Shown: positions 1 to 56,796 of the stretch, piece by piece
Position numbering within the stretch: the stretch's first letter is position 1
How the letters are laid out: every line of letters starts with the position of its first letter
From: a virus
Taxonomy: Duplodnaviria; Caudoviricetes
Reading direction: 5' to 3' (one strand)
IMG/VR virus record: IMGVR_UViG_3300022934_000023
Coordinates: 1-56,796 of that record
Length of the DNA: 56,796 nt
Position numbers and translations under genes: made by a program
The notes under the pieces: model-generated
What the model saw: the letters and a program-made list of their open reading frames with translations, nothing else
What the model was told of the DNA's origin: nothing
Databases searched by the model: none

Positions 1-135
1 GAGTCAGCAACGACATGTATTTTCGCGACCTAAATGAATGCGTGTGGTACGCACAAAAACTCCACAAACAAGGAAACGAGGTTACGGCGTACTGCCTACC
101 CAAACTGGTCGATAAAGATACGAAGGTGTACTGAG

Positions 136-567
136 ATGCTTGCTGAACTCGCTGCTGCCAATGCTGCATTCGCCGTAATCAAGACCGCTGTTCAGAACGG
201 CAAGGATATTGCTGCTGCCGGTAGCGCGATTGCAAGCTTCGTCGGGGCCAAAGAAGACCTACAGAAAAAGGCACAAAAGAAGGGCAACGGCTCCGACCTC
301 GAAGAGTTTATGGCCCTCGAACAGATTCGAGAGCAAGAAGAGCAGCTAAAGACTATCATGATTTACGCGGGTCGTCCGGGTTTGTGGGGCGACTGGCAAA
401 AGTTTCAGGCCAAAGCACGGGTTGCACGACGGGAAGCCGAAGAAGAAGCGGCCCGCAAGCGTAAGCAGATGTTAGACATAGCTATCGTCACATTGTTTTT
501 TGTCGTAGGTTTGGCGGTTCTTGGCTGTGTCGTTGCTCTCGCTCTCCACGCACAGGGACGCCTCTAG
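136..567 (+). CDS. Hypothetical coiled-coil protein with C-terminal transmembrane helix
   Basis: ATG 136 (MLAELAAANAAF) just after the upstream stop; hydrophobic C-terminus; second copy differs mostly synonymously. Confidence 0.8.
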   Translation: MLAELAAANAAFAVIKTAVQNGKDIAAAGSAIASFVGAKEDLQKKAQKKGNGSDLEEFMALEQIREQEEQLKTIMIYAGRPGLWGDWQKFQAKARVARREAEEEAARKRKQMLDIAIVTLFFVVGLAVLGCVVALALHAQGRL

Positions 568-575
568 TTTTTTTC

Positions 576-604
576 TTGTAAACTCTAGGTAACTGTGCTA
601 TAAT
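576..604 (+). promoter_or_regulatory. sigma70-type promoter
   Basis: TTGTAA-17 bp-TATAAT with extended -10 TG; retained in the second copy at 56586-56614. Confidence 0.75.
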
Positions 605-626
605 AGGGTTATTTACGGAGAGTCGC

Positions 627-848
627 ATGGACCGCATGATAATCGAAGCCCTCAAGCACAAGTACGAATCTCTCAAGGTGTCTGCACGGGAGACGTTCAA
701 AACCTCCGACATCATGGAAGATATCGATGATGCCCTGCACAAGTGGTCCGTAGCAGACCGCAAGTTACAAGAGATACAACTCATAGAGTGGGAACTCGAA
801 GATTATGGCGAAGAAGAAGAGCCAACGCTCTTTGACAGCGTGGACTAA
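627..848 (+). CDS. Small acidic hypothetical protein
   Basis: GGAG RBS; diverged homologous partial copy at 56637. Confidence 0.75.
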   Translation: MDRMIIEALKHKYESLKVSARETFKTSDIMEDIDDALHKWSVADRKLQEIQLIEWELEDYGEEEEPTLFDSVD

Positions 849-1065
849 GCAAAAGTGGCGCACACGCAGTGGCAAGCCGTCCACACAGGGTCCAAAAGCA
901 ACCGGGGAGCGATATCTACCGGAAAAGGCCATTAAGGCACTCTCCGCGAAAGAATACGCTGCTACGACTCGCGCAAAGCGTAAAGCCACGAAGGCCGGTA
1001 AACAGGTTTCGAAGCAGCCCAAGAAGATAGCGAAGAAGACTCGCTCGTACAGGAAGGTACGCTGA
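805..1065 (+). CDS. Small Lys/Arg-rich protein
   Basis: W.KQKW and GERYLP motifs recalled from small basic phage proteins; coupled to next gene. Confidence 0.75.
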   Translation: MAKKKSQRSLTAWTKQKWRTRSGKPSTQGPKATGERYLPEKAIKALSAKEYAATTRAKRKATKAGKQVSKQPKKIAKKTRSYRKVR

Positions 1066-1427
1066 TGCCTATAGTTGATCGCGCTTCTAAATACTATACG
1101 GAATCTGTTTCGCTAACAACAACTGCGGATACGGATGTTTACACGGTACCCGCGAACTTTTCTTCTCACGTCGAACATTTCTTTATTAGCAACAACAACA
1201 GCAGTAACGTAAGCTATACACTGAAGTTTTATCACTCTGATGATGATACAACCCATACTATTCTCGATACCCACGCTGTTGCAGGAAAAGGTATGGAATC
1301 CGTATTTACTGTGGATAAGCCGTTGTATCTTCACACGGGCGACAAGCTAATTGTGGCAGCAGGAACTGCTAATGAATTAGTTGCTACGGTAAGCGTCGAA
1401 GAGTTTTTCGACCCAAACAAGACATAA
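1065..1427 (+). CDS. Putative virion structural protein (beta-rich)
   Basis: Thr/Val-rich, YTVPA motif, start of tail-fibre operon. Confidence 0.65.
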   Translation: MPIVDRASKYYTESVSLTTTADTDVYTVPANFSSHVEHFFISNNNSSNVSYTLKFYHSDDDTTHTILDTHAVAGKGMESVFTVDKPLYLHTGDKLIVAAGTANELVATVSVEEFFDPNKT

Positions 1428-1438
1428 GGGAGTAAACT

Positions 1439-1843
1439 ATGTCTGCAAAATCTAACTACTTGGAGAAGGCGGTCTTGGACCACGTGTTAGGTACGTCGGC
1501 AATGACTTCCCCGACTGTCTATCTTTCACTCTACACGACCAACCCTGCAGAAGACGACAGCGGCACGGAGCTTTCTGGCAACGGATACGCTCGTCAGGCT
1601 GTGTCGTTTAACGCTGCTTCTAGTGGCGCGGGTTCTGCGACAGGCCCGACAGTTGCAAAAGACTTTACAGCATCGGGGGGTAACTGGGGAACCGTAACCC
1701 ACTTCGGGTTGCACGATGGTTCAACTGCGGGCGGGTCTCCTGATAATCTACTTTATTACGGCGAACTATCAGAAGACAAGCTTATTGAGGACGGCGACAC
1801 CCTTCGTTTTGCCGCAGATAGCATCACTATTACTGAGGCTTAA
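1439..1843 (+). CDS. Tail-fibre-associated structural protein
   Basis: SNYLE..LDH, E.SG.GYARQ and WGTVTHFG motifs; GGGGAG RBS. Confidence 0.7.
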   Translation: MSAKSNYLEKAVLDHVLGTSAMTSPTVYLSLYTTNPAEDDSGTELSGNGYARQAVSFNAASSGAGSATGPTVAKDFTASGGNWGTVTHFGLHDGSTAGGSPDNLLYYGELSEDKLIEDGDTLRFAADSITITEA

Positions 1844-1846
1844 ACT

Positions 1847-3631
1847 GTGGCCCTCGTTGTTGCTGATCGCGTAAAAGAAACGACTACGACCACCGGAACT
1901 GGCACGTACACACTTGCTGGTGCCGAGACTGGGTTCGAGTCGTTTTCTGCTGTCGGGGATGGCAATACGACGTACTACTGTTGTACGGACGGCACGGACT
2001 TTGAGGTGGGCATCGGTACGTACACCGCTTCGGGTACGACCCTTGCGCGTACGACAATCTTACAGTCGAGCAACAGCGATGCGGCAGTCAATTGGTCGGC
2101 AGGTTCGCGGGACATTTTTGTCACGCAGCCAGCAGAGAAGGCGGTGTTCCTCGATGGGAGTGGGAACATCTCCATTCCCGGCACGATTGATGGCCGCGAC
2201 CTTGCTACAGATGGTACAAAACTCGACGGCATCGAGGCATCTGCTGATGTAACCGATACTGCCAACGTCACTGCTGCTGGCGCACTCATGGACAGTGAGG
2301 TTACTAACCTCGCACAGGTAAAGGCATTCGATTCATCTGACTACGCCACTGCGGCGCAGGGGTCTACCGCAGACTCCGCTATGCAGAATTTGTCTGACGA
2401 CACCACCCCGCAGCTTGGCGGAACTCTCGACGCACAGGGTAATAACATCACAGAAGTGGAACAAATCGGTGTGCGAGACCGTATTTTCCACGACGATGAT
2501 ACCAACACCTACTTGGAGTTTAACTCTACGGACCAGTTTCGGATCGTCACAGGCAACGTAAACAAGTTCCAATGTCTTCCTACAGAAGTCGTTTTCAACG
2601 AGAGTGGATATTCTTTTGTGAGCTTTCGCGTAGAAAGCGACAACAACACTCATATGATTTTTGTTGACGCGGGGAACAACCGTGTTGGCATTGCTAACAG
2701 CACCCCTGCCAGCGCACTTGATGTGACAGGAAGCATCACCGTATCTGGCACAGTTGATGGCCGTGATCTTGCTACTGACGGCACAAAACTCGACGGCATA
2801 GAGGCGTCCGCTGATGTAACCGACACCGCCAATGTCACCGCCGCTGGTGCGTTGATGGACAGTGAGGTGACAAACCTTGCTGACGTGAAGTCATTCGACC
2901 CCGCTGATTACGCTACTGCGGCGCAGGGAACTACTGCTGACTCTGCTATGCAGGATTTGGTTGACGACACCACCCCCCAGCTTGGAGGCGACCTCGACAC
3001 CAACGGAAACGACATTAACTTTCCAGATAGTGCAAACGCCACGTTTGGCGATGATGCCGACTTGGTTATGTTCCACTCTGGTACGGCGAGTGTAATCAGG
3101 GACACGGCGGCAACTGCTGCAAGACCTTTATACCTGCAAAGTAATGAAACTACGCACGGCGTAATTATCACTAAAGTAAACGCCACTGAAAAGATGGCGA
3201 GGTTCATTCCTGACGGCGCGTGTGAACTTTATCACAATGACAGTAAGAAGTTGGAGACAACCGCTACCGGCGTAACCGTCACCGGTCTTCTTTCCGCAAC
3301 CACCAAGTCCTTTGACATTCCCCACCCCACCCAAGACGGTATGCGTCTGCGCTACGGCTCTTTGGAGGGACCGGAGAACGGCGTCTATGTTCGTGGTAGA
3401 CTGACTGGCTCGTCCGTAATCGAACTACCAGAGTATTGGGCAGGGCTGGTTGATGAGGACAGCATCACCGTACAGCTTACCGCGATTGGCAAGTCGCAAG
3501 ACCTGTGGGTCGAAGAGGTGAGCTTGCAAGAAGTGAAGATTTGTTCACGAAACGTGGACTGTTTCTACATGGTCATGGCAGAGCGTATCGACGTTGCCAA
3601 GCTAGAGGTTGAATATGCGAATCAAGTTTGA
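1847..3631 (+). CDS. Tail fibre protein with internal duplication and chaperone-like C-terminus
   Basis: N-terminal DRVKETTTTTGTG, DTTPQLGG.LD motifs, C-terminal KSFDIPHP..LRYGSLEGPE domain. Confidence 0.8.
   Translation: MALVVADRVKETTTTTGTGTYTLAGAETGFESFSAVGDGNTTYYCCTDGTDFEVGIGTYTASGTTLARTTILQSSNSDAAVNWSAGSRDIFVTQPAEKAVFLDGSGNISIPGTIDGRDLATDGTKLDGIEASADVTDTANVTAAGALMDSEVTNLAQVKAFDSSDYATAAQGSTADSAMQNLSDDTTPQLGGTLDAQGNNITEVEQIGVRDRIFHDDDTNTYLEFNSTDQFRIVTGNVNKFQCLPTEVVFNESGYSFVSFRVESDNNTHMIFVDAGNNRVGIANSTPASALDVTGSITVSGTVDGRDLATDGTKLDGIEASADVTDTANVTAAGALMDSEVTNLADVKSFDPADYATAAQGTTADSAMQDLVDDTTPQLGGDLDTNGNDINFPDSANATFGDDADLVMFHSGTASVIRDTAATAARPLYLQSNETTHGVIITKVNATEKMARFIPDGACELYHNDSKKLETTATGVTVTGLLSATTKSFDIPHPTQDGMRLRYGSLEGPENGVYVRGRLTGSSVIELPEYWAGLVDEDSITVQLTAIGKSQDLWVEEVSLQEVKICSRNVDCFYMVMAERIDVAKLEVEYANQV
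2180..2998 (+). repeat. 252-bp intragenic direct repeat (2180-2431 and 2747-2998)
   Basis: 84-aa block GT.DGRDLATDGTKLDGIEASADVTD...DDTTPQLGG.LD present twice. Confidence 0.9.
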
Positions 3632-3776
3632 GATTGCGGCTGACGACACGCCTACCGTTCTGGACAGCGAGGCTGATGCAGAGACCGTTGAGGTTGAGCG
3701 TGACGGTGACAGGCTGATTGTTCATGTCGTAGCAGATATTCCACTGGAGCAAGACATTGGCGACGTACACGAGTAG
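3615..3776 (+). CDS. 53-aa acidic protein, possible fibre accessory (not on ORF track)
   Basis: MRIKFEIAADDTPTVLDSEAD...; GAGGT RBS; fills the gap and overlaps both neighbours. Confidence 0.65.
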   Translation: MRIKFEIAADDTPTVLDSEADAETVEVERDGDRLIVHVVADIPLEQDIGDVHE

Positions 3777-6228
3777 TCAAAGCGGCAACTTCAGCGCCTC
3801 TGCAACGTGGGGTGGCTCCGGTCCACCGGCTGACGGTGATGCGTTCAACGTATCGTCCGGCCATACAGTCACCATCGACAGCGGCATCACTCAGCCCACT
3901 AATGGCTACCATGACAGCTACGTCTATGGCGTCCTGAAAAACGATACATCTGCGAACACCGAGCTTCGCATGAACGGGCGGCTTTACATCAAGGGCGGTG
4001 GTCTGTTACACATCAATGACAATAATGGCGCATGTACCTTCGACATGAAGATTAAGGGTACTTCTGGTGAAGCCCACGGCCTCTGGCATGAGAATGAAGA
4101 TGAGGCCAGCCTTATCCTTGAGGGTGCGGACGGGATGCCATCTACAACACTGGCATCTGCCCCTACTGAAAATGCCACCAGCCTGTCGTTTACGGATGCG
4201 TCTGATTTCGCAGTCGGGGAATGGTTCGCGGTCTTTGACAACAGCACCGCGCAGACTAGCGGCACCAACAACGCAACGTCTATGCGGGATGAAGGCTTTG
4301 TCGTCCACGACATTTCCTCAAACACAGTCTACTTCCGTCATTTCGTGGGACCAGATGATGTTACGGTTTCGAGCTATTCTGGCTCAACCCTTACGGTGAG
4401 CAACGCCAAGAAGTTTCGTAAGGGTCAGTATGTCATTGTCGGCACGGGGTCTAACAGGACCACAGGTAAGATTACGGATATTAATTACGCCTTAAACGAA
4501 ATTACTTTGAGTGTTAGCATTACTGGTAACCCGACTGGCGCAACGGTCTACCTTACGGGTACGGAAAAGCCCCACGCATCCGGTGACAAGGTTCGCAAGG
4601 TTGCTACCGTGACCACCACAGCTAGTGGCACAGGCACGACAATTACTGTTGCTGACGCTACTCAGTTCTCGGCTGGCGACATCATTTGGATTGCATCACC
4701 GTGGGAAAGTGCAATTGCTTACTACAACGATTATTCATCTTACCTGCACACTGTATCGAGCGTAAGTGGCAATAGCATCACATTAAGTTCTGCCCCGCCT
4801 TACAGTGTTCTCAGTGGAGTTTACGTAACCCGCGTAAGCCGCAACATCACCATCGGCGGAGCGAGTACAGACGACCACGTCTTTTACTACTCTGAGAGCT
4901 ACACCTCGAACTACAACCGCATCAACATCCAGAAGGATGTCCACTTCAAAGACATCGGCAACACGTCGAACAATAACTATGGCGGCTGGACGTTGCGGGG
5001 GTACTTCAACTCTAAGGCGTCACTGAAAAGCGTGACGATGACCCAGACCGTCCCGGCCAACGACCAAGCGCCGTGGACAGAGGGTGTGACCGCTACCTTT
5101 CTACGGCAACGAGACCACAACGGACTGTGGCAGTGGTCAGTCCGGTATTCAAAGCTGCGCTGCTGTTTCGCACACAACGCCTATAATAACTATCACCCAT
5201 ACTGGCATGACGGAAACGGCGTCTATAACTGCATTTCATCTCGTAGCAGCAACCTCTGCTGCCGCGCTGAAGGACAGCGCAACAACAACGAGATTGCCTA
5301 CAACTACTTCAACAGGCAGTACTATGGACTGCGTGTCACTACTGGCGAGTATGAGGCTGGCTTCGGTATCCACCACAATATCCTCGATGCGTTCTCTCAC
5401 TATGCTTCTAATGTATCTTCAGGCGTAGGATATGGAATAGACGGCCTTTACTGTAACGACTTCAGAGGACCACGCTACGGTCACTACGCTGAAGGCGGCG
5501 CAACGCACCTCTATAGCCGCACACAGGAAGCCGTGTCAGGCGTTGTTGGTAACTCCGGTGTGGGCATCCACGGCGGTACTAACCAAGCCGGTTCTTCCTA
5601 CCAAGGCGCTAGGGAGCGTGGCACCAAAGGCTATCACAACGTCTCGACGCACTTAGAGTTCGACTTCGAGTTGGACCTAGTTGCTCAGTACGCATACGCC
5701 ACCCGCCGCGTTTGGGACGTAGACGAGCAAGCGTGGGCCGTCAGGAAACGTAACGTCAGTAATGGTCGCTTTGGCGCAACCGTCTACCTGCCGCCAAACT
5801 CCACACTGCGAGTAAGCCTAGACGTAAAGCTCGACGCGGCCCCTGCAAGCGAATACCCAAAGTTGCAGTTGCAGTCGAACTTAGGTCAGCAAAATGAGAA
5901 CCGTTTGCAGAACGCGACGATTGGCAACACGCGCTTTTCATCTGACCGCAACAACACAACCGCGACATCGGCATCGATCGGTGCTTATGAAACGCTGGAA
6001 GGAACTTATGCTGCACGTGATTACGGCTGCACAGTCAATATCTGCTGGGCGCAAAACACTTCAGCAGACGACTACGGTTTCTATCACAAAGACCCAATCA
6101 TTCGTATCGACACCCCATACGAGCAATACATGTGGGTCGCGAACTCTTCGCAAAACCTTAACTTTGTGCCGGATATTCGCAACTCGTTCACACAACAGAA
6201 GAAGCGTCTGGGAGGAAGGATTAAATAA
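3757..6228 (+). CDS. Tail spike / adhesin-like protein with probable beta-helix
   Basis: TTG start after GGAG; G8-like N-terminus (SGNFSASATWGG..P..GD...SGHTVT); Asn/Tyr/Gly-rich repeats. Confidence 0.65.
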   Translation: MATYTSSQSGNFSASATWGGSGPPADGDAFNVSSGHTVTIDSGITQPTNGYHDSYVYGVLKNDTSANTELRMNGRLYIKGGGLLHINDNNGACTFDMKIKGTSGEAHGLWHENEDEASLILEGADGMPSTTLASAPTENATSLSFTDASDFAVGEWFAVFDNSTAQTSGTNNATSMRDEGFVVHDISSNTVYFRHFVGPDDVTVSSYSGSTLTVSNAKKFRKGQYVIVGTGSNRTTGKITDINYALNEITLSVSITGNPTGATVYLTGTEKPHASGDKVRKVATVTTTASGTGTTITVADATQFSAGDIIWIASPWESAIAYYNDYSSYLHTVSSVSGNSITLSSAPPYSVLSGVYVTRVSRNITIGGASTDDHVFYYSESYTSNYNRINIQKDVHFKDIGNTSNNNYGGWTLRGYFNSKASLKSVTMTQTVPANDQAPWTEGVTATFLRQRDHNGLWQWSVRYSKLRCCFAHNAYNNYHPYWHDGNGVYNCISSRSSNLCCRAEGQRNNNEIAYNYFNRQYYGLRVTTGEYEAGFGIHHNILDAFSHYASNVSSGVGYGIDGLYCNDFRGPRYGHYAEGGATHLYSRTQEAVSGVVGNSGVGIHGGTNQAGSSYQGARERGTKGYHNVSTHLEFDFELDLVAQYAYATRRVWDVDEQAWAVRKRNVSNGRFGATVYLPPNSTLRVSLDVKLDAAPASEYPKLQLQSNLGQQNENRLQNATIGNTRFSSDRNNTTATSASIGAYETLEGTYAARDYGCTVNICWAQNTSADDYGFYHKDPIIRIDTPYEQYMWVANSSQNLNFVPDIRNSFTQQKKRLGGRIK

Positions 6229-8543
6229 TGTCTGATGATGTACTGATTACCCCTGCCAGTCGCAAGATTGAGTTCAAGGACAATTCCGGTAATGTTGACG
6301 GTAAAATCGAGTTGGACGCCAATGGCAACTTGAACATCACTTCACCGGGCGGTGACATTGGTCTTGGTGACGCTACTGCTGACGTGTACATCGGTGACGG
6401 CACCAACAACGTAGACATCGTGTTCGAGCAGAACGGTGAGATTCGGGGGTTGACGGGCCGTACTCTGACGTTGGGTCAGTCAGACAGTAATGTGACCATT
6501 ACGGCCCAGAACTTCACAGCCAACGGCCTTTCCTATCCGACATCTGACGGTACTAACGGTCAAGTCCTCACAACAGACGGCTCTGGTGGTCTTTCGTTCT
6601 CCACGATTTCTAGCAGCGGCGCGTATGACTTGAACGGGGGTAGGCTGACCCTCGACGCGGACGGTGACACTTATCTAGAAGCGGCGAGTGACGACTACCT
6701 CACTTTCAGTTTCCTAAATAATCAGAAATACTTTATGAACCAATCGATGTTTGGTCCGGTAACAGGTGTAACCAATGCCCAGTTAGGTAGCTCTAGCCAG
6801 TCTTGGTCATTTGGTTGGCTTACTAACCTTTACAGCACGACCGTAAACGCTACGACGTACAATATTCAAACTGGTGGCAATCTTATATTCGAGGGTTCAA
6901 CCAGCGATAACTTTGAAACCACGCTAACAGTCGCCGACCCAACAGCCGACCGCACGATTACCCTGCCCAACGCAACCGGAACGGTCCTCCTGACTGACGG
7001 TGACGGAAGTAATCTTACAGGCATTGAAGGGTTCGCGGAAGATAGCACAACCAAAAACCTAAGTGCTGGTACAGGAGCAAACGATGGCTCTCTAGCCAGC
7101 GCGACCAGTGCGGTTTATAATATTGCGATTGGTCAGGACGCTAACGGCGGCGACACAAACTATTCCCAAAAAACTGTAGCAATCGGCTACGAGGCTCTGA
7201 AGGTAAACACAGATAACTATGAAACGGCAGTAGGTCACCAAGCCTTGCTGGCGCGTAGCAGCACCTACTTGTTTCCGTGTGCAGCTTTTGGAAATCGTGC
7301 GGGTAGCAGGGTAACCTCTGGTTCAGCGAATACCTACTTAGGTCCATACAACTACGGCTGTACAACCGGCGAATATAATACTGCCGTTGGCTCTTTCAAT
7401 CATCAGGTTATGACCTCTGGAGAAGGGAACGCAGCCGTTGGATATTTTGCCGGTGCAGACATAACTACAGGAGACAACAATGTCACAATAGGTTATTTGA
7501 CTGGTCAGAATCTTACTACCAGCGACGACAATATCCTAATAGGTCGTGAGGCAGGTGAGGCGCTTACTGGCTTTGGTCAAGACGACAATATTGCGATTGG
7601 TGCCCAAGCTCTGCATAGCTCCACAAGCTCACAAAACAGTGTTGCCGTCGGACGTTTGGCACTAGGCGGGCTTGCCCCCGGCGATCACAACACGGGCATA
7701 GGCGATGCGGCTGGAAGTAGTTTAAGTAGTAGTTCCTCTTACAATACGTTTGTAGGATCAAGTGCTGGAGCTGTAATCACTACAGGTGCAAAAAACACCA
7801 TACTCGGTGGCTACAACGGCAACGAGGGTGGCCTCGACATCCGCACATCCAGCAACCGCATTGTCCTCAGTGATGGTGATGGTAATCCTCGTTTGCAAAT
7901 CAACGGTCAGGGGGATATGAAGTACCCCGGAAGCAATGCTGAAAGCATATTCACCAGTGACCACAGTGGTTCAGCAAGTGCTACCAACCGTCGGGGCATG
8001 AACGCATCTGGCGACCAGCTTATTATTCACTCCGGCAGTGGCACTGCGGATATTGACGCCATTAAACTTTACACAAGTCACGGCGGCGCTGTTGGATCAT
8101 CTTTCGCAAAGCTGGCCTTCCTTGTGCAAAGCGACGGTGATGTACAAAACAAAAACAATTCTTACGGTCAAATTTCTGACCAGAGACTAAAGCAAGACAT
8201 CGTTGATGCCGCCTCTCAATGGGATGACATCAAGGCCCTACAGGTTAAAAAGTTCCGTTTCATAGATGCAGTAACTAATCTTGGTTCTGACAATGTGCCT
8301 TTGCAGATTGGCGTAATTGCACAAGACCTTGAAGCCGCTAACATGAGCGGCCTTGTTGTTGAAAAACAGGATGTGATTGATGGTGTAGATCAAGGCACTA
8401 CCACAAAATCAGTCAAATACAGCGTCCTCTACATGAAAGCAGTCAAAGCATTGCAAGAGGCAATGGAACGCATTGAAACACTGGAGGCACAGGTCACCGA
8501 CCTGACCGCTCGTGTCACCGCCCTTGAAGGCGCAACGGAGTGA
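6228..8543 (+). CDS. Tail fibre with peptidase S74-type intramolecular chaperone
   Basis: N(T/I)A(V/I)G beta-roll repeats; SDQRLKQDI autocleavage motif, IGVIAQDL, terminal coiled coil. Confidence 0.85.
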   Translation: MSDDVLITPASRKIEFKDNSGNVDGKIELDANGNLNITSPGGDIGLGDATADVYIGDGTNNVDIVFEQNGEIRGLTGRTLTLGQSDSNVTITAQNFTANGLSYPTSDGTNGQVLTTDGSGGLSFSTISSSGAYDLNGGRLTLDADGDTYLEAASDDYLTFSFLNNQKYFMNQSMFGPVTGVTNAQLGSSSQSWSFGWLTNLYSTTVNATTYNIQTGGNLIFEGSTSDNFETTLTVADPTADRTITLPNATGTVLLTDGDGSNLTGIEGFAEDSTTKNLSAGTGANDGSLASATSAVYNIAIGQDANGGDTNYSQKTVAIGYEALKVNTDNYETAVGHQALLARSSTYLFPCAAFGNRAGSRVTSGSANTYLGPYNYGCTTGEYNTAVGSFNHQVMTSGEGNAAVGYFAGADITTGDNNVTIGYLTGQNLTTSDDNILIGREAGEALTGFGQDDNIAIGAQALHSSTSSQNSVAVGRLALGGLAPGDHNTGIGDAAGSSLSSSSSYNTFVGSSAGAVITTGAKNTILGGYNGNEGGLDIRTSSNRIVLSDGDGNPRLQINGQGDMKYPGSNAESIFTSDHSGSASATNRRGMNASGDQLIIHSGSGTADIDAIKLYTSHGGAVGSSFAKLAFLVQSDGDVQNKNNSYGQISDQRLKQDIVDAASQWDDIKALQVKKFRFIDAVTNLGSDNVPLQIGVIAQDLEAANMSGLVVEKQDVIDGVDQGTTTKSVKYSVLYMKAVKALQEAMERIETLEAQVTDLTARVTALEGATE

Positions 8544-8550
8544 TTTATTA

Positions 8551-8799
8551 ATGTCTAGGACTGACGAAGAAAAAGCAAACGATTACGCTGCCATGGGTGA
8601 CAGTGTTATGATGATCAATGCGATCATCGACGGCACTATAAATGCAGATCGTTCTTTAGAGGATCGTAAAGAGAGAGTCCGACGTAACGTCGATCATCTC
8701 TCTGCAATGGTAGCACTTACAGACTGGGGAGACGAGGACATGACCGCCGTAAACGCAGCTATAACAGCCGGTCAAACGTACAGAGGAAGCAGCGAGTAA
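8551..8799 (+). CDS. Putative tail-fibre assembly protein
   Basis: ATG 8551 directly after fibre gene; RNVDHL motif. Confidence 0.6.
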   Translation: MSRTDEEKANDYAAMGDSVMMINAIIDGTINADRSLEDRKERVRRNVDHLSAMVALTDWGDEDMTAVNAAITAGQTYRGSSE

Positions 8800-8801
8800 T
8801 C

Positions 8802-9851
8802 ATGTTTTTTGGTGCAGGTCCATTTGCAACCGCAGCGTTCTCATCGCTGTTCGCCGCCATCCAACAGGCGACTGCATCTGTATCCGGTTCTGCGTCTGCG
8901 ACGGCTACTCCAAGCACTGTTAACCTTGCATCTGCATCCGTATCAGGTTCGGGTTCTGTAAGTGCAACAGCACAGACTATCGCAACTGCAGGTGCCTCTG
9001 TAACTGCAAGCGGAACTTCTACAGCAACAGGTCGCGGACTCCTAGACGGCGACGTTCTGATAGGCGGCTCGGCTACTGTATCGACTCCTGAAGCAAGGCT
9101 AATTGCAGCCGCATCTGCTAGTGTTGCAGGATCGGCATCTACAACTGGCGCAGTATCATCGAGGCACGTAGGTGCTGCGTCTGTCTCCGGATCGGCAACT
9201 GTCTCGGCTGATGCAGCCACAATCCTGAATGTTGCTGCAGTCAGCATCTCTGGAAGCGCCTCTGCATCTGCCAGCCCGAAGGCACGAACACTAGCAGTAG
9301 GCAGCGTAAGCGGCAGTGCGACCACTGCAGGAACTGCACAGGCTGTTCTAGTAGGCGTTGCATCAGTACAGGGTGCAGCCACAGTCTCTGGAACAGCAGG
9401 AGCCTTGCTCGACGGAGAAGCAACAGTAACTGGCTCTGCATCTGTAGCAGCATCGCCGACTGTGTTTGCTACTGTATCCGCCACTGTCTCCGCATCCGGA
9501 AGCGTGGCTGGTTCGCCGAAGGTAGTTGCACAAGGAGTTTTCTCTGTCTCCGGTACGGCAACTACAGCGGGTGCCGCACAGACTATTGGCAGGGGCGCGG
9601 CATCCGTAGCGGGCACCACAACTGTAATTGCAGTTGGCTTCCGGTCCTTCCGCTTTGACGCAACCCTCTACGAACGAGATCGGGTTGCCTTCGTCGCCCA
9701 AGAACCCGCGCGAGAGGTCGCAGTCGGCAAGCCGACACAGCACGTTCTCTATGTAGTGCAGGACACGCAGCGTGTCGTACTTATCCCTGAAGATAAACCA
9801 CGAACGGTATCCATACCACAAGCCGTTCAAAGACTAGCAAAGGTAGCGTAA
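8802..9851 (+). CDS. Ala/Ser-rich repetitive structural protein
   Basis: MFFG..PFAT..FS N-terminus; about 19-aa ASVSGSAT repeats. Confidence 0.7.
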   Translation: MFFGAGPFATAAFSSLFAAIQQATASVSGSASATATPSTVNLASASVSGSGSVSATAQTIATAGASVTASGTSTATGRGLLDGDVLIGGSATVSTPEARLIAAASASVAGSASTTGAVSSRHVGAASVSGSATVSADAATILNVAAVSISGSASASASPKARTLAVGSVSGSATTAGTAQAVLVGVASVQGAATVSGTAGALLDGEATVTGSASVAASPTVFATVSATVSASGSVAGSPKVVAQGVFSVSGTATTAGAAQTIGRGAASVAGTTTVIAVGFRSFRFDATLYERDRVAFVAQEPAREVAVGKPTQHVLYVVQDTQRVVLIPEDKPRTVSIPQAVQRLAKVA

Positions 9852-9853
9852 CG

Positions 9854-10246
9854 ATGGCACTTCGTTGGCCCGACAAAGACCCAGATGAACAACTGGACTA
9901 CACTGTGGACTGGTCACGGTATCTCGACACGCTGACCATCTCGTCTGTTGAGTGGCGGTATGTTTTGACAAACGATCTAGGGGATAAAAGCAAGGGTGAA
10001 GAATCTGTTGCCCTGTCTACGTCCTCAAACTTGGACGCAACTGATGACGAGTCTAACCCGTCGGGGGGACTGATTGTTAACAGTCTTCCAAAAACAGATA
10101 CCACAGCTACCATTGTGTTGTCTGGGGGGGTTGCGAACAAAGACTATGTTCTTATCTGCGAAATAACAACCAGTACATCTTCAAAAACTAGCGCAGCAAT
10201 CGTTACAAAACGTACGGTTAACCTGCGGGTAAGGGAGCGTAACTGA
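9854..10246 (+). CDS. Fibre-tail adaptor-like protein
   Basis: WPDKDPDE.LDY..DW motif. Confidence 0.7.
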   Translation: MALRWPDKDPDEQLDYTVDWSRYLDTLTISSVEWRYVLTNDLGDKSKGEESVALSTSSNLDATDDESNPSGGLIVNSLPKTDTTATIVLSGGVANKDYVLICEITTSTSSKTSAAIVTKRTVNLRVRERN

Positions 10247-10926
10247 TGCCGTACAATTATCTCGACATCGTCAATGAGGTTGCTCGGCGTTTGAATGAGA
10301 CTGAGCTAACCAGTTCGAACTTTTCAACTGCGAGAGCCTTTCACGCAACCATCAAGGATGCTGTCAACTCCTCGATCCACGACATCAATCAGTATTACCT
10401 GTACTGGCCCTACAACCACAACTCGGATGAGATCACGCTGGTTGCCGGGGAGACACGCTACTCGTTTGCAGACGAGGCTAAGTACGTAGACTTCGACACG
10501 TTTCGAGTGAAGCGGGACACGAGCCTCAACGTGGGAAGAGCGCGTAAACTCCGGAAAATCACCTATGTAGAGTACGTGGATCGGTACGTCGATCAGGAAG
10601 ACGAGACGGACACCACGCGAGGCGGTGTTCCGGAGTACGTGTTCCGCTCCCAAGATGGGTATTTTGGCGTCGTGCCTATGCCTGACAAGGCGTACGCCGT
10701 CGAGTACGAATACTTTATGCACCCCGTGAACCTGTCGCTGTTCGACGACGTTCCCACGATCCCCGAGCCGTACAAGCACGTGATCGTAGACGGTGCCATG
10801 TACTACTGTTACATGTTCCGCGACAACATGGAGATGGCATCTATCTCAAAGAACAAGTTCGACGAGGGCATGAAGAACATGCGAAAGATACTTGTAAACG
10901 AAAACTATTACGTAAGGTCTGTGTAA
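10246..10926 (+). CDS. Head-tail adaptor (tail tubular protein A-like)
   Basis: YL.IVN.V.RRLNE N-terminus, P.IPE.Y..VIVDGA; size and position before nozzle. Confidence 0.75.
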   Translation: MPYNYLDIVNEVARRLNETELTSSNFSTARAFHATIKDAVNSSIHDINQYYLYWPYNHNSDEITLVAGETRYSFADEAKYVDFDTFRVKRDTSLNVGRARKLRKITYVEYVDRYVDQEDETDTTRGGVPEYVFRSQDGYFGVVPMPDKAYAVEYEYFMHPVNLSLFDDVPTIPEPYKHVIVDGAMYYCYMFRDNMEMASISKNKFDEGMKNMRKILVNENYYVRSV

Positions 10927-10929
10927 GGG

Positions 10930-12795
10930 ATGCCGGATCGTTGGCAAACATACGGGGTGGAGTTTCGCGGCGGCTTGATCTCCAATCTTAGCCCCTTGCA
11001 GCACGGCACTGCCGCCCCCGGCTCGGCCCGTGTCATGAACAACTTCGAGCCGTCTACAGAGGGTGGCTACCGGCGTATCGAAGGATTTACAAAATATAAC
11101 ACGAACGAAATAACCGGACAGGGTAATGTTCTTGGGGTTGTACTCTATAAGGACACCGCCATCGTAGCCCGTGACCAGAGTGGGGGCAACCCGAAGCTGT
11201 TTAGCGGGGGTAGCGGATCGGGTTCGTGGACAGACCTCTCGACCAGCCACACTCTCGGCGCAAACGTGGCACGGGTACGTTTTGCTAAGTACAACTTCGA
11301 TGGCAACGACAAACTGTTTATCGTAGACGGGGTGGGCTACCCTCTCATCCTTACAAGTACGATTGCCAGCGGTTTGAGCAAGCTGACAACCCCTTCCGAC
11401 CTACAGGGGGCAAGCCACGCAGTTGCATTTAAGAACCACATCTTTGCTGCCAACGGAGAAAACGTCGTTTTTTCGGCTCCATTTGAAGATGATGACTTTA
11501 CAGCAGCTTCTGGTGGCGGTATAATCAACGTAGGTACAACTGTAACAGACTTGATTGTTTTTCGCGAACAACTAATTGTTTTCGGGGAAGACAAGATTCT
11601 GCGTATCGTAGGCAGTAGCGTTGCGGACTTTCAGATGCAACCGATTGCGGACGACGTGGGGTGCGTAGAGTCTGACACAGCACAGGAGATATCTGGAGAC
11701 GTTATATTCTTGGGTCCGGATGGACTGCGTACGGTTGCGGCAACAGAGCGCAATCAAGACTTCGAACTGGCGTCCGTATCCAAGCCCATCCAGAAACAGA
11801 TGGTGCAGCTAACATCTCAGAATAGCTCCTTTGCATCTGTGGTCATCCGAGAGAAGTCCCAGTATCGACTCTTCGGGTTCACGGGATCGGCCACACCGGG
11901 TACATCGAAAGGGATTATCGGAACGCAGATTCAAGGGCAGCAGGGCGTAGGCTTGAACTGGGCGGAGACTACCGGCATCAAGGCGTTCGTTGCAGATTCG
12001 ACGTACAGCGGAACTACGGAGACCATCCTTTTTGCACACAATGACGGCTACGTGTACAAGATGGAGTCGGGCAACAGCTTTGACGGGGGCAACATCGTCG
12101 CCAGCTTCTCTACTCCGTACTTCCCGATTAGTGACGCTCGTCTTCGCAAGACTATCTACAAGACCACAGTCTATACTGATCCACAGGGCACCATCGATCT
12201 TTCCTTGAACCTGAAGTATGACTTGAGTGAATCGGGAGTTATCGAGCCGAGTACTATCACTCTGGAAAATACATCAACTGCAGGGGGTGTGTTTATTTTT
12301 GGAGAGCCTAATGTTCAGTTTGCGGACGGTGCTAAGATAAATAACAGTGGAGGATACTCGTCGGGAGTGTCAAGTATGGTTGTGGACCTGATGTCTTTGG
12401 ATAGCTCGTCGTCACCTACCCTAGCTTCAGGGGACACATTTCAGATTCTTACAAGTAGCAGCAGTTCTGCCAACTTCAAAAAGACATACACGCTATCGAG
12501 TACGCCCTCTATAACAGGAGACGCATCCGCAGACCCGTCTACAGCAACAGCAACATTGACATTTACTCCTGCACTAGAAGCCGCTGTATCTGACAACGAC
12601 GATGTCATTTTTACTAGTGTGGGCGGAGTTAATAACACGGCGGTGTACAGCGGAGAAACTTTGAAGTCTATTTTTGACAATCAAGCACAGGGGTCAGGAT
12701 TTACTGTATCACTTCAGTTTTCTAGTGACGACACCAACCCCCCTTACTCGCTCGACGCAGCGGTTCTTGAATACGGCCAGTACGGCAGAAGGTAA
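10930..12795 (+). CDS. Tail nozzle (tail tubular protein B-like)
   Basis: GGL, NFEP..EGGYRRI.G and FLGPDGLR motifs; beta-propeller-like composition. Confidence 0.75.
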   Translation: MPDRWQTYGVEFRGGLISNLSPLQHGTAAPGSARVMNNFEPSTEGGYRRIEGFTKYNTNEITGQGNVLGVVLYKDTAIVARDQSGGNPKLFSGGSGSGSWTDLSTSHTLGANVARVRFAKYNFDGNDKLFIVDGVGYPLILTSTIASGLSKLTTPSDLQGASHAVAFKNHIFAANGENVVFSAPFEDDDFTAASGGGIINVGTTVTDLIVFREQLIVFGEDKILRIVGSSVADFQMQPIADDVGCVESDTAQEISGDVIFLGPDGLRTVAATERNQDFELASVSKPIQKQMVQLTSQNSSFASVVIREKSQYRLFGFTGSATPGTSKGIIGTQIQGQQGVGLNWAETTGIKAFVADSTYSGTTETILFAHNDGYVYKMESGNSFDGGNIVASFSTPYFPISDARLRKTIYKTTVYTDPQGTIDLSLNLKYDLSESGVIEPSTITLENTSTAGGVFIFGEPNVQFADGAKINNSGGYSSGVSSMVVDLMSLDSSSSPTLASGDTFQILTSSSSSANFKKTYTLSSTPSITGDASADPSTATATLTFTPALEAAVSDNDDVIFTSVGGVNNTAVYSGETLKSIFDNQAQGSGFTVSLQFSSDDTNPPYSLDAAVLEYGQYGRR

Positions 12796-12800
12796 ACATC

Positions 12801-14528
12801 ATGGCAGGTTACACACGAAACGACACAGCCGGTAACATTGCAGACGGTAACGTCATTAGTGCTGCTCCCCTCGACGGGGAGTTCGACGCTATTCAAGATG
12901 CGTTTGCCCTCTCTACCGGTCACACACACGACGGCTCTACAACAGGTGACGGCGGACCCGTCAGCAAGCTCGGCCCGTCCCAGCAACTCGAACAAACTGC
13001 AAGCACTCTCGCAACTACCACTGACATTACTGTCGCAACGAACAAGTTTATCCAGTTCCGAGACAACGGTCTCAAGATTCTGTCCAGTGCAGACGGACAA
13101 CTCGACATTGATGCCGACACAGAGCTAGAGATAGTTGCGCCGACTGTTGACATCGACGCAGCGACAGCCGTGACTATCGACACGGCAACCATGACTGTGA
13201 CTGGTTCTGCTAACGTAACGGGTGATCTCGACGTTGACAACATCAACATCGATGGTAACACCATCACTTCGACAGATACCGACGGCGACATCACCATCTC
13301 CCCGAATGGCACGGGTACGGTTGTAATTGACACTGATCTCGACGTTGACAACATCAATATTAATGGCAACACAATCATCAGCACCGACACTGACGGTGAC
13401 ATCGTTATTACGCCCAACGGCACTGGCACCGTTGTAATCGATGCCGACGTTGATGTTGACAACTTGAACATCGACGGCAACACGATCAGCAGCACAGACA
13501 CCGATGGTGATATTAACATATCGCCCAACGGCACTGGCACTGTGGTGATCAATACTGACCTTGACGTTGACAACATCAACATCGACGGCAACGCCATCAC
13601 CAGTACGAACACTGACGGTGACATTACAATTACACCTGATGGCGACGGCAAGATTGTCCTTGACGGCTTGAACTTTCCGATTGCAGACGGGTCTGCGGAT
13701 CAGTTCCTCAAGACTGACGGCTCCGGCCAGCTAAGTTTTGCTACAGTAGACCTGTCCACCATCAACATTGTGGACGACACGACACCTCAACTCGGCGGTA
13801 TGCTCGACGTTAACGGCAACGCGATTGGTGACGGCACCCTCGAACTCATCAAGTTCTCTGAGACGGCTAGCGCAGTCAACGAAATCACCATCACCAACGC
13901 CGCAACAGGGGGCCATCCTCTTATTCAGGCATCTGGTGACGACACCGACATAAACCTTCAACTCGACGGCAAGGGGACTGGTGTAGTAGAGGTGGTCGAT
14001 GGCCTGACCGTGGGGGGTAATCTTACGGTCAACGGTACCACCACCACAATCTCCACGACTAACACGGTTGTTTCTGACACCCTGATAGAGCTTGGTAACG
14101 GAACTACCGGCTCCCCTGTAAATGACTCAGGTCTGGTTATCGAGCGGGGGGATTCGGACAACGCCTTTATCGGTTTCGATGAAAGTGCTGACAAGTTTAC
14201 GATGGGCACCGGCACGTTCACAGGTGCAAGCACCGGAGACTTGACTATCACTGCCGGTACCCTCGTTGCTGATCTAGAGGGCGACGTTACTGGTGACGTT
14301 ACTGCGGAAAAGGTAATCGCGTCGAACACTAATGCCAGCGACACTGGTACAGATGTGGCGATCCAGATTGGTGCAAGCACAGACTGGACCGTGCTGGTTA
14401 CGTCTTCGGATGAACTTGTGTTCCGTCACAACGGTGTTGCCAAGATGTTGCTGACGACAACAGGCCACCTGAAGGTCATCGACGACATCACGGCATTTGC
14501 CGATCTGTCCAGCTACGACGGAGCGTAA
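12801..14528 (+). CDS. Tail fibre protein with tail-attachment N-terminus
   Basis: MAGYTR...IADG.VI.A...GHTHDG; tandem repeats; DTTPQLGG motif. Confidence 0.8.
   Translation: MAGYTRNDTAGNIADGNVISAAPLDGEFDAIQDAFALSTGHTHDGSTTGDGGPVSKLGPSQQLEQTASTLATTTDITVATNKFIQFRDNGLKILSSADGQLDIDADTELEIVAPTVDIDAATAVTIDTATMTVTGSANVTGDLDVDNINIDGNTITSTDTDGDITISPNGTGTVVIDTDLDVDNININGNTIISTDTDGDIVITPNGTGTVVIDADVDVDNLNIDGNTISSTDTDGDINISPNGTGTVVINTDLDVDNINIDGNAITSTNTDGDITITPDGDGKIVLDGLNFPIADGSADQFLKTDGSGQLSFATVDLSTINIVDDTTPQLGGMLDVNGNAIGDGTLELIKFSETASAVNEITITNAATGGHPLIQASGDDTDINLQLDGKGTGVVEVVDGLTVGGNLTVNGTTTTISTTNTVVSDTLIELGNGTTGSPVNDSGLVIERGDSDNAFIGFDESADKFTMGTGTFTGASTGDLTITAGTLVADLEGDVTGDVTAEKVIASNTNASDTGTDVAIQIGASTDWTVLVTSSDELVFRHNGVAKMLLTTTGHLKVIDDITAFADLSSYDGA
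13224..13667 (+). repeat. Four tandem 111-bp (37-aa) repeats
   Basis: D.DVDN.NI.GN.I.ST.TDGDI.I.P.G.G units at 13224, 13335, 13446, 13557. Confidence 0.9.
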
Positions 14529-14530
14529 AG

Positions 14531-15544
14531 ATGGCAGTCGATGGTGGCGTAGGAAACGCAATTTCGTTTTCGGAACTCCAGACCTACTACGGCGGGTCTA
14601 ACCCTATCAGCATGTCCGAATACTATCGTGGCGGCTCTGAGGTTCCTTCGACTCGAACCGACACCACAACGAACACGGGCGTAACTGCACTTGTAAACCA
14701 GTCGGCTTTATTTGGCACAGCAGGCTCGGGAGTTGACGGAAATCAATCTAGATTGACCATAGACGGGGCAAATAACACTGGCGTAAATTCTAGCCCCGCC
14801 ACCGGAACTATCGTATTCAGCGAATCGACCACCGTATCTGCGACGAAAGATTATAGCATGAATAGCCTTCTGGAGTACCACCTAAATTCATATAACAACA
14901 CCTTTTACACCAGCACGTCCGCGCATCTTAGGCTCGGCGGATACGACTTTTTCGACGCCTCAAACTGCGTTCGCAGCATCACCACCAGTAGCAGCTTCGT
15001 AACCGCACAGACCCTGACCTCGGCTCTAACCGCCGGCACTTGTGGGATTGAAATATATTACGTCGCCAACGACTCCGATGCGGAGGGTAGCATCCAACCT
15101 GTTGTTACTATTAAACGTGGTGGAACTACACTTTACTCGTTCAACGTATCTTTCAGCAACGGTTCCGCCATCACCTCATCAGCAAACCTAACCGGGTTGC
15201 AGAACGGGGACACCATTGAAGCTAGAACCGGGTCTTATGGCGGCCAGACAAGGGTTGTTTTTTTCCCTCGCGAGGCTGTGGGGGGCAACGCCAACAACAC
15301 TTTTGCGGCGGGTAGCTACGCCCTTTCATTTTACGGTTTAGGCGGCAACAACAACCTCCCCGGCCTCGATGCTACTTTGAACTTCTCCACTAGCGGCACA
15401 GTTCAATACAACAGCTTTGGCGGCACGTTTACCAGCATCAGCACGACCAACACAGATGTAACTGTTAACACAAATACAAATGTACCAACCTCTGGTCCAG
15501 TAAACATGAACGTATTCAACGCGCCGGGGACGCCATCACCATGA
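14531..15544 (+). CDS. Distal fibre / receptor-binding protein
   Basis: AISFSELQ..YGGSNPISMSEYYRGG N-terminus and NTNVPTSG C-terminus around a Ser/Thr/Gly-rich core. Confidence 0.65.
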   Translation: MAVDGGVGNAISFSELQTYYGGSNPISMSEYYRGGSEVPSTRTDTTTNTGVTALVNQSALFGTAGSGVDGNQSRLTIDGANNTGVNSSPATGTIVFSESTTVSATKDYSMNSLLEYHLNSYNNTFYTSTSAHLRLGGYDFFDASNCVRSITTSSSFVTAQTLTSALTAGTCGIEIYYVANDSDAEGSIQPVVTIKRGGTTLYSFNVSFSNGSAITSSANLTGLQNGDTIEARTGSYGGQTRVVFFPREAVGGNANNTFAAGSYALSFYGLGGNNNLPGLDATLNFSTSGTVQYNSFGGTFTSISTTNTDVTVNTNTNVPTSGPVNMNVFNAPGTPSP

Positions 15545-15750
15545 TGAAACTAGAACATACAATGGAGCCTTTGATGAAGACCCAGATGGAACTCGAAGCC
15601 CACGAAAAAGAGTGCGCCATCCGTTACGCTGCTGTACACGAAAAACTAGAAAGTCTAGACAAACGCATGTGGCGCTTAGAGGCAATGATCATGGGCAGCA
15701 CCATCCTTGTGGTTGCGATGGTAGTGTCCGTATTTATGGGACTTAAATAA
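15541..15750 (+). CDS. Small coiled-coil protein with C-terminal TM helix
   Basis: HEKECA.RY...RLE motif followed by hydrophobic helix. Confidence 0.7.
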   Translation: MMKLEHTMEPLMKTQMELEAHEKECAIRYAAVHEKLESLDKRMWRLEAMIMGSTILVVAMVVSVFMGLK

Positions 15751-15752
15751 TT

Positions 15753-17057
15753 ATGGCAGAGATTGATCCAAAGAAAAAGAAGCAAGATATTGCATCTGAT
15801 ACCGATCTTCCTGAAGGCACCAAGATCGAACCGACGGACATTGAGGTCAAGAGCGACGAGGTCATTGGCATCGAAGATAAGTTGCCTGACGCCCCCACTC
15901 CTATCGACGCCCCCACTCCTATCGAGACTGTAGATCAGAAGATGCCTGATCGGTTTGATGCTGCAACGGTAGAGGCTACCAAGACTGGCGATGTAGGCAA
16001 GGCAGAGGTAGCACGAGGAGAGGTATCCGAGGGAGCTATCGTCGAGGCTGCACAGGGCACTGTATCTCCTGAGAGCATGGCGGAGGCCGTGACAGAGGAG
16101 CTTGACCCTCGTGCAACAACCCAGTATCAGATCGCGGAACTGTTCAAAGGTCTAGAGGCAGGAAGTCCTCCTCCGGCGTGGGCCGCTCCGGGCGTACGAA
16201 AGGCTGCAGCACTGATGCAGTCCAGAGGTCTGGGGTCTTCAAGCATGGCGGCAGGCGCTGCGATTCAGGCCATGATGGAGTCGGGCATTCCGATTGCTGC
16301 ACAGGACGCCCAGAAGTACGCCAACATCCAGTTGCAAAACTTAACTAACAGTCAACAGGCCACGTTGCAAAACGCAGCCACCGTTGCAGCAATGGACCTA
16401 GCTAATCTGAACAACCGTCAGCAAGCAGCCGTAGCAAATGCCAAGGCGTTTCTGTCTATCGACTTGCAAAACTTGACAAACGAACAGCAGGCTAACACGG
16501 TCACGTTCCAGCAAAAGGTTGCGGCCATGTTGTCTGACACGGCGGCAGAGAACGCAGCAAAGCAGTTCAACGCCAAGACAGAGAACGACATACAGACATT
16601 CTTTACAGAACTGGGCGTCAGCATTGAGGCAACCAACATCTCTCGTGACCTGTCTGTCAAACAGTTCAATCAGAATCAGAGCCTTGCACTCAAGCAGTTC
16701 AATGAACAGATGAAGCAGATGGACGCACAGTTCAAGGCAAACATGCGTCTGGAGATTGACCAGAGCAACGCGGTATGGCGTCGTAACGTCAACACTCAGA
16801 ACACAGCCGCACAGAACGAAGCGAACCGCCAGAACGCTACGAATCTACTGGCCATCACGCAACAGGCTTTGAATGACCTGTGGCAAGAGTACCGCGACAA
16901 GGCGGCGTGGGTCATCAAGATTTCAGAGAGCGCAAAGGATCGCGCACACAACGCTGCAATGCAGTCAGCGTCAATCAAAGCAAACGCTGACCTGTACGAT
17001 GAACAGATGGAAGACTTTCTGTATCTCGAAGCGATTGATAATTTATGGCCTGCATAG
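15753..17057 (+). CDS. Internal virion (ejection) protein, Gln/Asn/Ala-rich
   Basis: GLGSSSMA and PIAAQDA motifs; long helical repeats. Confidence 0.65.
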   Translation: MAEIDPKKKKQDIASDTDLPEGTKIEPTDIEVKSDEVIGIEDKLPDAPTPIDAPTPIETVDQKMPDRFDAATVEATKTGDVGKAEVARGEVSEGAIVEAAQGTVSPESMAEAVTEELDPRATTQYQIAELFKGLEAGSPPPAWAAPGVRKAAALMQSRGLGSSSMAAGAAIQAMMESGIPIAAQDAQKYANIQLQNLTNSQQATLQNAATVAAMDLANLNNRQQAAVANAKAFLSIDLQNLTNEQQANTVTFQQKVAAMLSDTAAENAAKQFNAKTENDIQTFFTELGVSIEATNISRDLSVKQFNQNQSLALKQFNEQMKQMDAQFKANMRLEIDQSNAVWRRNVNTQNTAAQNEANRQNATNLLAITQQALNDLWQEYRDKAAWVIKISESAKDRAHNAAMQSASIKANADLYDEQMEDFLYLEAIDNLWPA

Positions 17058-17069
17058 GGAACTAAGTAA

Positions 17070-17612
17070 ATGAGTTGGCTATCAAAAGCACTAAAGAACG
17101 ACGGACTGAAGATTGCTACAGCGGTGATCGGAGCAAGATTCGCAGGTGAGTACCTGTTCACAGAGGGAGAGTTTTCCGATGACAACTTCTTTGGATCGAC
17201 TCTGAAGAGTGCGGGTGTAACTCCGTTTCAACAGACTAAGATGGGTCAGGGCTTCTTGGGTACAGCTTTAGATACTCTTAAACCTATAGGGCAACTTGCA
17301 AGCAGTCTGGCACAGCGACAGAGAAAAATGCCTGTCCCTCAGATGGTAAGCTCGGGACCGCAGGGTACTCGCTTTGGCGCAAACATACTGCAGGGTGAAA
17401 GCCGTCAACCACAGCCGCTGTTTCCTCTGGGACGAGGCGGTCAGATTATGACAGCCATGAATAGCAGAGCAACGCAGCAGTACTTTGCAAAACAGGTACG
17501 CGCGATGGGGCTACCCAAGGCTGCACCACTCCCGTCTCCCAACATTAGCCTACCCGCCGTAAGCACAACCGCGTCACAACGTAGGTCGTACAAGAAGGTT
17601 GCAACAGCATGA
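17070..17612 (+). CDS. Hypothetical virion protein
   Basis: In operon; overlaps next gene by 4 bp. Confidence 0.6.
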   Translation: MSWLSKALKNDGLKIATAVIGARFAGEYLFTEGEFSDDNFFGSTLKSAGVTPFQQTKMGQGFLGTALDTLKPIGQLASSLAQRQRKMPVPQMVSSGPQGTRFGANILQGESRQPQPLFPLGRGGQIMTAMNSRATQQYFAKQVRAMGLPKAAPLPSPNISLPAVSTTASQRRSYKKVATA

Positions 17613-18148
17613 TAGACAAGATTACAGCACTAGCAGCACCTCCGGGTAACTCTCTAACTGACGCTCCCGGCAAGTGGCCGTGGGAACAACCTCCGCAGTT
17701 TGTTGACCCCGATGAGGCAATCGATCACGTTATCGAAGGTATCTCTGTTGGTCCTGCGCGAGAAGACATGCTCAAGATGATGCTGGCTGGCATCACCGTA
17801 GAGGAGATAGTGCAACAGATCGCGTTCAAGGGATTCATGGCAGGTGCAGTTACACCTGACGTTGCCGAGCTAATGAAGCCTGCACTGGGTATCTTTCTGG
17901 TAAACATGGCGCTTGAAGAAGGCTTCGAGCCAAAGATGTTTGTCCAAGAAGAACAGGTAAAGGGTGAAGTATCTGACGAGGCGTTCTTCCGTATAATGAA
18001 GAAACGCAACCCAGCGATGTTTGCTGGCATGGTAGAAGAACTCAATAAGATGGAACGTGAACAGGTTGACAGGTTCGTTGCTGACGAAAGAGCGGAACAA
18101 CTAGAAGAACAGACACCTTCATTCTTGAAGGTGGATCAGGAGATATAA
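17609..18148 (+). CDS. Conserved virion-module protein
   Basis: PG.SLT..PG..PWEQPPQ motif. Confidence 0.7.
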   Translation: MIDKITALAAPPGNSLTDAPGKWPWEQPPQFVDPDEAIDHVIEGISVGPAREDMLKMMLAGITVEEIVQQIAFKGFMAGAVTPDVAELMKPALGIFLVNMALEEGFEPKMFVQEEQVKGEVSDEAFFRIMKKRNPAMFAGMVEELNKMEREQVDRFVADERAEQLEEQTPSFLKVDQEI

Positions 18149-18149
18149 G

Positions 18150-20738
18150 ATGAGTCTGCCCCTATTTGTATACGCGCTATCCCGTATGTCCAAGTCTGAT
18201 CGTGTTCGAAAAGAACAGGCAGCGCAACAGGAACGTGAAAACACACTATACTCCTTCGGACATCAGGTTGATGATACCGGCAACCCTGTAGGTTCGTTCA
18301 GGCAGATGGGAGCGGAAGATAACGCGAAAAACTTCAAGGTAACTCATCTCAGGATGGGTTCTGGGGATATTTTTGCTGCCCCTAAGCTGGAGAAAGATCA
18401 GACTTTTACGAAAATGTATTCGTCCCTAGACGGAAAAACTATCGTACCAGAACTTGAGTATACCGCGCTACCAGAAAATGATAAAAAGAATTACACTTTT
18501 ATGGGAGTCCGGAACGATCTTACACAGGCAATCAGTGAGTCACCGTCTTACGATTACGCAATGCAGACAACTAATGTTCAAGAAGTTTCAGAAGATGCTG
18601 TGAAACACGTAGCAGAGGACGGAGAAGAGTTTGATAGCTTCAAGGAAGCTGATGAGTATTCTGCAGATAATAATCTGGATAGAAACTTGATCACTCGTCA
18701 AATTGTAACCACAAAGAAAATGGGAGATAATGTTTTATCAACCTCTGTTAACGTATCCGATATTTCTCTTGCTGCAGAGAATGCGCGTAACGCTGCGATA
18801 GACGAAAACAGAACTGTCAGAAGTAAAGACGGTACAATTCTATTCGCCAGCAAGGCAACGACAGATTCTGGATACGACACTGACTTTATATCGTGGGCGT
18901 CTAAGAATAAAGGTAACAAGGATTTGTGGGAGTCGCTAGACGATGGCACTATGAATCAAGTAAGGTCCACAGCTTACAACTACATAGTAAGAAATGAAGG
19001 TATCATGGTGGACGGACGATATGTTACTGATCCTAATAAACTTATCTCCGTGTCGCACCTGAAGTACCCCAACTTATTTGCCATTCCCGGATTCCGTCGG
19101 GAGTTTGACTCGCGTGTCTTACAGATTCCTAGAGATCAGTTGCAGTATGGCGACGAGCAAAACGGCGTTAGCCCCGAAGAAAGCATGTCGTTTACCGCAA
19201 CCGCTCCCTTGGATGACACTAAAGTGGCAGTCAACCTTTTACCTCCCGGTAATCTTAATGTTAAACAAGCTCACACTGCTTTGTTAGAATGGGGTACGAA
19301 AAATAAATATGCTGACGACGTTATGGCGGCTCGTCTAGGAAACGTACTCGTTACAAGTCCTGTGCCGGGGAACCCTACTGCACCTCTTAGAGTAGAGGCT
19401 GAACAGCCCTATCTGATGCAGATGCTAGATTTGGCCCAAAGACCCAGTCTGTCAGGAACGGGAACCGTTCTAGACATGGCTCACAGGTACTACAATCCTG
19501 CTATTCGGAACAAAAAACCTAACAATGATGAGCTAAAACAAGTAGGCAACGTCTTAGTCGGAGAAAAAGATTACAACAAGAAACTGTCTATTGTGGGCGT
19601 ATTTTCCCCCGATCTAAACCGGATAGGCTCTAACTCTGTGTTTGCGGAGTATAACACCAGCAAGTTTGCACAAGAAAAATTCGAGGGAAAAGAATTTAGC
19701 GATATGCAAATCCAGTCCGCCGGAGAAGCAAAGGCGGGGATGGAGTCTGTTCGTCTGATTGAGCAGTCCATGAGTCTTCTGATAGGCAATGATGGAAACT
19801 TTGTTAGGTACGGACAGAGAGTGGGTGAAACACTTCTATCTGTTTCAGGATTTATTGCAACTAGTAAAAATCTTGTTGCAGACGGCCTGTCAGCGGTGGG
19901 AATATCCGCAGATTCTCCAGTAGTAGGAAAACTGTTTGGTGACTTAGAGGCGGTATCCAAGGCTCTTGAGACTGGAGATGCAACCGCCGCTCAACAAGCG
20001 TTTACAGAATTCAACGACTATGCAAAAGCAACCTCATCCGCCACGGCAGGCCCACAGGATGCCGAAGTATTTAAGAAGAAAGAAGCAGAAGCCCGAGAAA
20101 GTAACGTAGCCTATCTTCGCCAGACTATAACGGACATGGCAAGCGGAGATAACAAGCTGGCTAACGTAGCGCGGCGTAAGTATCTTAACTATATCATCGC
20201 TTACAGTGTTGCAGCGGCTCTACAGGGTGGTACGGGAGGTCGCACAATCTCCGACCAAGACGTGCAGAACGTGCTTAACTTCTTGCAGCCGAGTAACTTC
20301 GCCACTGCTCAACAAGAATACCACAACTTGTCTAGCCTTCGAGATGATCTTATGTATCGGTCTCAACGCGCTGCCGCTTTTGCAAGTCCGATTAAGCAGA
20401 CAGTGATGGACGCCATGATAGTGGAAGACCTATCACAGCGATCAAGTGTGCGTGACCTTGACACCATGCTGCAACAGAGATTTGGAGACGGCGTCAAATA
20501 CGATCAACCCGCAGGAAGGAATGGAGGAGGTCCGGGACCAAGTCCTACCGGAGCCGCGTTTGGCGAGACAACTATCCCAGACAATCTACAGGATCAGTTT
20601 CTAGCATACGTAAATACCCAGTTGACACTGGTAGCCGGAGAGGGCGAGACACCAGTTTCGTACTCTAGCTTTGAAGACCTTCAGAAGGATTCAGAAAAGC
20701 TAGAATCAGCAGCCGCTCTATTTATGCGACGGAGATAA
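18150..20738 (+). CDS. Large internal virion protein
   Basis: 862 aa; GGRTISDQDV motif near C-terminus. Confidence 0.65.
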   Translation: MSLPLFVYALSRMSKSDRVRKEQAAQQERENTLYSFGHQVDDTGNPVGSFRQMGAEDNAKNFKVTHLRMGSGDIFAAPKLEKDQTFTKMYSSLDGKTIVPELEYTALPENDKKNYTFMGVRNDLTQAISESPSYDYAMQTTNVQEVSEDAVKHVAEDGEEFDSFKEADEYSADNNLDRNLITRQIVTTKKMGDNVLSTSVNVSDISLAAENARNAAIDENRTVRSKDGTILFASKATTDSGYDTDFISWASKNKGNKDLWESLDDGTMNQVRSTAYNYIVRNEGIMVDGRYVTDPNKLISVSHLKYPNLFAIPGFRREFDSRVLQIPRDQLQYGDEQNGVSPEESMSFTATAPLDDTKVAVNLLPPGNLNVKQAHTALLEWGTKNKYADDVMAARLGNVLVTSPVPGNPTAPLRVEAEQPYLMQMLDLAQRPSLSGTGTVLDMAHRYYNPAIRNKKPNNDELKQVGNVLVGEKDYNKKLSIVGVFSPDLNRIGSNSVFAEYNTSKFAQEKFEGKEFSDMQIQSAGEAKAGMESVRLIEQSMSLLIGNDGNFVRYGQRVGETLLSVSGFIATSKNLVADGLSAVGISADSPVVGKLFGDLEAVSKALETGDATAAQQAFTEFNDYAKATSSATAGPQDAEVFKKKEAEARESNVAYLRQTITDMASGDNKLANVARRKYLNYIIAYSVAAALQGGTGGRTISDQDVQNVLNFLQPSNFATAQQEYHNLSSLRDDLMYRSQRAAAFASPIKQTVMDAMIVEDLSQRSSVRDLDTMLQQRFGDGVKYDQPAGRNGGGPGPSPTGAAFGETTIPDNLQDQFLAYVNTQLTLVAGEGETPVSYSSFEDLQKDSEKLESAAALFMRRR

Positions 20739-20740
20739 TA

Positions 20741-23700
20741 GTGGTAGACATTGCACAGCAAATGCAGAATATGCAGCTTAATCTTGCAAAGCCGACAGAT
20801 CGTCCTGAAGATGACGCCGCCGAGATTGCACGTCAAACTCAGATTTCTAAGCTAGATAAAGAGCAACAGGCCGCTCGACAAAAGATCACAGGCGAGACCC
20901 CGGACACTACCCCTGCTGTGATTCCAGAACGAATCCGTACAGAAATGCAGCCGTTTTATATCCCGAAGACATCAATCGGAATACTAGGAATTGGGTCTCA
21001 AACAGAACGTGATCTGTATGGCGCTGTTGATCCCCGTAAAGTAACACCTAACGTGTCTGTTACGGAGGTGATCAATATGAAAAACCCTGAGAATGTTGCA
21101 ACATGGAACAACGTAACCGAGATCGTTGACTCAAAAGGCAACCCGTTTAACGTATCAGGCATGTCCCTCGAAGAGAAAATTTCTGCGGCGGACAGGTATG
21201 GTGCCACCCACTTTGTGTCAGGGGAGAACGAGTACGAGATACCGTGGTACAAGGCCATTGAAGACATGACAAGGATACCGAAAGGCATAAAGACTGGCTT
21301 CTTCGATAAGGGCATGGAGATCGACACAACGGATATGACTCCTTCAGATGTTGAGCGTGTTCGATTCGGCAACATGCTGTTCGCAGCAAGTATGAATGTA
21401 ACTAACCCTGAACTTGCACGCCCCTTGTATGCAGGATACTTAAACAACATCCTGATCAGGAATGGTGTAGATGCTAGAGGCAGAGCCGCTATTTTGCGAG
21501 AGCGGTTGGCCGATCCTACTATGGGCGACATCGAGAACGTGATAGTAGGTGCGCGTGACACAGTCGGCAGGAGCATAATCGAGACAGGATTGTGGCTCAC
21601 AGGAGAGGTTATCGACTGGTTTGATGGTGCCTTTGGAACAGAAGCAGCTATCTCTGACTTCCGAGGTCGTCAAGCTATTCTAGATGAAAAGTGGCCTACC
21701 ATGCCCCAGATGCTGCAAGACAGATACGCACAGAAGGGCGTCTACATCGATCTGTCTACTGCAGAAGACTTAGCCTACACATACTCTGGACTGTTGCCTC
21801 GTGCAACTCGTCTTGCTGCCGAGATGCTGTCTATCACAAAAGGCACCGGTGCAATCAAAGGAAAGATATCTTCAAAAGAACTTGCAAACTTTGAGAACTT
21901 CTTAGCAGGTGAACTTCGTAAGAATCCCGAATTGAAAGCAGACGATGTGTTTGAACTCTACGTTAAGCAGAGAGAAGTCGGATTTTATAGCCCTCTACGA
22001 CTTCGTTCTGAGAAAGGTCTAGAATCAGTAGTCAGGGATCGCATCGCTACCGCATATCAGATCGTAGACTCTAGGCTGGAAAAGAGCCAACGTGCCGAGG
22101 TACGCAACGTCGCTGAAAGGCAGGCGATAGCTATTCAACGTAGGGACTTGCTTGTTGACAAACAGCAGCGATCTTACGATCCTAATACGCAAATCCAGAT
22201 ACAGAATCTAAACGCTCAGATTTCAGAGAACAGAGTTCGACTGACACAAGCCGAACGCGCAAGCAGTGTCCCTAAGTTCATGCGTGATGCAAACGTACAG
22301 GACAAGTACATGATTGTAGGAGGCGCTGCGGTAGGTCACTTTTTTGGACAAGAGTTCGACATGGTCGATCCTGCCATTGGTGAGTTGGTAGGTATCGCCA
22401 CAGGTCTGGCAGTGTCTCTTGTGTCTGGTAGCACTCCTCGTGGACTACGTGATTTTAACAAAAGGATGGCGGGAAGAAAAGATATAACAGACCGCAAGAC
22501 AATGCAGATGGTTGTTACTGAACTGGCCTCTGCTTCACCCGATTTTGCTCGACAGATAGAGGCGAATGCACTGCGTATTCAGCAGGGCTTTGATGTGCTG
22601 GAAGCAAAGGGTGTTAATCCTAAGTTTTTGAATGTTAGTCTTCCTATCGTCATCGACTTGGTAACTTTGCGGCATTTCGCTGACGCAGCAAAAAAGAGTA
22701 TTTCTACTGGTGACACTCTTAATATGCAATTAGCTGAACAAGTTCAAATGGCCCATAAATCGTTGTCTGACTTGAACGGTGAGCTAAATCGTGTCGTAGG
22801 TGAGATGGGAACCTTAGAGGGTGCAGACAATGAGTTCTTTGAATTTATGCGGTCGATGTCTGAACAAGGATTTGCACTGCAGAAGAGCATAGAGAACGAT
22901 CTTACTATCATTAACGAGAAGGGTGTAGGTCGTTATTTGAACGCTCTGACTGCTAACTCGGGAATCCTAGATGGCATCGATACCCTTCCAGATGGCGTGA
23001 CTGCCAAGACTTTCCCTGAAGCTGTGGGTAGCCTGATGGCTAAGAACATCTTTAACGGAGAGGCTTTAGATCAAAAGGCTGTAGAGAAGCTTGCAGGAGT
23101 GGCTGTCAGGGAGGTAAACGATGGTCTCGTGACTGCCGCCGCTCAAATTCAGGAGCGTATAGGTGTACCTACAGACAAGCAGGCAGCACTAGCCGGAACT
23201 GTTTCTCCGCGTGTAGCAGACAACATTCATCAGAACACCTCTGGTTCTACTCTATTTGCATTTCAGTTAGAGTTTGCACATGAACACGCACACGGTATTG
23301 CTTCAGCACCCTACGCACATCTGCGAGATCCTAAGAAAGTAAAGCTGTACACTGCCAACGGTGATCCCCTGTCTAACGACATAACCGTGAACGTGTTTGA
23401 TGTCTTCCAAGAACTGACTGCAACAAGAAAGGGTGGACTTGTTCGCGAAGGACTGTCGGACGCCTCAATCGACAAGATCATTGAAGAGATATCTGACCCC
23501 ATCTTTGCAGAGCTTGCTAGGGTGCAGGGCGTGACCGTAGACGATCTGTTGAAAGACTTTAAAGCAGACCTCGAAGGTCCGGATTACAATTACCGTTTCA
23601 AGCCGAAGAGAAGTGTTCAGGCACAAGTTGCAGAGTTTTTACAAGAATCTGAGATGACCGAGGGATTCGATGCAAACATGTTCCGCATTGATCCGCTAGG

Positions 23701-25435
23701 CATCAAGAACCTCGACAGGTTTATTAGCCAAGAAGCATACAAGCTGAAGGATACCAACGCGGGTATATCACGGGCGCTCTATAATATCTCGGACAAAACA
23801 CTGGCTAACAAGATGAATGAATTTGTTGTGGACGGGGTTCCTGCAGGACAAATTATGATCGAGTTGCCCGAGGTAGGAAGAATCCCGCTTGCAACTCACT
23901 TTGAAGAAATCGGTAAAGGCTGGAGACAGTACAAGGAGGTATTCCACGATAAGACTGGGGGTGCTTTTATTCCGAGTCTGATGTTTAACAACCGTGTAAC
24001 TCTTATGAAACCTAGCGCAGAATTTCCTACGGGGATTTCTACACGCAAACTGCCCAGTCAGTGGCTACCCGCAAATCAACTGTTCCAGAAGGACAGCGCC
24101 GAGATATACATGAAAGCAGTGAACGGCGCTATGGGAAGAGAGATCGTTGATCCTGTGTCGGGTATGCTTACCCGTCGTCTCGTAGAGGGAGACTCGTTCA
24201 CGCAAGGTCAGCAGGCTATACTCAAAACCGTCGTAGGCGAGTGGGTAGATACGCAGATCGTGCAGGGCAACATGTCTATGGACGAGATTGCACAGACAGC
24301 GAAGGCAGCTTCTGAGAATATACGAATGGTCAGCGCAGACGGAACTAAGGATGTACCCCTCGTAGACTTTATGAGTATCGTCGATGATCACACTCGCTTC
24401 AGCAGGAAAAGTATCGGGGCGGCTAGATATGATCAAGAGATGGACAAGGTAGAGGCGGCGATTCAAACTCAGCTTGAAGTCGCTACAGAGCCAGCCAGAA
24501 AACTTTCAGACGGACTAAAGGATGCCGCTACAGTTATAGACAGGCTTACCTCCGACAATCTGCGGGGTGAAGATATCGCGACAACTCTCATAGGCGGGGG
24601 TATGGAGCGTTACAATCAGATTCGCAACAACATGCTCACCCTGACTAATGCAGCAGGAGCGAAAAAGTATACTGTAGAACAAGTCGATGACATACTTGCC
24701 AACGCTTACATCAACGGTATGCGTCGGAAGCTGTTCTCTAAGACCGGAAGAAAAGAAGCAAAGATCAAAGAAAGTCTGGACGGTAGAATCACCACCACTT
24801 TCAGCGACATGTTAGCAGAGAACCCTGCAGCTTTAATACGTTTTCTGGGAGAGACACCTGAAGAAAAGGCGGTAGCGATGCAGATTCTTGGTAAGGATCG
24901 CTACGAGACCGCAGAGGCAATAGCGTCTGTGCTGACAGAATTGACGGACAATCCTCTGGCAAGTTCCAACATAGCAGTTCGCGGAATACCCCGCGCACTA
25001 TCTGTAGAGAGCTACATCAGCCGTTTCTATGCGATCAACAGGGGAGTAGTTCGTCCTCAGTATGTAGGTACAGAGGCACTGTTGCAGACTCTTCGCTTTA
25101 AGAAAGCCGAGTTCCTTACTGCTATTCTGACTGATCCGCAGTTAGGCAGAGATTTCTTGGAGATGGTGCGAACTCAGAAGCCTTTGTCTCCTGAAAGAAA
25201 CAGACAGTTCTTCTCTGCGCTTGTCCAGCATCATGCGCTGTTCAGTCAGGCTATGGAGTCTGACAGGCAAGAGGTAATCGATCCCGCAGGAAGAAAGTTC
25301 TCTGTAGATGCTACACCAGACGACAAGTATCGTCTTGGATATCCCTCAGACTACGAGGGTTTACTGGACCTACCCAGCATGAGACCACGTGAAAATCTCT
25401 TTGGACCCGGTTCACTTTTAAACATACAAAGATAA
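20741..25435 (+). CDS. Very large internal virion (ejection) protein
   Basis: 1564 aa, helical composition, last large gene of virion operon; S..SR.Y.I.RGVV...Y motif. Confidence 0.7.
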   Translation: MVDIAQQMQNMQLNLAKPTDRPEDDAAEIARQTQISKLDKEQQAARQKITGETPDTTPAVIPERIRTEMQPFYIPKTSIGILGIGSQTERDLYGAVDPRKVTPNVSVTEVINMKNPENVATWNNVTEIVDSKGNPFNVSGMSLEEKISAADRYGATHFVSGENEYEIPWYKAIEDMTRIPKGIKTGFFDKGMEIDTTDMTPSDVERVRFGNMLFAASMNVTNPELARPLYAGYLNNILIRNGVDARGRAAILRERLADPTMGDIENVIVGARDTVGRSIIETGLWLTGEVIDWFDGAFGTEAAISDFRGRQAILDEKWPTMPQMLQDRYAQKGVYIDLSTAEDLAYTYSGLLPRATRLAAEMLSITKGTGAIKGKISSKELANFENFLAGELRKNPELKADDVFELYVKQREVGFYSPLRLRSEKGLESVVRDRIATAYQIVDSRLEKSQRAEVRNVAERQAIAIQRRDLLVDKQQRSYDPNTQIQIQNLNAQISENRVRLTQAERASSVPKFMRDANVQDKYMIVGGAAVGHFFGQEFDMVDPAIGELVGIATGLAVSLVSGSTPRGLRDFNKRMAGRKDITDRKTMQMVVTELASASPDFARQIEANALRIQQGFDVLEAKGVNPKFLNVSLPIVIDLVTLRHFADAAKKSISTGDTLNMQLAEQVQMAHKSLSDLNGELNRVVGEMGTLEGADNEFFEFMRSMSEQGFALQKSIENDLTIINEKGVGRYLNALTANSGILDGIDTLPDGVTAKTFPEAVGSLMAKNIFNGEALDQKAVEKLAGVAVREVNDGLVTAAAQIQERIGVPTDKQAALAGTVSPRVADNIHQNTSGSTLFAFQLEFAHEHAHGIASAPYAHLRDPKKVKLYTANGDPLSNDITVNVFDVFQELTATRKGGLVREGLSDASIDKIIEEISDPIFAELARVQGVTVDDLLKDFKADLEGPDYNYRFKPKRSVQAQVAEFLQESEMTEGFDANMFRIDPLGIKNLDRFISQEAYKLKDTNAGISRALYNISDKTLANKMNEFVVDGVPAGQIMIELPEVGRIPLATHFEEIGKGWRQYKEVFHDKTGGAFIPSLMFNNRVTLMKPSAEFPTGISTRKLPSQWLPANQLFQKDSAEIYMKAVNGAMGREIVDPVSGMLTRRLVEGDSFTQGQQAILKTVVGEWVDTQIVQGNMSMDEIAQTAKAASENIRMVSADGTKDVPLVDFMSIVDDHTRFSRKSIGAARYDQEMDKVEAAIQTQLEVATEPARKLSDGLKDAATVIDRLTSDNLRGEDIATTLIGGGMERYNQIRNNMLTLTNAAGAKKYTVEQVDDILANAYINGMRRKLFSKTGRKEAKIKESLDGRITTTFSDMLAENPAALIRFLGETPEEKAVAMQILGKDRYETAEAIASVLTELTDNPLASSNIAVRGIPRALSVESYISRFYAINRGVVRPQYVGTEALLQTLRFKKAEFLTAILTDPQLGRDFLEMVRTQKPLSPERNRQFFSALVQHHALFSQAMESDRQEVIDPAGRKFSVDATPDDKYRLGYPSDYEGLLDLPSMRPRENLFGPGSLLNIQR

Positions 25436-25448
25436 GGGGAGTATCCCG

Positions 25449-25748
25449 ATGAAGATGTACAACAACGGCCCACGCAAGGCCATGATGTATGGTGGTGCCG
25501 CAAAGCGTAAGCCGATGATGTACGGCGGCATGGCTACCAAGAAAAAACCCCGCAAGAAGGCTCAAGCGGGGGGCATGATGACCACAACACAGGGTCAGCA
25601 GAATCAACAACGCCGCAATCAGATGCAGCCTATGGGTATGCCTATGATGGCAGGTGGCGGCAAGACGATGGTCAAGATGAACGGCAAAATGGTCCCTGAC
25701 TACGCTGTAGACGGCAAGGGTGCCAAAGACCTCAAGAATCGCGGCTAA
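25449..25748 (+). CDS. Small basic Met/Gly/Lys-rich protein with xxxGG repeats
   Basis: GGGGAG RBS; MMYGG twice, AQAGG, MAGGG. Confidence 0.7.
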   Translation: MKMYNNGPRKAMMYGGAAKRKPMMYGGMATKKKPRKKAQAGGMMTTTQGQQNQQRRNQMQPMGMPMMAGGGKTMVKMNGKMVPDYAVDGKGAKDLKNRG

Positions 25749-25954
25749 ATATATCCGCCTGACTTATCCATCATTTCATCTGTTACTGAACTAAAGTAAC
25801 GCAACATGGACGCTATGGAGTGTGACCCGTCGAATTCGGGCACTCCGGCGTCCATTTCTTTTTGGAACTCCTCTGGCCTGACCATCTGTTTGTCCAGTTC
25901 AACTTTGCCGTCCTGTCGCAAATACACATTAAAAGAAAAGAGTGTGGCCTTCAT
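25745..25954 (-). CDS. Hypothetical protein
   Basis: Start MKATLFS coupled to upstream stop. Confidence 0.6.
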   Translation of the reverse strand: MKATLFSFNVYLRQDGKVELDKQMVRPEEFQKEMDAGVPEFDGSHSIASMLRYFSSVTDEMMDKSGGYI

Positions 25955-26157
25955 GTCTGCTCTCCCGGTAGGCACTGGTATGTTATCGTGTAGGGCGGCG
26001 GAAGCTGCATGGGTATAGACATTATACCTGTTGTCATCTCCTGTTGACGCTCTCTGCACTCTTTTATTGTAGGCTTCAATCCCGTAGTGTCCTCAAAGTT
26101 GTAGCACGGCCCATCAGGAAGATAGACTGAGCATACTATCACCATCGCTTTGAACAT
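25951..26157 (-). CDS. Small Cys-containing hypothetical protein
   Basis: MFKAMV.VC...C...EC...C pattern; in operon. Confidence 0.65.
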   Translation of the reverse strand: MFKAMVIVCSVYLPDGPCYNFEDTTGLKPTIKECRERQQEMTTGIMSIPMQLPPPYTITYQCLPGEQT

Positions 26158-26623
26158 TGCGTAAGTCCTCTATGTAAAGGTTGTAGCAGTCTGCCCTCAC
26201 CTCGTATCCGTTGTCCGGATCGAAGTCACCCTTCTTCATGAATTTGGACTTGTCGAAATACTCCTGCTTTGGCATGAATCCTAGAAACCATCCCTTCGAG
26301 AAATCCTTTAGCACTCGTGTGAAAGCGTAGATGTCGCACTTCTGTCGGGTGTTGAAGTTGCTGATGCTACACGAGTAGTGAGGCAACGGGGTGGCAGAGG
26401 TTTGCTTTGTCTTTACCTCTACCCGCTGCCCATCGTCAAGAACGATGTCGTAGTCGTACGAGTTATCCCACTTGCCGCCCATGACAGAAAGTACGATCTG
26501 CTCCCCAAGGAACCCCGCTACGCTGCCACCGCCTCTCAGTATAGAGTTGTGCAGTAGACCCATCTCAGTGGCCTTCCTGCGGCCAGCAAGCAGCATGTCA
26601 TCACTTATCTTGACTTCGATCAA
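26114..26623 (-). CDS. Putative PD-(D/E)xK nuclease-fold protein
   Basis: G.LGE...YD.....EVKTK. Confidence 0.6.
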   Translation of the reverse strand: MIEVKISDDMLLAGRRKATEMGLLHNSILRGGGSVAGFLGEQIVLSVMGGKWDNSYDYDIVLDDGQRVEVKTKQTSATPLPHYSCSISNFNTRQKCDIYAFTRVLKDFSKGWFLGFMPKQEYFDKSKFMKKGDFDPDNGYEVRADCYNLYIEDLRNVQSDGDSMLSLSS

Positions 26624-26892
26624 CTGTCTTCCTCCACTCGGTTTGCGACGGATGGTTGCGGGGTGGATTCCACTGAATCCAATCCGTCCCTCGTTTCCAC
26701 GTTGGCGATGTAGTCTTCGATTTCGAGTTGCCTGTTTTCTTCTGAGACATTCGGCATCCTTTCCAAGCCTTCGACGAGTCTACGCTGTAGAGCCTCTGAA
26801 ATCAGACCGGCACGTGTATCCTCGTCCATCTCGAACGTGACGACTGCACCGCCGTTTTTGAGTTCGACGTACTCTATGACTTCAAGCCGCAT
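26620..26892 (-). CDS. Hypothetical protein
   Basis: Overlaps both neighbours in operon. Confidence 0.55.
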   Translation of the reverse strand: MRLEVIEYVELKNGGAVVTFEMDEDTRAGLISEALQRRLVEGLERMPNVSEENRQLEIEDYIANVETRDGLDSVESTPQPSVANRVEEDS

Positions 26893-28822
26893 TGAGGTCT
26901 ACCACTTCACACACACCCGCCGTACACGCCAACTCACGTGAGCCAGAGGTGTTGTCCTCTCGCTCGTAGTCGGACAGAGCATTCCAGTCGATCTGCAACG
27001 TGCCGTACCTCTGTTGCCACTCAAGGTACTCTTCACGTTCGATGTCCTGATACGGAGCCTGCTGATACGTGTGGTCAGAGTGCGGCAGGAACGAGACACC
27101 GGATGCAACATCAAAGTTCTCATACACCCACGCGCCCACTTCCATCCACTCGTGTTCCTTGACAGAGATAGTTACCGACGGCTTGTGTTCACACCAATGC
27201 AACGCATAGGTTTTCCACAACTCTAGCTGTTCGATAGCTGTCATCTCGTTGCGAGTGACTGCACCCTCCGGCGACTCCATCGCAAACGAGAACACCGTAG
27301 TCGAGTCTGGCTTCATCACGTCAGGTTCGCTGTACACACCCTGTTCCTTGAGGAACTGCGTCAGCGGGTCTTTGTTGTCGCCGCGAACGGTACGAATGTA
27401 GTAGTCGTTGTGCCTAGCGTGAATGCCGCTTGCAGCGTCCACCAGTTGCGACACAGTACCCGACGGTTTTACACAGGTGATAGCAGCCGACTGAGGAATA
27501 CCAAGTCCGTTTACCGCCAAGTCCCAGTTCGTGTCTACGGCGACGAGTTTCATTTCTTCGAGCCAGCGACGGGAATCGACGTTCTTTGACAAGATCGGAT
27601 GATCCATGATACCAGTCAAGGATACGCCCAAGAGGCGTTCTTCTTCTGTGTTGGTTCGCCATATCTTCCTCAGATACTTGAAGTCAGTAAGTGTGGACTG
27701 CAACGTGCCGAGGATCGTCGCAAGATGGACTTTTTCTTTCAAGTCTTCCAGCGTGTCGTGTTCACGAACAACCACCTCTGACAGGTTGCAAAACTGATAG
27801 GGACGCAGGATGATCTCAGAACACGGGTTGGTGCCCCACATGTGCCCCTGCTCACGACGATCATTGCGACCTACCTGTACGTCTGCAGCCTCGCGGTTAA
27901 AGATGCCACGCTCACCCGACTTAGAGTCGTAGAGGGCAAGCCACTCACGCATGAAGGTGCCCATCTCCGGCTTACCCTTGTACGCAACAGAGTTGTTGGC
28001 AAGAGCGCGTTGTCCCTCGTTCTCCCACCACGCACCAGACTTGGCGTGTGCCATCTGATCGTCGTTCAAGTTTGACAGAGAGATCAGGGCAGAGCGACGA
28101 ACGCCGCCAACGACAACGATCTCACCGATCTTGCACATCAAGTCGTGACACTCAATCGGGAAGAGGCGACGACCCTGTGCCTTGCGGAACAGTTCGACAG
28201 TGAAGACGAACAGATCGTTGAGCGGCCCCGGACCGGACGCACGACCCCCCATAGTCTTGAGACGCTCACCAGATGCGCGTACGTCTGACAAGTCCCACGT
28301 CGGAATCTGTCCTGCGTACAGCAACGCAATCAACTCACGCAACGACTTGGCCCACCCCGGCTTAGAGTCACCGACCTTAATTACAGTATCTGTGTCGTGC
28401 ATGGCGTCACTGACGACAGGCAGCTTGTCCACGTTCTCACGCTCGACAGAGAAGCCCACACCTGTGCCACACATCAGGATGTACATGCACTCATCAAACG
28501 AACGAGGGCTGTCTACAGGGATGTAGCTGCAGTTATAGCCACAGATGTTGTCACGAGCGAGGGCCGGTCCCGCAGTCATCATTGCCCTCATTGATGGCAT
28601 GATGTCCTGACCAAGAATGGCCTGACGTAACTTTCCTACATCGCCGGGACACAGGTATTCTATGTCAAAGTCGTGCTTCTTTTTGACGTGATCGACCATG
28701 AACTGTAAATAGCGTTCTACAGTCTCACTCCAGTTCTCACGACGCTGTTCGTCATCAAGCCAACGCGCATAGCGAGACTTGTGAATAAATTGTTGGTAGG
28801 GGGTGGGTAGCATATTATCCAC
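26882..28822 (-). CDS. nrdJ: Class II (adenosylcobalamin-dependent) ribonucleotide reductase
   Basis: TNPCSEI, VKPSGTVS, GGVRRSA, C-terminal ELAC..G.C; no beta-subunit gene seen. Confidence 0.92.
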   Translation of the reverse strand: MDNMLPTPYQQFIHKSRYARWLDDEQRRENWSETVERYLQFMVDHVKKKHDFDIEYLCPGDVGKLRQAILGQDIMPSMRAMMTAGPALARDNICGYNCSYIPVDSPRSFDECMYILMCGTGVGFSVERENVDKLPVVSDAMHDTDTVIKVGDSKPGWAKSLRELIALLYAGQIPTWDLSDVRASGERLKTMGGRASGPGPLNDLFVFTVELFRKAQGRRLFPIECHDLMCKIGEIVVVGGVRRSALISLSNLNDDQMAHAKSGAWWENEGQRALANNSVAYKGKPEMGTFMREWLALYDSKSGERGIFNREAADVQVGRNDRREQGHMWGTNPCSEIILRPYQFCNLSEVVVREHDTLEDLKEKVHLATILGTLQSTLTDFKYLRKIWRTNTEEERLLGVSLTGIMDHPILSKNVDSRRWLEEMKLVAVDTNWDLAVNGLGIPQSAAITCVKPSGTVSQLVDAASGIHARHNDYYIRTVRGDNKDPLTQFLKEQGVYSEPDVMKPDSTTVFSFAMESPEGAVTRNEMTAIEQLELWKTYALHWCEHKPSVTISVKEHEWMEVGAWVYENFDVASGVSFLPHSDHTYQQAPYQDIEREEYLEWQQRYGTLQIDWNALSDYEREDNTSGSRELACTAGVCEVVDLNAA

Positions 28823-29108
28823 GATCTATCTCCTCAATTAGTTTGTCCAAGTACCACTGTGCCTTTTTCAAGTCCTCGACACCATTCTTGTAGCGATACC
28901 GCCACAGGTACTTGATTATGTTGCCTTGCAGGTAATACTCGTAGCCGTCACTCGTTGCGGCTTCGATAGCATCGATGCACTCAATACCTGCTTGATTGTA
29001 GTGCGGTGGCGAATTGACCATGTCAGATCGATCCGCATAAAACTCGTTCAACAGCTTCTCTTCGTCTGCTTCCGTTGCCTTCATCTTCATGTACGCCTCG
29101 TGTCTCAT
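28815..29108 (-). CDS. DUF3310-like protein
   Basis: VNSPPHY..IECIDAI..GNIIKY.WR..KNG.EDL.KA.WYL. Confidence 0.85.
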   Translation of the reverse strand: MRHEAYMKMKATEADEEKLLNEFYADRSDMVNSPPHYNQAGIECIDAIEAATSDGYEYYLQGNIIKYLWRYRYKNGVEDLKKAQWYLDKLIEEIDRG

Positions 29109-29440
29109 CGATCATCCCCACTGCCACCAATCGTACCGGCAACCTTACGAGACTTCAACTTGTAAATGTTCATCTCGGCAACTTGCTGCAGGTCGAACCC
29201 CAAGTCGTTTGCGAGAGCAGCACAGTACCACATCACATCGCCAATCTCTTTGGCAATCTCCGCAAGAAACCGTGCATCAGTTCTGTCGTCACGGTAAATC
29301 TTCTTTACCTTGTCAGCAACCTCACCAGCTTCACCCGCGAGTCCGAGTGCAGGATACACGACCTTCATGTGTTCTGGGTAGATAGCAAACTTCTTGGCTT
29401 GCATCTGGTAGTTGTTTAGGTTCCAGTTTTCTTTGATCAT
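29105..29440 (-). CDS. mazG: MazG-like nucleotide pyrophosphohydrolase
   Basis: LGLAGEAGEV...EIGDV.WY...N..KL. Confidence 0.85.
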   Translation of the reverse strand: MIKENWNLNNYQMQAKKFAIYPEHMKVVYPALGLAGEAGEVADKVKKIYRDDRTDARFLAEIAKEIGDVMWYCAALANDLGFDLQQVAEMNIYKLKSRKVAGTIGGSGDDR

Positions 29441-29784
29441 TGATTTTTACCGAAGTTAATCTTGACGATGTTTGTATCAGGATCGTGTTGGACATCAACG
29501 CCGCTGCCTGTCTCTTCAATCATGGCCTCTTTCGTTGCCTCGAAGGCAAGTCGAGCCAGACCCGCTTGCATGACTCGGTCAAAGTCGTTCTCCATCAACT
29601 CGACCAGACCTGACAGGATTACAGTACCAGCGGGGATGTACTCGTCATCCTCATCTTCTTCTGTGGTATCATAGGCTGTCATGGCCACATGATCATCGTC
29701 GTCTCCCTGCTTAAAGATGAGGTACCATCTGTCTTTCAACAGACTGGCGCGTTCCAACGACATCGTAATATCACTTTCGTCCAT
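29437..29784 (-). CDS. Hypothetical acidic protein
   Basis: Start MDESDIT with GAGGAG upstream. Confidence 0.65.
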   Translation of the reverse strand: MDESDITMSLERASLLKDRWYLIFKQGDDDDHVAMTAYDTTEEDEDDEYIPAGTVILSGLVELMENDFDRVMQAGLARLAFEATKEAMIEETGSGVDVQHDPDTNIVKINFGKNQ

Positions 29785-30151
29785 TCTTGTACCACTCCTC
29801 TGGTATGCTGCCCTCTGACCACTCGAAACCGTGACGGTCAGCCCAAGCACCATACGTGGTCTTTGACCCCTTGTAAATCTTGTTCCGTGCGTTCTGGAAG
29901 AGAATGCGAATGTCGAGGTCAGGATTCTGTTCCTTGACTAACAGCATCTTCACACGGTCGTTCTTGTCAAACTTGCCCTTGGCTTCGACGTACACGTCTG
30001 TGCTAGGGAAGTAGAAGTCCGGTGTGTAGGTCCGTGGCTTTGGCACGAAAGTTACCTTACGCTTTTCGTACTCAAAGGTTATGCCCTTCTGACGCAAAGA
30101 CCTAGCTATGTTCAACTCGAAGTGTGACCTGTATCCGCCCTTGCTTTTCAT
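29771..30151 (-). CDS. T7 endonuclease I-like Holliday junction resolvase
   Basis: YRS.FE, YTPDF, EAKG, DIR..FQ, TTY..WA. Confidence 0.9.
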   Translation of the reverse strand: MKSKGGYRSHFELNIARSLRQKGITFEYEKRKVTFVPKPRTYTPDFYFPSTDVYVEAKGKFDKNDRVKMLLVKEQNPDLDIRILFQNARNKIYKGSKTTYGAWADRHGFEWSEGSIPEEWYKNGRK

Positions 30152-30531
30152 AGTGTCATCCCTATTGAGTCCATTCTTTTTTTCAGATACCCGCCCAGTT
30201 TTGGGGATAGTCTTTGTATACTGTCTAGTTCTCTTAATAGTGGCGATATCGGCACACAAACATTTGCTCCGTTGTAGGACAGTCGGCTAATGTTTTGCAA
30301 CTCAAGTTCTACCTGCCTGATGTCACGTGTCTCCGTGTCCGCAGACAGGAAGCCCATGTCAGGCGAGAAGTTCTCACGCAACGTAAGGGGCAACCCTCGC
30401 TCGTTCTGGCGAAGGTATGCCACCTTGCGTTCCCCACCGGCTTGCAAAACAGATTCGACAAAGACGTGACGGATGTCTTTGTTCATCTCCATCAGGTCGA
30501 TGTCGTAGTCGCGTACAAAGATGTAAGGCAT
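30148..30531 (-). CDS. Hypothetical protein
   Basis: Fills gap in operon, coupled to next gene. Confidence 0.6.
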   Translation of the reverse strand: MPYIFVRDYDIDLMEMNKDIRHVFVESVLQAGGERKVAYLRQNERGLPLTLRENFSPDMGFLSADTETRDIRQVELELQNISRLSYNGANVCVPISPLLRELDSIQRLSPKLGGYLKKRMDSIGMTL

Positions 30532-30535
30532 CGTC

Positions 30536-31429
30536 TTACAGTTCCTTTTTCTTGAGGCGACTGTACCAGACCTTTGGCTTACTCTTTGCGCGGGATGTTA
30601 CCTTGTCGTGGTAGACAGCGTTGGGCCAGCAATGACTCTTGTGGCCACACATACCGCATTGTTTTGCAAGTATTTTGTTGCCTGTGCGGACATCCTCACC
30701 ATCCTTGCGAAAGGTTTCGAATTCGTCCTTGAAGTCTACTGTCGGCTTTTTGGTAGGGTCTGTCAGTATTTTGACACGACGCGCTGCGTCCTTGAGGTAG
30801 TCAGCCTTGTCGTCCTGCGACCAGTCCGGCACCTCAACGATAGCTATCTCGCCGCTCGACTTGTTGACCACGATCCAGCCGCCGAAGGGTAGCCCTGTAG
30901 CCTCTGCGTACAGGAAGCCCTGCATAGCATAGCCAAAGGGATCGTCCCGCTTGATGGCCTCGTAGCCGCCAGTACCAGTGTACTTGTACTTGAATGCCCA
31001 CTCGCTTGCTGACTTGATATCCCAGACCTTCTCCTCGCCAAACTCGTCACGCAGGATTACGTCAAGTGTACCCTTGATCGTGTGCCCTGCAATCTCTAGT
31101 TCAACTTTTCGTTGGAAGTCCACGATCTCGACACCCGCCTCGCGTAGTGCCAACATCAGCACAGCCTCGCTCAGATCACCGAACAGGAAGCGGAACATAG
31201 AGTTGTACTCCATTGCTTCCCTGTGACCCTCTCGCTCCAGCAGTTGCTGACAGAGAGGCCGTCCGAGTCCAGACATACGAATACGATAGCCCTCTTCACC
31301 TCGCGTCATCTGCTTGGTGATGGCCTCGTTACAGTCTTGTGTGAATTGTGCGATGCTGTCCGGGGAGACATTGACCTCCCCCCGGACTGCGTTTTGTAAG
31401 AAGTCTTGGACTTTAAGCTGCGTCAACAT
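30536..31429 (-). CDS. PD-(D/E)xK (Cas4/RecB-like) exonuclease
   Basis: RMS.LGRP.C, G.LD...DIKSAS, Q...Y, C..C.....C. Confidence 0.8.
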   Translation of the reverse strand: MLTQLKVQDFLQNAVRGEVNVSPDSIAQFTQDCNEAITKQMTRGEEGYRIRMSGLGRPLCQQLLEREGHREAMEYNSMFRFLFGDLSEAVLMLALREAGVEIVDFQRKVELEIAGHTIKGTLDVILRDEFGEEKVWDIKSASEWAFKYKYTGTGGYEAIKRDDPFGYAMQGFLYAEATGLPFGGWIVVNKSSGEIAIVEVPDWSQDDKADYLKDAARRVKILTDPTKKPTVDFKDEFETFRKDGEDVRTGNKILAKQCGMCGHKSHCWPNAVYHDKVTSRAKSKPKVWYSRLKKKEL

Positions 31430-32270
31430 CGACGAAATCCGAAGCAAGATCGGATTCGTCATCGTTGGTTTGCAACTTGACTGACTCGCGATACTGGTTG
31501 GCGATGGTCTCATTGTGAGCCTTCACGGTTTCCCCAAACATCCTCATCAGTTCCTTGTCGGTATCCGTAATCGCCACCTCAGACGAATAAGTCATCAGCG
31601 GCGTCCAGAACGTAACGCTGCCCTTCTTATTCTTGTTGGTGTCCAGTCGTGCAACAACCTTCTGCATCACCTTCTTCTGGCGAGACAGACTGTCGATGAA
31701 GTCAGCAACAGGCTTGAAGCCTGAACGCTTGAAGTACGCGATCACAGGCTGATCCTCAACCACTACGGGATTACCGTCTGCGTCTGCGAACTCGCCACTG
31801 ACCTTGCCATACACGACTTGATTACAGACCACGGAACGAGAATGCAGGTAGCGGGGATCGTCCTTCGCCATGCTGTCTTCTTGATCGCGGGTCAGACGGC
31901 CACACTTGTTGCCGCCAGTGTTGTCAGGAAACTCTCCCGACAGTACAGTCTTCTGGACTGACTTCATTGCAAAGGAGTTGGTCTCCTGATCCCACACGCT
32001 GTACTCGTAGGTACGCAGCAGGACTTGCAGCATCACGGTATCGGCGTAGATGAACTTGCCGTCCATATACATCTTCCATGCGCCACGCTTCAACGACACA
32101 CCTTCGTCGTTCTCTGCATCGTAGTTGATGTTGAGTCGGGGAAGTCCAACCTGACGGTTGCCACCGGTTGACTGACCGGTTGCCTCCATCAGAGCCTGAT
32201 CATCTCCATCCTCAAATGCCTGTACGAGTTTATCCACATCGTCGAGTGCCATTACGTCTGTCCCAAGCAT
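31413..32270 (-). CDS. Putative single-stranded DNA-binding protein
   Basis: Between polymerase and exonuclease, own promoter, acidic C-tail. Confidence 0.55.
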   Translation of the reverse strand: MLGTDVMALDDVDKLVQAFEDGDDQALMEATGQSTGGNRQVGLPRLNINYDAENDEGVSLKRGAWKMYMDGKFIYADTVMLQVLLRTYEYSVWDQETNSFAMKSVQKTVLSGEFPDNTGGNKCGRLTRDQEDSMAKDDPRYLHSRSVVCNQVVYGKVSGEFADADGNPVVVEDQPVIAYFKRSGFKPVADFIDSLSRQKKVMQKVVARLDTNKNKKGSVTFWTPLMTYSSEVAITDTDKELMRMFGETVKAHNETIANQYRESVKLQTNDDESDLASDFVDVDAA

Positions 32271-32303
32271 ATTTTCACCTCTTTTGTTTGGGGTTGTAGA
32301 ACG

Positions 32304-32332
32304 ATATTACAGATCAACTTCTTCCAAGTCAA
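32304..32332 (-). promoter_or_regulatory. sigma70-type promoter for SSB-like gene and downstream genes
   Basis: TTGACT-17 bp-TAATAT in the end of the polymerase gene. Confidence 0.65.
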
Positions 32333-33842
32333 GCCAGTTTTTTCCGATTTTTATTTCGATGCCAACTGGCATGTTGTAAGCAATGCCGTATCTGCGAATG
32401 GTTTCAAAGGGTAACGAGAGCATGGCATGTTTCATCATGTCTATGCAAATATTTTTTTCGTCCGGATGCACGTCCATCACGATGGAGTCGTGAACCGTGT
32501 TGCAAATCACGCTCTGGATTCCGGCAGAGTCAATGACCCGCTGCAGCGACACCAGAGCCAGAGGCAACAGGTCAGCCGTAGCAAAGCCTTGGACCGGATA
32601 GTTACAGATGGCGGTGCGGTTAGTTGCTGTACCCCACTCTGTCCACTTGCATCCGGGGAACATGTACTCCCGGCCCGATGGTAGGGTAACTTTCTTGTAG
32701 CGTACCGCATCGCGTTGCAACTTGTCATGCCACTCGGTCACGCCCTCGTACTTTTCCTTGAAGGCACGGTAGTACCGCTTCTGATCCTCTGTGCCAGTGG
32801 TGCCACCGTACAGCGGCTTGAATGTGTGGGCCTTAGCCTGTTGCCGTGTGCAGCCAATGACGCTGGCTGTGTAGCTGTGTACATCTGTGCCAGCCTTCAC
32901 GTCGGCGTAGACCTGACCGTCTTTTGCAAGAAAGCCAGCTACACGAAACTCTAGCTGCGAGTAATCCCCCTCCATGATGAGGCCACCCTCGAAGCGGCTC
33001 TCGACCACCTTCCGTATAGCGAAGGTATTTCCACGTGGCATATTCTGAAAGTTAGGATTGCGGCTCGAAAGGCGACCCGTCGCCGTAACACACTGCATGA
33101 ATTCTGGATGGATGAAGCCGTGGTCATCCACGTTGTTTTCCATGCCTTCAACAAAAGTGTTGATGTACGTCTTGAGGGCGTTGTATCGCGTGTATGCCGA
33201 AACAAATTCACGTGCGTCTCCCTGTAGTTCGTCTAGTCTTTCTTCCAGTGTAACCTTGTCTGCGCGGAAGCCAGCGGCAGCAGTGTCCCACGTGTTGCGT
33301 GGCACCAGCTTGAATCCCGCCACTTGCCCAGTAGGCACGTAAAGGACGCCAGAGCCGCCGCAGGGCTTACATACACGTACTGCCTTACCCGGGGTGCCAT
33401 CTTTGCGTAAGGCGCGTGTACGGCCCTCTCCGGAGCATTTGGGGCATTGCTGACCTTTTGTCTTGTATACGACATCCGTCATGCGGCGTACGGTGCCACG
33501 GAATTCCTTCTCTGACATGCGTACCCGCTGCTTGGGTTTCATGGTTGATCCACGCATCTCGTGACCGAGGTTGAACGTACGCGCCCACTCCTTCTTGTCG
33601 TGGACTTTACGTGAGTAAAGCAACACGCTGCGGTCGTCGGGGCTGGACAGGTTGATGGGCGTGTCACCCATCGCATCTCGTGCGAGTTGCATGAGTCGAG
33701 TCTCTAACTCTTGCATCTCTTCCTCGTACTGCTTGCGAATGTCTGCAAGCGTGTCGAGGTTGATCCGGAGTCCGTTACGCTCAATCTGCGAGAGCGTGTT
33801 GGTCATCTCCAGTGACAGTTTCAGTGTCGGTACGAGGCTCAT
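32307..33842 (-). CDS. polA: Family A DNA polymerase, polymerase part with DnaJ-type zinc finger
   Basis: TATGRLSS..PN.QN, DYSQLE.R, R..AK..TF..LYG, NYPVQG, VHDS; CPKCSGEG and CKPCGGSG. Confidence 0.93.
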   Translation of the reverse strand: MSLVPTLKLSLEMTNTLSQIERNGLRINLDTLADIRKQYEEEMQELETRLMQLARDAMGDTPINLSSPDDRSVLLYSRKVHDKKEWARTFNLGHEMRGSTMKPKQRVRMSEKEFRGTVRRMTDVVYKTKGQQCPKCSGEGRTRALRKDGTPGKAVRVCKPCGGSGVLYVPTGQVAGFKLVPRNTWDTAAAGFRADKVTLEERLDELQGDAREFVSAYTRYNALKTYINTFVEGMENNVDDHGFIHPEFMQCVTATGRLSSRNPNFQNMPRGNTFAIRKVVESRFEGGLIMEGDYSQLEFRVAGFLAKDGQVYADVKAGTDVHSYTASVIGCTRQQAKAHTFKPLYGGTTGTEDQKRYYRAFKEKYEGVTEWHDKLQRDAVRYKKVTLPSGREYMFPGCKWTEWGTATNRTAICNYPVQGFATADLLPLALVSLQRVIDSAGIQSVICNTVHDSIVMDVHPDEKNICIDMMKHAMLSLPFETIRRYGIAYNMPVGIEIKIGKNWLDLEEVDL

Positions 33843-34383
33843 TGAACATCTCCTCAAAGGTTACGCCATAGGCGTCTAGTTGTTTCAGTGCGATCTCTTC
33901 TGTGGCTAGTACGTCCGCACGACCGTACTCCTCAATTATCTCCCACGGTATATCGTAGAACGTCTTGCCGTCCTTGAGATACGGCTCCACAAGGTCTTTC
34001 TCCTTGCGGGTAACGTCATACTTTTCTGTAAGAGCAGCAAGTCCAAGAGGCCAACGCCTCGCTCGGGCCAGAATATATTCCGCAACCATCGTGTCATAGA
34101 TATGTCCCTCGTATGTAAAGCCGCACTCACGTATCCAAGTCAAGTCGAACTTGATGTTGTGGCCGACAAGTACGTCGGCGTAGTTCAGTGCGCGTTGGAA
34201 ATTGTCGAACGCATTTGGGCTAGGTGGCTCGGTTGAGTGATAGTAGCAGTCGTAGTCCACACCGCTGACTAGCCACTTGTAGCCGATAGAGACCAGCCGG
34301 TTGCCAAAGTATGGCAGGGGCGAGTAGCCGCCGCCACGCTTCTCCGTGTGGGTTGTCTCCACGTCAAACGTCAGTACGTTCAT
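33781..34383 (-). CDS. 3'-5' proofreading exonuclease domain as separate ORF
   Basis: ExoI DVET, ExoII HN.KFD, DTM, ExoIII Y...D. Confidence 0.88.
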   Translation of the reverse strand: MNVLTFDVETTHTEKRGGGYSPLPYFGNRLVSIGYKWLVSGVDYDCYYHSTEPPSPNAFDNFQRALNYADVLVGHNIKFDLTWIRECGFTYEGHIYDTMVAEYILARARRWPLGLAALTEKYDVTRKEKDLVEPYLKDGKTFYDIPWEIIEEYGRADVLATEEIALKQLDAYGVTFEEMFNEPRTDTETVTGDDQHALAD

Positions 34384-34681
34384 CCGTCTCTTCCTTTGGG
34401 TTGTTGAAGAATCTGCTTACAAAGTCTTCTATGCCCATGCTGCTGTAGTGCTTGTGGGATATTGCTGGACCTTTACACCACCTGCCTGTAGTCCAGTAGT
34501 AGGTGTACATATCACCCTCGGAGTTATACAGGTACAGAAGGTGGGCACCTAAACGCTCTTCCCACGGTATGCCCCTCTCTTTTAGGAACTCTTGAACAAA
34601 AGCTAGGCTCTCTTTTGTGTCGCGTCGATAAATACGCTTGCCCTTGGAGTTTGTACGAACATATCGATATTCGCTACTCAT
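34364..34681 (-). CDS. Hypothetical protein
   Basis: Coupled to helicase stop. Confidence 0.65.
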   Translation of the reverse strand: MSSEYRYVRTNSKGKRIYRRDTKESLAFVQEFLKERGIPWEERLGAHLLYLYNSEGDMYTYYWTTGRWCKGPAISHKHYSSMGIEDFVSRFFNNPKEETDERTDV

Positions 34682-35901
34682 CAGTAATACACCCCCTTCT
34701 CTACGTCGATCTGTGCATTAATCATGCCGTGCCAACCATTCAGCTTATTCTTCGACACACAAACATGACGAACCGTGTTCTCTACCTCACTTGATCCAGT
34801 CTTGCCGATGCCGATGATGATGTCGGCCTCGCCAGCCTTACCAGTACGCGAGTTGTCCAGCATGGAGTAGTCAATAAATTGACGGTCGTGTGCGTCAAAG
34901 TTTGCCTGACTGACTGCCCAGACCAGCAGCTTGTTGCGCTTGGCAATCTCTCGTGCGTAGACGTAGGTCTCCTTGAGACGCTCGTCACCACGGTTGAACT
35001 CGCCCTTGATGCGGAACTTGTCTAGCTGATCCATGAACATGATGTCAGGCTTGTTCAGCTTGGCATACTCGTCAGCCTCTTCGACAGACGTACCCACCGA
35101 GTCCATGACTGTGAGGTAGGGTGCGATCTCGTCACGATACTTAGCCGCGAGGGTTGCACGACTCTCACGCATCTCCTGCTGGGTCAACTCAAAGTATGAC
35201 TGAATAATCCGCAGCTTGATGCGATCTGCTGGCTCCTCGTTGGCCCAGTACACAACCTTAAGTCCCTGCCGGATGTATGACGCAGCAAGGAAGCAGCAGA
35301 AAGTTGTCTTACCAACTTCCGGTCGAGCAAACAGAATGCCAAGATTACCCCGATCCAAGCCGGGAACTTCTTCCTGCAACAGACTGAATTCAAACGGAAA
35401 GTCAGGATCGCCGGTTACTTCGTCGAGCAGTTCTTCCAAGTCGGTGTCCACTTCTGTGTATGTAGTTTTGTCAGACATGCGTCCGTCATCGACGGCATCG
35501 ATCAGGCGTTGCAACTCCCCGAACTCTTCGCTTTCGCCTGTGAAGATTTCAATGGCCTTCTCACCGATCTGACGCGCACGGTCACGCAACCAAAAGTTAC
35601 GCACCATGTCGATGTGCATGTCCGTGTTGTCGGGGTTGCCAGCCTCAAGCGTGACGATGATGTCGTGTACCTTCTCACGCGCACTGTCGGGCATGGCAGG
35701 GTTGCGATCATCGAACAGCGCAGCCAACTCCGATGATGTCATCGTGTTGCCATACTTTGTGTGGCTGTAGATCAGGGTGTCAAAGATATCGCGCATCTCT
35801 CGCGTGAACATTTCACGGTCCAGCGTGTTCTTTACCTGAGAGAAAAACTCTGCATCCAAACAGAAGCCAAGTATCTTTGTGTCAAGCGATACGTTCGTCA
35901 A
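34681..35901 (-). CDS. SF4 (DnaB/T7 gp4-like) replicative helicase
   Basis: Walker A ARPEVGKT, MFMD, SQ, EAD..IGIG, KNK. Confidence 0.9.
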   Translation of the reverse strand: MTNVSLDTKILGFCLDAEFFSQVKNTLDREMFTREMRDIFDTLIYSHTKYGNTMTSSELAALFDDRNPAMPDSAREKVHDIIVTLEAGNPDNTDMHIDMVRNFWLRDRARQIGEKAIEIFTGESEEFGELQRLIDAVDDGRMSDKTTYTEVDTDLEELLDEVTGDPDFPFEFSLLQEEVPGLDRGNLGILFARPEVGKTTFCCFLAASYIRQGLKVVYWANEEPADRIKLRIIQSYFELTQQEMRESRATLAAKYRDEIAPYLTVMDSVGTSVEEADEYAKLNKPDIMFMDQLDKFRIKGEFNRGDERLKETYVYAREIAKRNKLLVWAVSQANFDAHDRQFIDYSMLDNSRTGKAGEADIIIGIGKTGSSEVENTVRHVCVSKNKLNGWHGMINAQIDVEKGVYY

Positions 35902-36691
35902 TGAATTCGTCCCTTTCGTCGTCCATCATGTTCTTCAAGTCGGTAGGCAGTACAGCCAAACTAGTTGGCACAAGAAAATGCAAACGACGAACAATGTCAA
36001 GTGCTTTGTCAGTCGCATCCTTGTCCAGTGCAACGTACACCCTGCTGTATTTCGATAGCCTATTAGCGTGTTCGTTGAGCAGGTTCGTACCCAGCAGAGC
36101 CATGCCTGTAACTTTATTGCTTACAGAACATGCACTCGCGCAATCTTCTACCACAAACGCAATGTCAGAGGTTCCGCAGACGAATGGCACTTGGGACTTA
36201 CCGTATCGATACCACTTAGGCTTAGTATCACGCAAGGCTCGTCCGACTGCATCAACTGTCTTTCGTCCATCTCGCACCATGTACACGACACGGTGCCGCT
36301 TGAAGTCGTACCGAATGTCAGCACGACCAGACAGATAAGAGTCATAGGCATTGACCTTTCTCACATACAGTTCTGCATCCGTGTTGCGTGACAGACTGAC
36401 GAACGTGGACGGCTCCTCAAAGCCAACACTCACAGCCGGTGCCGGTACAGATTTTGTCAGCTTATCTTTTGTCAACGCTTGACTGGCGAACTCTTTTGTC
36501 AGCTTGATACCGGTACGCCCACGCACGTTGCAGTCAGCATGAAAGCAGTACCAGAGGCGTTGCATACCATCGTCCGTTACGCTAAACGTGTTTGACTTAG
36601 CGCAGACAGGACAGTCTGCTCGGTAACTTGTCAGTGGTTGTATGTCAAGTGACTCAACGTACCCTGTCAGCCACGGCGGTGATTTTGTCAT
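35882..36691 (-). CDS. DNA primase (zinc-binding plus TOPRIM)
   Basis: CPVC...CFHADC, KW.RY, VVED..SA, LGT, ALD.DA. Confidence 0.88.
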   Translation of the reverse strand: MTKSPPWLTGYVESLDIQPLTSYRADCPVCAKSNTFSVTDDGMQRLWYCFHADCNVRGRTGIKLTKEFASQALTKDKLTKSVPAPAVSVGFEEPSTFVSLSRNTDAELYVRKVNAYDSYLSGRADIRYDFKRHRVVYMVRDGRKTVDAVGRALRDTKPKWYRYGKSQVPFVCGTSDIAFVVEDCASACSVSNKVTGMALLGTNLLNEHANRLSKYSRVYVALDKDATDKALDIVRRLHFLVPTSLAVLPTDLKNMMDDERDEFIDERIA

Positions 36692-36740
36692 CGCTTGTCC
36701 TTTTCGTGATTTTTGTCACCATAACCCATATCGATATCGC

Positions 36741-36769
36741 TTGACAAGCAGAATTTTGTCAGCCACTAT
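36741..36769 (+). promoter_or_regulatory. Putative early promoter overlapped by TGACAA-N8-TTGTCA inverted repeat
   Basis: TTGACA-17 bp-CACTAT at the divergence point. Confidence 0.5.
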
Positions 36770-36798
36770 CTATATACCCCCCCTTTAGGGAGACCCCC

Positions 36799-36951
36799 AT
36801 GAGGAAGAAGATAGATAAAATTAATCCGATAGCCAAAACCCTACGGGATAGTCTGTACAGAAAGAGAATTGTACAGGATAAACGAAAGGGTGAACAGGAT
36901 AAACGCGCGAAGAAGGAAATCAGGGATGCCAAGACCACCCAAGATTCGTGA
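36799..36951 (+). CDS. 50-aa basic ArfA-like peptide (not on ORF track)
   Basis: MRKKIDKINPIAKTLRDSLYRKRIVQDKRKG...; AGGGAG RBS. Confidence 0.6.
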   Translation: MRKKIDKINPIAKTLRDSLYRKRIVQDKRKGEQDKRAKKEIRDAKTTQDS

Positions 36952-37141
36952 AGACACGAAGACGTACAACCTGTTGATGCCGACAAGACAGTATGATATT
37001 TTGTCAGCCCATTCATCACGAATGACTGAGGCGGGTCTGGAACAGGTTGCTGTAGCTGACCTGATCCGCGAAGCAATCGACGTGTACATCGAAGCATTAG
37101 AGGATGAGGAGTACGAAGGTAATGTCAGCAAGGAAGATTAA
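36926..37141 (+). CDS. Ribbon-helix-helix DNA-binding protein
   Basis: KTYNLLM strand, helix, then VADLIREAIDVYI. Confidence 0.7.
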   Translation: MPRPPKIREDTKTYNLLMPTRQYDILSAHSSRMTEAGLEQVAVADLIREAIDVYIEALEDEEYEGNVSKED

Positions 37142-37397
37142 GGTATTCAAAGATCGCAAGGGCAACGACTTGATGCCCTACGTTTTGTCAAAGGATGGTA
37201 GGCACGAGGTTGTCGCCCCAGTGTCATCCGTGCGGATTGGAGAGACACGCAAAGATTTTGTCAAGTCAAAGGCTTGCGTGGACTACGCACGATGGGTTGC
37301 ACTCTTTGTCGGACGAAGTGAAGCCGAATGCAAAAAGTGGCTTGACAAGTATCAGCGGGTGGTGCTAAGACTGTGTACACCGTACGAAGTCAGGTAG
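37122..37397 (+). CDS. Hypothetical early protein
   Basis: MSARKIKVF...; overlaps upstream gene. Confidence 0.6.
   Translation: MSARKIKVFKDRKGNDLMPYVLSKDGRHEVVAPVSSVRIGETRKDFVKSKACVDYARWVALFVGRSEAECKKWLDKYQRVVLRLCTPYEVR
37342..37371 (+). promoter_or_regulatory. Putative promoter of candidate sRNA
   Basis: TTGACA-18 bp-TAAGAC with TG extension; predicted start near hairpin base 37378. Confidence 0.5.
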
Positions 37398-37491
37398 TCC
37401 TTTCCCGGCTCCGTACGGTGCCTCCTTTAGAATAGTGTGTTGTTCGAAAACTTGAGCAGGGCTGGTAGAGATACTGGCCCTGTTCTTTTTT
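37378..37491 (+). ncRNA. Candidate anti-Shine-Dalgarno sRNA
   Basis: Promoter, hairpin with GUCCUUU loop, unpaired CCUCCUUU, intrinsic terminator. Confidence 0.55.
37454..37491 (+). terminator. Rho-independent terminator
   Basis: GAGCAGGGCTGGTA-GAGA-TACTGGCCCTGTTC then T6. Confidence 0.85.
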
Positions 37492-37559
37492 GTTTGACAG
37501 GGTTGATCGTTATCTGTATGGGTAATGTATTGCAACGCCAACACAGAGGAGATTGGCAC

Positions 37560-37808
37560 ATGGAAATCACACTGACTGACAATCAACGCCGGGACTTTCT
37601 CCGGGCACACAACGAACTCCGCAATATCATTTCTACGATACAGGAGTGCAACGATCTTTGGGTATCCGACTTGGCAAAGCTGGAGCGGCTGCAACATCTG
37701 CTGCACTACACGCTCAAGTTTACACCGCCGGTTGACGACGAGGGCAACAGGATGTGGTATCGTGACTTTGTGTTTGAGGAAGAGGTGCCGAGCGATGCGG
37801 ACGATTGA
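37560..37808 (+). CDS. Hypothetical early protein
   Basis: GAGGAG RBS before ATG 37560; TTGACA at 37494. Confidence 0.7.
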   Translation: MEITLTDNQRRDFLRAHNELRNIISTIQECNDLWVSDLAKLERLQHLLHYTLKFTPPVDDEGNRMWYRDFVFEEEVPSDADD

Positions 37809-38139
37809 GAACCACGTCGAGTGGTGCCACTGCTGGCAATGCGGTGGCTACGGCAAAGTCGAGGGCGAGGAGGCAGTGCCGGACCCTATCCGGGGCGGTG
37901 ATCTTGTCAGCAAGGTGTATTACTGTACCAAGTGTCACGGTGGCGGTGAAGTGTATCGCGCCAAGCTAACACAGACAACAGTGATCCGTGCCTTCTTGAC
38001 ACAGGCAAAGAACGCTCTGGAAGACATCGACCTCATTGACAGCGACCTCGACTTGGCATATGGCAGGATTGATGACGTGATCGGTGACATTGAAAACTAC
38101 GAAAGAAAGGTAGGGACACGCGATGGGCAAAGTAAGTGA
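37795..38139 (+). CDS. DnaJ-type zinc-finger protein
   Basis: CWQCGGYG and CTKCHGGG. Confidence 0.7.
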   Translation: MRTIENHVEWCHCWQCGGYGKVEGEEAVPDPIRGGDLVSKVYYCTKCHGGGEVYRAKLTQTTVIRAFLTQAKNALEDIDLIDSDLDLAYGRIDDVIGDIENYERKVGTRDGQSK

Positions 38140-38293
38140 CTGGCTAATCGAAATGGAAGAGGACGCCTCGTACATGACGCGCCAACAATTCATGGACAAG
38201 CACGGCGAGACGGTGGCCGAGGTTTACGACGAACTGCAACTCAAGTGGCAGTACGATCACGCCGAACCGGGAGAGCCTGACGATGTGGGTTGA
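38123..38293 (+). CDS. 56-aa acidic early protein (not on ORF track)
   Basis: MGKVSDWLIEMEEDAS...; overlaps both neighbours. Confidence 0.65.
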   Translation: MGKVSDWLIEMEEDASYMTRQQFMDKHGETVAEVYDELQLKWQYDHAEPGEPDDVG

Positions 38294-38465
38294 CCCGGAA
38301 GACGATCCGCGTCTGGAAAATGTCAGTGAAATATTGTCAGCCCTAATCACTGAACGCGACCGGCTGGAGTGGGAGGGGGATATTGTCAGTCCAAATATTG
38401 TCAGCCGGATACGCCGTCTACGAAATCTTGTCAGCGAGGGAATACTGTGGGAACCAAAATTCTGA
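38283..38465 (+). CDS. 60-aa hypothetical protein containing five motif copies
   Basis: GGAG upstream; operon packing. Confidence 0.55.
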   Translation: MWVDPEDDPRLENVSEILSALITERDRLEWEGDIVSPNIVSRIRRLRNLVSEGILWEPKF

Positions 38466-38653
38466 GACGAAAAATTGTCAGCCCAAATATTGTCAGCCAA
38501 AAGCACACAACATTATCGGCGAACAATCCCTGTGGGACATGCGGACAGCCAGCCATGACGAGAGAGGGCGACCGGCTGCGCTGTCCGTCCTGCTGGCTAA
38601 AAGAACAGGCAAAAAAAATAACGCCTATTGACCGGGGCGGTTATTATCCGTAA
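38447..38653 (+). CDS. Putative zinc-ribbon protein (start uncertain)
   Basis: CGTC...CPSC; GTG after GAGGG. Confidence 0.45.
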   Translation: MGTKILRRKIVSPNIVSQKHTTLSANNPCGTCGQPAMTREGDRLRCPSCWLKEQAKKITPIDRGGYYP

Positions 38654-38656
38654 TCT
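38628..38656 (+). promoter_or_regulatory. sigma70-type promoter
   Basis: TTGACC-17 bp-TAATCT with upstream A tract. Confidence 0.65.
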
Positions 38657-38694
38657 TGCCGGACGTTTAGGACATACGAGAAGGACACAACGAC

Positions 38695-38949
38695 ATGAAA
38701 AAGCGAATACACATAAATCAGCACGTCATCCGGGCGAATGCCAAGAACGGCACAAACGACCCGGCAATCACTGTCAAAACATACCGTAACAATTATTACG
38801 CGCACCGGGTGGAAATCGACGGCGCGTCGTCTGTTGTTTACTCACCGGACAAACCGTTAAATTGTGGTGCGCGGGTATGGGTGGAAACTGACGAACCGGT
38901 AACGCTGCACGGCTTGGATAATGATAATTTTACACTGGTGATAGCATGA
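38695..38949 (+). CDS. Conserved phage hypothetical protein
   Basis: IH.NQH.I..N...PL.CGARVW.ET. Confidence 0.75.
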   Translation: MKKRIHINQHVIRANAKNGTNDPAITVKTYRNNYYAHRVEIDGASSVVYSPDKPLNCGARVWVETDEPVTLHGLDNDNFTLVIA

Positions 38950-39560
38950 AACAGGCTACGCTGATCGATCACGAAAAGATGATCTATAATATTTGCAGCG
39001 TCTATCGTGACGCCGACGAAACGCAACACGCGGAGGGCTTGTTGTGGTACGATAACGCACAAAAGGCGGCGCACGATATCGCGGTAAAATATGGCATCGC
39101 TGTTTACATTGTGGTGGCGGTGATCGCCGCGCTATCCCCAAATAACAAATGGTCTCGAAACGTGACAAACGCGGCGACGCTAATTGATGCTTTCCTGCGC
39201 GGCGACGGCATCGACTCGGTGAAAGTCTCGACCTACAACAAGATGAAGGCGAAGGCTTGGGACATCTTGGCGGCGCGTCCGGACTATGACGGCGCAAAAA
39301 AGATGCTCAAGGGCCAGAAGATCACGTCCTTTTTTATGGACATCATGGGCGAATTCAACGTCACCATTGATGGCCACGCGCGAAACATTGCCTACAATGA
39401 GCGGGTTGGATTGACCGACGACCGGACAAACATCGGCGTCCGTGAATACCGCGCTTTGCAAGCCGCTTACGAAGAGGCGGCGCGACGTGTTGGCCTCATG
39501 CCGTACCAGCTACAGGCGATCACTTGGCGCGTTTGGCGCGACCGGCACGGGATTACATGA
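38946..39560 (+). CDS. Early protein with possible HhH-glycosylase-like fold
   Basis: WY..A, ALSP...W..N, VTIDGHA, LQAITW. Confidence 0.6.
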   Translation: MKQATLIDHEKMIYNICSVYRDADETQHAEGLLWYDNAQKAAHDIAVKYGIAVYIVVAVIAALSPNNKWSRNVTNAATLIDAFLRGDGIDSVKVSTYNKMKAKAWDILAARPDYDGAKKMLKGQKITSFFMDIMGEFNVTIDGHARNIAYNERVGLTDDRTNIGVREYRALQAAYEEAARRVGLMPYQLQAITWRVWRDRHGIT

Positions 39561-39742
39561 GCGAAATTTTGTCAGCGCCATGCTTCACAAATATTGTCAG
39601 TGCCATGCTTCACTGTTTGGGGATCGGTTGGGGGTTTCCTGCGCCATTGTTCGGGGGCGGGACTGTCGGGCCGGTCGGATCGGCGGCGAGACGACGGGGC
39701 CAGCCGATCACCGACGCCAGCCAACTTTTTTTGGCTCAACTC

Positions 39743-39771
39743 TTCACAGGCTGCAAATCCTGTGCCATGAT
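39743..39771 (+). promoter_or_regulatory. sigma70-type promoter
   Basis: TTCACA-17 bp-CATGAT with TG extension. Confidence 0.55.
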
Positions 39772-39822
39772 TCACCCACCGGTCACGAGATGACCGGCAA
39801 CCAGCAACGAAAGGACATTATC

Positions 39823-40866
39823 ATGCTGGACATAATCGAACCTACCGCACGTTTTATCAGCCGGGGCGGCGGCACCTATGACCACACGCACACTGATCTG
39901 GCCGACGTGTCGATCTATTCGGACCTTGCCAAGATTCGGCGGGTGCCGATCGATGCTTTGACTAGCTGGGCCGACCGGACGCCTGACGGTGACGTGATCC
40001 GGGAGATTGTCGAGCCAACCCGGCTGGACGGTTTCTCGGCACTTGTTAACAAAGCGACCGGCGACCTGTTGCAGACCCGGCCTGTTGCCGACACCTACAA
40101 GCTAGTCAGCCATGACGAATTGTTCAGCCTACAGGCTAAAATGGTGGCGGAATCCGGCTTGCCGATCTCGAACCTTGAGATCATTGATCGGCTCTACGAT
40201 GGCGGACTCCGGGCGCACCGGACCATCATGTTCCATGACCTCGATGCTGTTGTTGGCAATTCTGACGACCGGGTTGTTTGCCGCATGGATGTTTTCAACT
40301 CTGTCGACATGTCTTGGTCATTCCAGATTTTTTCTGGTGCCTACCGTGACCTGTGCCGGAATACTTTGGTGTTCGGCGGCGAGAAGGCCTATCACCAGAA
40401 GCGCAAGCACACTAAGAACCTTAGCCCTGCCGCGCTTATCGGCAAGGCAACGATGGGGCTGGACTTCTGGCAGAACAACCGGGACGAAATGGACCGGATG
40501 CGCCAGACGCCACTGACCCGCGATCAATTCGGGTTGATCCTTGCGAATACGATCTGCGCCAAGCCGGGAGCGCCTAAGATTGAGGGCGTGTCGATCCCGG
40601 TCAACGAGCGGTTGCTTGGCTATCTGTTGCACCGGTACGACGAAGAGGTGGCAGAACTGGGCCGGACTCAATGGGCGGCCTATAACGCACTGACCCACTG
40701 GTCAACGCACACTGACACCGAATGGACCACCGACGAGGGGAAGACGTACAAGACCGGCAAGAAGGACGCCCGGACGCACCTTGTGCAACGCAAGCGATCC
40801 GACGATGTCCGGACCGTGCTGGATTCCCTTGTCTGGCAAGCTATGGGAGAGCCAGCTTTTGCATGA
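39823..40866 (+). CDS. DUF932-like protein
   Basis: Y.LV.H, NS.D.S, R..C.N, KHT, W.AYNALT.W.TH; GAAAGGAC RBS. Confidence 0.7.
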   Translation: MLDIIEPTARFISRGGGTYDHTHTDLADVSIYSDLAKIRRVPIDALTSWADRTPDGDVIREIVEPTRLDGFSALVNKATGDLLQTRPVADTYKLVSHDELFSLQAKMVAESGLPISNLEIIDRLYDGGLRAHRTIMFHDLDAVVGNSDDRVVCRMDVFNSVDMSWSFQIFSGAYRDLCRNTLVFGGEKAYHQKRKHTKNLSPAALIGKATMGLDFWQNNRDEMDRMRQTPLTRDQFGLILANTICAKPGAPKIEGVSIPVNERLLGYLLHRYDEEVAELGRTQWAAYNALTHWSTHTDTEWTTDEGKTYKTGKKDARTHLVQRKRSDDVRTVLDSLVWQAMGEPAFA

Positions 40867-40936
40867 CTTGATTGCATCACTATTCCGGCTTTGCTGGATA
40901 ATCCTGCTGGTGATTATCATTGCCAGCGTCATCTAA
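40859..40936 (+). CDS. 25-aa hydrophobic peptide (not on ORF track)
   Basis: TTG after GGGAG; MHDLIASLFRLCWIILLVIIIASVI. Confidence 0.45.
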   Translation: MHDLIASLFRLCWIILLVIIIASVI

Positions 40937-40952
40937 ACGAAAGGACAAAACG

Positions 40953-41432
40953 ATGACAACGAACAACACAACGACCACAACATTCCCGCCTCACCTGATC
41001 GAAGGCTTTAAGAAGCTGGCCGACGATTTCGAGGCACACATCCGGGCCGACGAGCGGTCACGCATTGCCGCCAAGTTTCGGGCTGAATTCCCCGAGAGGC
41101 CAGTTGCCAAGCCGGGGTTGTTCCCGATCACCGGCTTGCATGGTGAGCCGCTTAACGAAGTCGGCCAGCAGTCGAAGACCTACGACCCGGCGGCACCGTT
41201 TGATTATGCCGGACAGCGTCTGAATGAGAGCCACAGGCGCATGATTGCTTGGCTTTCATCCGGTACGTTTTTTGCGGTTCCGACACTGGCGGGGCATCTC
41301 AACGTCAAGAAGCAGACCGTCTATCAGTATCTGGACGCGATCAAGAGGGCTGGTTACAAGTTGGAAATCCGTAGCACCGGGAACAACAAGGGCGGCTATC
41401 GCAACATTTACCGGCTTGCCAAGACCGGCTAG
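40953..41432 (+). CDS. Winged helix-turn-helix protein
   Basis: LAGHLNVKKQTVYQYL..I...GY plus wing ending YRL. Confidence 0.75.
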   Translation: MTTNNTTTTTFPPHLIEGFKKLADDFEAHIRADERSRIAAKFRAEFPERPVAKPGLFPITGLHGEPLNEVGQQSKTYDPAAPFDYAGQRLNESHRRMIAWLSSGTFFAVPTLAGHLNVKKQTVYQYLDAIKRAGYKLEIRSTGNNKGGYRNIYRLAKTG

Positions 41433-41495
41433 TTTTGCAACAACATGGGGGCGGGGCGCGGTTGCCCCGTCTCAACCACACGAAAGGACGAAACG

Positions 41496-41717
41496 ATGAA
41501 AACATCTATCAAAAGCGAACTGACCACCTCTGAAGCTAAAGAGGTTTTTGCGATCACCGAGCGGGAAATCCGCACGATCCGCATAATGATCACCGGCATT
41601 GAAAATCAGATATCGGCCCTCGATGAATTCATGGATGCGATCGGGTTGCAAAAATGGATGGGCAGCAGCCCGCGTTCCGTTGCCGCGTGTGACTTCAAGA
41701 TCACGAAAGACGATTGA
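41496..41717 (+). CDS. Hypothetical early protein
   Basis: GAAAGGAC RBS; terminator follows. Confidence 0.7.
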   Translation: MKTSIKSELTTSEAKEVFAITEREIRTIRIMITGIENQISALDEFMDAIGLQKWMGSSPRSVAACDFKITKDD

Positions 41718-41729
41718 AACAGGAACAAC

Positions 41730-41755
41730 GCCCCGGCCTTTGTGCCGGGGTTTTT
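41730..41755 (+). terminator. Rho-independent terminator
   Basis: GCCCCGGC-CTTTGT-GCCGGGGT then T run. Confidence 0.85.
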
Positions 41756-41778
41756 GCTTAGGGAAGGGAAAAGGAACG

Positions 41779-42513
41779 ATGGAAATCATCACCAGAAAAG
41801 AAGCGAAGGCGGTGGGGTTGCAAAGGTACTTCACCGGGAAGCCGTGCAAACACGGCCATGTTTCCGAGCGTTTGACGGCTGGTGGCACGTGTCAGGAATG
41901 TTTAGATCGCAGATATTGGGGCGATAGAGAGCGCCCACAAAAGCATTCTGTCCCGGCGCATCTGCGGCAGTATTTGATGACTAGGAAAGAGGCACGGGCG
42001 TCAGGGCTTACAACCTATTTTACGGGACAGCCATGTAAAGAGGGGCATATTGCAGCCCGTTGGACTAGCAGCGCGCATTGTGTAATTTGCGCGAGAGCAA
42101 GGTGGGATCTTGCGTTTTGCTGTAACAAAAAGGCCCCCGTTCGCAGGACTGAAGAATATCGGTCAGAACATCAGAGGAAATATCGCGCGGTTAATGCCGA
42201 AAAAATACGTGCGCGCGTCAGGGAATATCAGATCGAAAATAAAGAAAGGTACATGGAGTATCAGACGGCATATCAGGCGGCGAGGCGTGTGTTGCAACGA
42301 AAGGCTCAACCACCGTGGGTAGATGTTGCAGAATTGAGAGCGATCTATAGAGCTATGAGGCGCAAGAACAGAAAAGCCGGAAAGATCGCATATCACGTCG
42401 ATCACATTGTGCCGCTGCAGGGCCAGAATGTTTGCGGCTTGCACGTGCCGTGGAATTTGCAAGTTATCTCAGCGCGTGAAAATCAACAAAAGGGCAACCG
42501 CATCGAAGCGTAA
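41779..42513 (+). CDS. HNH (homing-type) endonuclease
   Basis: HVDHIVPL..CGLHVPWNLQVI...N..K.N; two TRKEA..G...YFTG.PC..GH...R..C..C modules. Confidence 0.88.
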   Translation: MEIITRKEAKAVGLQRYFTGKPCKHGHVSERLTAGGTCQECLDRRYWGDRERPQKHSVPAHLRQYLMTRKEARASGLTTYFTGQPCKEGHIAARWTSSAHCVICARARWDLAFCCNKKAPVRRTEEYRSEHQRKYRAVNAEKIRARVREYQIENKERYMEYQTAYQAARRVLQRKAQPPWVDVAELRAIYRAMRRKNRKAGKIAYHVDHIVPLQGQNVCGLHVPWNLQVISARENQQKGNRIEA

Positions 42514-42560
42514 CGAAATACCCTCCCGGCGGGGTGAATAGCCGGGTTCCTCCCTAACTT

Positions 42561-42589
42561 GCCCCCGGCCCTAGTGCTGGGGGTTTTTT
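42561..42589 (+). terminator. Rho-independent terminator ending early region
   Basis: GCCCCCGGC-CCTAGT-GCTGGGGGT then T run. Confidence 0.85.
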
Positions 42590-43051
42590 ATGGGCGGGTG
42601 CTGCATTAATAGCTTGCGGCTTGAACTGGCGGGATAAATCGGCGGGCTGGGGTTTCGGGATATGCTGCGCTTTATGACCTCGAAAGACAGCCCGGCAGGT
42701 AACCCATATCGGAAATAATGTCAGCCCAACGTAAAAACCGCGCACGATGGCGCGGCATATAAGGGCGGTGGGTTCCCGGCTTGTTGCAAAACATCATGGC
42801 GCTTGTAGTCGGCCCATCATCGATGGTCTGACCCCGGTGTGGGGGTCGCTAGGGCCACCGGGGGGGTACCAGTACTTGTATGCAATCTCGACCTTGATTT
42901 GTGGATTTGGGGTTATCTGTATGGATATGTTTGCATGTCCCACTATATAACCCCTACGGGTAGACCCGTCTTCCCCTGCGGGAAAGTTTTGCAACTCCCT
43001 AACGGACTCTATCGGGTACTGTGGGGGTATATCCCGGCGGGTCTTAGACCC

Positions 43052-43080
43052 ATTGTACATACGAGAGTTTATTCTGTCAA
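43052..43080 (-). promoter_or_regulatory. Near-consensus leftward promoter into non-coding region
   Basis: TTGACA-17 bp-TACAAT on minus strand. Confidence 0.75.
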
Positions 43081-43119
43081 GTAAATTCGTCAGAACACCC
43101 CTCTGAAATAATTTTTTTG

Positions 43120-43148
43120 TTGACAATCAGCCTTATCGACCCTAATAT
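43120..43148 (+). promoter_or_regulatory. Promoter of packaging/head operon
   Basis: TTGACA-17 bp-TAATAT with AT-rich upstream tract. Confidence 0.8.
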
Positions 43149-43153
43149 GGTAC

Positions 43154-43242
43154 CGTGGGCTGTTTCACGTACGGTATATTCCCACACATCTGTGAAATAT
43201 TCTCTTGAATCACGGCGAATATGGCTAAGTGAGACGCCCACG
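43154..43242 (+). ncRNA. Structured leader / candidate ncRNA
   Basis: 14-bp basal stem with one bulge starting at the predicted transcription start. Confidence 0.5.
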
Positions 43243-43266
43243 CCTCCAACCCCGTTGCAAAAAACA

Positions 43267-43674
43267 ATGAATTTGCTCCCACAACAAAAAAAAGAGCGGG
43301 TACTTACCCCTCAACAGACCCAGTTTCTTGAACTTTTGTTCGAAAACGGTGGTAATGCCACGGCTGCAGCCATAGATGCAGGATATTCACGTGGTTCTGT
43401 CCAGTGGTTGAAGTCCACGTTGGCAGAAGAGATCATTGAACGCACAAAAAACATACTTTCGGTCAATGCTCTGAAGGCAGCAAACCGTATTGTCTCCACA
43501 ATTGACAATCCCGCCCCCGAACGAGGCGACGAACTAAGGCTACGAGCCGCAGAATCGTTGCTTAACCGCGTAGGAGTTGCAAAACAGGAGACCCACAACC
43601 ACAACGTACAAGCAATACACGGTGTGGTGTTGCTTCCCCCCAAGAATGAAGTAGTAATTGATGCGGAGACGTAA
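43267..43674 (+). CDS. terS: Terminase small subunit
   Basis: LT.QQ..F...GN...AA..AGYS; AA...L.R.G; upstream of terL. Confidence 0.8.
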   Translation: MNLLPQQKKERVLTPQQTQFLELLFENGGNATAAAIDAGYSRGSVQWLKSTLAEEIIERTKNILSVNALKAANRIVSTIDNPAPERGDELRLRAAESLLNRVGVAKQETHNHNVQAIHGVVLLPPKNEVVIDAET

Positions 43675-43679
43675 CGAAT

Positions 43680-43868
43680 ATGTACAAGTATGACAATCAA
43701 AGCACCAGTCTTACCCGAGCAACTGGCCCATACCGACCAAACACGTTGCATCCAAAGCCTAGACATATTGGAAAATATGATCCTACTACTGATGCAGATA
43801 CTGATAGATTTCCTATGAGGGGGCCACGTGGACGACCAGCAGCAATCAGCGCCGAAAAAGCGCGGTAG
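43680..43868 (+). CDS. Small hypothetical protein
   Basis: Fills terS-terL gap; competing frame 43690-43818 exists. Confidence 0.4.
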   Translation: MYKYDNQSTSLTRATGPYRPNTLHPKPRHIGKYDPTTDADTDRFPMRGPRGRPAAISAEKAR

Positions 43869-45528
43869 ACCTAAAAAAGACCCCAATGCGCCAAAGGCCA
43901 CATATAACCTCTCTACGAGGGAACGTGCGCGACGTGCGGCGACGAAACGTGTTAATGCCGCGAAACGTCGTGCAGTCAAGTCAAGCAAAGCCGCAGAGGA
44001 CAAACGACGCTATGCCCGAAAGCTGGAACAAACTACAACAAAGGTTGAAAAGGCTCTGGTTGGCAACGAGTCTGCCACAATCGATCTTGGGGATTTGGAT
44101 GTACTGCCAGATGCAGTCAGTGACCTTGTTAGCGAAAGCGAGATTGTCTTTCAGCCGAATGATGGCCCTCAGACAGACTTTCTCAGTGCGGGTGAGCGAG
44201 ACGTACTTTACGGCGGTGCTGCCGGTGGTGGAAAGAGCTTTGCACTTCTTGCTGATCCGCTACGTTACTGCCACAATCCTAATCATCGTGGTCTTCTTCT
44301 CCGTCGTACACTGGATGAACTCACCGAACTAATCGACAAGTCACGTCAACTGTACCCCAAAGCCTTTCCGGGTGCAAAGTTCCGGGAGTCAAAAACCACG
44401 TGGGTGTTTCCATCCGGAGCAACAATATGGTTTACGTACCTTGACAGAGATAAGGACGTAACCCGCTTTCAGGGTCAGGCGTTCAACTGGATAGGTATCG
44501 ATGAGATAACGCAATACCCCACACCGTACGTTTGGGATTACCTTCGTTCTCGTCTTCGCTCAACAGACCCTGAACTCCAACAACACCTCTATATGCGTTG
44601 CACAGCGAACCCCGGAGGCATTGGGGGCTGGTGGGTCAAAAAAACGTACATTGACGGCCTAGAACCCAACAAAGCCTTTCCCGCATTTGACATCGAGACA
44701 CAAAAGCCCTTTGTGTGGCCAGCAGGTCACGAGAAGGCAGGTCAACCGCTGTTCCTTCGCAAGTTTGTACCGGCGCGGCTGACCGACAATCCCTACCTGA
44801 TGGCAGACGGTCAGTACGAGGCGATGCTCAGGTCGCTCCCAGAAGTCGAGCGAAAGCGGCTTCTCGAAGGGGATTGGGATGTGGCGGAGGGAGCAGCCTT
44901 CCCAGAATTTTCAAGGAGTCGGCACGTTGTCGAACATTTCGAGTTACCTACCAATTGGCCCCGTATACGAGCGGCAGACTACGGCTATGCGAGTCCGTCG
45001 TGCGTTCTGTGGGGGGCTATTGACTGGGATAACAATATCTGGGTTTATCGCGAACTATATGCTAAACACTTGACAGCGGAAGAGTTAGCTGATAAAATAA
45101 TGGAAGCAGAACAACTCGACCCAACACCGCACTACACCGTGTTGGATTCGTCGTGTTGGAACAAGACAGGATTCGGTCCGTCGATTGCCGAAACAATGAT
45201 GAGAGCCGGAGTCCGCTGGACACCTTCTGATCGTAATCGCATACAGGGCAAGATGGAAGTTCATCGCCGTCTTGCTAATGATCCCTACACAGAAGAACCT
45301 CGATTACGTATCTTCTCCAGTTGCCAAAACATAATTAAGCAACTGGCTGGCATTCCGCTTTCTAAGTCCAACAGTGAAGATGTAGATACTAAGGCAGAGG
45401 ATCACGCATACGACGCTCTGCGATACATGGTAATGACACGCATGAGCGGATACACATCAATACACAAACAACTTGGTGCAATTAAGAGTCAGGTGTACCA
45501 AGTCCAAGATGAGACGTTCGGATACTGA
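43828..45528 (+). CDS. terL: Terminase large subunit
   Basis: YGGAAGGGKS, IGIDE, TANPGG, DYG, DH.YDALRY. Confidence 0.95.
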   Translation: MDDQQQSAPKKRGRPKKDPNAPKATYNLSTRERARRAATKRVNAAKRRAVKSSKAAEDKRRYARKLEQTTTKVEKALVGNESATIDLGDLDVLPDAVSDLVSESEIVFQPNDGPQTDFLSAGERDVLYGGAAGGGKSFALLADPLRYCHNPNHRGLLLRRTLDELTELIDKSRQLYPKAFPGAKFRESKTTWVFPSGATIWFTYLDRDKDVTRFQGQAFNWIGIDEITQYPTPYVWDYLRSRLRSTDPELQQHLYMRCTANPGGIGGWWVKKTYIDGLEPNKAFPAFDIETQKPFVWPAGHEKAGQPLFLRKFVPARLTDNPYLMADGQYEAMLRSLPEVERKRLLEGDWDVAEGAAFPEFSRSRHVVEHFELPTNWPRIRAADYGYASPSCVLWGAIDWDNNIWVYRELYAKHLTAEELADKIMEAEQLDPTPHYTVLDSSCWNKTGFGPSIAETMMRAGVRWTPSDRNRIQGKMEVHRRLANDPYTEEPRLRIFSSCQNIIKQLAGIPLSKSNSEDVDTKAEDHAYDALRYMVMTRMSGYTSIHKQLGAIKSQVYQVQDETFGY

Positions 45529-47462
45529 TGGCAAAAAAGACCGTAAAAGATTTATCTATTGAGATAGTAAAAAAGGCAGAGGCGGGTACTCTGACTATCG
45601 GTGAAGCACTGGATTACGTATCTAATCCTAGTGTCCCTATGCCTGAGTCGTACAAGTCAATTAACAAAGAAGGCGTCCACGTTGCCCGTGCCCAGATGAA
45701 TACGGTACGCAACAACATGAAGACGCTTAAAAAGCTGGCTCCTGATGACTTTCCTCTCGGACTAGACACGCCTCTCAAAGATATGCGGAATGCAGAAATC
45801 GTGTTTCTGTTCCGTCGTGATGGTTCTCCTGATCTTTCGAACCGAGCCTATAACTATCAAATCTTCGAAAACATTCTGTTTCACAACCTCGACAAGTATG
45901 GTCTTTCAGCCATCACTGAGGATGTGGGCGACGGCATTAAAGAGTCCATGTATCCGCGCCTTGCGGGTGCAGGTAATCCAATGGGTACGCAGCGTACAGG
46001 TCTTGCTGGCGAACGTCCTATGGAGGGACTGCTTGAGAAGGAAAAGCTGGATGCAATATACGCGGATGCTCTTCCTGAAGTCGAAGCAAAGTACAACGCT
46101 AATACACGCCGACTCGTAGAATACCATCGCAACACCTTCCAGCGTCCAGAACAACTAGTAGGTTTGAAGGTTACAGATGTCATCGTCGATGGCGACAACA
46201 TAACCGTCAAGGGCAAGAAGACAACCAAGACAGATCACAAGGGTCGTCCAGAGTTGACCTTTAAGGCAAGTAGCCCTATGGGCCGCTTGCTGACAGAAGC
46301 AAAGAATTCCAGCACCTCTGATCTTCTCTTTGATACTGACATCGACACGTTCAATGATGCGTTTAATGATACGGTCGGAAAACGACTTGCCGAATACAAA
46401 GATGTGCTTCCACAGGCGGACGTTAAAGTCACTCTGCCCAATGGTAAAGTAGAAATTCAGCAACGCGCAGTTACAACTCCGTCTGCTATTCGTTCGATTG
46501 TCCCACACTACCTGCATAAGCAACTCAAAGTCAACAAAGACGTTGTTCAGGGCTTGATGGGACACATCAATGCCGATACGATTGACCGTAACTATATTGG
46601 CATCTCAGCAAATAAAGACCTCCCTCTGGTTCTGGAAAATCCTGAAAACTTTGCCCAGAGTGGATTCGGTGGCGGAACTAACGCCCAGCATTTTGATCGC
46701 AGTCTTCTCAGTGAAGAACAGCTTGAGTTAATTGCAGGCGAACTTACTGAAGCCGAGACACAAGAGGCAAAGGCACGTACTGCTGTTGCTGTTCGTGTAC
46801 AGGCAACAGAAGCTCTTCAAACACAAAAAGCGGTTATAGAACGTGCTGCACAGATGCCAGAAGAAATTGCTGCTGCAACCACTGTCGCAGAAGGCGAAGC
46901 GCAAATAGCGCAAGTGCAGTCTGAGGCTCGTTCTAGCGCACGAAAAGAGTCTGCTGCAAACAGAGGTAAAGCTCACCGCAACGCATTGCGCGAAATGCTA
47001 GACCCACGTAATCTCAAGTCTTCGGCGCTGGCTGGGCTGGCTACTGCAGGTACTCTGCTGTCAAAGGCACCCAATCCCGTGTTTGATTTAGTAGGCGGTC
47101 TTGTAGATAAAGAGAGCTACGACATCGCAGAACAAAAGGGTCGTACCTTTGTGTCCGAGTTGACAGGTCAGCCGGAAGATAGCTTTCTGTCACGAATAGG
47201 CGGGGGAGCAGGCGTAGTAGGTGAGATGCTTACCGGTGCTGTTGCTGACCCCGAGGGTGCAGCCCGTACAAGCGCCCAGATGATGTCGCTGCTGGGCAAG
47301 ACCCCGATTCTTAATTTGACGAGGGGCATTCCTGATGCGGCCCCGCCACAGACAGGTACACTTGAGGCAGAAGACGCTGCGTCTAATGTCCAAGACGTAG
47401 AAAACCGCGCACGTAGCGGTCAAACCACGTCCCTGCTGGACGTACAACCACAAACTTTATAG
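45528..47462 (+). CDS. Tyrosine recombinase domain protein with long extensions
   Basis: T.QRPEQL..L...D, K-rich hairpin, SAIRS, LMGH, RNY. Confidence 0.75.
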   Translation: MAKKTVKDLSIEIVKKAEAGTLTIGEALDYVSNPSVPMPESYKSINKEGVHVARAQMNTVRNNMKTLKKLAPDDFPLGLDTPLKDMRNAEIVFLFRRDGSPDLSNRAYNYQIFENILFHNLDKYGLSAITEDVGDGIKESMYPRLAGAGNPMGTQRTGLAGERPMEGLLEKEKLDAIYADALPEVEAKYNANTRRLVEYHRNTFQRPEQLVGLKVTDVIVDGDNITVKGKKTTKTDHKGRPELTFKASSPMGRLLTEAKNSSTSDLLFDTDIDTFNDAFNDTVGKRLAEYKDVLPQADVKVTLPNGKVEIQQRAVTTPSAIRSIVPHYLHKQLKVNKDVVQGLMGHINADTIDRNYIGISANKDLPLVLENPENFAQSGFGGGTNAQHFDRSLLSEEQLELIAGELTEAETQEAKARTAVAVRVQATEALQTQKAVIERAAQMPEEIAAATTVAEGEAQIAQVQSEARSSARKESAANRGKAHRNALREMLDPRNLKSSALAGLATAGTLLSKAPNPVFDLVGGLVDKESYDIAEQKGRTFVSELTGQPEDSFLSRIGGGAGVVGEMLTGAVADPEGAARTSAQMMSLLGKTPILNLTRGIPDAAPPQTGTLEAEDAASNVQDVENRARSGQTTSLLDVQPQTL

Positions 47463-47472
47463 GGAGGCATTA

Positions 47473-47691
47473 ATGCCGAACAACAACTACAACTACGGCG
47501 AAGCATACATTAACGCCGCTTGCACTACGTCTGTTGATGATCAGATGGGTGCCAATCAGCTTTACCGTGAAGGTCTCGAATTCGACACCAAGACCGCACA
47601 GGGCGTGCTGACTGAGGACATGCCTAAGAAGATGTCCAAGACTGCAGTTGATCCTTCGCTGATGAAGATGGCTGAACAACGCGACTACTAA
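47473..47691 (+). CDS. Small head-module protein
   Basis: AGGGAGG RBS. Confidence 0.75.
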   Translation: MPNNNYNYGEAYINAACTTSVDDQMGANQLYREGLEFDTKTAQGVLTEDMPKKMSKTAVDPSLMKMAEQRDY

Positions 47692-47704
47692 GAGGTAGGT
47701 CGAT

Positions 47705-49819
47705 ATGGCTGACAACTTTCTGGAACCGGCTGACGATACAGCAGTTCCGCTAGAAAACCCGGAAGAACAGTTTCCGGGCCTAGCGGCGTACGTCAGGGGT
47801 AAATTTGAAGACGCAGAGAACGGACGTTTCTCGTACGAACAGCGATGGTTGCAAGCGTACAAGAACTTCCGTGGCATCTACGATACAACTACACAGTACC
47901 GTGATTCTGAGCGGTCAAAGGTGTTCATCAAGATCACCAAAACCAAGGTGCTGGCAGCATACGGTCAGATCGTAGACATTCTGTTTGCTAACAAGAAGTT
48001 TCCGATGGTTGTTGAGCCGACTCCCGTACCGGAAGGTATCGCGGAGTTTGCACACCTTGAGACTCCGCTGGATCAGATGGTAGAAGACCCGTACGGCTAC
48101 GCAGGCGACGGGCGAGAAATGCCGTTTGGTGCAACAGAGGCAACTCCGTCTATGGACTTTCTTGGTGGGTTGCAGCAGCGATACGCTAATGCACCTATCC
48201 AACCCGGTCCTGCCCTCATGGGCGAACCCCAGATCAGTCCGGCTCAAAAGGCTGCACTGAACATGGAGAAGCAAATCCATGACCAACTCCTTGACACAAG
48301 TGCTGTTAATGTTCTTCGATCTTCTATCTTTGAGTCCGCACTTCTGGGAACTGGTATTGTAAAGGGTCCGTTCAATCACTACAAGCGAATCCACAAGTGG
48401 CAGTCGGGTCCGGAGGGTCGGCAGTACGTTCCCTACGAAAAGGTAGTTCCACGTATTGAACACGTATCTCCGTGGGACTTTCATCCCGATCCGTCTGCAA
48501 CAAACGTAGACGACTGTGAGTACGTTATTCAACGTCACCGCATGAATCGACAGCAGCTTCGTGGGCTGATTGCACAACCGTATTTCTACAAAGATGCAAT
48601 CGAAGAATGCCTTGCAAAAGGCCCGAACTACGAAGACAAGTACTACGAAGATACCATCCGTGAGGATGAGACTGAGCCGTACTATCAGGGCAATCGCTAC
48701 GAAGTACTAGAATACTGGGGTGTTATTGACTCCAAGATGGCCGATGAGGCAGGTCTAGACGTAGCTGACAGCATGGATGAGTTCGATCAGGTTCAGGTCA
48801 ACATCTGGATTTGTGGCACAATGGTGCTGCGCTGCGTTCTCAACCCGTTTACACCTGCACGCATTCCCTACCAAGTGTTCCCGTACGAGATCAACCCCTA
48901 TCAAATCTGGGGCGTTGGTATTGCTGAGAACATGGAAGACGCGCAGATGTTGATGAACGGCCACGTTCGTATGGCTATCGACAACCTTGCTCTTGCTGGC
49001 AACCTCGTATTCGACGTGGACGAAGCATCTCTTGTGCCGGGACAGAACATGGATATCTTCCCCGGTAAGATATTCCGTCGTCAGTCGGGCGTCACTGGTA
49101 CAGCAATCAACGGTCTCAAGTTTCCTAACACGGCACCTGAGAACATCCAGATGTACCAGATCAGCCGTCAGCTTGCAGACGAAGAGACAGGTCTGCCATC
49201 CATCATGCACGGACAGACGGGCGTAGCAGGCACAGGACGCACAGCATCCGGCCTCTCTATGCTGCTTGGCGGTGCAAGCCTGTCACTCAAGACGGTAATC
49301 AAGAACATTGACGACAGCCTTCTCAAGCCGCTTGGTGAGGCGTATTTCCAGTGGAACATGCAGTTCAACGATGACTCTCCTGACATCGAAGGCGACCTAG
49401 AGATCAAGCCACGCGGTGTAGCAGCCGTTATGCAAAAAGAAGTACGAAGTCAGCGTTTGACTACGCTGCTGCAAACGGTATCGAATCCGATGCTGGCACC
49501 GTTCATCAAGATTCCGAATCTGATGCGCGAACTCGCTATCGCACAGGACATTGATCCAGACAGTCTCGTCAACGATGTTAACGAGGCACAGATTTTCGCA
49601 GAGATGTTGAAGGGATTAGCCAATGCTCAACAAGAAGCAAGCCAGCAAGGTCAGCCAACTGGTGACCAACAAGGAAGCGTGGGACAGTCTGGAGGAGTAC
49701 CTCCGGGAGCAAATCCAGATGACGCTTCGGGCGTTGGTGGCGGCACAATCGGAACTGGAAGTGTTCCGGCTGCAGGGGAAAATAACTTCACTGGAACAGA
49801 TCAAGGGGCTGAAGGCTGA
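47705..49819 (+). CDS. Portal protein
   Basis: TKTKVLAAYGQ, GTGI.KGP, RTASG.SML; size and position. Confidence 0.88.
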   Translation: MADNFLEPADDTAVPLENPEEQFPGLAAYVRGKFEDAENGRFSYEQRWLQAYKNFRGIYDTTTQYRDSERSKVFIKITKTKVLAAYGQIVDILFANKKFPMVVEPTPVPEGIAEFAHLETPLDQMVEDPYGYAGDGREMPFGATEATPSMDFLGGLQQRYANAPIQPGPALMGEPQISPAQKAALNMEKQIHDQLLDTSAVNVLRSSIFESALLGTGIVKGPFNHYKRIHKWQSGPEGRQYVPYEKVVPRIEHVSPWDFHPDPSATNVDDCEYVIQRHRMNRQQLRGLIAQPYFYKDAIEECLAKGPNYEDKYYEDTIREDETEPYYQGNRYEVLEYWGVIDSKMADEAGLDVADSMDEFDQVQVNIWICGTMVLRCVLNPFTPARIPYQVFPYEINPYQIWGVGIAENMEDAQMLMNGHVRMAIDNLALAGNLVFDVDEASLVPGQNMDIFPGKIFRRQSGVTGTAINGLKFPNTAPENIQMYQISRQLADEETGLPSIMHGQTGVAGTGRTASGLSMLLGGASLSLKTVIKNIDDSLLKPLGEAYFQWNMQFNDDSPDIEGDLEIKPRGVAAVMQKEVRSQRLTTLLQTVSNPMLAPFIKIPNLMRELAIAQDIDPDSLVNDVNEAQIFAEMLKGLANAQQEASQQGQPTGDQQGSVGQSGGVPPGANPDDASGVGGGTIGTGSVPAAGENNFTGTDQGAEG

Positions 49820-49853
49820 CTACGAAGCAGCGGTGAGTATGCGAGATGAATGA
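49623..49853 (+). CDS. Small post-portal helical protein overlapping portal end
   Basis: W..L..Y...E..RLQG motif; coupled to next gene. Confidence 0.65.
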   Translation: MLNKKQASKVSQLVTNKEAWDSLEEYLREQIQMTLRALVAAQSELEVFRLQGKITSLEQIKGLKADYEAAVSMRDE

Positions 49854-51756
49854 AATAGTTCAAGGCTACATATCGACAGTCCTGACAGAGAGAGCGACAG
49901 GGGCACCTAGTCCGTACGACCAAGACACGGGCATGAGTCGTAGCTTTCTTCCCTATCGGGGTACAGCACCGGCAAGTAGTCCTGCTGCCGCTGCAATCGC
50001 AGCAGCCTTTTCAGAACGAGACGACGCTGTCTACAGGGGAGACCTTGTTGTTACAGGAATAGGCACAGACGTTAGGGATCGCTTTGGAGGTATGCCTCGT
50101 AGTGTTACCGGAGCGATTTCTGGAACAGGTTTGGGTCCGTTTGCTGCACTGGGGGCAGCAATGTCGTCAAATAATCTCACTAGAATTCAAGAAAAACAGA
50201 GAGCCGGTGAAGAAGGCTATGCTGTCGGTATGCTTAACGGGCGTATTGTAGGCGTCTCCCCCGGAATAGGCGGTCCCGTGCTGTCAGGTATGTTGCCTGA
50301 AGGGATAAGCGTAAAGCAACGACAGAGCATTGCACAACAGCTTCTTGAGATGTCCGGATCAAGATTCCAGCCTGATGAAGGCATAGGAGGATCAGCAGCG
50401 GACAACCCTAACCTGAAGACCGGACGTACCTACTCTGAGACAAGATTCGGCGCAGGAACTTACGAAGGCGGGACAATCCCCCCTGACAGTATCAACCCCT
50501 CTGCGTTTGTCATGGGTATCCCCCCTGCAGGTGATCGAGGGGATGATCCATCAAGTATTAGGTTCATAAATATTGGGGCAGATCGTCCCGATCCTAACTA
50601 CCGTCCGTCTTTGAATACCTTTGACTATTATGGTGATCCCGGTGGCGACACGGGTCCGGCACCTACAGGCGGGGCAACGACTCCACGTGATGATTCTGAC
50701 AGAGATCAGCCTAGAAACGAGTATTCAATAGGGGGCGGTGGCAGCAACAATCCTGCGGACAGAGGCTACTCCATGATGGCTGATGGCGGTACTGTTCAAG
50801 GAACAGGCTTCGTTTCCGGCTCTCCTGACAACTATACCAAAGCACAGACAGTAGCCGATGACGAGAATCGTCAAGTGCGCGAAGGAGCATTTGTTCTTAA
50901 CGCGCCTACTACCGAAAAGCTTCAAAAAGCCGGACTGTTGCCTACCGGGGTTGACAATTCAGGTAAAAACACTACAATAAAAGCAAGCAAAGGTGGTTTG
51001 ATGGACGTAGCCCTGTCCAAGGGTGAGTACGTTATCGAACCCGAAGAAGCCCAGCGCATTGGGTACTCATTTCTCGAACAACTTAATAATGGTGGCAAGG
51101 CCGAAGTAGATCGTCGGCAAGCTGCTGCTGATGGCGGGTTCATCAAGGGTTACGCAGAAGGCGGAGAACTACCTCTTGCTAAGATTGAACTTAGCGACGC
51201 CACTAAAAACAAATTCAATACTTTTTTGAAGAGTCGTCGTCAACGTGCTGATGTTGAAAGGCTCATTGATAACATGGACGACAGAGAGCGTCTTGCTGTA
51301 CTGGCCTTGGCTGAAACAACTGCAGCTACTGACTCCGTCGAATCTATGATGGGCGTAGGTCAAACTGCTATTAACCGTGCGCGTACAAACCGTCCAAGCT
51401 TTTCTAAAGTAAACGATCTTGCATCTGTCATGAAGCAGCGATCATCTCGCGGCTCTGGAAGCAAGATGTTTCAGTACGACGGACTTGAACCCGGCATTCT
51501 TAGTAAGAGACTGAAAGAGGTAATGGAGGGACGTGTTCCGGGCGCGGTAACAAAGACGTTTTCTGCGGCAGATAATCTGTTAAATCCTGAAACAGAGTCT
51601 GACCCCGTATTACCATTTGATGTAATGTTTTACACAAAACCTAACGCACCACTAGCAAAGGATTTTGAAAAAAATCCTAAAATGCGTTTTGTTAAAAGTT
51701 ATGGAGGGCATGATTACTACGCTCTCGACGCGGCCCCAGAAGGGACTCGCAAGTAA
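49846..51756 (+). CDS. Virion protein with C-terminal SleB-like cell-wall hydrolase domain
   Basis: LAE...V....INR...FQY...FY...GGH.YY; xxxGG and LS.GEYV motifs. Confidence 0.65.
   Translation: MNEIVQGYISTVLTERATGAPSPYDQDTGMSRSFLPYRGTAPASSPAAAAIAAAFSERDDAVYRGDLVVTGIGTDVRDRFGGMPRSVTGAISGTGLGPFAALGAAMSSNNLTRIQEKQRAGEEGYAVGMLNGRIVGVSPGIGGPVLSGMLPEGISVKQRQSIAQQLLEMSGSRFQPDEGIGGSAADNPNLKTGRTYSETRFGAGTYEGGTIPPDSINPSAFVMGIPPAGDRGDDPSSIRFINIGADRPDPNYRPSLNTFDYYGDPGGDTGPAPTGGATTPRDDSDRDQPRNEYSIGGGGSNNPADRGYSMMADGGTVQGTGFVSGSPDNYTKAQTVADDENRQVREGAFVLNAPTTEKLQKAGLLPTGVDNSGKNTTIKASKGGLMDVALSKGEYVIEPEEAQRIGYSFLEQLNNGGKAEVDRRQAAADGGFIKGYAEGGELPLAKIELSDATKNKFNTFLKSRRQRADVERLIDNMDDRERLAVLALAETTAATDSVESMMGVGQTAINRARTNRPSFSKVNDLASVMKQRSSRGSGSKMFQYDGLEPGILSKRLKEVMEGRVPGAVTKTFSAADNLLNPETESDPVLPFDVMFYTKPNAPLAKDFEKNPKMRFVKSYGGHDYYALDAAPEGTRK
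50951..50978 (+). promoter_or_regulatory. Intragenic sigma70-type promoter
   Basis: TTGACA-16 bp-TACAAT. Confidence 0.55.
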
Positions 51757-51759
51757 TTA

Positions 51760-51834
51760 GTCAGCTACCCGCTACGTTCATTCGCGGCCCTGACACAACC
51801 GGAGCGGCTACCTACACGCCAAAGTAGCCCCGCT
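51760..51834 (+). promoter_or_regulatory. Twin-hairpin RNA element in scaffold leader
   Basis: Two hairpins with the same CUAC/CC internal loop, next to the GAGGT RBS. Confidence 0.6.
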
Positions 51835-51849
51835 AATGAGGTAAATAAA

Positions 51850-52728
51850 ATGGCAAAAAAAGTTCGCGGCCATCGTGCCAACAAACCCAACGATTCCTTT
51901 GGAACCATCGACAGTGACTCGCTCTACAAAGGTGCATACCGTAAAGAGGTATACCAAGACGACGACGAGGAAGCTGTAGAACAACAAGCGGAGCAATCCG
52001 AATCGGACGAGCAGTCCGAACCTAACTTTGCACAAGGGCAAGAGAAAGCGGAACACGATTACAAGAAGCGTTACGACGATCTCAAGAAGCACTACGATGC
52101 AAAGATTAGCGAGTTCAAGGCAAAAGAAGAAGAAATGACGGCGACCCTTACCCAAGCTACTCGCCAACAAAATATCTCGTTGCCCAAGTCACCTGAAGAA
52201 CTCGAAGCATTCAAGGAGCAGTACCCCGACGTATACGATGTCGTCGAGACTATTGCAACCATGAAAGCGGGAGAACGTGCAGGGGAACTGGAAAAGGAAC
52301 TCGAAACAATCCGCGAAAAGGAACAGAATACACGGGTTCAAGCGGCATACCAAGAACTTACAAACAAACATCCGGACTTTAATGAACTACGTACGGATGA
52401 GCGTTTTCTCCAGTGGCTCGAAGAACAGCCCGAGAACATCTCAGACGGCATCCTGAAGAACAACACTGACGCCCGTTGGGCATCTCGCGTTCTTGACCTT
52501 TACAAGGTCGATGCTGGCATCACTACTAAGAAACGTACCAAGAAGAGTGAGTCTGCTGCAGCGGCTGTAAACTCTCCCAAGGCACGTGACATTACGGGTG
52601 AAGCAAGGGGTGGTGATCGGATTTGGAAAGCCTCTGAAATCGGCAAGATGAAACCTTGGCAGTTCGAAGAAATGGAAGCAGAACTGGACAAGGCTCGTGC
52701 CGAAGGTCGTATTGACTACAACAACTAA
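51850..52728 (+). CDS. Capsid scaffolding protein
   Basis: YKKRY.DLK.H, coiled coil, C-terminal A..EGRI; precedes MCP. Confidence 0.8.
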   Translation: MAKKVRGHRANKPNDSFGTIDSDSLYKGAYRKEVYQDDDEEAVEQQAEQSESDEQSEPNFAQGQEKAEHDYKKRYDDLKKHYDAKISEFKAKEEEMTATLTQATRQQNISLPKSPEELEAFKEQYPDVYDVVETIATMKAGERAGELEKELETIREKEQNTRVQAAYQELTNKHPDFNELRTDERFLQWLEEQPENISDGILKNNTDARWASRVLDLYKVDAGITTKKRTKKSESAAAAVNSPKARDITGEARGGDRIWKASEIGKMKPWQFEEMEAELDKARAEGRIDYNN

Positions 52729-52758
52729 ACTAAACCTCAACAAAGGAAGGAAAGACCC

Positions 52759-53709
52759 ATGGCTTTTGATAGTGCATCAGGTTACAACAACCTGCCTTCC
52801 GGTAACTTTACTCCGGAAATCTTTAGTCAAAAGGTTCTCAAGTTCTTCCGTCGCGCTTCGGTTGCTGAAGACATCACGAATACCGACTACGCTGGCGAAA
52901 TCGAGAACTACGGTGATACCGTCCGTATCATCAAAGAACCTACAATCACCGTTTCTAGCTACTCCCGTGGCTCGGTGGTAAACCCGCAAGACCTCGCTGA
53001 CGATCAGACCACTATGGTTGTAGATCAGGCGAATGCTTTTGCGTTCAAGATTGACGACATTGAAGAGCGTCAGTCCCACGTCAACTTCGAGGCTCTGGCC
53101 ACTTCTTCGGGTGCATACTCGCTGAAGCGTAAGTACGACGGTAACATCCTGACCGCCATGTTCGATGGCGCAGGTCTCTCGTCTGAGTCGGGTGCAGCCA
53201 CCGAGACCATCACTGGTCTGGGTACGCTTGCTTCCCCGCTGACTTCGCAGACTGGCGACAACCTCGTCAACCTGATGCTCAAGATGGCACGTGCCCTCGA
53301 CGATCAGTCGGTTCCGGAAGAGAACCGTTGGTTTGTTGCAGCACCGGCCTTCTACGAGAAGCTGTTTGGCGCAGGTGCCAAGTTTGCAGAGGTACAGGTC
53401 ACTGGTGACGGCACTTCGCCGCTGCGTAACGGCCTCGTTATGCAGGGCAACATTGCTGGCTTCAATTGCTACAAGTCCACTGCAATGAATGCTGCTGGTA
53501 CTGACACCGTTGACGTAACTGGTCTGGGTGCGGGTGAATTCCCGATCCTTGCTGGTCACATGTCCTCGACTGCAACTGCTTCGCACATCGCGAAGACTGA
53601 AGTTGTACGTTCCACCGAAACCTTTAGCGACATCGTTCGTGGTCTCCATGTGTTTGGACGTAAAGTCCTTCGCCCGGAAGCCCTCGTTCGTGGCGTTATC
53701 TCACTGTAG
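52759..53709 (+). CDS. Major capsid protein
   Basis: NF.PEI.S, Y.GEI...GDTV.I, F.D.VRGLHV.G.KV.RPE; biased codon use. Confidence 0.9.
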   Translation: MAFDSASGYNNLPSGNFTPEIFSQKVLKFFRRASVAEDITNTDYAGEIENYGDTVRIIKEPTITVSSYSRGSVVNPQDLADDQTTMVVDQANAFAFKIDDIEERQSHVNFEALATSSGAYSLKRKYDGNILTAMFDGAGLSSESGAATETITGLGTLASPLTSQTGDNLVNLMLKMARALDDQSVPEENRWFVAAPAFYEKLFGAGAKFAEVQVTGDGTSPLRNGLVMQGNIAGFNCYKSTAMNAAGTDTVDVTGLGAGEFPILAGHMSSTATASHIAKTEVVRSTETFSDIVRGLHVFGRKVLRPEALVRGVISL

Positions 53710-53721
53710 AGGGAGGCTTAA

Positions 53722-54150
53722 ATGGCTACTTACCAATCTTCTGCCGTTACTGCACAGAGTGCTGGCATCCCTGCTGGTGGCGGCGCACACGTCGCTGTCG
53801 TTAAGCTGGACTTCTCGTCTACCAATCTTGGTACGTCCGAGTCCATCGACGTGATGCACGTCCCTGCAGACACCATCGTTCTGAACGCCTACTTGGAAGT
53901 TCTGACTGCTGGTGCCGGTGATCTCGACTTGGGTGACGATACCGACCCGAACCGCTACGTAGCTGCCTACGACGGTTCTGGTGCAGGCGTTGCTCCGGCT
54001 GCAGGCACCGCAGGTGGATTCCTGTATAACGCTGCTGATCATATCGTTATGACTAACGGTTCGACTGATGCGTTCACAGGTGTTGTTAAAGTTGTCGCAG
54101 TTATGACTCCGGTCCCTGCTGATCCGGCAACTGCCGCAACCTTCGCCTAA
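53722..54150 (+). CDS. Putative capsid decoration protein
   Basis: Follows MCP, GGGAGG RBS, beta-rich, similar codon bias. Confidence 0.6.
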   Translation: MATYQSSAVTAQSAGIPAGGGAHVAVVKLDFSSTNLGTSESIDVMHVPADTIVLNAYLEVLTAGAGDLDLGDDTDPNRYVAAYDGSGAGVAPAAGTAGGFLYNAADHIVMTNGSTDAFTGVVKVVAVMTPVPADPATAATFA

Positions 54151-54162
54151 CCAACCTGTCGG

Positions 54163-54191
54163 GGGGGCCACGTGCCCCCTTGACACCCTTT
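54163..54191 (+). terminator. Possible terminator after capsid genes
   Basis: GGGGGC-CACGT-GCCCCC hairpin; U tract interrupted. Confidence 0.5.
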
Positions 54192-54208
54192 TAATTATGT
54201 GATAAAAG
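54180..54208 (+). promoter_or_regulatory. sigma70-type promoter for lysis region
   Basis: TTGACA-17 bp-TAAAAG with TG extension. Confidence 0.55.
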
Positions 54209-54235
54209 CAGGAACCTCCTGCGGGGATAAACCAT

Positions 54236-54520
54236 ATGGCCCGTAAAGCCGACAAGATGCCAGCCCGTAACAAGAAGAACTTTCGCCCCACCAAGAAGGG
54301 TGCGGGTATGACCGAAGCTGGGGTCAAGGCTTACCGCAAAAAGAATCCCGGTTCCAAACTCAAGACTGCAGTCACCGGCAAAGTGAAGCCCGGAAGCAAA
54401 GACGCAAAGCGACGTAAGTCGTTCTGTGCCCGTTCTGCAGGACAGATGAAGAAGTTTCCCAAAGCAGCAAAGAATCCGAATAGCCGCCTTAGACAGGCTC
54501 GGAAGAGGTGGAAATGCTAA
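54236..54520 (+). CDS. Small Lys/Arg-rich protein
   Basis: G.T..G...Y...NPGS.L, RRKSFCAR, RWKC. Confidence 0.8.
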   Translation: MARKADKMPARNKKNFRPTKKGAGMTEAGVKAYRKKNPGSKLKTAVTGKVKPGSKDAKRRKSFCARSAGQMKKFPKAAKNPNSRLRQARKRWKC

Positions 54521-54897
54521 CTGCATTGATTGGCCCTATCTCGCAACTTGCGGGTACGTGGCTCGAAGGAAAGGTTGAAAAGACCAAAGCCGAAACCGGT
54601 GCGAAGGTTGCCAAAGCAAAAGCCGAAGCAACCATCATGGAAAAGAAAGCTACCGGTGAAATCGACTGGGACTTGGAAGCTATCAAGGGAAGCCAATCCT
54701 CGTGGAAAGACGAGTGGTTGGTTATTTTGTTTTCGGTACCCTTGATTCTTGCGTTCATCCCCGGAATGGAAGGTGTCGTAGCTAACGGCTTTGCACAGCT
54801 AGATGCGATGCCCGAATGGTATCAGTATTCGCTCGGTGTAATCGTTGCCGCATCCTTTGGCGTTCGTAGCGCAACTAAGTTCTTTGGAAAGAAATAA
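54514..54897 (+). CDS. Putative holin-like membrane protein
   Basis: SWKDEW, P.WY, ASFG; TM helices; near lysozyme. Confidence 0.65.
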   Translation: MLTALIGPISQLAGTWLEGKVEKTKAETGAKVAKAKAEATIMEKKATGEIDWDLEAIKGSQSSWKDEWLVILFSVPLILAFIPGMEGVVANGFAQLDAMPEWYQYSLGVIVAASFGVRSATKFFGKK

Positions 54898-54899
54898 CT

Positions 54900-55109
54900 A
54901 TGGCAGAGATGACCTTCGAACGCATTGCGCAGTGGAAGCTTCTTCCCCGCTTTATGATGTTGATAATGACTCTGATGTCGTGGCGTTGTGCAGAGTGGTT
55001 TATGAACTTGGACGCCCCAACAGCTTCACAGTCCGCCTTTGTGAGCGTTGTGATGGGTGCTATGACCGGTGCGTTTGGCATCTGGATGGGCGGAGAGAAT
55101 AAAAAATGA
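54900..55109 (+). CDS. Small two-TM protein (holin-like)
   Basis: W...PR, WFM.L..PT..Q; directly before lysozyme. Confidence 0.6.
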   Translation: MAEMTFERIAQWKLLPRFMMLIMTLMSWRCAEWFMNLDAPTASQSAFVSVVMGAMTGAFGIWMGGENKK

Positions 55110-55591
55110 AATATAACACATCGCATTTTCTCGACAAGCTGATTGCACACGAGGGCATGGTCCTCACTGTGTATCAGGACACTCTCGGCATCGACACTAT
55201 TGGTATCGGGCGCAATTTAAAAGACCGAGGGATCAGTAAAGAAGAACTCGATTACATGGACATTCCGTCGATGGCTATTGTGTACGAACACGGTATCACG
55301 GAAGCGGATGCACGTTATCTTGCCATGAACGACATCAAGATCGTAGAGGACGAACTGTGCCGCGTACATCCGTGCGTCAACGACCTCGACGCGGTACGTC
55401 AGCTAATCTTGATGGACATGGCCTTCAATATGGGTGTGCCACGCCTCTGTAAATTCAAAAACATGTGGAGTGCGATACACGAACAGAAGTTCGACATCGC
55501 AGCCGCAGAGATGCTCGACTCCCGTTGGGCGACACAGGTAGGTTCGCGGGCTGTTAAGCTTTCGGACGCAATGAAGAAGGGAGAGTTTTGA
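55106..55591 (+). CDS. Endolysin, GH24 / T4-lysozyme-like
   Basis: HEG....Y.D..G..TIG.G; M.FNMG; AA.EMLDS.W..QV..RA. Confidence 0.9.
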   Translation: MKYNTSHFLDKLIAHEGMVLTVYQDTLGIDTIGIGRNLKDRGISKEELDYMDIPSMAIVYEHGITEADARYLAMNDIKIVEDELCRVHPCVNDLDAVRQLILMDMAFNMGVPRLCKFKNMWSAIHEQKFDIAAAEMLDSRWATQVGSRAVKLSDAMKKGEF

Positions 55592-55953
55592 TGCCTTTAA
55601 CGGATAAAGGCAAAAAGATCATGTCTTCAATGAAACGTACCTACGGGGGCCGTAAGGGTGAGCAAGTCTTCTACGCAACACGCAACGCCGGAAAGATTGA
55701 AGGCGTGGAGAAAGAACAAGAACTCAAGAAGGGTGGCCGGGTTAGAAAAGCTAGCAAATCGTCGAAGCCTAAAGCGAAGAGCAAGAGTCGAGTTAATGAA
55801 GCTGGCAACTACACTAAGCCCGGAATGAGAAAGCGTCTGTTCGAACGTATCAAGGCGGGTTCGAAGGGCGGCAAGCCGGGGCAGTGGTCAGCACGTAAAG
55901 CCCAGATGCTAGCACAACAGTATAAAAAAGCAGGAGGCGGTTACCGCGACTAG
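55591..55953 (+). CDS. Lys/Arg-rich protein
   Basis: MPLT.KG.KI; GG.PGQWSARKAQ.L...YK..GGGY. Confidence 0.75.
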   Translation: MPLTDKGKKIMSSMKRTYGGRKGEQVFYATRNAGKIEGVEKEQELKKGGRVRKASKSSKPKAKSKSRVNEAGNYTKPGMRKRLFERIKAGSKGGKPGQWSARKAQMLAQQYKKAGGGYRD

Positions 55954-55955
55954 CA

Positions 55956-56144
55956 ATGATGCACGTCTTTCTCCTGTTTGTTTTCTTGGGAACGGGAGAA
56001 GACAAGCGAAGAGTCAGCAACGACATGTATTTTCGCGACCTAAATGAATGCGTGTGGTACGCACAAAAACTCCACAAACAAGGAAACGAGGTTACGGCGT
56101 ACTGCCTACCCAAACTGGTCGATAAAGATACGAAGGTATACTGA
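55956..56144 (+). CDS. Small hypothetical protein
   Basis: F.....C..YA.......AYC.P pattern; in operon. Confidence 0.65.
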   Translation: MMHVFLLFVFLGTGEDKRRVSNDMYFRDLNECVWYAQKLHKQGNEVTAYCLPKLVDKDTKVY

Positions 56145-56145
56145 G

Positions 56146-56577
56146 ATGCTTGCTGAACTCGCTGCTGCCAACGCCGCCTTTGCTGTAATCAAAACTGCTG
56201 TTCAGAATGGAAAAGACATTGCTTCCGCAGGTCATGCTATTGCAGAGTTCGTTGGCGCGAAGGAAGCCTTACAGAAGAAATCCCAAAAAAAGGGCAATAG
56301 TTCGGACCTTGAAGAGTTTATGGCCCTCGAACAGATTCGAGAACAAGAAGAGCAACTCAAGACCATAATGATTTATGCGGGTCGTCCGGGTTTGTGGGGT
56401 GACTGGCAAAAGTTTCAAGCCAAAGCGCGGGTCGCCCGGAGAGAAGCGGAAGAGGCGGCAATTCGTAAGCGCAAGCAGATGCTCGACATCGCCATTGTTA
56501 CCTTCTTCTTTGTCTTGGGTTTGGTTATTTTGGGCTGTATCGTTGCCCTCGCTCTCCACTCACAGGGACGCCTCTAG
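56146..56577 (+). CDS. Variant copy of 136-567 protein
   Basis: Same length, highly similar protein. Confidence 0.8.
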   Translation: MLAELAAANAAFAVIKTAVQNGKDIASAGHAIAEFVGAKEALQKKSQKKGNSSDLEEFMALEQIREQEEQLKTIMIYAGRPGLWGDWQKFQAKARVARREAEEAAIRKRKQMLDIAIVTFFFVLGLVILGCIVALALHSQGRL

Positions 56578-56636
56578 TTTTTTTCTTGTAAACTCTGGGT
56601 AACTGTGCTATAATAGGGTTATTTACGGAGAGTTGC

Positions 56637-56796
56637 ATGGACCGCATGGTAATCGAAGCCCTAAAACACAAGTACGAAGCCCAAAAGGCAAGTGTGCTAG
56701 AAACATTCAAAACCTCCGACATTATGGAGGACATCGACGACGCACTGAACACGTGGCACAAAGCAGACCGTCAGTTGATGACCATAAACCATATAG
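56637..56796 (+). CDS. Variant copy of 627-848 protein, cut by window end
   Basis: MDRMVIEALKHKYE... Confidence 0.7.
   Translation, partial: MDRMVIEALKHKYEAQKASVLETFKTSDIMEDIDDALNTWHKADRQLMTINHI

Follow-up and report, generated by a model that had tools for sequence, protein, structure and literature searches.

In an uncultured marine phage, a strongly oriented array of TGTCAG sites is overprinted on the genes of the early region, which we tentatively interpret, with somewhat less than even confidence, as promoter-associated cis-regulatory boxes served by a putative reader in an uncultured branch of the HMO-2011-type podoviruses. The stretch of DNA analysed (the window, 56,796 nucleotides) is a complete-looking HMO-2011-type contig. 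All 20 plus-strand copies of TGTCAG and the single minus-strand copy (37576) listed in the initial annotation were recovered within 36000–39613, the plus-strand sites spanning 36007–39600, whereas the other 53,183 bases hold 16 copies on the plus and 29 on the minus strand, bearing out both the strand bias and the local enrichment. Over the whole window the hexamer occurs 66 times, against 38.7 expected from shuffles. The estimate of about one chance copy in 3.6 kb was also sound, as 2000 first-order Markov simulations of the region gave a mean of 0.89 copies and a maximum of 6. The full word, here called type A, is AAATWTTGTCAGC; about 25 same-direction copies lie over the early genes, and an extended pattern has 38 plus-strand matches in the window, 35 of them in 35466–39594, with 8 minus-strand matches scattered. 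At 16 of the 20 sites at least three of the four preceding bases are A or T, in keeping with the A/T tract noted earlier, and the TTTTGTCA(A/T/C) variants are present at 36470, 36686, 36714, 37186 and 37259. The flanks of the boxes are A/U-rich. The type A word occurs in each of the three reading frames, and the translations ascribed to it (LTK in primase; ILS, IVS and NVS in early ORFs) are correct.

In 148 dereplicated relatives, in which the word was typed at syntenic places, these places carry either the type A word or TGACAAAC, which we call type B; 32 relatives are type A, 65 type B and 51 untyped. One 8-mer is found in both types but in opposite orientation, as TTTGTCAG in type A and CTGACAAA in type B. 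This replacement in situ by another word, together with the use of three reading frames, upholds the earlier proposal that selection acts on nucleic acid and not on protein. Two places could be typed in 60 loci, a cluster at the junction of a small gene with a Zn-ribbon gene and a tandem element downstream, and the two types agree in 59 (19 A/A, 40 B/B), with one locus undecided and none discordant; the view that the oriented array belongs to one system is likewise supported. What distinguishes the members of near-isogenic pairs (L060/L074, at 96% identity; L051 or L063/L081; L069/L087) is the exchange of cassettes that bear boxes, and such swaps occur even where the intervening gene is shared. 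Each word is conserved together with its 11–12 nt tail across phages whose proteins are only 50–60% identical, which argues for selection by a reader.

The tandem element (39564–39616, plus strand) consists of two 25-nt units, AAATTTTGTCAGCGCCATGCTTCAC and AAATATTGTCAGTGCCATGCTTCAC, upstream of a conserved, G-rich, structured small RNA or leader (39619–39732, plus strand), in which 39622–39629 pairs with 39669–39676, a hairpin follows at about 39679–39708 and a T-run forms the end (39726–39732). Over the two helices (16 pairs) 93.3% of cells are paired, compared with 82.0% in shuffles and 13–52% when slid, and 12 of the 16 pairs show compensatory changes. Many of the pairs are G-U, which is compatible with the plus strand only. 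No Rfam family matched 39619–39732, and contigs from RNA libraries gave only scattered cover; the segment, strongly supported by covariation, is a candidate for a new small RNA. In the window the T of the proximal box stands at −24 from the first G of this RNA, and in type A it stands at −24 or −23 in 11 of 12 unique upstream sequences. A weak −10-like hexamer, CACTGT (39611–39616), follows TTGTCA by 11 nt, while an alternative, CATGCT, is separated from the box by only 4 nt; across type A the hexamer listed by eye has A2 and T6 in 7 of 10 cases, and this weakness counts against the promoter reading. The 32 unique type B sequences have TGACAA, then 11–12 nt, then hexamers resembling TATAAA, TAAAAT or TAATAT that end 3–9 nt before the RNA.

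In the explanation we favour, the TGTCAG sites would be the type A form of lineage-wide, sense-oriented cis-regulatory boxes of the early region. The working module would span about 24 nt (box, conserved 11–12 nt and −10-like hexamer), with one or two modules directly before the small RNA acting as its promoter and the box, near −25 to −30, standing in for a −35 hexamer. The copies overprinted on genes, whether single or in in-frame tandem arrays, may provide further promoters or additional sites for that reader. The putative reader would recognise a specific sequence and cooperate with the host RNA polymerase, as happens at a T4 MotA box or a response-regulator box. The transcription start, the binding of a protein and activation are what we infer here. 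Profile searches of the window's ORFs recognised no RNA polymerase gene of the phage's own, and the host polymerase must therefore be redirected or used directly.

T4 middle promoters, in which 12 ± 1 bp separate the MotA box, centred near −30, from the −10 element (PMC2988021), offer a close parallel. As there, the type B box, standing 11–12 nt upstream of a putative −10 element of sigma-70 type, would replace the −35 hexamer, no polymerase of the phage's own is recognisable, and many copies occupy the pre-replicative region, some within genes; two T4 origins use such promoters. The present system differs in that 25 early or replication ORFs gave no PHROGs or Pfam match to the MotA/AsiA family, that two box types are interchangeable, that the stretch between box and −10 is conserved, and that dense in-frame tandem arrays occur alongside a weak type A −10. 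A second parallel, the Pho box of PhoB, comprises two copies of CTGTCAT separated by 4 nt of A/T (PMC3131613, PMC4415409) and shares the TGTCA core and direct repeats about 10 nt upstream of the −10; GACAAA spacings of 11, 22, 33 and 44 nt occur in type B relatives. It was rejected since the 11-nt period of 7-nt repeats is absent in type A, where spacings of 15–16 nt dominate in relatives with none at 11, and the window has 14–16 nt (14, 15 and 15 in its pairs). The extended word also differs, and type B has the opposite orientation.

The search for a reader compared early proteins between types. No type-specific reader was found among them (RHH, HTH and ten others), the ten being 97–100% identical in A/B pairs, and a gene-cluster scan showed no association with type; only box-encoded segments differ. 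The binders put forward in the initial annotation fare poorly: versions of the RHH protein (36926) are near-identical between the two types, no column of the HTH protein (40953) separates the types and one A/B pair is 92% identical in it, and the recombinase (45528) lies 6 kb away with a sub-threshold Pfam match (24.0 bits against a cut-off of 27.1). Being the sole integrase-like ORF (45528–47462), the latter also leads us to reject recombinase arm sites.

P1 (36741–36769, plus strand) is a candidate sigma-70-like early promoter (TTGACA, 17 nt, CACTAT) that was read by eye and missed by a consensus promoter scan; relatives have a homologous TTGACAAG promoter at this place. A box, TTTTGTCAGCC (36754–36764), sits within the P1 spacer, and TGACAA and TTGTCA form an inverted pair there. 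Plus-strand elements further along include a full type A element, TTTTGTCAGCCCATTCATCAC (36999–37020), over codons DILSAHSS of the RHH gene, which in type B relatives are overprinted by TGACAAGCTGGCAACCTAT instead; AATGTCAGC (37120–37129), which includes the start codon of the gene at 37122–37397; two variant boxes, TTTTGTCAA, at 37183 and 37256 (37183–37264); and CTTGTCAGC (37902–37911) within the Zn-finger gene (37795–38139). The DUF7178 gene holds a full type B element, TGACAAACGCGGCGACGCTAA (39163–39183, plus strand; codons VTNAATL), retained in this type A phage.

On the other side of P1, there are two variant plus-strand boxes (36683–36719), TTTTGTCAT overlapping the start codon of primase and TTTTGTCAC in the intergenic stretch between the divergent genes; three more (36452–36503: TTTTGTCAGC at 36452, TTTTGTCAAC at 36467 and TTTTGTCAGC at 36494) lie antisense in a primase linker reading KLTK/ALTK/KLTK, the copy at 36497 having its codon place in common with type B relatives. 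The plus-strand copies internal to primase (36007, 36163, 36316, 36629 and 36665; 36007–36670) occupy conserved codon places, and their membership of the box system is uncertain. Those at 36007, 36316, 36497 and 36629 (partly 36665) fall on codon positions TDK, LT and PDT, where many relatives of both types have CTGACA on the primase sense strand; four homologous primase-internal places are common to type B relatives, and four to five are codon-conserved in both types. Coding accounts at least in part for this portion of the array, which is not type-specific.

The main cluster (38318–38499, plus strand) has seven boxes, at 38321, 38335, 38384, 38399, 38429, 38476 and 38491, with spacings of 14, 49, 15, 30, 47 and 15 nt that confirm the 14–15 nt pairs described earlier. 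It overprints the centre of a small conserved gene (38283–38465, plus strand; 60 aa, helical hairpin) and, in the Zn-ribbon gene (38447–38653, plus strand; likely GTG start at 38447, picked by eye), the N-terminal arm. The box-bearing centre of the small gene differs between types, and a fold search with its protein had no match at E ≤ 0.001; the Zn-ribbon arm is box-encoded and predicted to be disordered, and the core is conserved. In-frame tandem units measure 15 nt in type A and 24 nt in type B, with exact units in L082 (4 x FVSHN) and L153 (2 x 24 nt). Boxes 14–15 nt apart cannot each be a promoter, and the last box of the cluster would start transcripts inside the Zn-ribbon gene; both observations speak against the promoter reading.

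Could the cluster instead be an iteron-type origin laid over small genes, with the tandem element and RNA forming a transcription-primed origin like T4 oriF/oriG and the scattered copies being used by one shared initiator for regulation? We consider this unlikely, although seven direct repeats in 176 bp, the 15-nt or 24-nt tandem units of relatives, the adjoining divergent primase/helicase/polymerase module, the exchange of A and B types as cassettes like lambdoid O/ori types, and the G-rich, structured RNA downstream would all fit. The lowest G+C per 60 nt in 36300–39899 is 0.40, and since no 60-nt stretch in 36.3–39.9 kb falls below 40% G+C, an AT-rich unwinding element is absent; no initiator among the early proteins compared co-varies with type; L153-like relatives have only two units and are without the small gene; and the periods, being multiples of three, resemble in-frame slippage and not helical phasing. 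The earlier suggestion of origin iterons, a rival still to be reckoned with, has its direct repeats but lacks the unwinding stretch and co-varying initiator that would be expected. Iteron-type origins are known from lambda, where ori lies inside gene O, and from plasmids. They share with the array direct repeats over a tolerant coding segment and specificity types exchangeable between close relatives, but here there is neither AT-rich region nor co-varying initiator, copies extend over 3 kb, and one set stands in promoter register with the RNA. The evidence points more to promoter-linked boxes than to iterons.

Less likely again is that the boxes act in RNA, as sense-strand cleavage, stability or translation signals comparable to T4 RegB/RegA sites, with the tandem element freeing the 5' end of the small RNA. 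Downstream of P1, every well-formed box reads in the sense direction of the early operon, boxes overlap start codons (at 37122 here; at DUF7178 and Zn-ribbon starts in relatives), the distance to the first helix of the RNA is fixed, and the flanks are rich in A/U. However, the boxes at 36452–36719 precede P1 and run antisense to primase, the near-consensus −10 at fixed distance in type B would be needless for an RNA signal, and a type-specific reader is missing here too.

We also regard as improbable that the copies are alike mainly by descent, as slippage-duplicated, host-type promoter cassettes that provide breakpoints for modular exchange like the PeSL of T4-type phages, with concordance arising from the joint swap of cluster and tandem element in one 1.2-kb block. 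The A/B swap breakpoints do fall at box-bearing segments with a variable gene slot between (DUF7178, a 227-aa gene or a 205-aa gene), units are exact in L082 and L153, L074, a phage of type B, keeps a stray type A site, and the type A window retains an element of type B. Against this stand the preservation of words and tails among such divergent phages, the lack of a stem-loop part, and the type A boxes of the window far to the left of the block (36452–37129). PeSL, mobile regulatory cassettes in the accessible text of PMC2839356 and PMC4122927, are likewise repeated promoter-like cassettes among small early ORFs that coincide with modular swaps. As a candidate, the PeSL cassette (promoter plus stem-loop terminator flanking small ORFs) was rejected, there being no hairpin with the boxes, which lie inside ORFs and come in two mutually exclusive types.

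That the array serves packaging (through the terminase small subunit), partition or pausing during DNA entry is very unlikely. Short repeats in one orientation do characterise pac and centromere sites, but the terminase genes lie 4–7 kb away, and the register with the RNA gene is left unexplained. The matches for 51 ORFs scanned include no ParA/ParB- or ParR-type partition family and the RHH protein is not type-linked, leaving the centromere-like site suggested earlier without support. Nothing puts the array close to an end of the genome, where a T5-like injection-stop region would be expected.

Returning to promoter-associated boxes, a bolder extension, which we offer as a long shot, is that they form a swappable two-state cis code, written in frame over early genes and served by one putative reader, whose main role would be the firing of a replication-priming, G-rich structured RNA at a transcription-activated origin. 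If true, this would be an origin with exchangeable specificity cassettes in a highly abundant marine phage group. HMO-2011-type phages rank among the most abundant marine viruses. We found no description of their regulatory signals in the accessible parts of the roseophage/HMO-2011 literature. The group gains a concrete, testable cis-element with two mutually exclusive sequence types, for which natural near-isogenic A/B pairs are ready-made swap experiments, and the array illustrates how coding sequence can accommodate a dense set of DNA signals, both in all three frames and in the form of in-frame peptide repeats.

The initial annotation had listed 20 plus-strand TGTCAG sites and a single minus-strand site, every one of which is present where it was placed, and the strand enrichment it described holds, with 20 plus-strand copies in 3.6 kb compared to 16 plus-strand copies in the other 53 kb. 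Markov simulations of TGTCAG in 3.6 kb (2000 runs) gave 0.89 copies on average and never more than 6. The full word of this type (type A) is longer, AAATWTTGTCAGC, and together with its variants yields 35 plus-strand hits in 35466–39594, 3 plus-strand hits elsewhere and 8 on the minus strand. The motif is indeed read in different frames (LTK, ILS, IVS, NVS, LVS, MSA). The primase-internal sites at 36007, 36316, 36497 and 36629 fall on codon places TDK, PDT/RAD and LT, at which many relatives carry CTGACA whatever their motif type; these sites are poor members of the box system, and the array appears to be explained in part by coding.

The window record is a complete IMG/VR virus entry of 56,796 bp. 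Its ends (1–766 and 56011–56776) repeat each other with 85% identity over 766 bp, so the window probably spans the genome; the repeat, with a phrog_32327 protein encoded in both copies, would mean either that a circular assembly wraps around through a strain-variable gene or that two paralogues are present. The large terminase is 51–58% identical to its counterparts in HMO-2011, CRP-2, CRP-13, CRP-603 and HTVC115P, and the primase matches HMO-2011-type phages only, placing the phage in an uncultured branch of HMO-2011-type podoviruses; megablast of 35800–40800 against cultured phages gave no near-identical match. The minus-strand replication module (26.1–36.7 kb) encodes ribonucleotide reductase, endonuclease I, a Cas4-like exonuclease, polymerase A, a DnaB-like helicase and primase (35882–36691). 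Divergent from it is a plus-strand block of small early genes (36799–42513), with members including an RHH-like gene (36926), a 60-aa gene (38283), a Zn-ribbon gene, DUF7178 (38946), DUF932 (from 39823) and an HTH_11 gene, after which come the terminase and structural genes. No gene for a phage RNA polymerase turned up, and large ORFs of no assigned family gave no Pfam match at E ≤ 1. DNA polymerase A is divided between two ORFs, one for the exonuclease (33781–34383) and one for the polymerase (32307–33857), which overlap by 77 nt; the latter has a weak DnaJ-type CXXCXGXG match. Between large terminase and portal lies a 644-aa ORF (45528–47462) with a sub-threshold tyrosine-recombinase match (24.0 bits, cut-off 27.1), unlike the integrase of cultured HMO-2011-type phages, which adjoins the primase. 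Within the early block, genes 37122–37397 and 37560–37808 are separated by a strong terminator-like hairpin (37454–37495, 14 pairs then a T-run), directly followed by TTGACA at 37494 and a possible −10 (region 37454–37530).

Two scans for relatives returned 160 loci, 148 after dereplication, sampled over 8–16 kb. In the early region 32 of these are enriched in TTGTCAG (type A) and 65 in TGACAAA on the same strand (type B), while 51 are untyped, mostly through too little cover; GGCAAA is a third flavour of the word. Site maps of the loci place A and B words in homologous positions, namely close to the early promoter and the start of RHH, within the RHH gene (codons DILSA in type A, DKLAT in type B), as a cluster where the small gene meets the Zn-ribbon gene, and 3′ of a variable gene slot, as a single unit or two in tandem. 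Many type B sites form full modules, TGACAAA-N5-G-N-ACGCTAAA, and the tandem units of the window read TTGTCAG(C/T)GCCATGCTTCAC. The 8-mers of the two types, TTTGTCAG and CTGACAAA, are exact reverse complements, with differing flanks. A direct repeat of ACAGGATAAACG in gene 36799–36951 (copies at 36873–36884 and 36894–36905) occupies the place where type B relatives carry TGACAAACG boxes directly upstream of the RHH start. The start-codon region of DUF7178 in type B relatives is a full element, ATGACAAAACAGGCAACGCTA, encoding MTKQATL; the window (38946–38975) lacks the ACA codon there, and its DUF7178 gene contains a type B full element at 39163–39183 (codons VTNAATL).

Within one genome the motif types correspond, and among close relatives they are exchanged. 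Of 60 loci with both a cluster and a downstream element, 59 agree in type (19 A/A, 40 B/B); the remaining one is undecided, with no discordant locus. L060 (A) and L074 (B) share 96% identity across 8.7 kb. The type A loci L051 and L063 align collinearly with L081 (B) at 86–95% except in two box-bearing segments. One is a cassette of ~220 bp that takes in the middle of the small gene together with the N-terminal part of the Zn-ribbon gene; the other comprises the variable gene plus the element downstream of it. A 228-aa variable gene is common to L069 (A) and L087 (B), but at the two box sites they differ.

The RHH protein, put forward earlier as a binder, is rejected as reader of the boxes, its A and B versions being near-identical. 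The HTH (HTH_11) protein fares no better, having no type-discriminating column and a closest A/B pair 92% identical. None of ten conserved early proteins tracks type (A/B pairs 97–100% identical), and a presence/absence scan of clusters from 9,493 ORFs found none in most type A loci yet missing from type B. The only type-dependent protein parts are the centre of the small protein and the N-terminal arm of the Zn-ribbon protein, a difference that stems from their being encoded by the boxes; the arm has 5-codon N(I/F)VS repeats in type A and 8-codon repeats in type B. This arm is predicted to be disordered, in a poor Zn-ribbon model (pLDDT 62.5). The 60-aa small protein is predicted to form a helical hairpin (pLDDT 90) whose fold has no PDB match with E ≤ 0.001, and the protein atlas returned unnamed clusters only. 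Since no early protein tracks type, the reader would be a host factor, a factor encoded beyond the sampled 8–16 kb, or a single factor accepting the core in both orientations.

Function is hinted at most clearly by the sequence beyond the tandem element. Directly 3′ of this element is a conserved G-rich sequence (TTGGGGATC...TTCGGGGGCGGG...), part of a predicted structured RNA of ~115 nt on the plus strand (39619–39732), lying between the tandem boxes and DUF932, with a hairpin bearing the conserved loop GGCGAG(A/T)CG..GGGGC and ending at a T-run. Across 38 sequences its two helices (16 pairs) are 93.3% paired, compared to 82.0% when shuffled and 13–52% when slid, with compensatory changes in 12 of the 16 pairs; many pairs are G-U, so only a plus-strand RNA fits. 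It had no Rfam match at the gathering score or at E ≤ 1, and a tRNA search found none, making it a candidate new small RNA. Counted from the RNA's first G, the nearest type A box begins at −24 or −23 in 11 of 12 unique sequences. Type B loci have TGACAA, followed after 11–12 nt by a near-consensus −10 hexamer ending 3–9 nt before the RNA, a geometry like that of T4 middle promoters, where 12 ± 1 bp separate the MotA box and the −10 (PMC2988021). At the corresponding place the window has CACTGT, a weak hexamer; another candidate, CATGCT, follows the box at 4 nt. Cover by contigs of four metatranscriptome runs is scattered over 35.0–41.7 kb and shows neither starts nor strands. Between the RNA T-run and the DUF932 start at 39823 is a promoter-like site (39743–39771: TTCACA, 17 nt, CATGAT, TG before the −10), kept in relatives as cTTCAAC...TGTGCCATGATTCA.

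We therefore tentatively favour, at somewhat less than even odds, boxes that are promoter-linked elements, which would account for their orientation and confinement to the early operon, for their register relative to the RNA gene and for the −10 hexamers, but leaves the dense arrays and the missing reader unexplained. Sigma-54, ECF, RpoH and T7-like promoters were ruled out by eye on spacing. A replication origin would explain the arrays and the cassette-like specificity, but comes here with neither an AT-rich region nor an initiator and seems unlikely. The promoter and origin readings could be combined as a T4 oriF-like, transcription-primed origin, which is improbable too. It is doubtful that the boxes act at the RNA level, and slightly more so that they are PeSL-like, arising by descent plus shuffling. 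The centromere, recombinase-arm and injection-stop readings find no support.

No TGTCAG or TGACAAA array comparable to that of the window was found in the first 7 kb of HMO-2011, CRP-13, CRP-1 or HTVC033P, the one exception being TGACAAA in AT-rich HTVC033P (6 copies vs 0). Alpha-type −10 words in CRP-1 and P12053L proved to be coding (AKA) and were dropped. The early region of HMO-2011 (1–7000) has one-strand words of its own, TGACCGCAA (4 vs 0), GACATTGA (5 vs 0) and TGACAAGG (4 vs 0), and roseophage SIO1 has 3–4 one-strand copies of TATGTTAC at 8200–9490, 1.3 kb without annotated genes upstream of gp9, a DUF7178 homologue. A 14-mer of the element matched at least 119 IMG/VR stretches, with the RNA context in only 3 new loci among the matches listed; the remainder are thus taken as chance and are uninformative on other phage groups.

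The boxes would then represent a variant form of known phage cis-elements, in a group of very abundant, poorly studied phages, and the box system brings with it natural A/B swap pairs and a candidate new small RNA.

Follow-up and report, generated by a model that had tools for sequence, protein, structure and literature searches.

A predicted small RNA of uncultured phages whose loop is complementary to ribosome-binding sites of downstream genes

The DNA analyzed here, referred to as the window, is a stretch of 56,796 nucleotides from an uncultured phage (IMG/VR record IMGVR_UViG_3300022934_000023). The locus starts with the leftmost operon, which comprises three genes, the last of them coding for a conserved small protein (Table 1). 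The last ~20 codons of this gene also hold the predicted promoter and the 5' hairpin arm of a predicted RNA, and its TAG stop codon (37395-37397) lies inside the hairpin loop. The small protein has 31 relatives in IMG/VR with 64-95% amino acid identity; a further IMG/VR search gave 162 relatives, and the best 80 of these 162 were used for locus comparison. Pfam and PHROG searches with the product of 37122-37397 assigned no family, an AF2 model of the protein (pLDDT 79) had no PDB match at E <= 0.001, and an ESM Atlas search returned nothing usable. The idea that the protein acts as an RNA chaperone for the adjoining RNA was considered and found no support. Scanning 185,579 species genomes for the protein yielded 32 pattern matches, none of which was confirmed, and no clue to a host or prophage. 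GenBank phage DNA searched with positions 36700-38200 gave no match. The species genomes held no relative, and outside this locus the window gave only a single, weak match to an integrase family; the part of these phages that was seen bears no sign of lysogeny.

Table 1. Features of the locus and candidate target sites (positions in the window)
Feature	Position	Strand	Description
Leftmost operon	promoter-like site near 36741; genes 36799, 36926, 37122		three genes
Conserved small protein gene	37122-37397	+	91 aa from ATG 37122; 97 aa if ATG 37104
-35 hexamer TTGACA	37342-37347	+	within codons W-L-D-K
Extended -10, TG-c-TAAGAC	37363-37371	+	18-nt spacer from -35 to TAAGAC
Predicted small RNA, ~115 nt	37377-37491	+	from promoter geometry and terminator
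5' stem-loop	37378-37420	+	arms CACCGTACG (37378-37386) and CGTACGGTG (37412-37420), plus inner pairs
Apical loop UAGUCCUUU	37395-37403	+	minimum-energy fold
Loop seed UAGUCCUUUCC	37395-37405	+	contains GUCCUUUC, 37397-37404
Single-stranded linker	37421-37453	+	holds CCUCCUUU (37421-37428) and UGUGUUGUUCG (37436-37446)
Intrinsic terminator	37454-37491	+	14-pair stem 37454-37485, then T6
Next promoter-like site	37494-37522	+	TTGACA, 17 nt, TATGGG; ahead of candidate-target operon
Candidate target, DUF932-family protein, 347 aa	GAAAGGAC 39809-39816	+	6 nt before ATG 39823
Candidate target, 159 aa	GAAAGGAC 40939-40946	+	6 nt before ATG 40953
Candidate target, 73 aa	GAAAGGAC 41482-41489	+	6 nt before ATG 41496
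Partial match AAGGAC	38681-38686	+	ahead of ATG 38695 (PHROG 8676)
Partial match AAGGAC	36697-36702	-	ahead of primase start, ATG 36691

The elements that a sequence-only reading of this DNA had listed (TTGACA, TGcTAAGAC, hairpin, loop, linker, terminator, and three copies of the RBS) were all found in place. The predicted promoter is of the sigma-70 type (TTGACA, 18 nt, TGnTAAGAC). Its -35 string, TGGCTTGAC, was the same in 55 of 55 distinct 3' ends of the gene. Among 60 distinct coding sequences, leucine was encoded by CTT and aspartate by GAC at this site without exception (60/60 each); other conserved codon columns had 0.5-1.0 of the maximal synonymous entropy. At the -10, valine was encoded by GTG in 46 of 48 sequences and leucine by CTA (32) or TTA (12) only, of 44. 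In a distant clade L-V-K replaces V-L-K, yet TGnTAAAAC is retained, and the extended -10 TGnTAAAnC was kept even where the encoded amino acids differ. Zero synonymous change in TGGCTTGAC, together with persistence of TGnTAAAnC across an amino acid swap, requires a nucleotide-level function at exact promoter spacing. The sixth base of the -10 hexamer is not the consensus T, for which reason a consensus promoter scan did not report the site; measured against E. coli promoters, this -10 is poor.

From this promoter, the 5' end of the RNA is predicted at 37377-37379, 6-8 nt past the -10, and a Rho-independent terminator is present at its predicted 3' end. The minimum-energy fold of the element had -48.3 kcal/mol (z = -4.1), and none of 200 shuffled sequences was as stable. 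Because the apical loop spans 37395-37403, seven of the eight bases of GUCCUUUC are unpaired in this fold. CCUCCUUU was also unpaired. It had been proposed as a second seed directed at host mRNAs, a role that was not borne out by conservation, as CCTCC occurred in 2 of 47 distinct elements. An Rfam search of the whole window at gathering score found no family, C4, AbcR, and RsaE included. At E <= 10, positions 37300-37540 matched only the models of the L20 leader (E = 0.79) and of a miRNA (E = 2), and the insert-bearing relative L054 gave nothing relevant. The earlier comparison with AbcR and RsaE RNAs met with no family match in Rfam and is one of analogy alone.

The structure was examined over 20 relatives. 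For both helices together, 96% of the cells were paired, versus 38-52% with slid partners. The 5' helix (12 pairs) was 92.5% paired with two-sided changes at 4 pairs, and the terminator helix (14 pairs) was 98.9% paired with two-sided changes at 5. The covariation score was 0.340 compared with 0.201 after shuffling, and not one of 500 shuffles reached 0.340. The G-U changes in the helices are compatible with an RNA of the plus strand only. Eight relatives folded alike, with the seed in the loop or in an unpaired stretch. In L039 the hairpin is reduced to a short remnant. In L054 and related loci an insert of ~85-100 nt separates the coding end from a second, non-coding copy of the seed-hairpin, so that the embedded promoter and the hairpin do not keep a constant spacing. 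TTGAC following the T-run was seen in 77 of 79 loci examined and was used as an anchor, at least one call (L074/L075) being doubtful. Rows left out before the counts were L043 and L095, in which the sequence ends at the gene, and L077 and L100, which lack the T-run plus TTGAC (L100 has N there). The claim of a ~115-nt RNA directed against ribosome-binding sites thus gained from a promoter frozen at synonymous sites and from covarying helices; where the RNA begins and ends we infer from promoter geometry and the terminator.

Contigs from RNA libraries (4 runs) cover parts of 36614-37814; such contigs carry no ends, strand, or level, and gaps in their coverage have no significance. Two of them (37143-37407 and 37169-37437) extend from within the coding sequence into the hairpin, and a contig of a relative spans 37137-37772, crossing the terminator. 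A longer mRNA would account for them no less well than a small RNA of its own. DNA carry-over is possible in these contigs.

The loop seed GUCCUUUC is the complement of GAAAGGAC, which occurs on the plus strand in 3 copies, each separated by exactly 6 nt from the ATG of an ORF behind it. The three starts share an RBS cassette, ACGAAAGGAC, followed by 6 nt and ATG (39823, 40953, and 41496), with variants at the 38695 gene and primase. The partial AAGGAC matches pointed out earlier at the latter two genes are indeed present; in relative L040 the match at the primase start reaches 9 nt, and in the main clade the orthologue of the 38695 gene has a 13-nt match to the main-clade loop. In addition, 40960-40970 (codons 3-6 of the 40953 gene) is an 11-nt complement of linker positions 37436-37446, and an 11-nt match is likewise retained at the counterpart of the 40953 gene in L040. 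Main-clade phages have 3-4 cassette copies each, in one orientation and directly before starts. The target genes are presumably early, as judged from their position.

The perfect match in the window has 8 nt only, 7 of which make up an ordinary, strong Shine-Dalgarno sequence (GAAAGGA). Counted on both strands, GAAAGGAC occurs 4 times versus 1.95 expected, and 13 of 100 shuffles reached 4. Since this count is ordinary and GAAAGGA is simply a strong Shine-Dalgarno sequence, the match in the window alone is weak evidence. An RNAduplex ranking that set the loop and the linker against each of 1,596 candidate starts of the window did not single out the proposed targets; this naive ranking does not discriminate because GC-rich spurious starts ranked top. 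The weight of the match, as we read these sequences, is in the comparison with relatives.

In the relatives, 8-13 nt of the unpaired loop or linker were complementary to initiation regions of genes that lie downstream in the phage's own genome. The seeds differ by clade, and the target sites differ along with them. GUCCUUUC pairs with GAAAGGAC three times in the window and L040, and AUGUCCUUUU with AAAAGGACAU in L079. In the main clade, UAGCGGUUCCUUU pairs with AAAGGAACCGCUA, giving matches of 13, 11, and 10 nt at 3-4 starts. The corresponding pairs are AGUUCCUUU with AAAGGAACU in L053, UUUCUCCUAUG with CAUAGGAGAAA in L057, GUUUCUCCU with AGGAGAAAC in L060 and L062, and CUUUCGUUGUUG with ACAACAACGAAAG in L098 and L112. 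Joint change of the loop and the early RBS motifs, the check put forward in the sequence-only reading, was thus observed across clades: an accessible seed is kept, and its complementarity to the target sites is held by co-variation.

These pairings were evaluated with 14 clade representatives, one per group formed at 75% identity by average linkage (grouping on shared 11-mers lumped most clades together and left 6 groups); loci with less than 3 kb downstream were left out of the permutation tests. Antisense matches of each RNA to its own genome had a summed longest match of 151, compared with 131.2 ± 3.8 under derangements. Own matches of at least 9 nt numbered 49 versus 25.2 ± 4.2, and those of at least 10 nt 23 versus 8.2 ± 2.4. 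None of 20,000 derangements reached any of the three statistics. A complement-only control of equal composition showed no excess (128, 22, and 4 versus 127.6, 23.3, and 6.6), and the minus-strand control gave 127, 24, and 4. Of the 49 own matches, 26 ended within -16 to +4 of a start codon (9.2 expected, p = 7e-8); for cross-clade matches the share at starts was 33%. Almost no such matches were found on either strand in ~6.7 kb upstream of the element.

A single orthologous gene gave the same picture. For the start of the DUF932-family gene against the own RNA, 23 distinct pairs summed to 202 versus 154.5 ± 6.9, a value reached in none of 20,000 permutations, and at least 8 distinct seed/site states occur at this gene. 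L075, in which the element is shortened by the terminator pattern, was retained as a miss in this test. No specific match was found at the DUF932 gene in L042 (5 nt) or in L066 and L069 (7 nt, generic Shine-Dalgarno). AAGGAC at gene starts had a density of 0.56 per kb in 3 loci with a GUCCUU seed versus 0.018 per kb in 27 loci without it; over the motif pairs, which were picked after the clade-by-clade pairings had been seen, the association was 12- to 30-fold. A counter-case is L062, where a GAAAGGAC start is retained though the RNA lacks GUCCUUUC.

Taken together, we consider it probable that the interval encodes a small regulatory RNA of the phage, ~115 nt long, whose seed pairs with the Shine-Dalgarno regions of several of the phage's own genes. 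The same RNA-RNA pairing could take place without a separate gene if hairpin, seed, and terminator were the 3' UTR of the leftmost operon, the seed acting within the mRNA or after an RNase has cut out the 3' end. That terminator closes the operon anyway, the RNA-library contigs join coding body and hairpin, the -10 fits the E. coli consensus poorly, and the L054-type insert of ~85-100 nt makes the distance between promoter and hairpin variable. Against this stand the absence of synonymous change in TGGCTTGAC (60/60) and the TGnTAAAnC kept across an amino acid swap, and we regard the absence of a separate RNA as unlikely. The two are not exclusive, as both transcripts could carry the seed. Were the hairpin and terminator only a structural mRNA 3' end, serving stability, termination, or nut/boxA-like read-through, the RBS complementarity would follow incidentally from a spacer rich in pyrimidines. 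In its order of a small first gene, a hairpin, a CU-rich stretch, and a terminator, the locus is similar to lambda cro-nutR-tR1, pyrimidine-rich RNA matches any Shine-Dalgarno sequence (33% of the cross-clade matches lie at starts), and the linker of the L044 clade has the boxA-like string CUCUUUA. This string is confined to one clade, and the nut/boxA-like reading of the CU-rich linker was dropped for that reason. Matches of 11-13 nt run into bases outside the Shine-Dalgarno sequence, e.g. ACCGCUA and AAACGUACCC, and own pairs beat foreign pairs where a composition-matched control does not, which makes a purely structural role very improbable.

A phage DNA-binding protein that recognizes the cassette either way round, at the starts and once inverted at the element, would explain a repeated, start-associated DNA motif, and such motifs with a single inverted copy are described for Cluster K mycobacteriophages (PMC3203893). 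In every case, though, the inverted copy falls within unpaired bases of an RNA fold, the stem of which covaries and includes G-U pairs, and the copies at the targets keep to the coding strand, with one constant spacing to the start codon. Near-matches also lean to G-U over A-C (81 versus 53), a difference that is weakly informative because the counted windows overlap. Recognition at the level of DNA thus appears most improbable. It is scarcely credible that an ordinary terminator region has a loop resembling an anti-Shine-Dalgarno sequence by accident; the 8-mer count is unremarkable in the window alone, but the derangements, helix covariation, start positions, synonymous sites, composition control, and DUF932 test all speak against chance.

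For the small regulatory RNA, the following course is proposed. Transcription would start at ~37377-37379, from the promoter written into the last ~20 codons of the small protein gene. The RNA would fold at once into the 5' stem-loop and end where the intrinsic terminator lies (37454-37491). As its seed, the exposed loop or, in other clades, a single-stranded stretch just 3' of the hairpin would pair with Shine-Dalgarno regions in the operon that begins right behind the terminator. In this phage the targets would be three genes, which start at 39823 (DUF932 family), 40953, and 41496; 38695 and primase have weaker matches. Because the RBS cassette ACGAAAGGAC is shared, a single RNA would be able to act on each of these genes. 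The most likely effect of the pairing is to block binding of the 30S subunit and so to lower translation of the target genes; the transcript ends, the action in trans, and repression as the direction of the effect we infer. The loop and its sites, changing together across related phages, point to an RNA switch on phage gene expression.

Several known systems are comparable. In MicL (in cutC) and DapZ (in dapB) the promoter lies within an upstream coding sequence, the terminator is common with the mRNA, and the seed pairs with RBS regions in trans; both are Hfq-dependent host RNAs whose seeds are single-stranded 5' regions. The RNA described here would share the promoter inside an upstream coding sequence, the common terminator, and the seed against RBS regions, but its seed is mostly in a hairpin loop, and it is encoded by a phage and apparently directed at phage genes. 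In the heteroimmunity of the related phages P1 and P7, specificity comes from c4 loops and targets that have diverged in step. According to a 2025 review, the loops of c4 RNA (immI operon) pair around the RBS of a gene of the phage itself and block its translation; few phage RNAs are known to regulate own genes in trans, and c4 is listed there as essentially the sole one acting at an RBS (PMC12197685). This c4 RNA is the closest analogue: phage-encoded, just upstream of its targets, with loops complementary to RBS regions of own genes. Unlike c4, the present RNA has no match to the Rfam C4 sequence or structure, apparently starts from a promoter of its own inside a protein gene, and matches several genes via a shared cassette, in phages that show no sign of lysogeny in the part seen. 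RNAs of the c4 type are processed from the transcript of their targets. In the present locus the RNA is separated from its candidate targets by a terminator and a promoter-like site.

The Cluster K report also describes SAS, an asymmetric motif with a Shine-Dalgarno core located 3-7 bp before many non-structural gene starts, in one orientation with a single opposite copy, and leaves its ligand open as "either RNA or protein" (PMC3203893). The cassette is likewise asymmetric and lies directly before several starts in one orientation, but sequences, phages, and hosts are unrelated. Because the inverted copy here sits in the loop of a covarying RNA hairpin, it offers a concrete candidate ligand. 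Like AbcR and RsaE, the RNA would expose C/U-rich motifs against Shine-Dalgarno regions of several mRNAs; unlike these bacterial families, its seed is phage-specific and extends past the Shine-Dalgarno core. No description of the element was found in open-access full texts or bioRxiv.

The finding places in a family of uncultured phages, with 162 relatives, a compact predicted RNA gene and an RBS cassette common to several genes, and these evolve together. Its clade variants form a natural compensatory series for the rules of RNA-mRNA pairing. Synonymous-site constraint by itself revealed a predicted promoter and an RNA hairpin that overlie the final codons of a protein gene, and a candidate answer is offered to the purpose of repeated start-associated motifs in phage genomes. 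More tentatively, and with doubts prevailing, the pairs of seed and RBS cassette may be a diversifying specificity code, an RNA counterpart of P1/P7 heteroimmunity among uncultured phages of marine and salt-marsh origin that are apparently lytic. If so, the RNA of each lineage would shut down start sites of its own type only, which would time the early program of the phage and exclude or tolerate co-infecting relatives by type. Such a code would also explain the start-associated sequences of other phage groups.

The gene layout of the phage was derived from PHROG and Pfam scans of the 56,796-base record (linear class, ~75% complete according to IMG/VR). The helicase was closest to those of Roseobacter CRP, Pelagibacter HTVC033P, and HMO-2011 phages (~27-35% identity), and a DNA search with 36700-38200 found no GenBank phage with DNA similarity to the interval. 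The record ends (1-760 and 56011-56770) form a direct repeat of ~760 bases with only 85.5% identity, each end carrying a 177-aa ORF (34-567 and 56044-56577). The repeat may be terminal and diverged, or two strain variants may have been joined by the assembler at a circular junction. Between terminase and portal, an ORF of 644 aa (45528-47462, + strand) matched integrase PHROGs only weakly (E = 3e-5 and 1e-4), and its location is odd for an integrase. The DNA polymerase is represented by two overlapping ORFs within 32307-34383, which may reflect a split gene, a frameshift, or an assembly error.

Features of the phage record and of the element
Feature	Position	Strand	Basis	Remarks
Replication module		-	PHROG/Pfam	primase, DnaB-type helicase, DNA polymerase, Cas4-like exonuclease, ribonucleotide reductase
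DNA polymerase, polymerase part	32307-33857	-	PHROG 17	
DNA polymerase, exonuclease part	33781-34383	-	PHROG 17	
Primase	35882-36691	-	PHROG/Pfam	
Rightward small-gene block	from ~36.8 kb	+	PHROG/Pfam	
First small gene	36799-36951	+	PHROG	50 aa, very basic; weak match to phrog_20887 (unknown function), E = 2e-4
Second small gene	36926-37141	+		71 aa; no PHROG match
Protein gene	37122-37397 (or from 37104)	+		holds -35, -10, and 5' hairpin arm
-35 TTGACA	37342-37347	+	sequence	
Extended -10 TGcTAAGAC	37363-37371	+	sequence	18 nt behind -35
Hairpin	37378-37420	+	fold	9-nt apical loop UAGUCCUUU
CCUCCUUU	37421-37428	+	fold	unpaired
Terminator	37454-37485, then T6	+	fold	14-pair stem
Terminase	43828			downstream of small-gene block
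Portal	47705			downstream of small-gene block
Structural genes				downstream of small-gene block

The protein gene, for which 31 IMG/VR relatives with 64-95% identity were found, is the last of three small genes behind a promoter-like site (36741-36746) that is divergent from the primase gene. A profile scan yielded 162 relatives, and the 80 best were retained. Both preceding small genes are conserved in relatives, and by eye the 71-aa product looks ribbon-helix-helix-like. Directly behind the terminator T-run, another TTGACA (37494) heads the operon with the three GAAAGGAC genes. Given the small operon before it and the new TTGACA after the terminator, the interval could on its face be a mere 3' UTR. 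The first gene downstream of the terminator has a leader (37494-37560, AACGCCAACACAgAGGAGATTGGCACATG) that is near-identical in many clades, even before differing genes, and contains the 7-nt CAACACA, complement of the RNA linker motif UGUGUUG.

The sequence, fold, terminator, and RBS copies described in the sequence-only reading were all found where it had placed them. The TAG stop of the protein gene (37395-37397) lies inside the hairpin loop. The 126-nt stretch folded with -48.3 kcal/mol (z = -4.1), and none of 200 shuffles was as stable. Among 20 aligned relatives, pairing was 92.5% in the 12-pair 5' helix, with both-side changes at four pairs, and 98.9% in the 14-pair terminator, with both-side changes at five. 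Overall, 96% of cells were paired as compared with 38-52% with slid partners, and the covariation score of 0.340 (0.201 in shuffles) was reached by 0 of 500. Eight relatives of different clades had in common a three-part fold of 5' hairpin, open or weakly folded linker, and terminator; in one locus, L039, the hairpin was reduced to a short remnant. Several clades (L054:7255-7469, L058, L073, L082, and L083) carry a conserved, strongly folding insert of ~85-110 nt in the first-hairpin loop. The seed, i.e. the unpaired loop or linker bases, lies behind the insert, in a second non-coding hairpin in L054 and L082/L083 and in the linker in L058 and L073. The whole L054 element folded with -89.9 kcal/mol (z = -5.8) and matched no Rfam family. 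The insert might represent either a mobile RNA module or another regulatory RNA.

Synonymous sites were analyzed in a codon alignment of 60 distinct coding sequences, in which conserved amino acid columns usually reached 0.5-1.0 of maximal synonymous entropy. The -35 codons were without synonymous change (Leu CTT and Asp GAC, 60/60 each), the Val codon giving the TG of the extended -10 was GTG in 46 of 48, and the following Leu codon was CTA (32) or TTA (12) only. The distant clade encodes L-V-K in place of V-L-K, its DNA still reading TGnTAAAAC, and TGGCTTGAC was the same in all 55 distinct 3' ends of relatives. This pattern argues for nucleotide-level selection at the exact promoter geometry. 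The same geometry would place the transcription start at ~37377-37379, the hairpin foot, in agreement with the start near 37378 proposed earlier. Because the -10 has no T at position 6 and the site was absent from the output of a consensus promoter scan, the promoter is regarded as putative.

Three + strand copies of GAAAGGAC each lie 6 nt ahead of an ATG (ORFs of 347, 159, and 73 aa). The count of this 8-mer is ordinary (4 matches, 1.95 expected; 13 of 100 shuffles reached 4) and all but one of its eight bases belong to a plain Shine-Dalgarno, so that the RBS match is weak evidence if the window is taken alone. Ranking starts in the window by naive duplex energy did not single out the proposed targets. 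Codons 3-6 of the gene at 40953 contain an 11-nt stretch (40960-40970) complementary to the linker, and L040 retains an 11-nt match there; chance alone also produces matches of this length in 57 kb, 12-mers having been reached in the same-sense control. Five gene starts (38680-41500, and 36691-36710 on the - strand) have an extended cassette in common, (C)ACGA(A)AAGGAC with ATG 6-9 nt further on. Since the RNA loop does not complement the three cassette bases 5' of the 8-mer, some factor besides pairing may maintain them.

Each element was then compared with the downstream + strand of its own locus. Its unpaired part was complementary to translation-initiation regions, the seed being clade-specific and the sites differing accordingly; many matches reach well past the Shine-Dalgarno core.

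Seeds and matching sites in the phage and in related IMG/VR loci (L handles)
Phage or locus	Seed	Site	Remarks
Window, L040	GUCCUUUC	GAAAGGAC	three starts
L079	AUGUCCUUUU	AAAAGGACAU	
Main clade	UAGCGGUUCCUUU	AAAGGAACCGCUA	matches of 13, 11, and 10 nt; 3-4 starts per phage
L065	CGGUUCCUUUCCU	AGGAAAGGAACCG	
L053	AGUUCCUUU	AAAGGAACU	
L057	UUUCUCCUAUG	CAUAGGAGAAA	
L060, L062	GGGUACGUUUCUCCU	AGGAGAAACG, AAACGUACCC	
L098, L112	CUUUCGUUGUUGUG	ACAACAACGAAAG	

The statistics covered 79 loci, truncated L043 and L095 having been left out. In 77 of them a T-run with TTGAC behind it was located no more than 420 nt from the stop; the call is doubtful for at least one (L074/L075). These loci gave 47 distinct elements. 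A usable element and at least 3 kb downstream were available for 29, which were sorted into 14 groups (75% element identity) with one representative each. For the representatives, the summed longest antisense match to the own genome was 151 (131.2 ± 3.8 in derangements), with 49 matches of at least 9 nt (25.2 ± 4.2) and 23 of at least 10 nt (8.2 ± 2.4). None of 20,000 derangements reached the own-genome value on any measure. The sequence-only reading had asked whether loop and RBS change together; by clade, they do. A complement-only control of equal composition and wrong polarity showed no excess (128, 22, and 4 versus 127.6, 23.3, and 6.6), and on the minus strand the values were 127, 24, and 4. 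Of the 49 own matches, 26 ended at -16 to +4 of a start (ATG/GTG opening at least 60 codons) versus 9.2 expected by position (p = 7e-8); for cross-clade matches the figure was 108 of 328. In the ~6.7 kb upstream of the element, almost no comparable matches were seen on either strand, the exception being 9 nt at the L040 primase start.

At the DUF932-family orthologue (ATG 39823 in the window), 23 distinct RNA/start-region pairs summed to 202 versus 154.5 ± 6.9, a value reached by 0 of 20,000 permutations; L075 was counted as a miss owing to a parsing artefact. No specific match at this gene was found in L042 (5 nt) or in L066 and L069 (7 nt each, generic). For motifs picked after the fact, AAGGAC occurred at starts at 0.56 per kb in three loci with a GUCCUU seed and at 0.018 in 27 without; the values were 0.45 versus 0.039 for AAGGAACC and 0.36 versus 0.023 for AGGAGAAA. 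L062 is a counter-case: it has a GAAAGGAC start, but its RNA lacks the matching seed. Wobble pairs exceeded A-C mismatches to a modest extent (81 versus 53). The core of the earlier interpretation passed its covariation test; its second-motif claim did not: CCUCCUUU, present in only 2 of 47 distinct elements, is unsupported as a conserved seed.

The main rival explanation keeps the pairing and dispenses with a separate promoter, the seed acting as part of the 3' UTR or of a 3' fragment released by processing. RNA-library contigs spanning coding body and hairpin (37143-37407 and 37169-37437), and one from a relative running across the terminator (37137-37772), are no less consistent with a long mRNA than with a small RNA. 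Such contigs carry no end information, and their libraries may contain DNA. The synonymous-site data argue against a seed without its own promoter. The small RNA and 3'-UTR readings are not exclusive. A DNA operator is a less likely explanation; several single-sided changes gave G-U pairs, which are compatible with + strand RNA only. A purely structural role of the 3' end is likewise less likely, the antisense excess being specific to the own genome and absent from the composition-matched control.

The element matched no Rfam family and is thus placed outside the C4, AbcR, and RsaE families, membership in which was rejected. A full-text search of open-access papers and bioRxiv did not find it described. 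MicL and DapZ are 3'-end small RNAs with internal promoters, and the gene architecture of the element appears similar. The RBS cassette common to the candidate targets is similar to the start-associated sequences of Cluster K mycobacteriophages, for which PMC3203893 reports one opposite-orientation copy and a ligand that is "either RNA or protein". Closest in function would be the c4 RNA of P1/P7, whose loops, as described in PMC12197685, pair with the RBS region of a gene carried by the same phage, with a specificity that differs among relatives.

Beyond the anatomy, constraint, and co-variation observed, we infer a transcript, its action in trans, and the direction of its effect. Most likely, a sigma-70-type promoter overprinted on the last ~20 codons of the protein gene would give rise to an RNA of ~115 nt, whose loop in this phage, or linker in other clades, would pair with the Shine-Dalgarno regions of several genes of the adjacent operon. 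These genes have one RBS cassette in common, and pairing would block ribosome entry.

What the first reader, a model, noticed from the sequence alone, without database searches (positions are those of the whole stretch)
45528..47462. Tyrosine recombinase fused to an ejection-protein-like tail inside the head operon
Seen: catalytic pattern R (46143), Lys-rich hairpin, S-A-I-R in place of HxxR, LMGH (46554-46565) and Y (46593). The 644-aa ORF is coupled to terL and lies before the portal, so it should be expressed late. The C-terminal ~270 aa form an Ala/Glu helix followed by Gly/Ala/Leu-rich segments resembling internal virion proteins. No repressor, excisionase or att-like tRNA fragment is adjacent. 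Known: integrases usually sit in lysogeny/early modules; the same fold serves telomere resolvases and topoisomerase IB. Inference: a packaged, co-injected enzyme that circularises, resolves or relaxes the genome, or a packaging-coupled resolvase.
Basis: partly seen in the sequence, partly recalled or inferred. Interest (0 to 1): 0.8.

Follow-up and report, generated by a model that had tools for sequence, protein, structure and literature searches.

The report
Hypervariable tyrosine recombinase between terminase and portal
A group of abundant, uncultured marine phages all carry, between their DNA-packaging and portal genes, a fast-evolving integrase-like DNA recombinase with a long unexplained tail, and what it does in a phage with no other lysogeny genes is still open.

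Summary
The 644-aa ORF (45528-47462, +) starts on the last base of the terL stop codon and lies before a 72-aa gene and the portal.

- **Fold:** residues 1-370 fold confidently as a two-domain tyrosine recombinase. The best structural matches are XerH, lambda Int, Cre and phage integrases. No protelomerase or topoisomerase IB appears among the matches listed.
- **Active site:** in 200 distinct family members, R206 and R322 are each kept in 199, Y356 in 186 and K238 in 168. The His of HxxR is never His at the aligned position.
- **Tail:** residues 396-491 form one long helix. Residues 491-644 are an acidic Gly/Ala/Pro-rich tail with no confident fold, no transmembrane segment and no detectable relative among known virion proteins.
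- **Host phage:** the window is an HMO-2011-type podovirus.
- **Distribution:** in a portal-selected sample of relatives, 65 of 65 loci that could be judged carry such a gene in this slot. More distant HMO-2011-type phages lack it.
- **Variability:** both the recombinase part and the tail occur in several deeply divergent types, swapped between phages whose TerL and portal are 77-96% identical.
- **Lysogeny signs:** I found no other integrase, repressor, tRNA-like att fragment or prophage copy.

Verdict: a real, probably active site-specific recombinase in a new architecture and genomic context. Packaging into virions is unsupported but not excluded.

The parts
43828..45528 (+). Large terminase subunit (TerL); its stop codon shares its last base with the start codon of the recombinase gene
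   Evidence: PHROG_979 E 2.4e-61, Pfam Terminase_6N E 6.7e-8; junction sequence TGATG
45070..45098 (+). Sigma-70-type promoter-like element (TTGACA, 17 nt, TAAAAT, with TG before the second hexamer) embedded in the terL coding sequence, about 430 nt upstream of the recombinase start
   Evidence: Consensus scan, 11 of 12 positions (the total count of such sites equals the chance expectation). Synonymous codons under both hexamers are frozen in 116 distinct relatives (TTG 100%, ACA 98%, GAT 99%, AAA 97%, ATA 97%), against 27-80% at most neighbouring codons. The hexamers are absent at the homologous place in 7 of 7 relatives that lack the recombinase gene
45528..47462 (+). The whole 644-aa gene: tyrosine recombinase fused to a helical stalk and a flexible tail
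45528..46040 (+). Residues 1-171: helical N-terminal (core-binding-type) domain and the invariant linker motif MYPxLAG...GTQRTGLAGERPM
   Evidence: pLDDT is mostly 75-95, with one block at 63. Foldseek alignments of 340-415 columns to the two-domain structures of XerH, lambda Int and Cre. Invariant columns in alignment A2
46041..46640 (+). Residues 172-371: catalytic domain with R206, the K238 hairpin, S319-x-x-R322, H346 and Y356
   Evidence: PF00589 match at residues 172-358; residue conservation in 200 distinct relatives
46713..47000 (+). Residues 396-491: long Ala/Glu/Gln-rich helix (stalk or coiled coil)
   Evidence: One helix at pLDDT 77-94 when the tail is folded alone; two helices, 396-441 and 443-490, in the full-length model
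47001..47459 (+). Residues 492-644: acidic (pI 4.5) Gly/Ala/Pro-rich tail. Conserved motifs: PGP, GGxAGVxGEMxTGxVADPEG, IPDPxP and a C-terminal ...TS(L/M)...(F/L) motif. No confident fold
47473..47691 (+). 72-aa gene before the portal; part of the conserved backbone, not specific to the recombinase
   Evidence: Present after the recombinase gene in the related loci. Its last 40 residues are 40% identical to HTVC033P gp78, the ORF just before the portal of a phage that lacks the recombinase (pairwise E 2e-8)
47705..49819 (+). Portal protein
   Evidence: Pfam SU10_portal E 1.1e-27; 47-55% identical to the portals of HTVC033P, HMO-2011 and CRP phages

Best explanation
The gene encodes a catalytically competent 'simple' tyrosine site-specific recombinase: a helical core-binding domain plus a catalytic domain, as in Xer, Cre and phage integrases. 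It carries a stalk helix of about 95 residues and a flexible acidic tail of about 150 residues.

It is the only recombinase of a clade of uncultured HMO-2011-type marine podoviruses. These phages lack the small integrase that other HMO-2011-type phages carry next to the primase gene.

My best reading is that it is this clade's own site-specific recombinase acting on phage DNA. The most likely reaction is integration into a host site, or Cre-like joining of two copies of a phage site. I infer that it is made in small amounts, by translational coupling to TerL.

The recombinase part and the tail behave as exchangeable cassettes, much as integrase modules are swapped among lambdoid or P2-like phages. 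The stalk and tail would then serve oligomerisation, control of the reaction, or docking to a partner.

Shown: the fold, the conserved active site, the fixed position, presence throughout the clade, and the mosaic variability. Inferred: enzymatic activity, the DNA substrate, the expression level and timing, and the role of the tail.
For: **Fold**
- AlphaFold2 pLDDT is mostly 75-95 for residues 1-370.
- Foldseek against the PDB lists XerH (5jk0, 5jjv; E 1.5e-5 to 1.5e-4, probability 1.00, 369-415 columns), lambda Int, Cre and Tn1549 Int.

**Active site**
- In 200 distinct family members of at least 520 aa: R206 199 of 200, R322 199, Y356 186, K238 168 (plus 7 Arg), H346 156 (plus 26 Arg).

**Fixed position**
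- terL lies directly upstream in 51 of 53 loci found with the protein, and the portal downstream in 43 of 53. The remaining loci are cut by contig ends.
- The same slot holds the divergent types: terL upstream in 32 of 34 loci, portal downstream in 28 of 34.

**Present throughout the clade**
- Of the 80 best portal relatives (72-92% identity), 65 include both the terL end and the portal start. All 65 hold an ORF of 528-766 aa between them that hits the family by BLAST at E<=1e-5.

**Only recombinase**
- The window has one PF00589 match, this gene.
- A relative that CheckV rates 100% complete has no other match.
- HMO-2011 itself has a 292-aa integrase beside its primase gene, and its terL is followed directly by the portal.

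**Mosaicism**
- The recombinase domain is 38-77% identical where TerL and portal are 77-95% identical.
- L002 has an unrelated-looking N-terminus with an 82% identical tail. L067 has a 93% identical recombinase domain with a 31% identical tail.
- The divergent N-termini still carry recombinase motifs.

**Transcription**
- Contigs from two RNA libraries, identical to the window, cover 46581-46831 and bridge 47443-47873. Capsid and scaffold genes are the deepest. This is weak evidence: DNA can be present in RNA libraries.
Against: - No recombination site was found. There is no tRNA gene or tRNA-like fragment, and no lox- or dif-like inverted repeat next to or inside the gene.
- The gene is flanked by 0 and 10 nt of non-coding DNA, so an att site could not travel with the cassette unless it lies inside the coding sequence.
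- No prophage copy was found. There were 0 relatives in one genome for each of 185,579 species, in a motif-seeded scan for the X-type only, and 0 of 401 genomes sampled from one bacterial class, with a profile.
- No repressor or excisionase family was found by Pfam among the 10 ORFs tested.
- No att-like junction appeared in contigs of two DNA runs laid on 37000-56796.
- The 270-residue C-terminal extension is universal in the family, and an ordinary integrase does not need one.
- Residues 1-380 have pI 6.7, unusually low for a DNA-binding recombinase.
- The Pfam match is below its curated cut-off.
Confidence: 0.45

Rival explanations
1. Packaged or packaging-machine-associated recombinase. 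The stalk and tail would dock the enzyme to the procapsid, portal or terminase. It would either be carried into the cell with the DNA, to circularise or integrate the genome before any gene is expressed, or act on DNA during packaging.
For: - The gene has a fixed place between terL and the portal, and every clade member judged has it (65 of 65).
- A long helix plus a flexible tail with short conserved motifs is present in every type, even where the recombinase domain has been replaced.
- The tail is predicted with low confidence on its own, as expected of a part that folds on a partner.
- Fast, mosaic evolution is typical of proteins that meet the host. A review titled 'Viral Ejection Proteins: Mosaically Conserved, Conformational Gymnasts' appeared in a search listing (PMC8954989; I saw only the title and the start of the abstract).
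- The enzyme part is neutral and the tail acidic (pI 6.7 and 4.5).
Against: - The tail has no homology to any PHROG family at E<=1, no transmembrane segment, and no paralogue of the tail in the window.
- The tail is itself hypervariable. It is often undetectable by tblastn between phages whose portals are 77-95% identical, which is unexpected for a part that docks onto conserved portal or TerL.
- The slot between terL and the portal holds unrelated small ORFs in HTVC033P, so position alone does not make a gene structural.
- The lack of its own ribosome-binding site suggests few copies.
- There are no proteomic data, and no cultured phage carries the gene.
Confidence: 0.25
2. A lytic-cycle DNA-processing enzyme that neither integrates the phage nor is packaged. 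Possibilities are a Cre-like enzyme that circularises or monomerises genomes at a phage site near the packaging start, or a junction-resolving or relaxing enzyme that clears replicated DNA for headful packaging.
For: - It has a simple two-domain recombinase fold closest to XerH and Cre, with no sign of an arm-binding domain.
- It is co-oriented with, and adjacent to, terS and terL.
- A 750-nt non-coding region with blocks conserved among relatives lies 2.3 kb upstream, before terS.
- No lysogeny genes or prophages were found.
- From my own recall, not from any call: in phage P1 the cre gene and loxP lie next to the pac site and help circularise terminally redundant DNA, and T4 endonuclease VII associates with the portal.
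Against: - No lox-like site was found.
- The extreme diversity of the recombinase domain is hard to explain for a housekeeping role on the phage's own DNA, because each swap would need a matching change of site elsewhere in the genome.
- Related HMO-2011-type phages with the same packaging genes do without it.
- The window already encodes an endonuclease VII-like protein at 41599-42513 (PHROG_1035 E 8.9e-21).
Confidence: 0.15
3. A decayed or non-enzymatic integrase remnant, kept for a structural or regulatory role.
For: - The Pfam score is below its cut-off.
- The HxxR histidine is missing throughout the family: Ser 109, Thr 31, Tyr 16, Gly 13, Lys 13 of 200.
- The enzyme part has a neutral pI.
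Against: - Both arginines are kept in 199 of 200 distinct sequences and the tyrosine in 186 of 200, in a family whose mean column identity is about 27%.
- The ORF is intact in all loci examined.
Confidence: 0.05

Closest known systems
Xer-type and Cre-type 'simple' tyrosine recombinases (XerH of Helicobacter, PDB 5jk0/5jjv; Cre of phage P1)
   Same: Two-domain architecture (helical core-binding domain plus catalytic domain). These are the best structural matches. The Arg-Lys-Arg-His-Tyr set is in register.
   Different: There is no detectable sequence similarity: phmmer and a profile search against PDB sequences found no recombinase. Ser replaces the HxxR histidine. There is a 270-residue stalk and tail. 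No site of the dif or lox kind was found. The gene sits in the packaging and head operon of a podovirus.
Phage integrases (Pfam PF00589, PHROG_1), including the 292-aa integrase gp09 of phage HMO-2011
   Same: Same superfamily, with weak Pfam and PHROG matches. All named BFVD structural matches are integrases or DNA breaking-rejoining-domain proteins. It is the only recombinase of its phage, as an integrase would be.
   Different: It is not derived recognisably from the HMO-2011-type integrase: hhalign probability is 1%, although the motifs align in register. It lies between terL and the portal, not beside the primase. It has no adjacent att region and no excisionase or repressor, and it is twice the usual length. 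From the passages I read of the published survey of this phage group, subgroups IV-X have 'no identifiable lysogeny-related genes' (PMC9038755).
Telomere resolvases (TelN, TelK, ResT) and type IB topoisomerases
   Same: Similar overall length to TelN and TelK (recalled). Same catalytic superfamily. Some family members carry Tyr or Lys where HxxR has His, as telomere resolvases and topoisomerase IB do (recalled).
   Different: Neither appears among the listed Foldseek matches. No palindromic tel-like site adjoins the gene. The N-terminal domain is the helical recombinase type.
Enzymes packaged into phage heads (N4 virion RNA polymerase, T4 internal proteins, P1 Dar proteins). A functional analogy only, named from recall
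   Same: An enzyme gene inside the head and packaging gene block, fast and mosaic evolution, and an appended non-catalytic part that could act as a targeting signal.
   Different: There is no homology to any of them and no evidence of packaging. No tyrosine recombinase turned up as a virion protein in the two literature searches I ran (listings only).
Coiled-coil motif of large serine integrases. An analogy only, from recall
   Same: A long helical element appended to a recombinase in a phage that has no separate directionality factor.
   Different: A different catalytic superfamily and a different position in the protein; nothing here was tested.

Membership tests
Tyrosine recombinase superfamily (DNA breaking-rejoining fold; Pfam PF00589) | Catalytic-domain fold | tested here: met
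   The AlphaFold2 model is confident over residues 172-370. Foldseek probability is 1.00 to XerH, lambda Int, P2 Int and the Cre catalytic domain and to phage integrases in BFVD.
Tyrosine recombinase superfamily (DNA breaking-rejoining fold; Pfam PF00589) | Pfam PF00589 score at or above the curated cut-off (27.1 bits) | tested here: inconclusive
   24.0 bits for the protein. 26.3 bits in the six-frame search, counted as over the cut-off (27.5) only with neighbouring stretches. Relatives P0033, P0035, P0048 and others carry a precomputed PF00589 hit, and P0131 scores 32.8 bits.
Tyrosine recombinase superfamily (DNA breaking-rejoining fold; Pfam PF00589) | Catalytic residues Arg-I, Lys (beta-hairpin), His-II/Arg-II (HxxR), His/Trp-III, Tyr | tested here: inconclusive
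   R206 199 of 200, K238 168, R322 199, H346 156 (Arg in 26), Y356 186. His-II is absent: Ser 109, Thr 31, Tyr 16, Gly 13, Lys 13, Arg 6 of 200. So five of six positions are met and one is not.
Tyrosine recombinase superfamily (DNA breaking-rejoining fold; Pfam PF00589) | Forms a covalent 3'-phosphotyrosine intermediate and exchanges strands at a defined site | not testable with these tools
   This needs purified protein and DNA substrates.
Temperate-phage integrase with a lysogeny module (lambda Int type) | attP next to the gene, often matching a tRNA 3' end | tested here: not met
   Flanks are 0 nt (terL) and 10 nt (next gene). No tRNA and no tRNA-like Rfam match at E<=1 in the whole window.
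Temperate-phage integrase with a lysogeny module (lambda Int type) | Repressor and/or excisionase in the genome | tested here: not met
   Pfam on 10 ORFs, 8 of them between 36.7 and 41.7 kb, found only one HTH_11 protein (40920-41432) and no CI, Cro or Xis family. Small ORFs of unknown family remain.
Temperate-phage integrase with a lysogeny module (lambda Int type) | Integrated copies in host genomes | tested here: not met
   0 relatives in 185,579 species genomes (motif-seeded scan, X-type motifs only). 0 of 401 genomes sampled from one class. The 7 MAG contigs with a related portal lack the gene. A 75.8-kb metagenome contig that holds a relative could not be read beyond 3.7 kb.
Temperate-phage integrase with a lysogeny module (lambda Int type) | N-terminal arm-binding domain | tested here: inconclusive
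   The N-terminus is helical. The best matches are XerH and lambda Int residues 75-356, which lack the arm-binding domain. No direct test was made.
Telomere resolvase / topoisomerase IB | Best structural match to TelK, TelA, ResT or TopIB, and a palindromic target next to the gene | tested here: not met
   None appears among the Foldseek matches listed. No long palindrome lies in 45400-47720.
Podovirus ejection / internal virion proteins | Homology to a known ejection-protein family, or membrane-inserting segments | tested here: not met
   PHROGs at E<=1 gave 0 families for residues 380-644. The highest Kyte-Doolittle 19-residue mean is 0.96. The Atlas gave no usable hit.
Podovirus ejection / internal virion proteins | Physical presence in purified virions | not testable with these tools
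   No cultured phage has the gene, and no proteome was available.

The most novel reading that the evidence does not exclude
The phage packages its own recombinase. The stalk and tail would load a few copies into the procapsid or onto the portal. The copies would enter the cell with the DNA and circularise or integrate the genome before any phage gene is expressed, as retroviruses do with their integrase. The rapid turnover of both parts would then reflect an arms race at the moment of DNA entry.
Probability: 0.2. Interest if true: 0.85.

Novelty: new variant of a known kind. Interest (0 to 1): 0.6.

Why it matters
HMO-2011-type phages are among the most abundant marine phage groups. The published survey treats most subgroups as lacking lysogeny genes, from the passages I read of PMC9038755; its supplements were not available.

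This work shows that a large uncultured clade of them always carries a cryptic recombinase with an intact active site, in a place where nobody looks for one. One of two things follows. Either these phages have a hidden temperate or episomal option, which would change how their ecology is modelled. Or a tyrosine recombinase has been recruited to a step of the lytic cycle (DNA entry, circularisation or packaging), which would be a new use of this enzyme family.

The family also offers many deeply divergent simple recombinases as candidates for new site specificities. The frozen promoter inside terL gives a concrete handle on how the gene is expressed.

Tried and rejected
- **Binding of the tail to the portal.** The complex job (recombinase residues 490-644 against portal residues 20-660, both as alignments) returned 'no answer', score 0.00 against a mark of 0.32, and the controls were not run. 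It counts neither for nor against binding.
- **Sequence searches against PDB chains.** phmmer found nothing at E<=10. The profile of A2 gave only coiled-coil noise.
- **Protein Atlas.** No usable hit for residues 380-644.
- **NCBIfam and PADLOC.** No family for this protein or for three divergent relatives.
- **Hairpin as a conserved element.** The 11-bp stem at 45470-45504, just before the start codon, is intact with at most one mismatch in only 12 of 124 distinct relatives. Rejected.
- **lox-, dif- or tel-like sites.** Short inverted repeats within 30-60 nt were sought in and around the gene and in the terS-upstream region. Only weak, non-conserved pairs turned up. The imperfect 21-nt pair at 42909-42954 was not followed further.
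It is real: 66 matches against 38.7 expected, concentrated at 36.0-38.5 kb. It lies 7 kb from the gene, and nothing links it to the recombinase.
- **Reads.** Contigs of two DNA runs and two RNA libraries were laid on 37000-56796 only. No joint or loose end recurred at one place in a way that suggests an att junction. Uncovered parts and small word shares are no evidence.
- **The 75.8-kb metagenome contig holding a relative (L089).** It could not be read beyond the 3.7 kb fetched. Whether it is a prophage with host flanks is open.
- **Tools and files not available.** Supplementary tables of PMC9038755, which list the uncultured genomes and their genes, were closed and may already record this gene.
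- **Foldseek on the tail-only model.** Not run, because the model's confidence is too low (pTM 0.29).

Full report
**1. The observation**

The ORF exists exactly as described: 45528..47462 on the + strand, 644 aa. TerL (43828..45528) ends in TGA, and the last base of that stop is the A of the ORF's ATG (TGATG). No Shine-Dalgarno sequence precedes this start. The next two genes, a 72-aa ORF at 47473 and the portal at 47705, have GGAGG-like sites.

**2. It is a tyrosine recombinase**

- Pfam PF00589 matches residues 172-358 over nearly the whole profile (positions 6-167 of 172). The score is 24.0 bits, under the 27.1-bit cut-off.
- The six-frame search of the window gives 26.3 bits (27.5 with neighbouring stretches). 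It finds no second match anywhere in the 56.8 kb.
- PHROG_1 'integrase' matches at E 3.2e-5.
- Sequence searches against PDB chains find nothing, so the protein is very divergent.
- An AlphaFold2 model built on 28 relatives is confident for residues 1-370 (pLDDT mostly 75-95) and poor beyond 380.
- Foldseek against the PDB returns XerH-difH complexes first (E 1.5e-5, probability 1.00, 369-415 aligned columns). Next come lambda Int, Cre, Tn1549 Int and P2 Int. The alignments cover both the core-binding and the catalytic domain.
- No telomere resolvase or type IB topoisomerase is among the matches listed.
- Against predicted viral structures, all named matches of the 50 listed are integrases or DNA breaking-rejoining-domain proteins.

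**3. The active site is under selection**

I pooled the database relatives of at least 520 aa with the ORFs found between terL and portal in related contigs. This gave 200 distinct sequences, which I aligned. Counts at the window's catalytic positions:

| Position | Kept | Other |
|---|---|---|
| R206 | 199 of 200 | |
| R322 | 199 of 200 | |
| Y356 | 186 of 200 | |
| K238 | 168 of 200 | Arg in 7; 23 gaps |
| H346 | 156 of 200 | Arg in 26 |
| 319 (His of HxxR in classical enzymes) | never His | Ser 109, Thr 31, Tyr 16, Gly 13, Lys 13, Arg 6 |

Some of the misses at Y356 and K238 are probably alignment errors in very divergent rows, but I did not check them one by one. A related 28-sequence alignment has a mean column identity of about 27%. 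Two arginines kept in 199 of 200 sequences at that level of divergence argue strongly for an active enzyme.

**4. The C-terminal 270 residues**

- Folded alone with 37 sequences, residues 396-491 form one long helix at pLDDT 77-94. The rest is short helices at low confidence (pTM 0.29).
- In the full-length model the same stretch is two helices.
- The tail (491-644) is acidic (pI 4.5) and rich in Gly, Ala, Leu and Pro. No 19-residue window has a Kyte-Doolittle mean above 0.96, so there is no sign of a transmembrane helix.
- Conserved pieces are PGP, GGxAGVxGEMxTGxVADPEG, IPDPxP and a short motif near the end.
- PHROGs at E<=1 gives no family for residues 380-644. The window has no paralogue of the tail. 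The Atlas has no usable hit.

**5. The phage**

- The window is an IMG/VR virus record. Its first 300 nt repeat at 56011-56310 with 87% identity. The assembly therefore wraps round a genome of about 56 kb, or else ends in a tandem pair of 177-aa paralogues.
- Gene content:
  - + strand, 43.1 kb through the end and on to 25.4 kb: terS, terL, portal, scaffold-like protein, major capsid protein and tail fibres.
  - - strand, 26.9-36.7 kb: ribonucleotide reductase, Cas4-like exonuclease, family A DNA polymerase, DnaB-type helicase and primase.
- The portal is 45-55% identical to those of Pelagibacter phages HTVC033P, HTVC115P, HTVC103P and HTVC104P, Puniceispirillum phage HMO-2011 and the Roseobacter CRP phages. 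It is an HMO-2011-type podovirus.
- In HMO-2011 the portal follows terL directly. Its 292-aa integrase lies next to the primase gene.
- In HTVC033P four small ORFs lie between terL and the portal. The last of them is homologous to the window's 72-aa gene. That small gene is therefore backbone, and the recombinase is a single-gene occupant of a slot that varies among relatives.
- From the passages I read, the published survey of this group places integrases upstream of the replication module in subgroups I-III. It says subgroups IV-X have no identifiable lysogeny genes (PMC9038755). The supplements could not be read.

**6. Distribution**

- No cultured phage has the gene: tblastn against 50,697 records gave no match.
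- The large protein collections hold 87 clusters at 90% identity and 57 representatives at 50% identity. All carry only metagenome-type sources, and a few are named 'integrase' by an automatic pipeline.
- In 53 IMG/VR loci found with the protein, terL lies directly upstream in 51 and the portal downstream in 43. The others are cut by contig ends.
- To remove the bias of searching with the protein itself, I searched with a portal alignment. Of 587 relatives, the best 80 (72-92% portal identity) were returned. Of these, 65 include both the terL end and the portal start. All 65 have an ORF of 528-766 aa in between, and every one hits the family at E<=1e-5.
- Seven more distant contigs binned into MAGs (portal 52-73% identical) show no such gene. 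The five that include both the terL end and the portal start (portal 52-63% identical) have gaps of only about 100-1150 nt between the terL and portal matches.

The gene is thus universal in one clade and absent outside it.

**7. Hypervariability and module exchange**

- Where TerL and portal are 77-95% identical to the window's, the recombinase domain is 38-77% identical. The tail is often undetectable by tblastn.
- The two parts move independently:
  - L002 has TerL 96% and portal 94% identical, with an N-terminus that neither BLAST nor a family HMM recognises, yet a tail 82% identical.
  - L067 has a recombinase domain 93% identical with a tail 31% identical.
- At least five further N-terminal types share the tail module (P0064/74/126; P0053/65/66; P0077/78; P0131; P0137).
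  - By hhalign against the window's type they score 64%, 1%, 98%, 0.2% and 4% probability. The catalytic motifs align in register in four of the five comparisons; the P0137 alignment stops before them.
  - PF00589 is weak in P0053, P0065 and P0066 and above the cut-off in P0131.
  - In a joint alignment R206 and R322 are invariant.
- Loci of three of these types occupy the same slot: terL is upstream in 32 of 34 and the portal downstream in 28 of 34, the rest being cut.

**8. Tests of the integrase reading**

- The window has no other recombinase.
- A relative rated 100% complete has no classical integrase either.
- This is compatible with the gene being the clade's integrase, and swapping of integrase cassettes is familiar from temperate phages.
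- Against it, none of the following was found:
  - no tRNA or tRNA-like fragment
  - no non-coding DNA beside the gene
  - no repressor or excisionase family
  - no relative in one genome for each of 185,579 species, by a motif-seeded scan
  - none in 401 genomes sampled from one bacterial class, with a profile
  - no att-like junction in the contigs of two DNA runs laid on 37000-56796

All of these negatives are weak. The hosts are unknown, marine MAGs rarely contain prophages, and only a third of the genome was laid. A 75.8-kb contig that holds a relative could be a prophage, but it could not be read.

**9. Tests of the packaged-enzyme reading**

Nothing positive could be obtained. The one complex job gave no answer (see Tried and rejected). 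For the idea speak the fixed place in the packaging and head block, presence throughout the clade, and an appended stalk and tail kept in architecture through every replacement of the enzyme part. Against it, the tail is itself hypervariable, it has no known relatives, and the slot is not reserved for structural genes in relatives.

**10. Expression**

- The promoter scan found no more sites than chance: 9 against 9.7 expected.
- One site deserves attention: TTGACA, 17 nt, TAAAAT, with an upstream TG, at 45070-45098 inside terL.
- In 116 distinct relatives the synonymous codons under both hexamers are frozen: His CAC 100%, Leu TTG 100%, Thr ACA 98%, Asp GAT 99%, Lys AAA 97%, Ile ATA 97%. At most neighbouring codons the dominant codon holds 27-80%.
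- At the homologous place in 7 of 7 relatives that lack the recombinase gene, the hexamers are absent.
- A second consensus-like site (TTGACA, 17 nt, TAATAT) lies before terS at 43120-43148.

The gene may therefore be read from its own host-type promoter as well as from the operon promoter. 'Late' expression is not established.

Contigs from two metatranscriptome libraries, identical to the window, cover part of the gene and bridge its end to the portal start. The capsid and scaffold genes are the deepest. That fits transcription together with the head genes, but DNA carry-over cannot be excluded.

**11. Verdict**

The finding is real.

My estimates:
- About 0.85 that it is an active site-specific DNA breaking-rejoining enzyme.
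- 0.45 that it serves as the clade's own recombinase for integration or Cre-like joining, without being packaged.
- 0.25 that it is packaged or tied to the packaging machine.
- 0.15 that it has another lytic-cycle DNA-processing role.
- 0.05 that it is a non-enzymatic remnant.

It is a new variant of a known kind of enzyme. Its substrate and its place in the life cycle are open.

Noticed in passing
window 45070-45098 (+), inside terL: A textbook sigma-70 promoter (TTGACA, 17 nt, TAAAAT, TG-extended) is embedded in coding sequence. Synonymous codons under both hexamers are frozen in 116 distinct relatives, and the element is absent at the homologous place in 7 of 7 relatives that lack the recombinase gene.
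   Followed up: yes
window 1-300 and 56011-56310: The two ends of the record repeat each other at 87% identity, and each end carries a 177-aa ORF (34-567 and 56044-56577). Either the assembly wraps round a circular map of about 56.0 kb through a strain variant, or there are two tandem paralogues.
   Followed up: partly
window 36000-38500, especially 38321-38496; also 42713-42748: TGTCAG is enriched (66 matches against 38.7 expected; 0 of 100 shuffles reach 66). It is part of a longer repeated word, AAATATTGTCAGCC, clustered in the region between the divergent replication genes and the + strand genes. These could be iterons, operators or phage promoters.
   Followed up: partly
window 42514-43267 (non-coding, before terS): A 750-nt non-coding region. 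It holds a strong terminator-like hairpin at 42561-42584 and a block at 42840-42935 that is about 80% identical in relatives. It also holds further invariant blocks (such as GGGTGTATATCCCGGCGGG), an imperfect 21-nt inverted repeat at 42909-42954, and a TTGACA/TAATAT promoter-like site at 43120-43148. Its function is unknown; it is a candidate regulatory RNA, pac region or recombinase site.
   Followed up: partly
window 42517-42589: A weak Rfam match to the Rhodobacter sRNA SorX (28.4 bits against a gathering score of 46.6; E 0.0084) overlaps the terminator hairpin. It is probably just the hairpin.
   Followed up: no
window 49846-51756 (+): A 636-aa gene directly after the portal, with a Gly-rich N-terminal half and a weak C-terminal match to cell-wall hydrolase (Pfam Hydrolase_2, E 0.046). 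It has no PHROG or NCBIfam family, and it too evolves fast among relatives (26-74% identity). It is a candidate internal virion lysin.
   Followed up: no
window 32307-34383 (-): The family A DNA polymerase appears as two overlapping ORFs: a 3'-5' exonuclease part (33781-34383, PF01612) and a polymerase part (32307-33857). HMO-2011 has one 680-aa gene. This could be a split gene, a frameshift or an assembly error; I did not examine it.
   Followed up: no
locus L089 (metagenome contig of 75,803 nt, relative at 41.8-43.5 kb): A relative of the recombinase lies on a contig about 20 kb longer than the phage genome. It could be a prophage with host flanks or a wrapped assembly. Only 3.7 kb could be read.
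   Followed up: partly
window 47495-47617 and 49735-49768: Contigs of a DNA run and an RNA library share a variant that skips or replaces 121 nt inside the 72-aa gene. Several runs share a replaced segment of about 30 nt in the portal's C-terminal region. This is strain microdiversity.
   Followed up: no
window 41599-42513 (+): A 304-aa protein with two N-terminal repeats of a small PHROG_1081 domain and an endonuclease VII/HNH-like C-terminus lies just before the terS-upstream region. It may be a packaging-associated junction resolvase or a homing-type nuclease.
   Followed up: no
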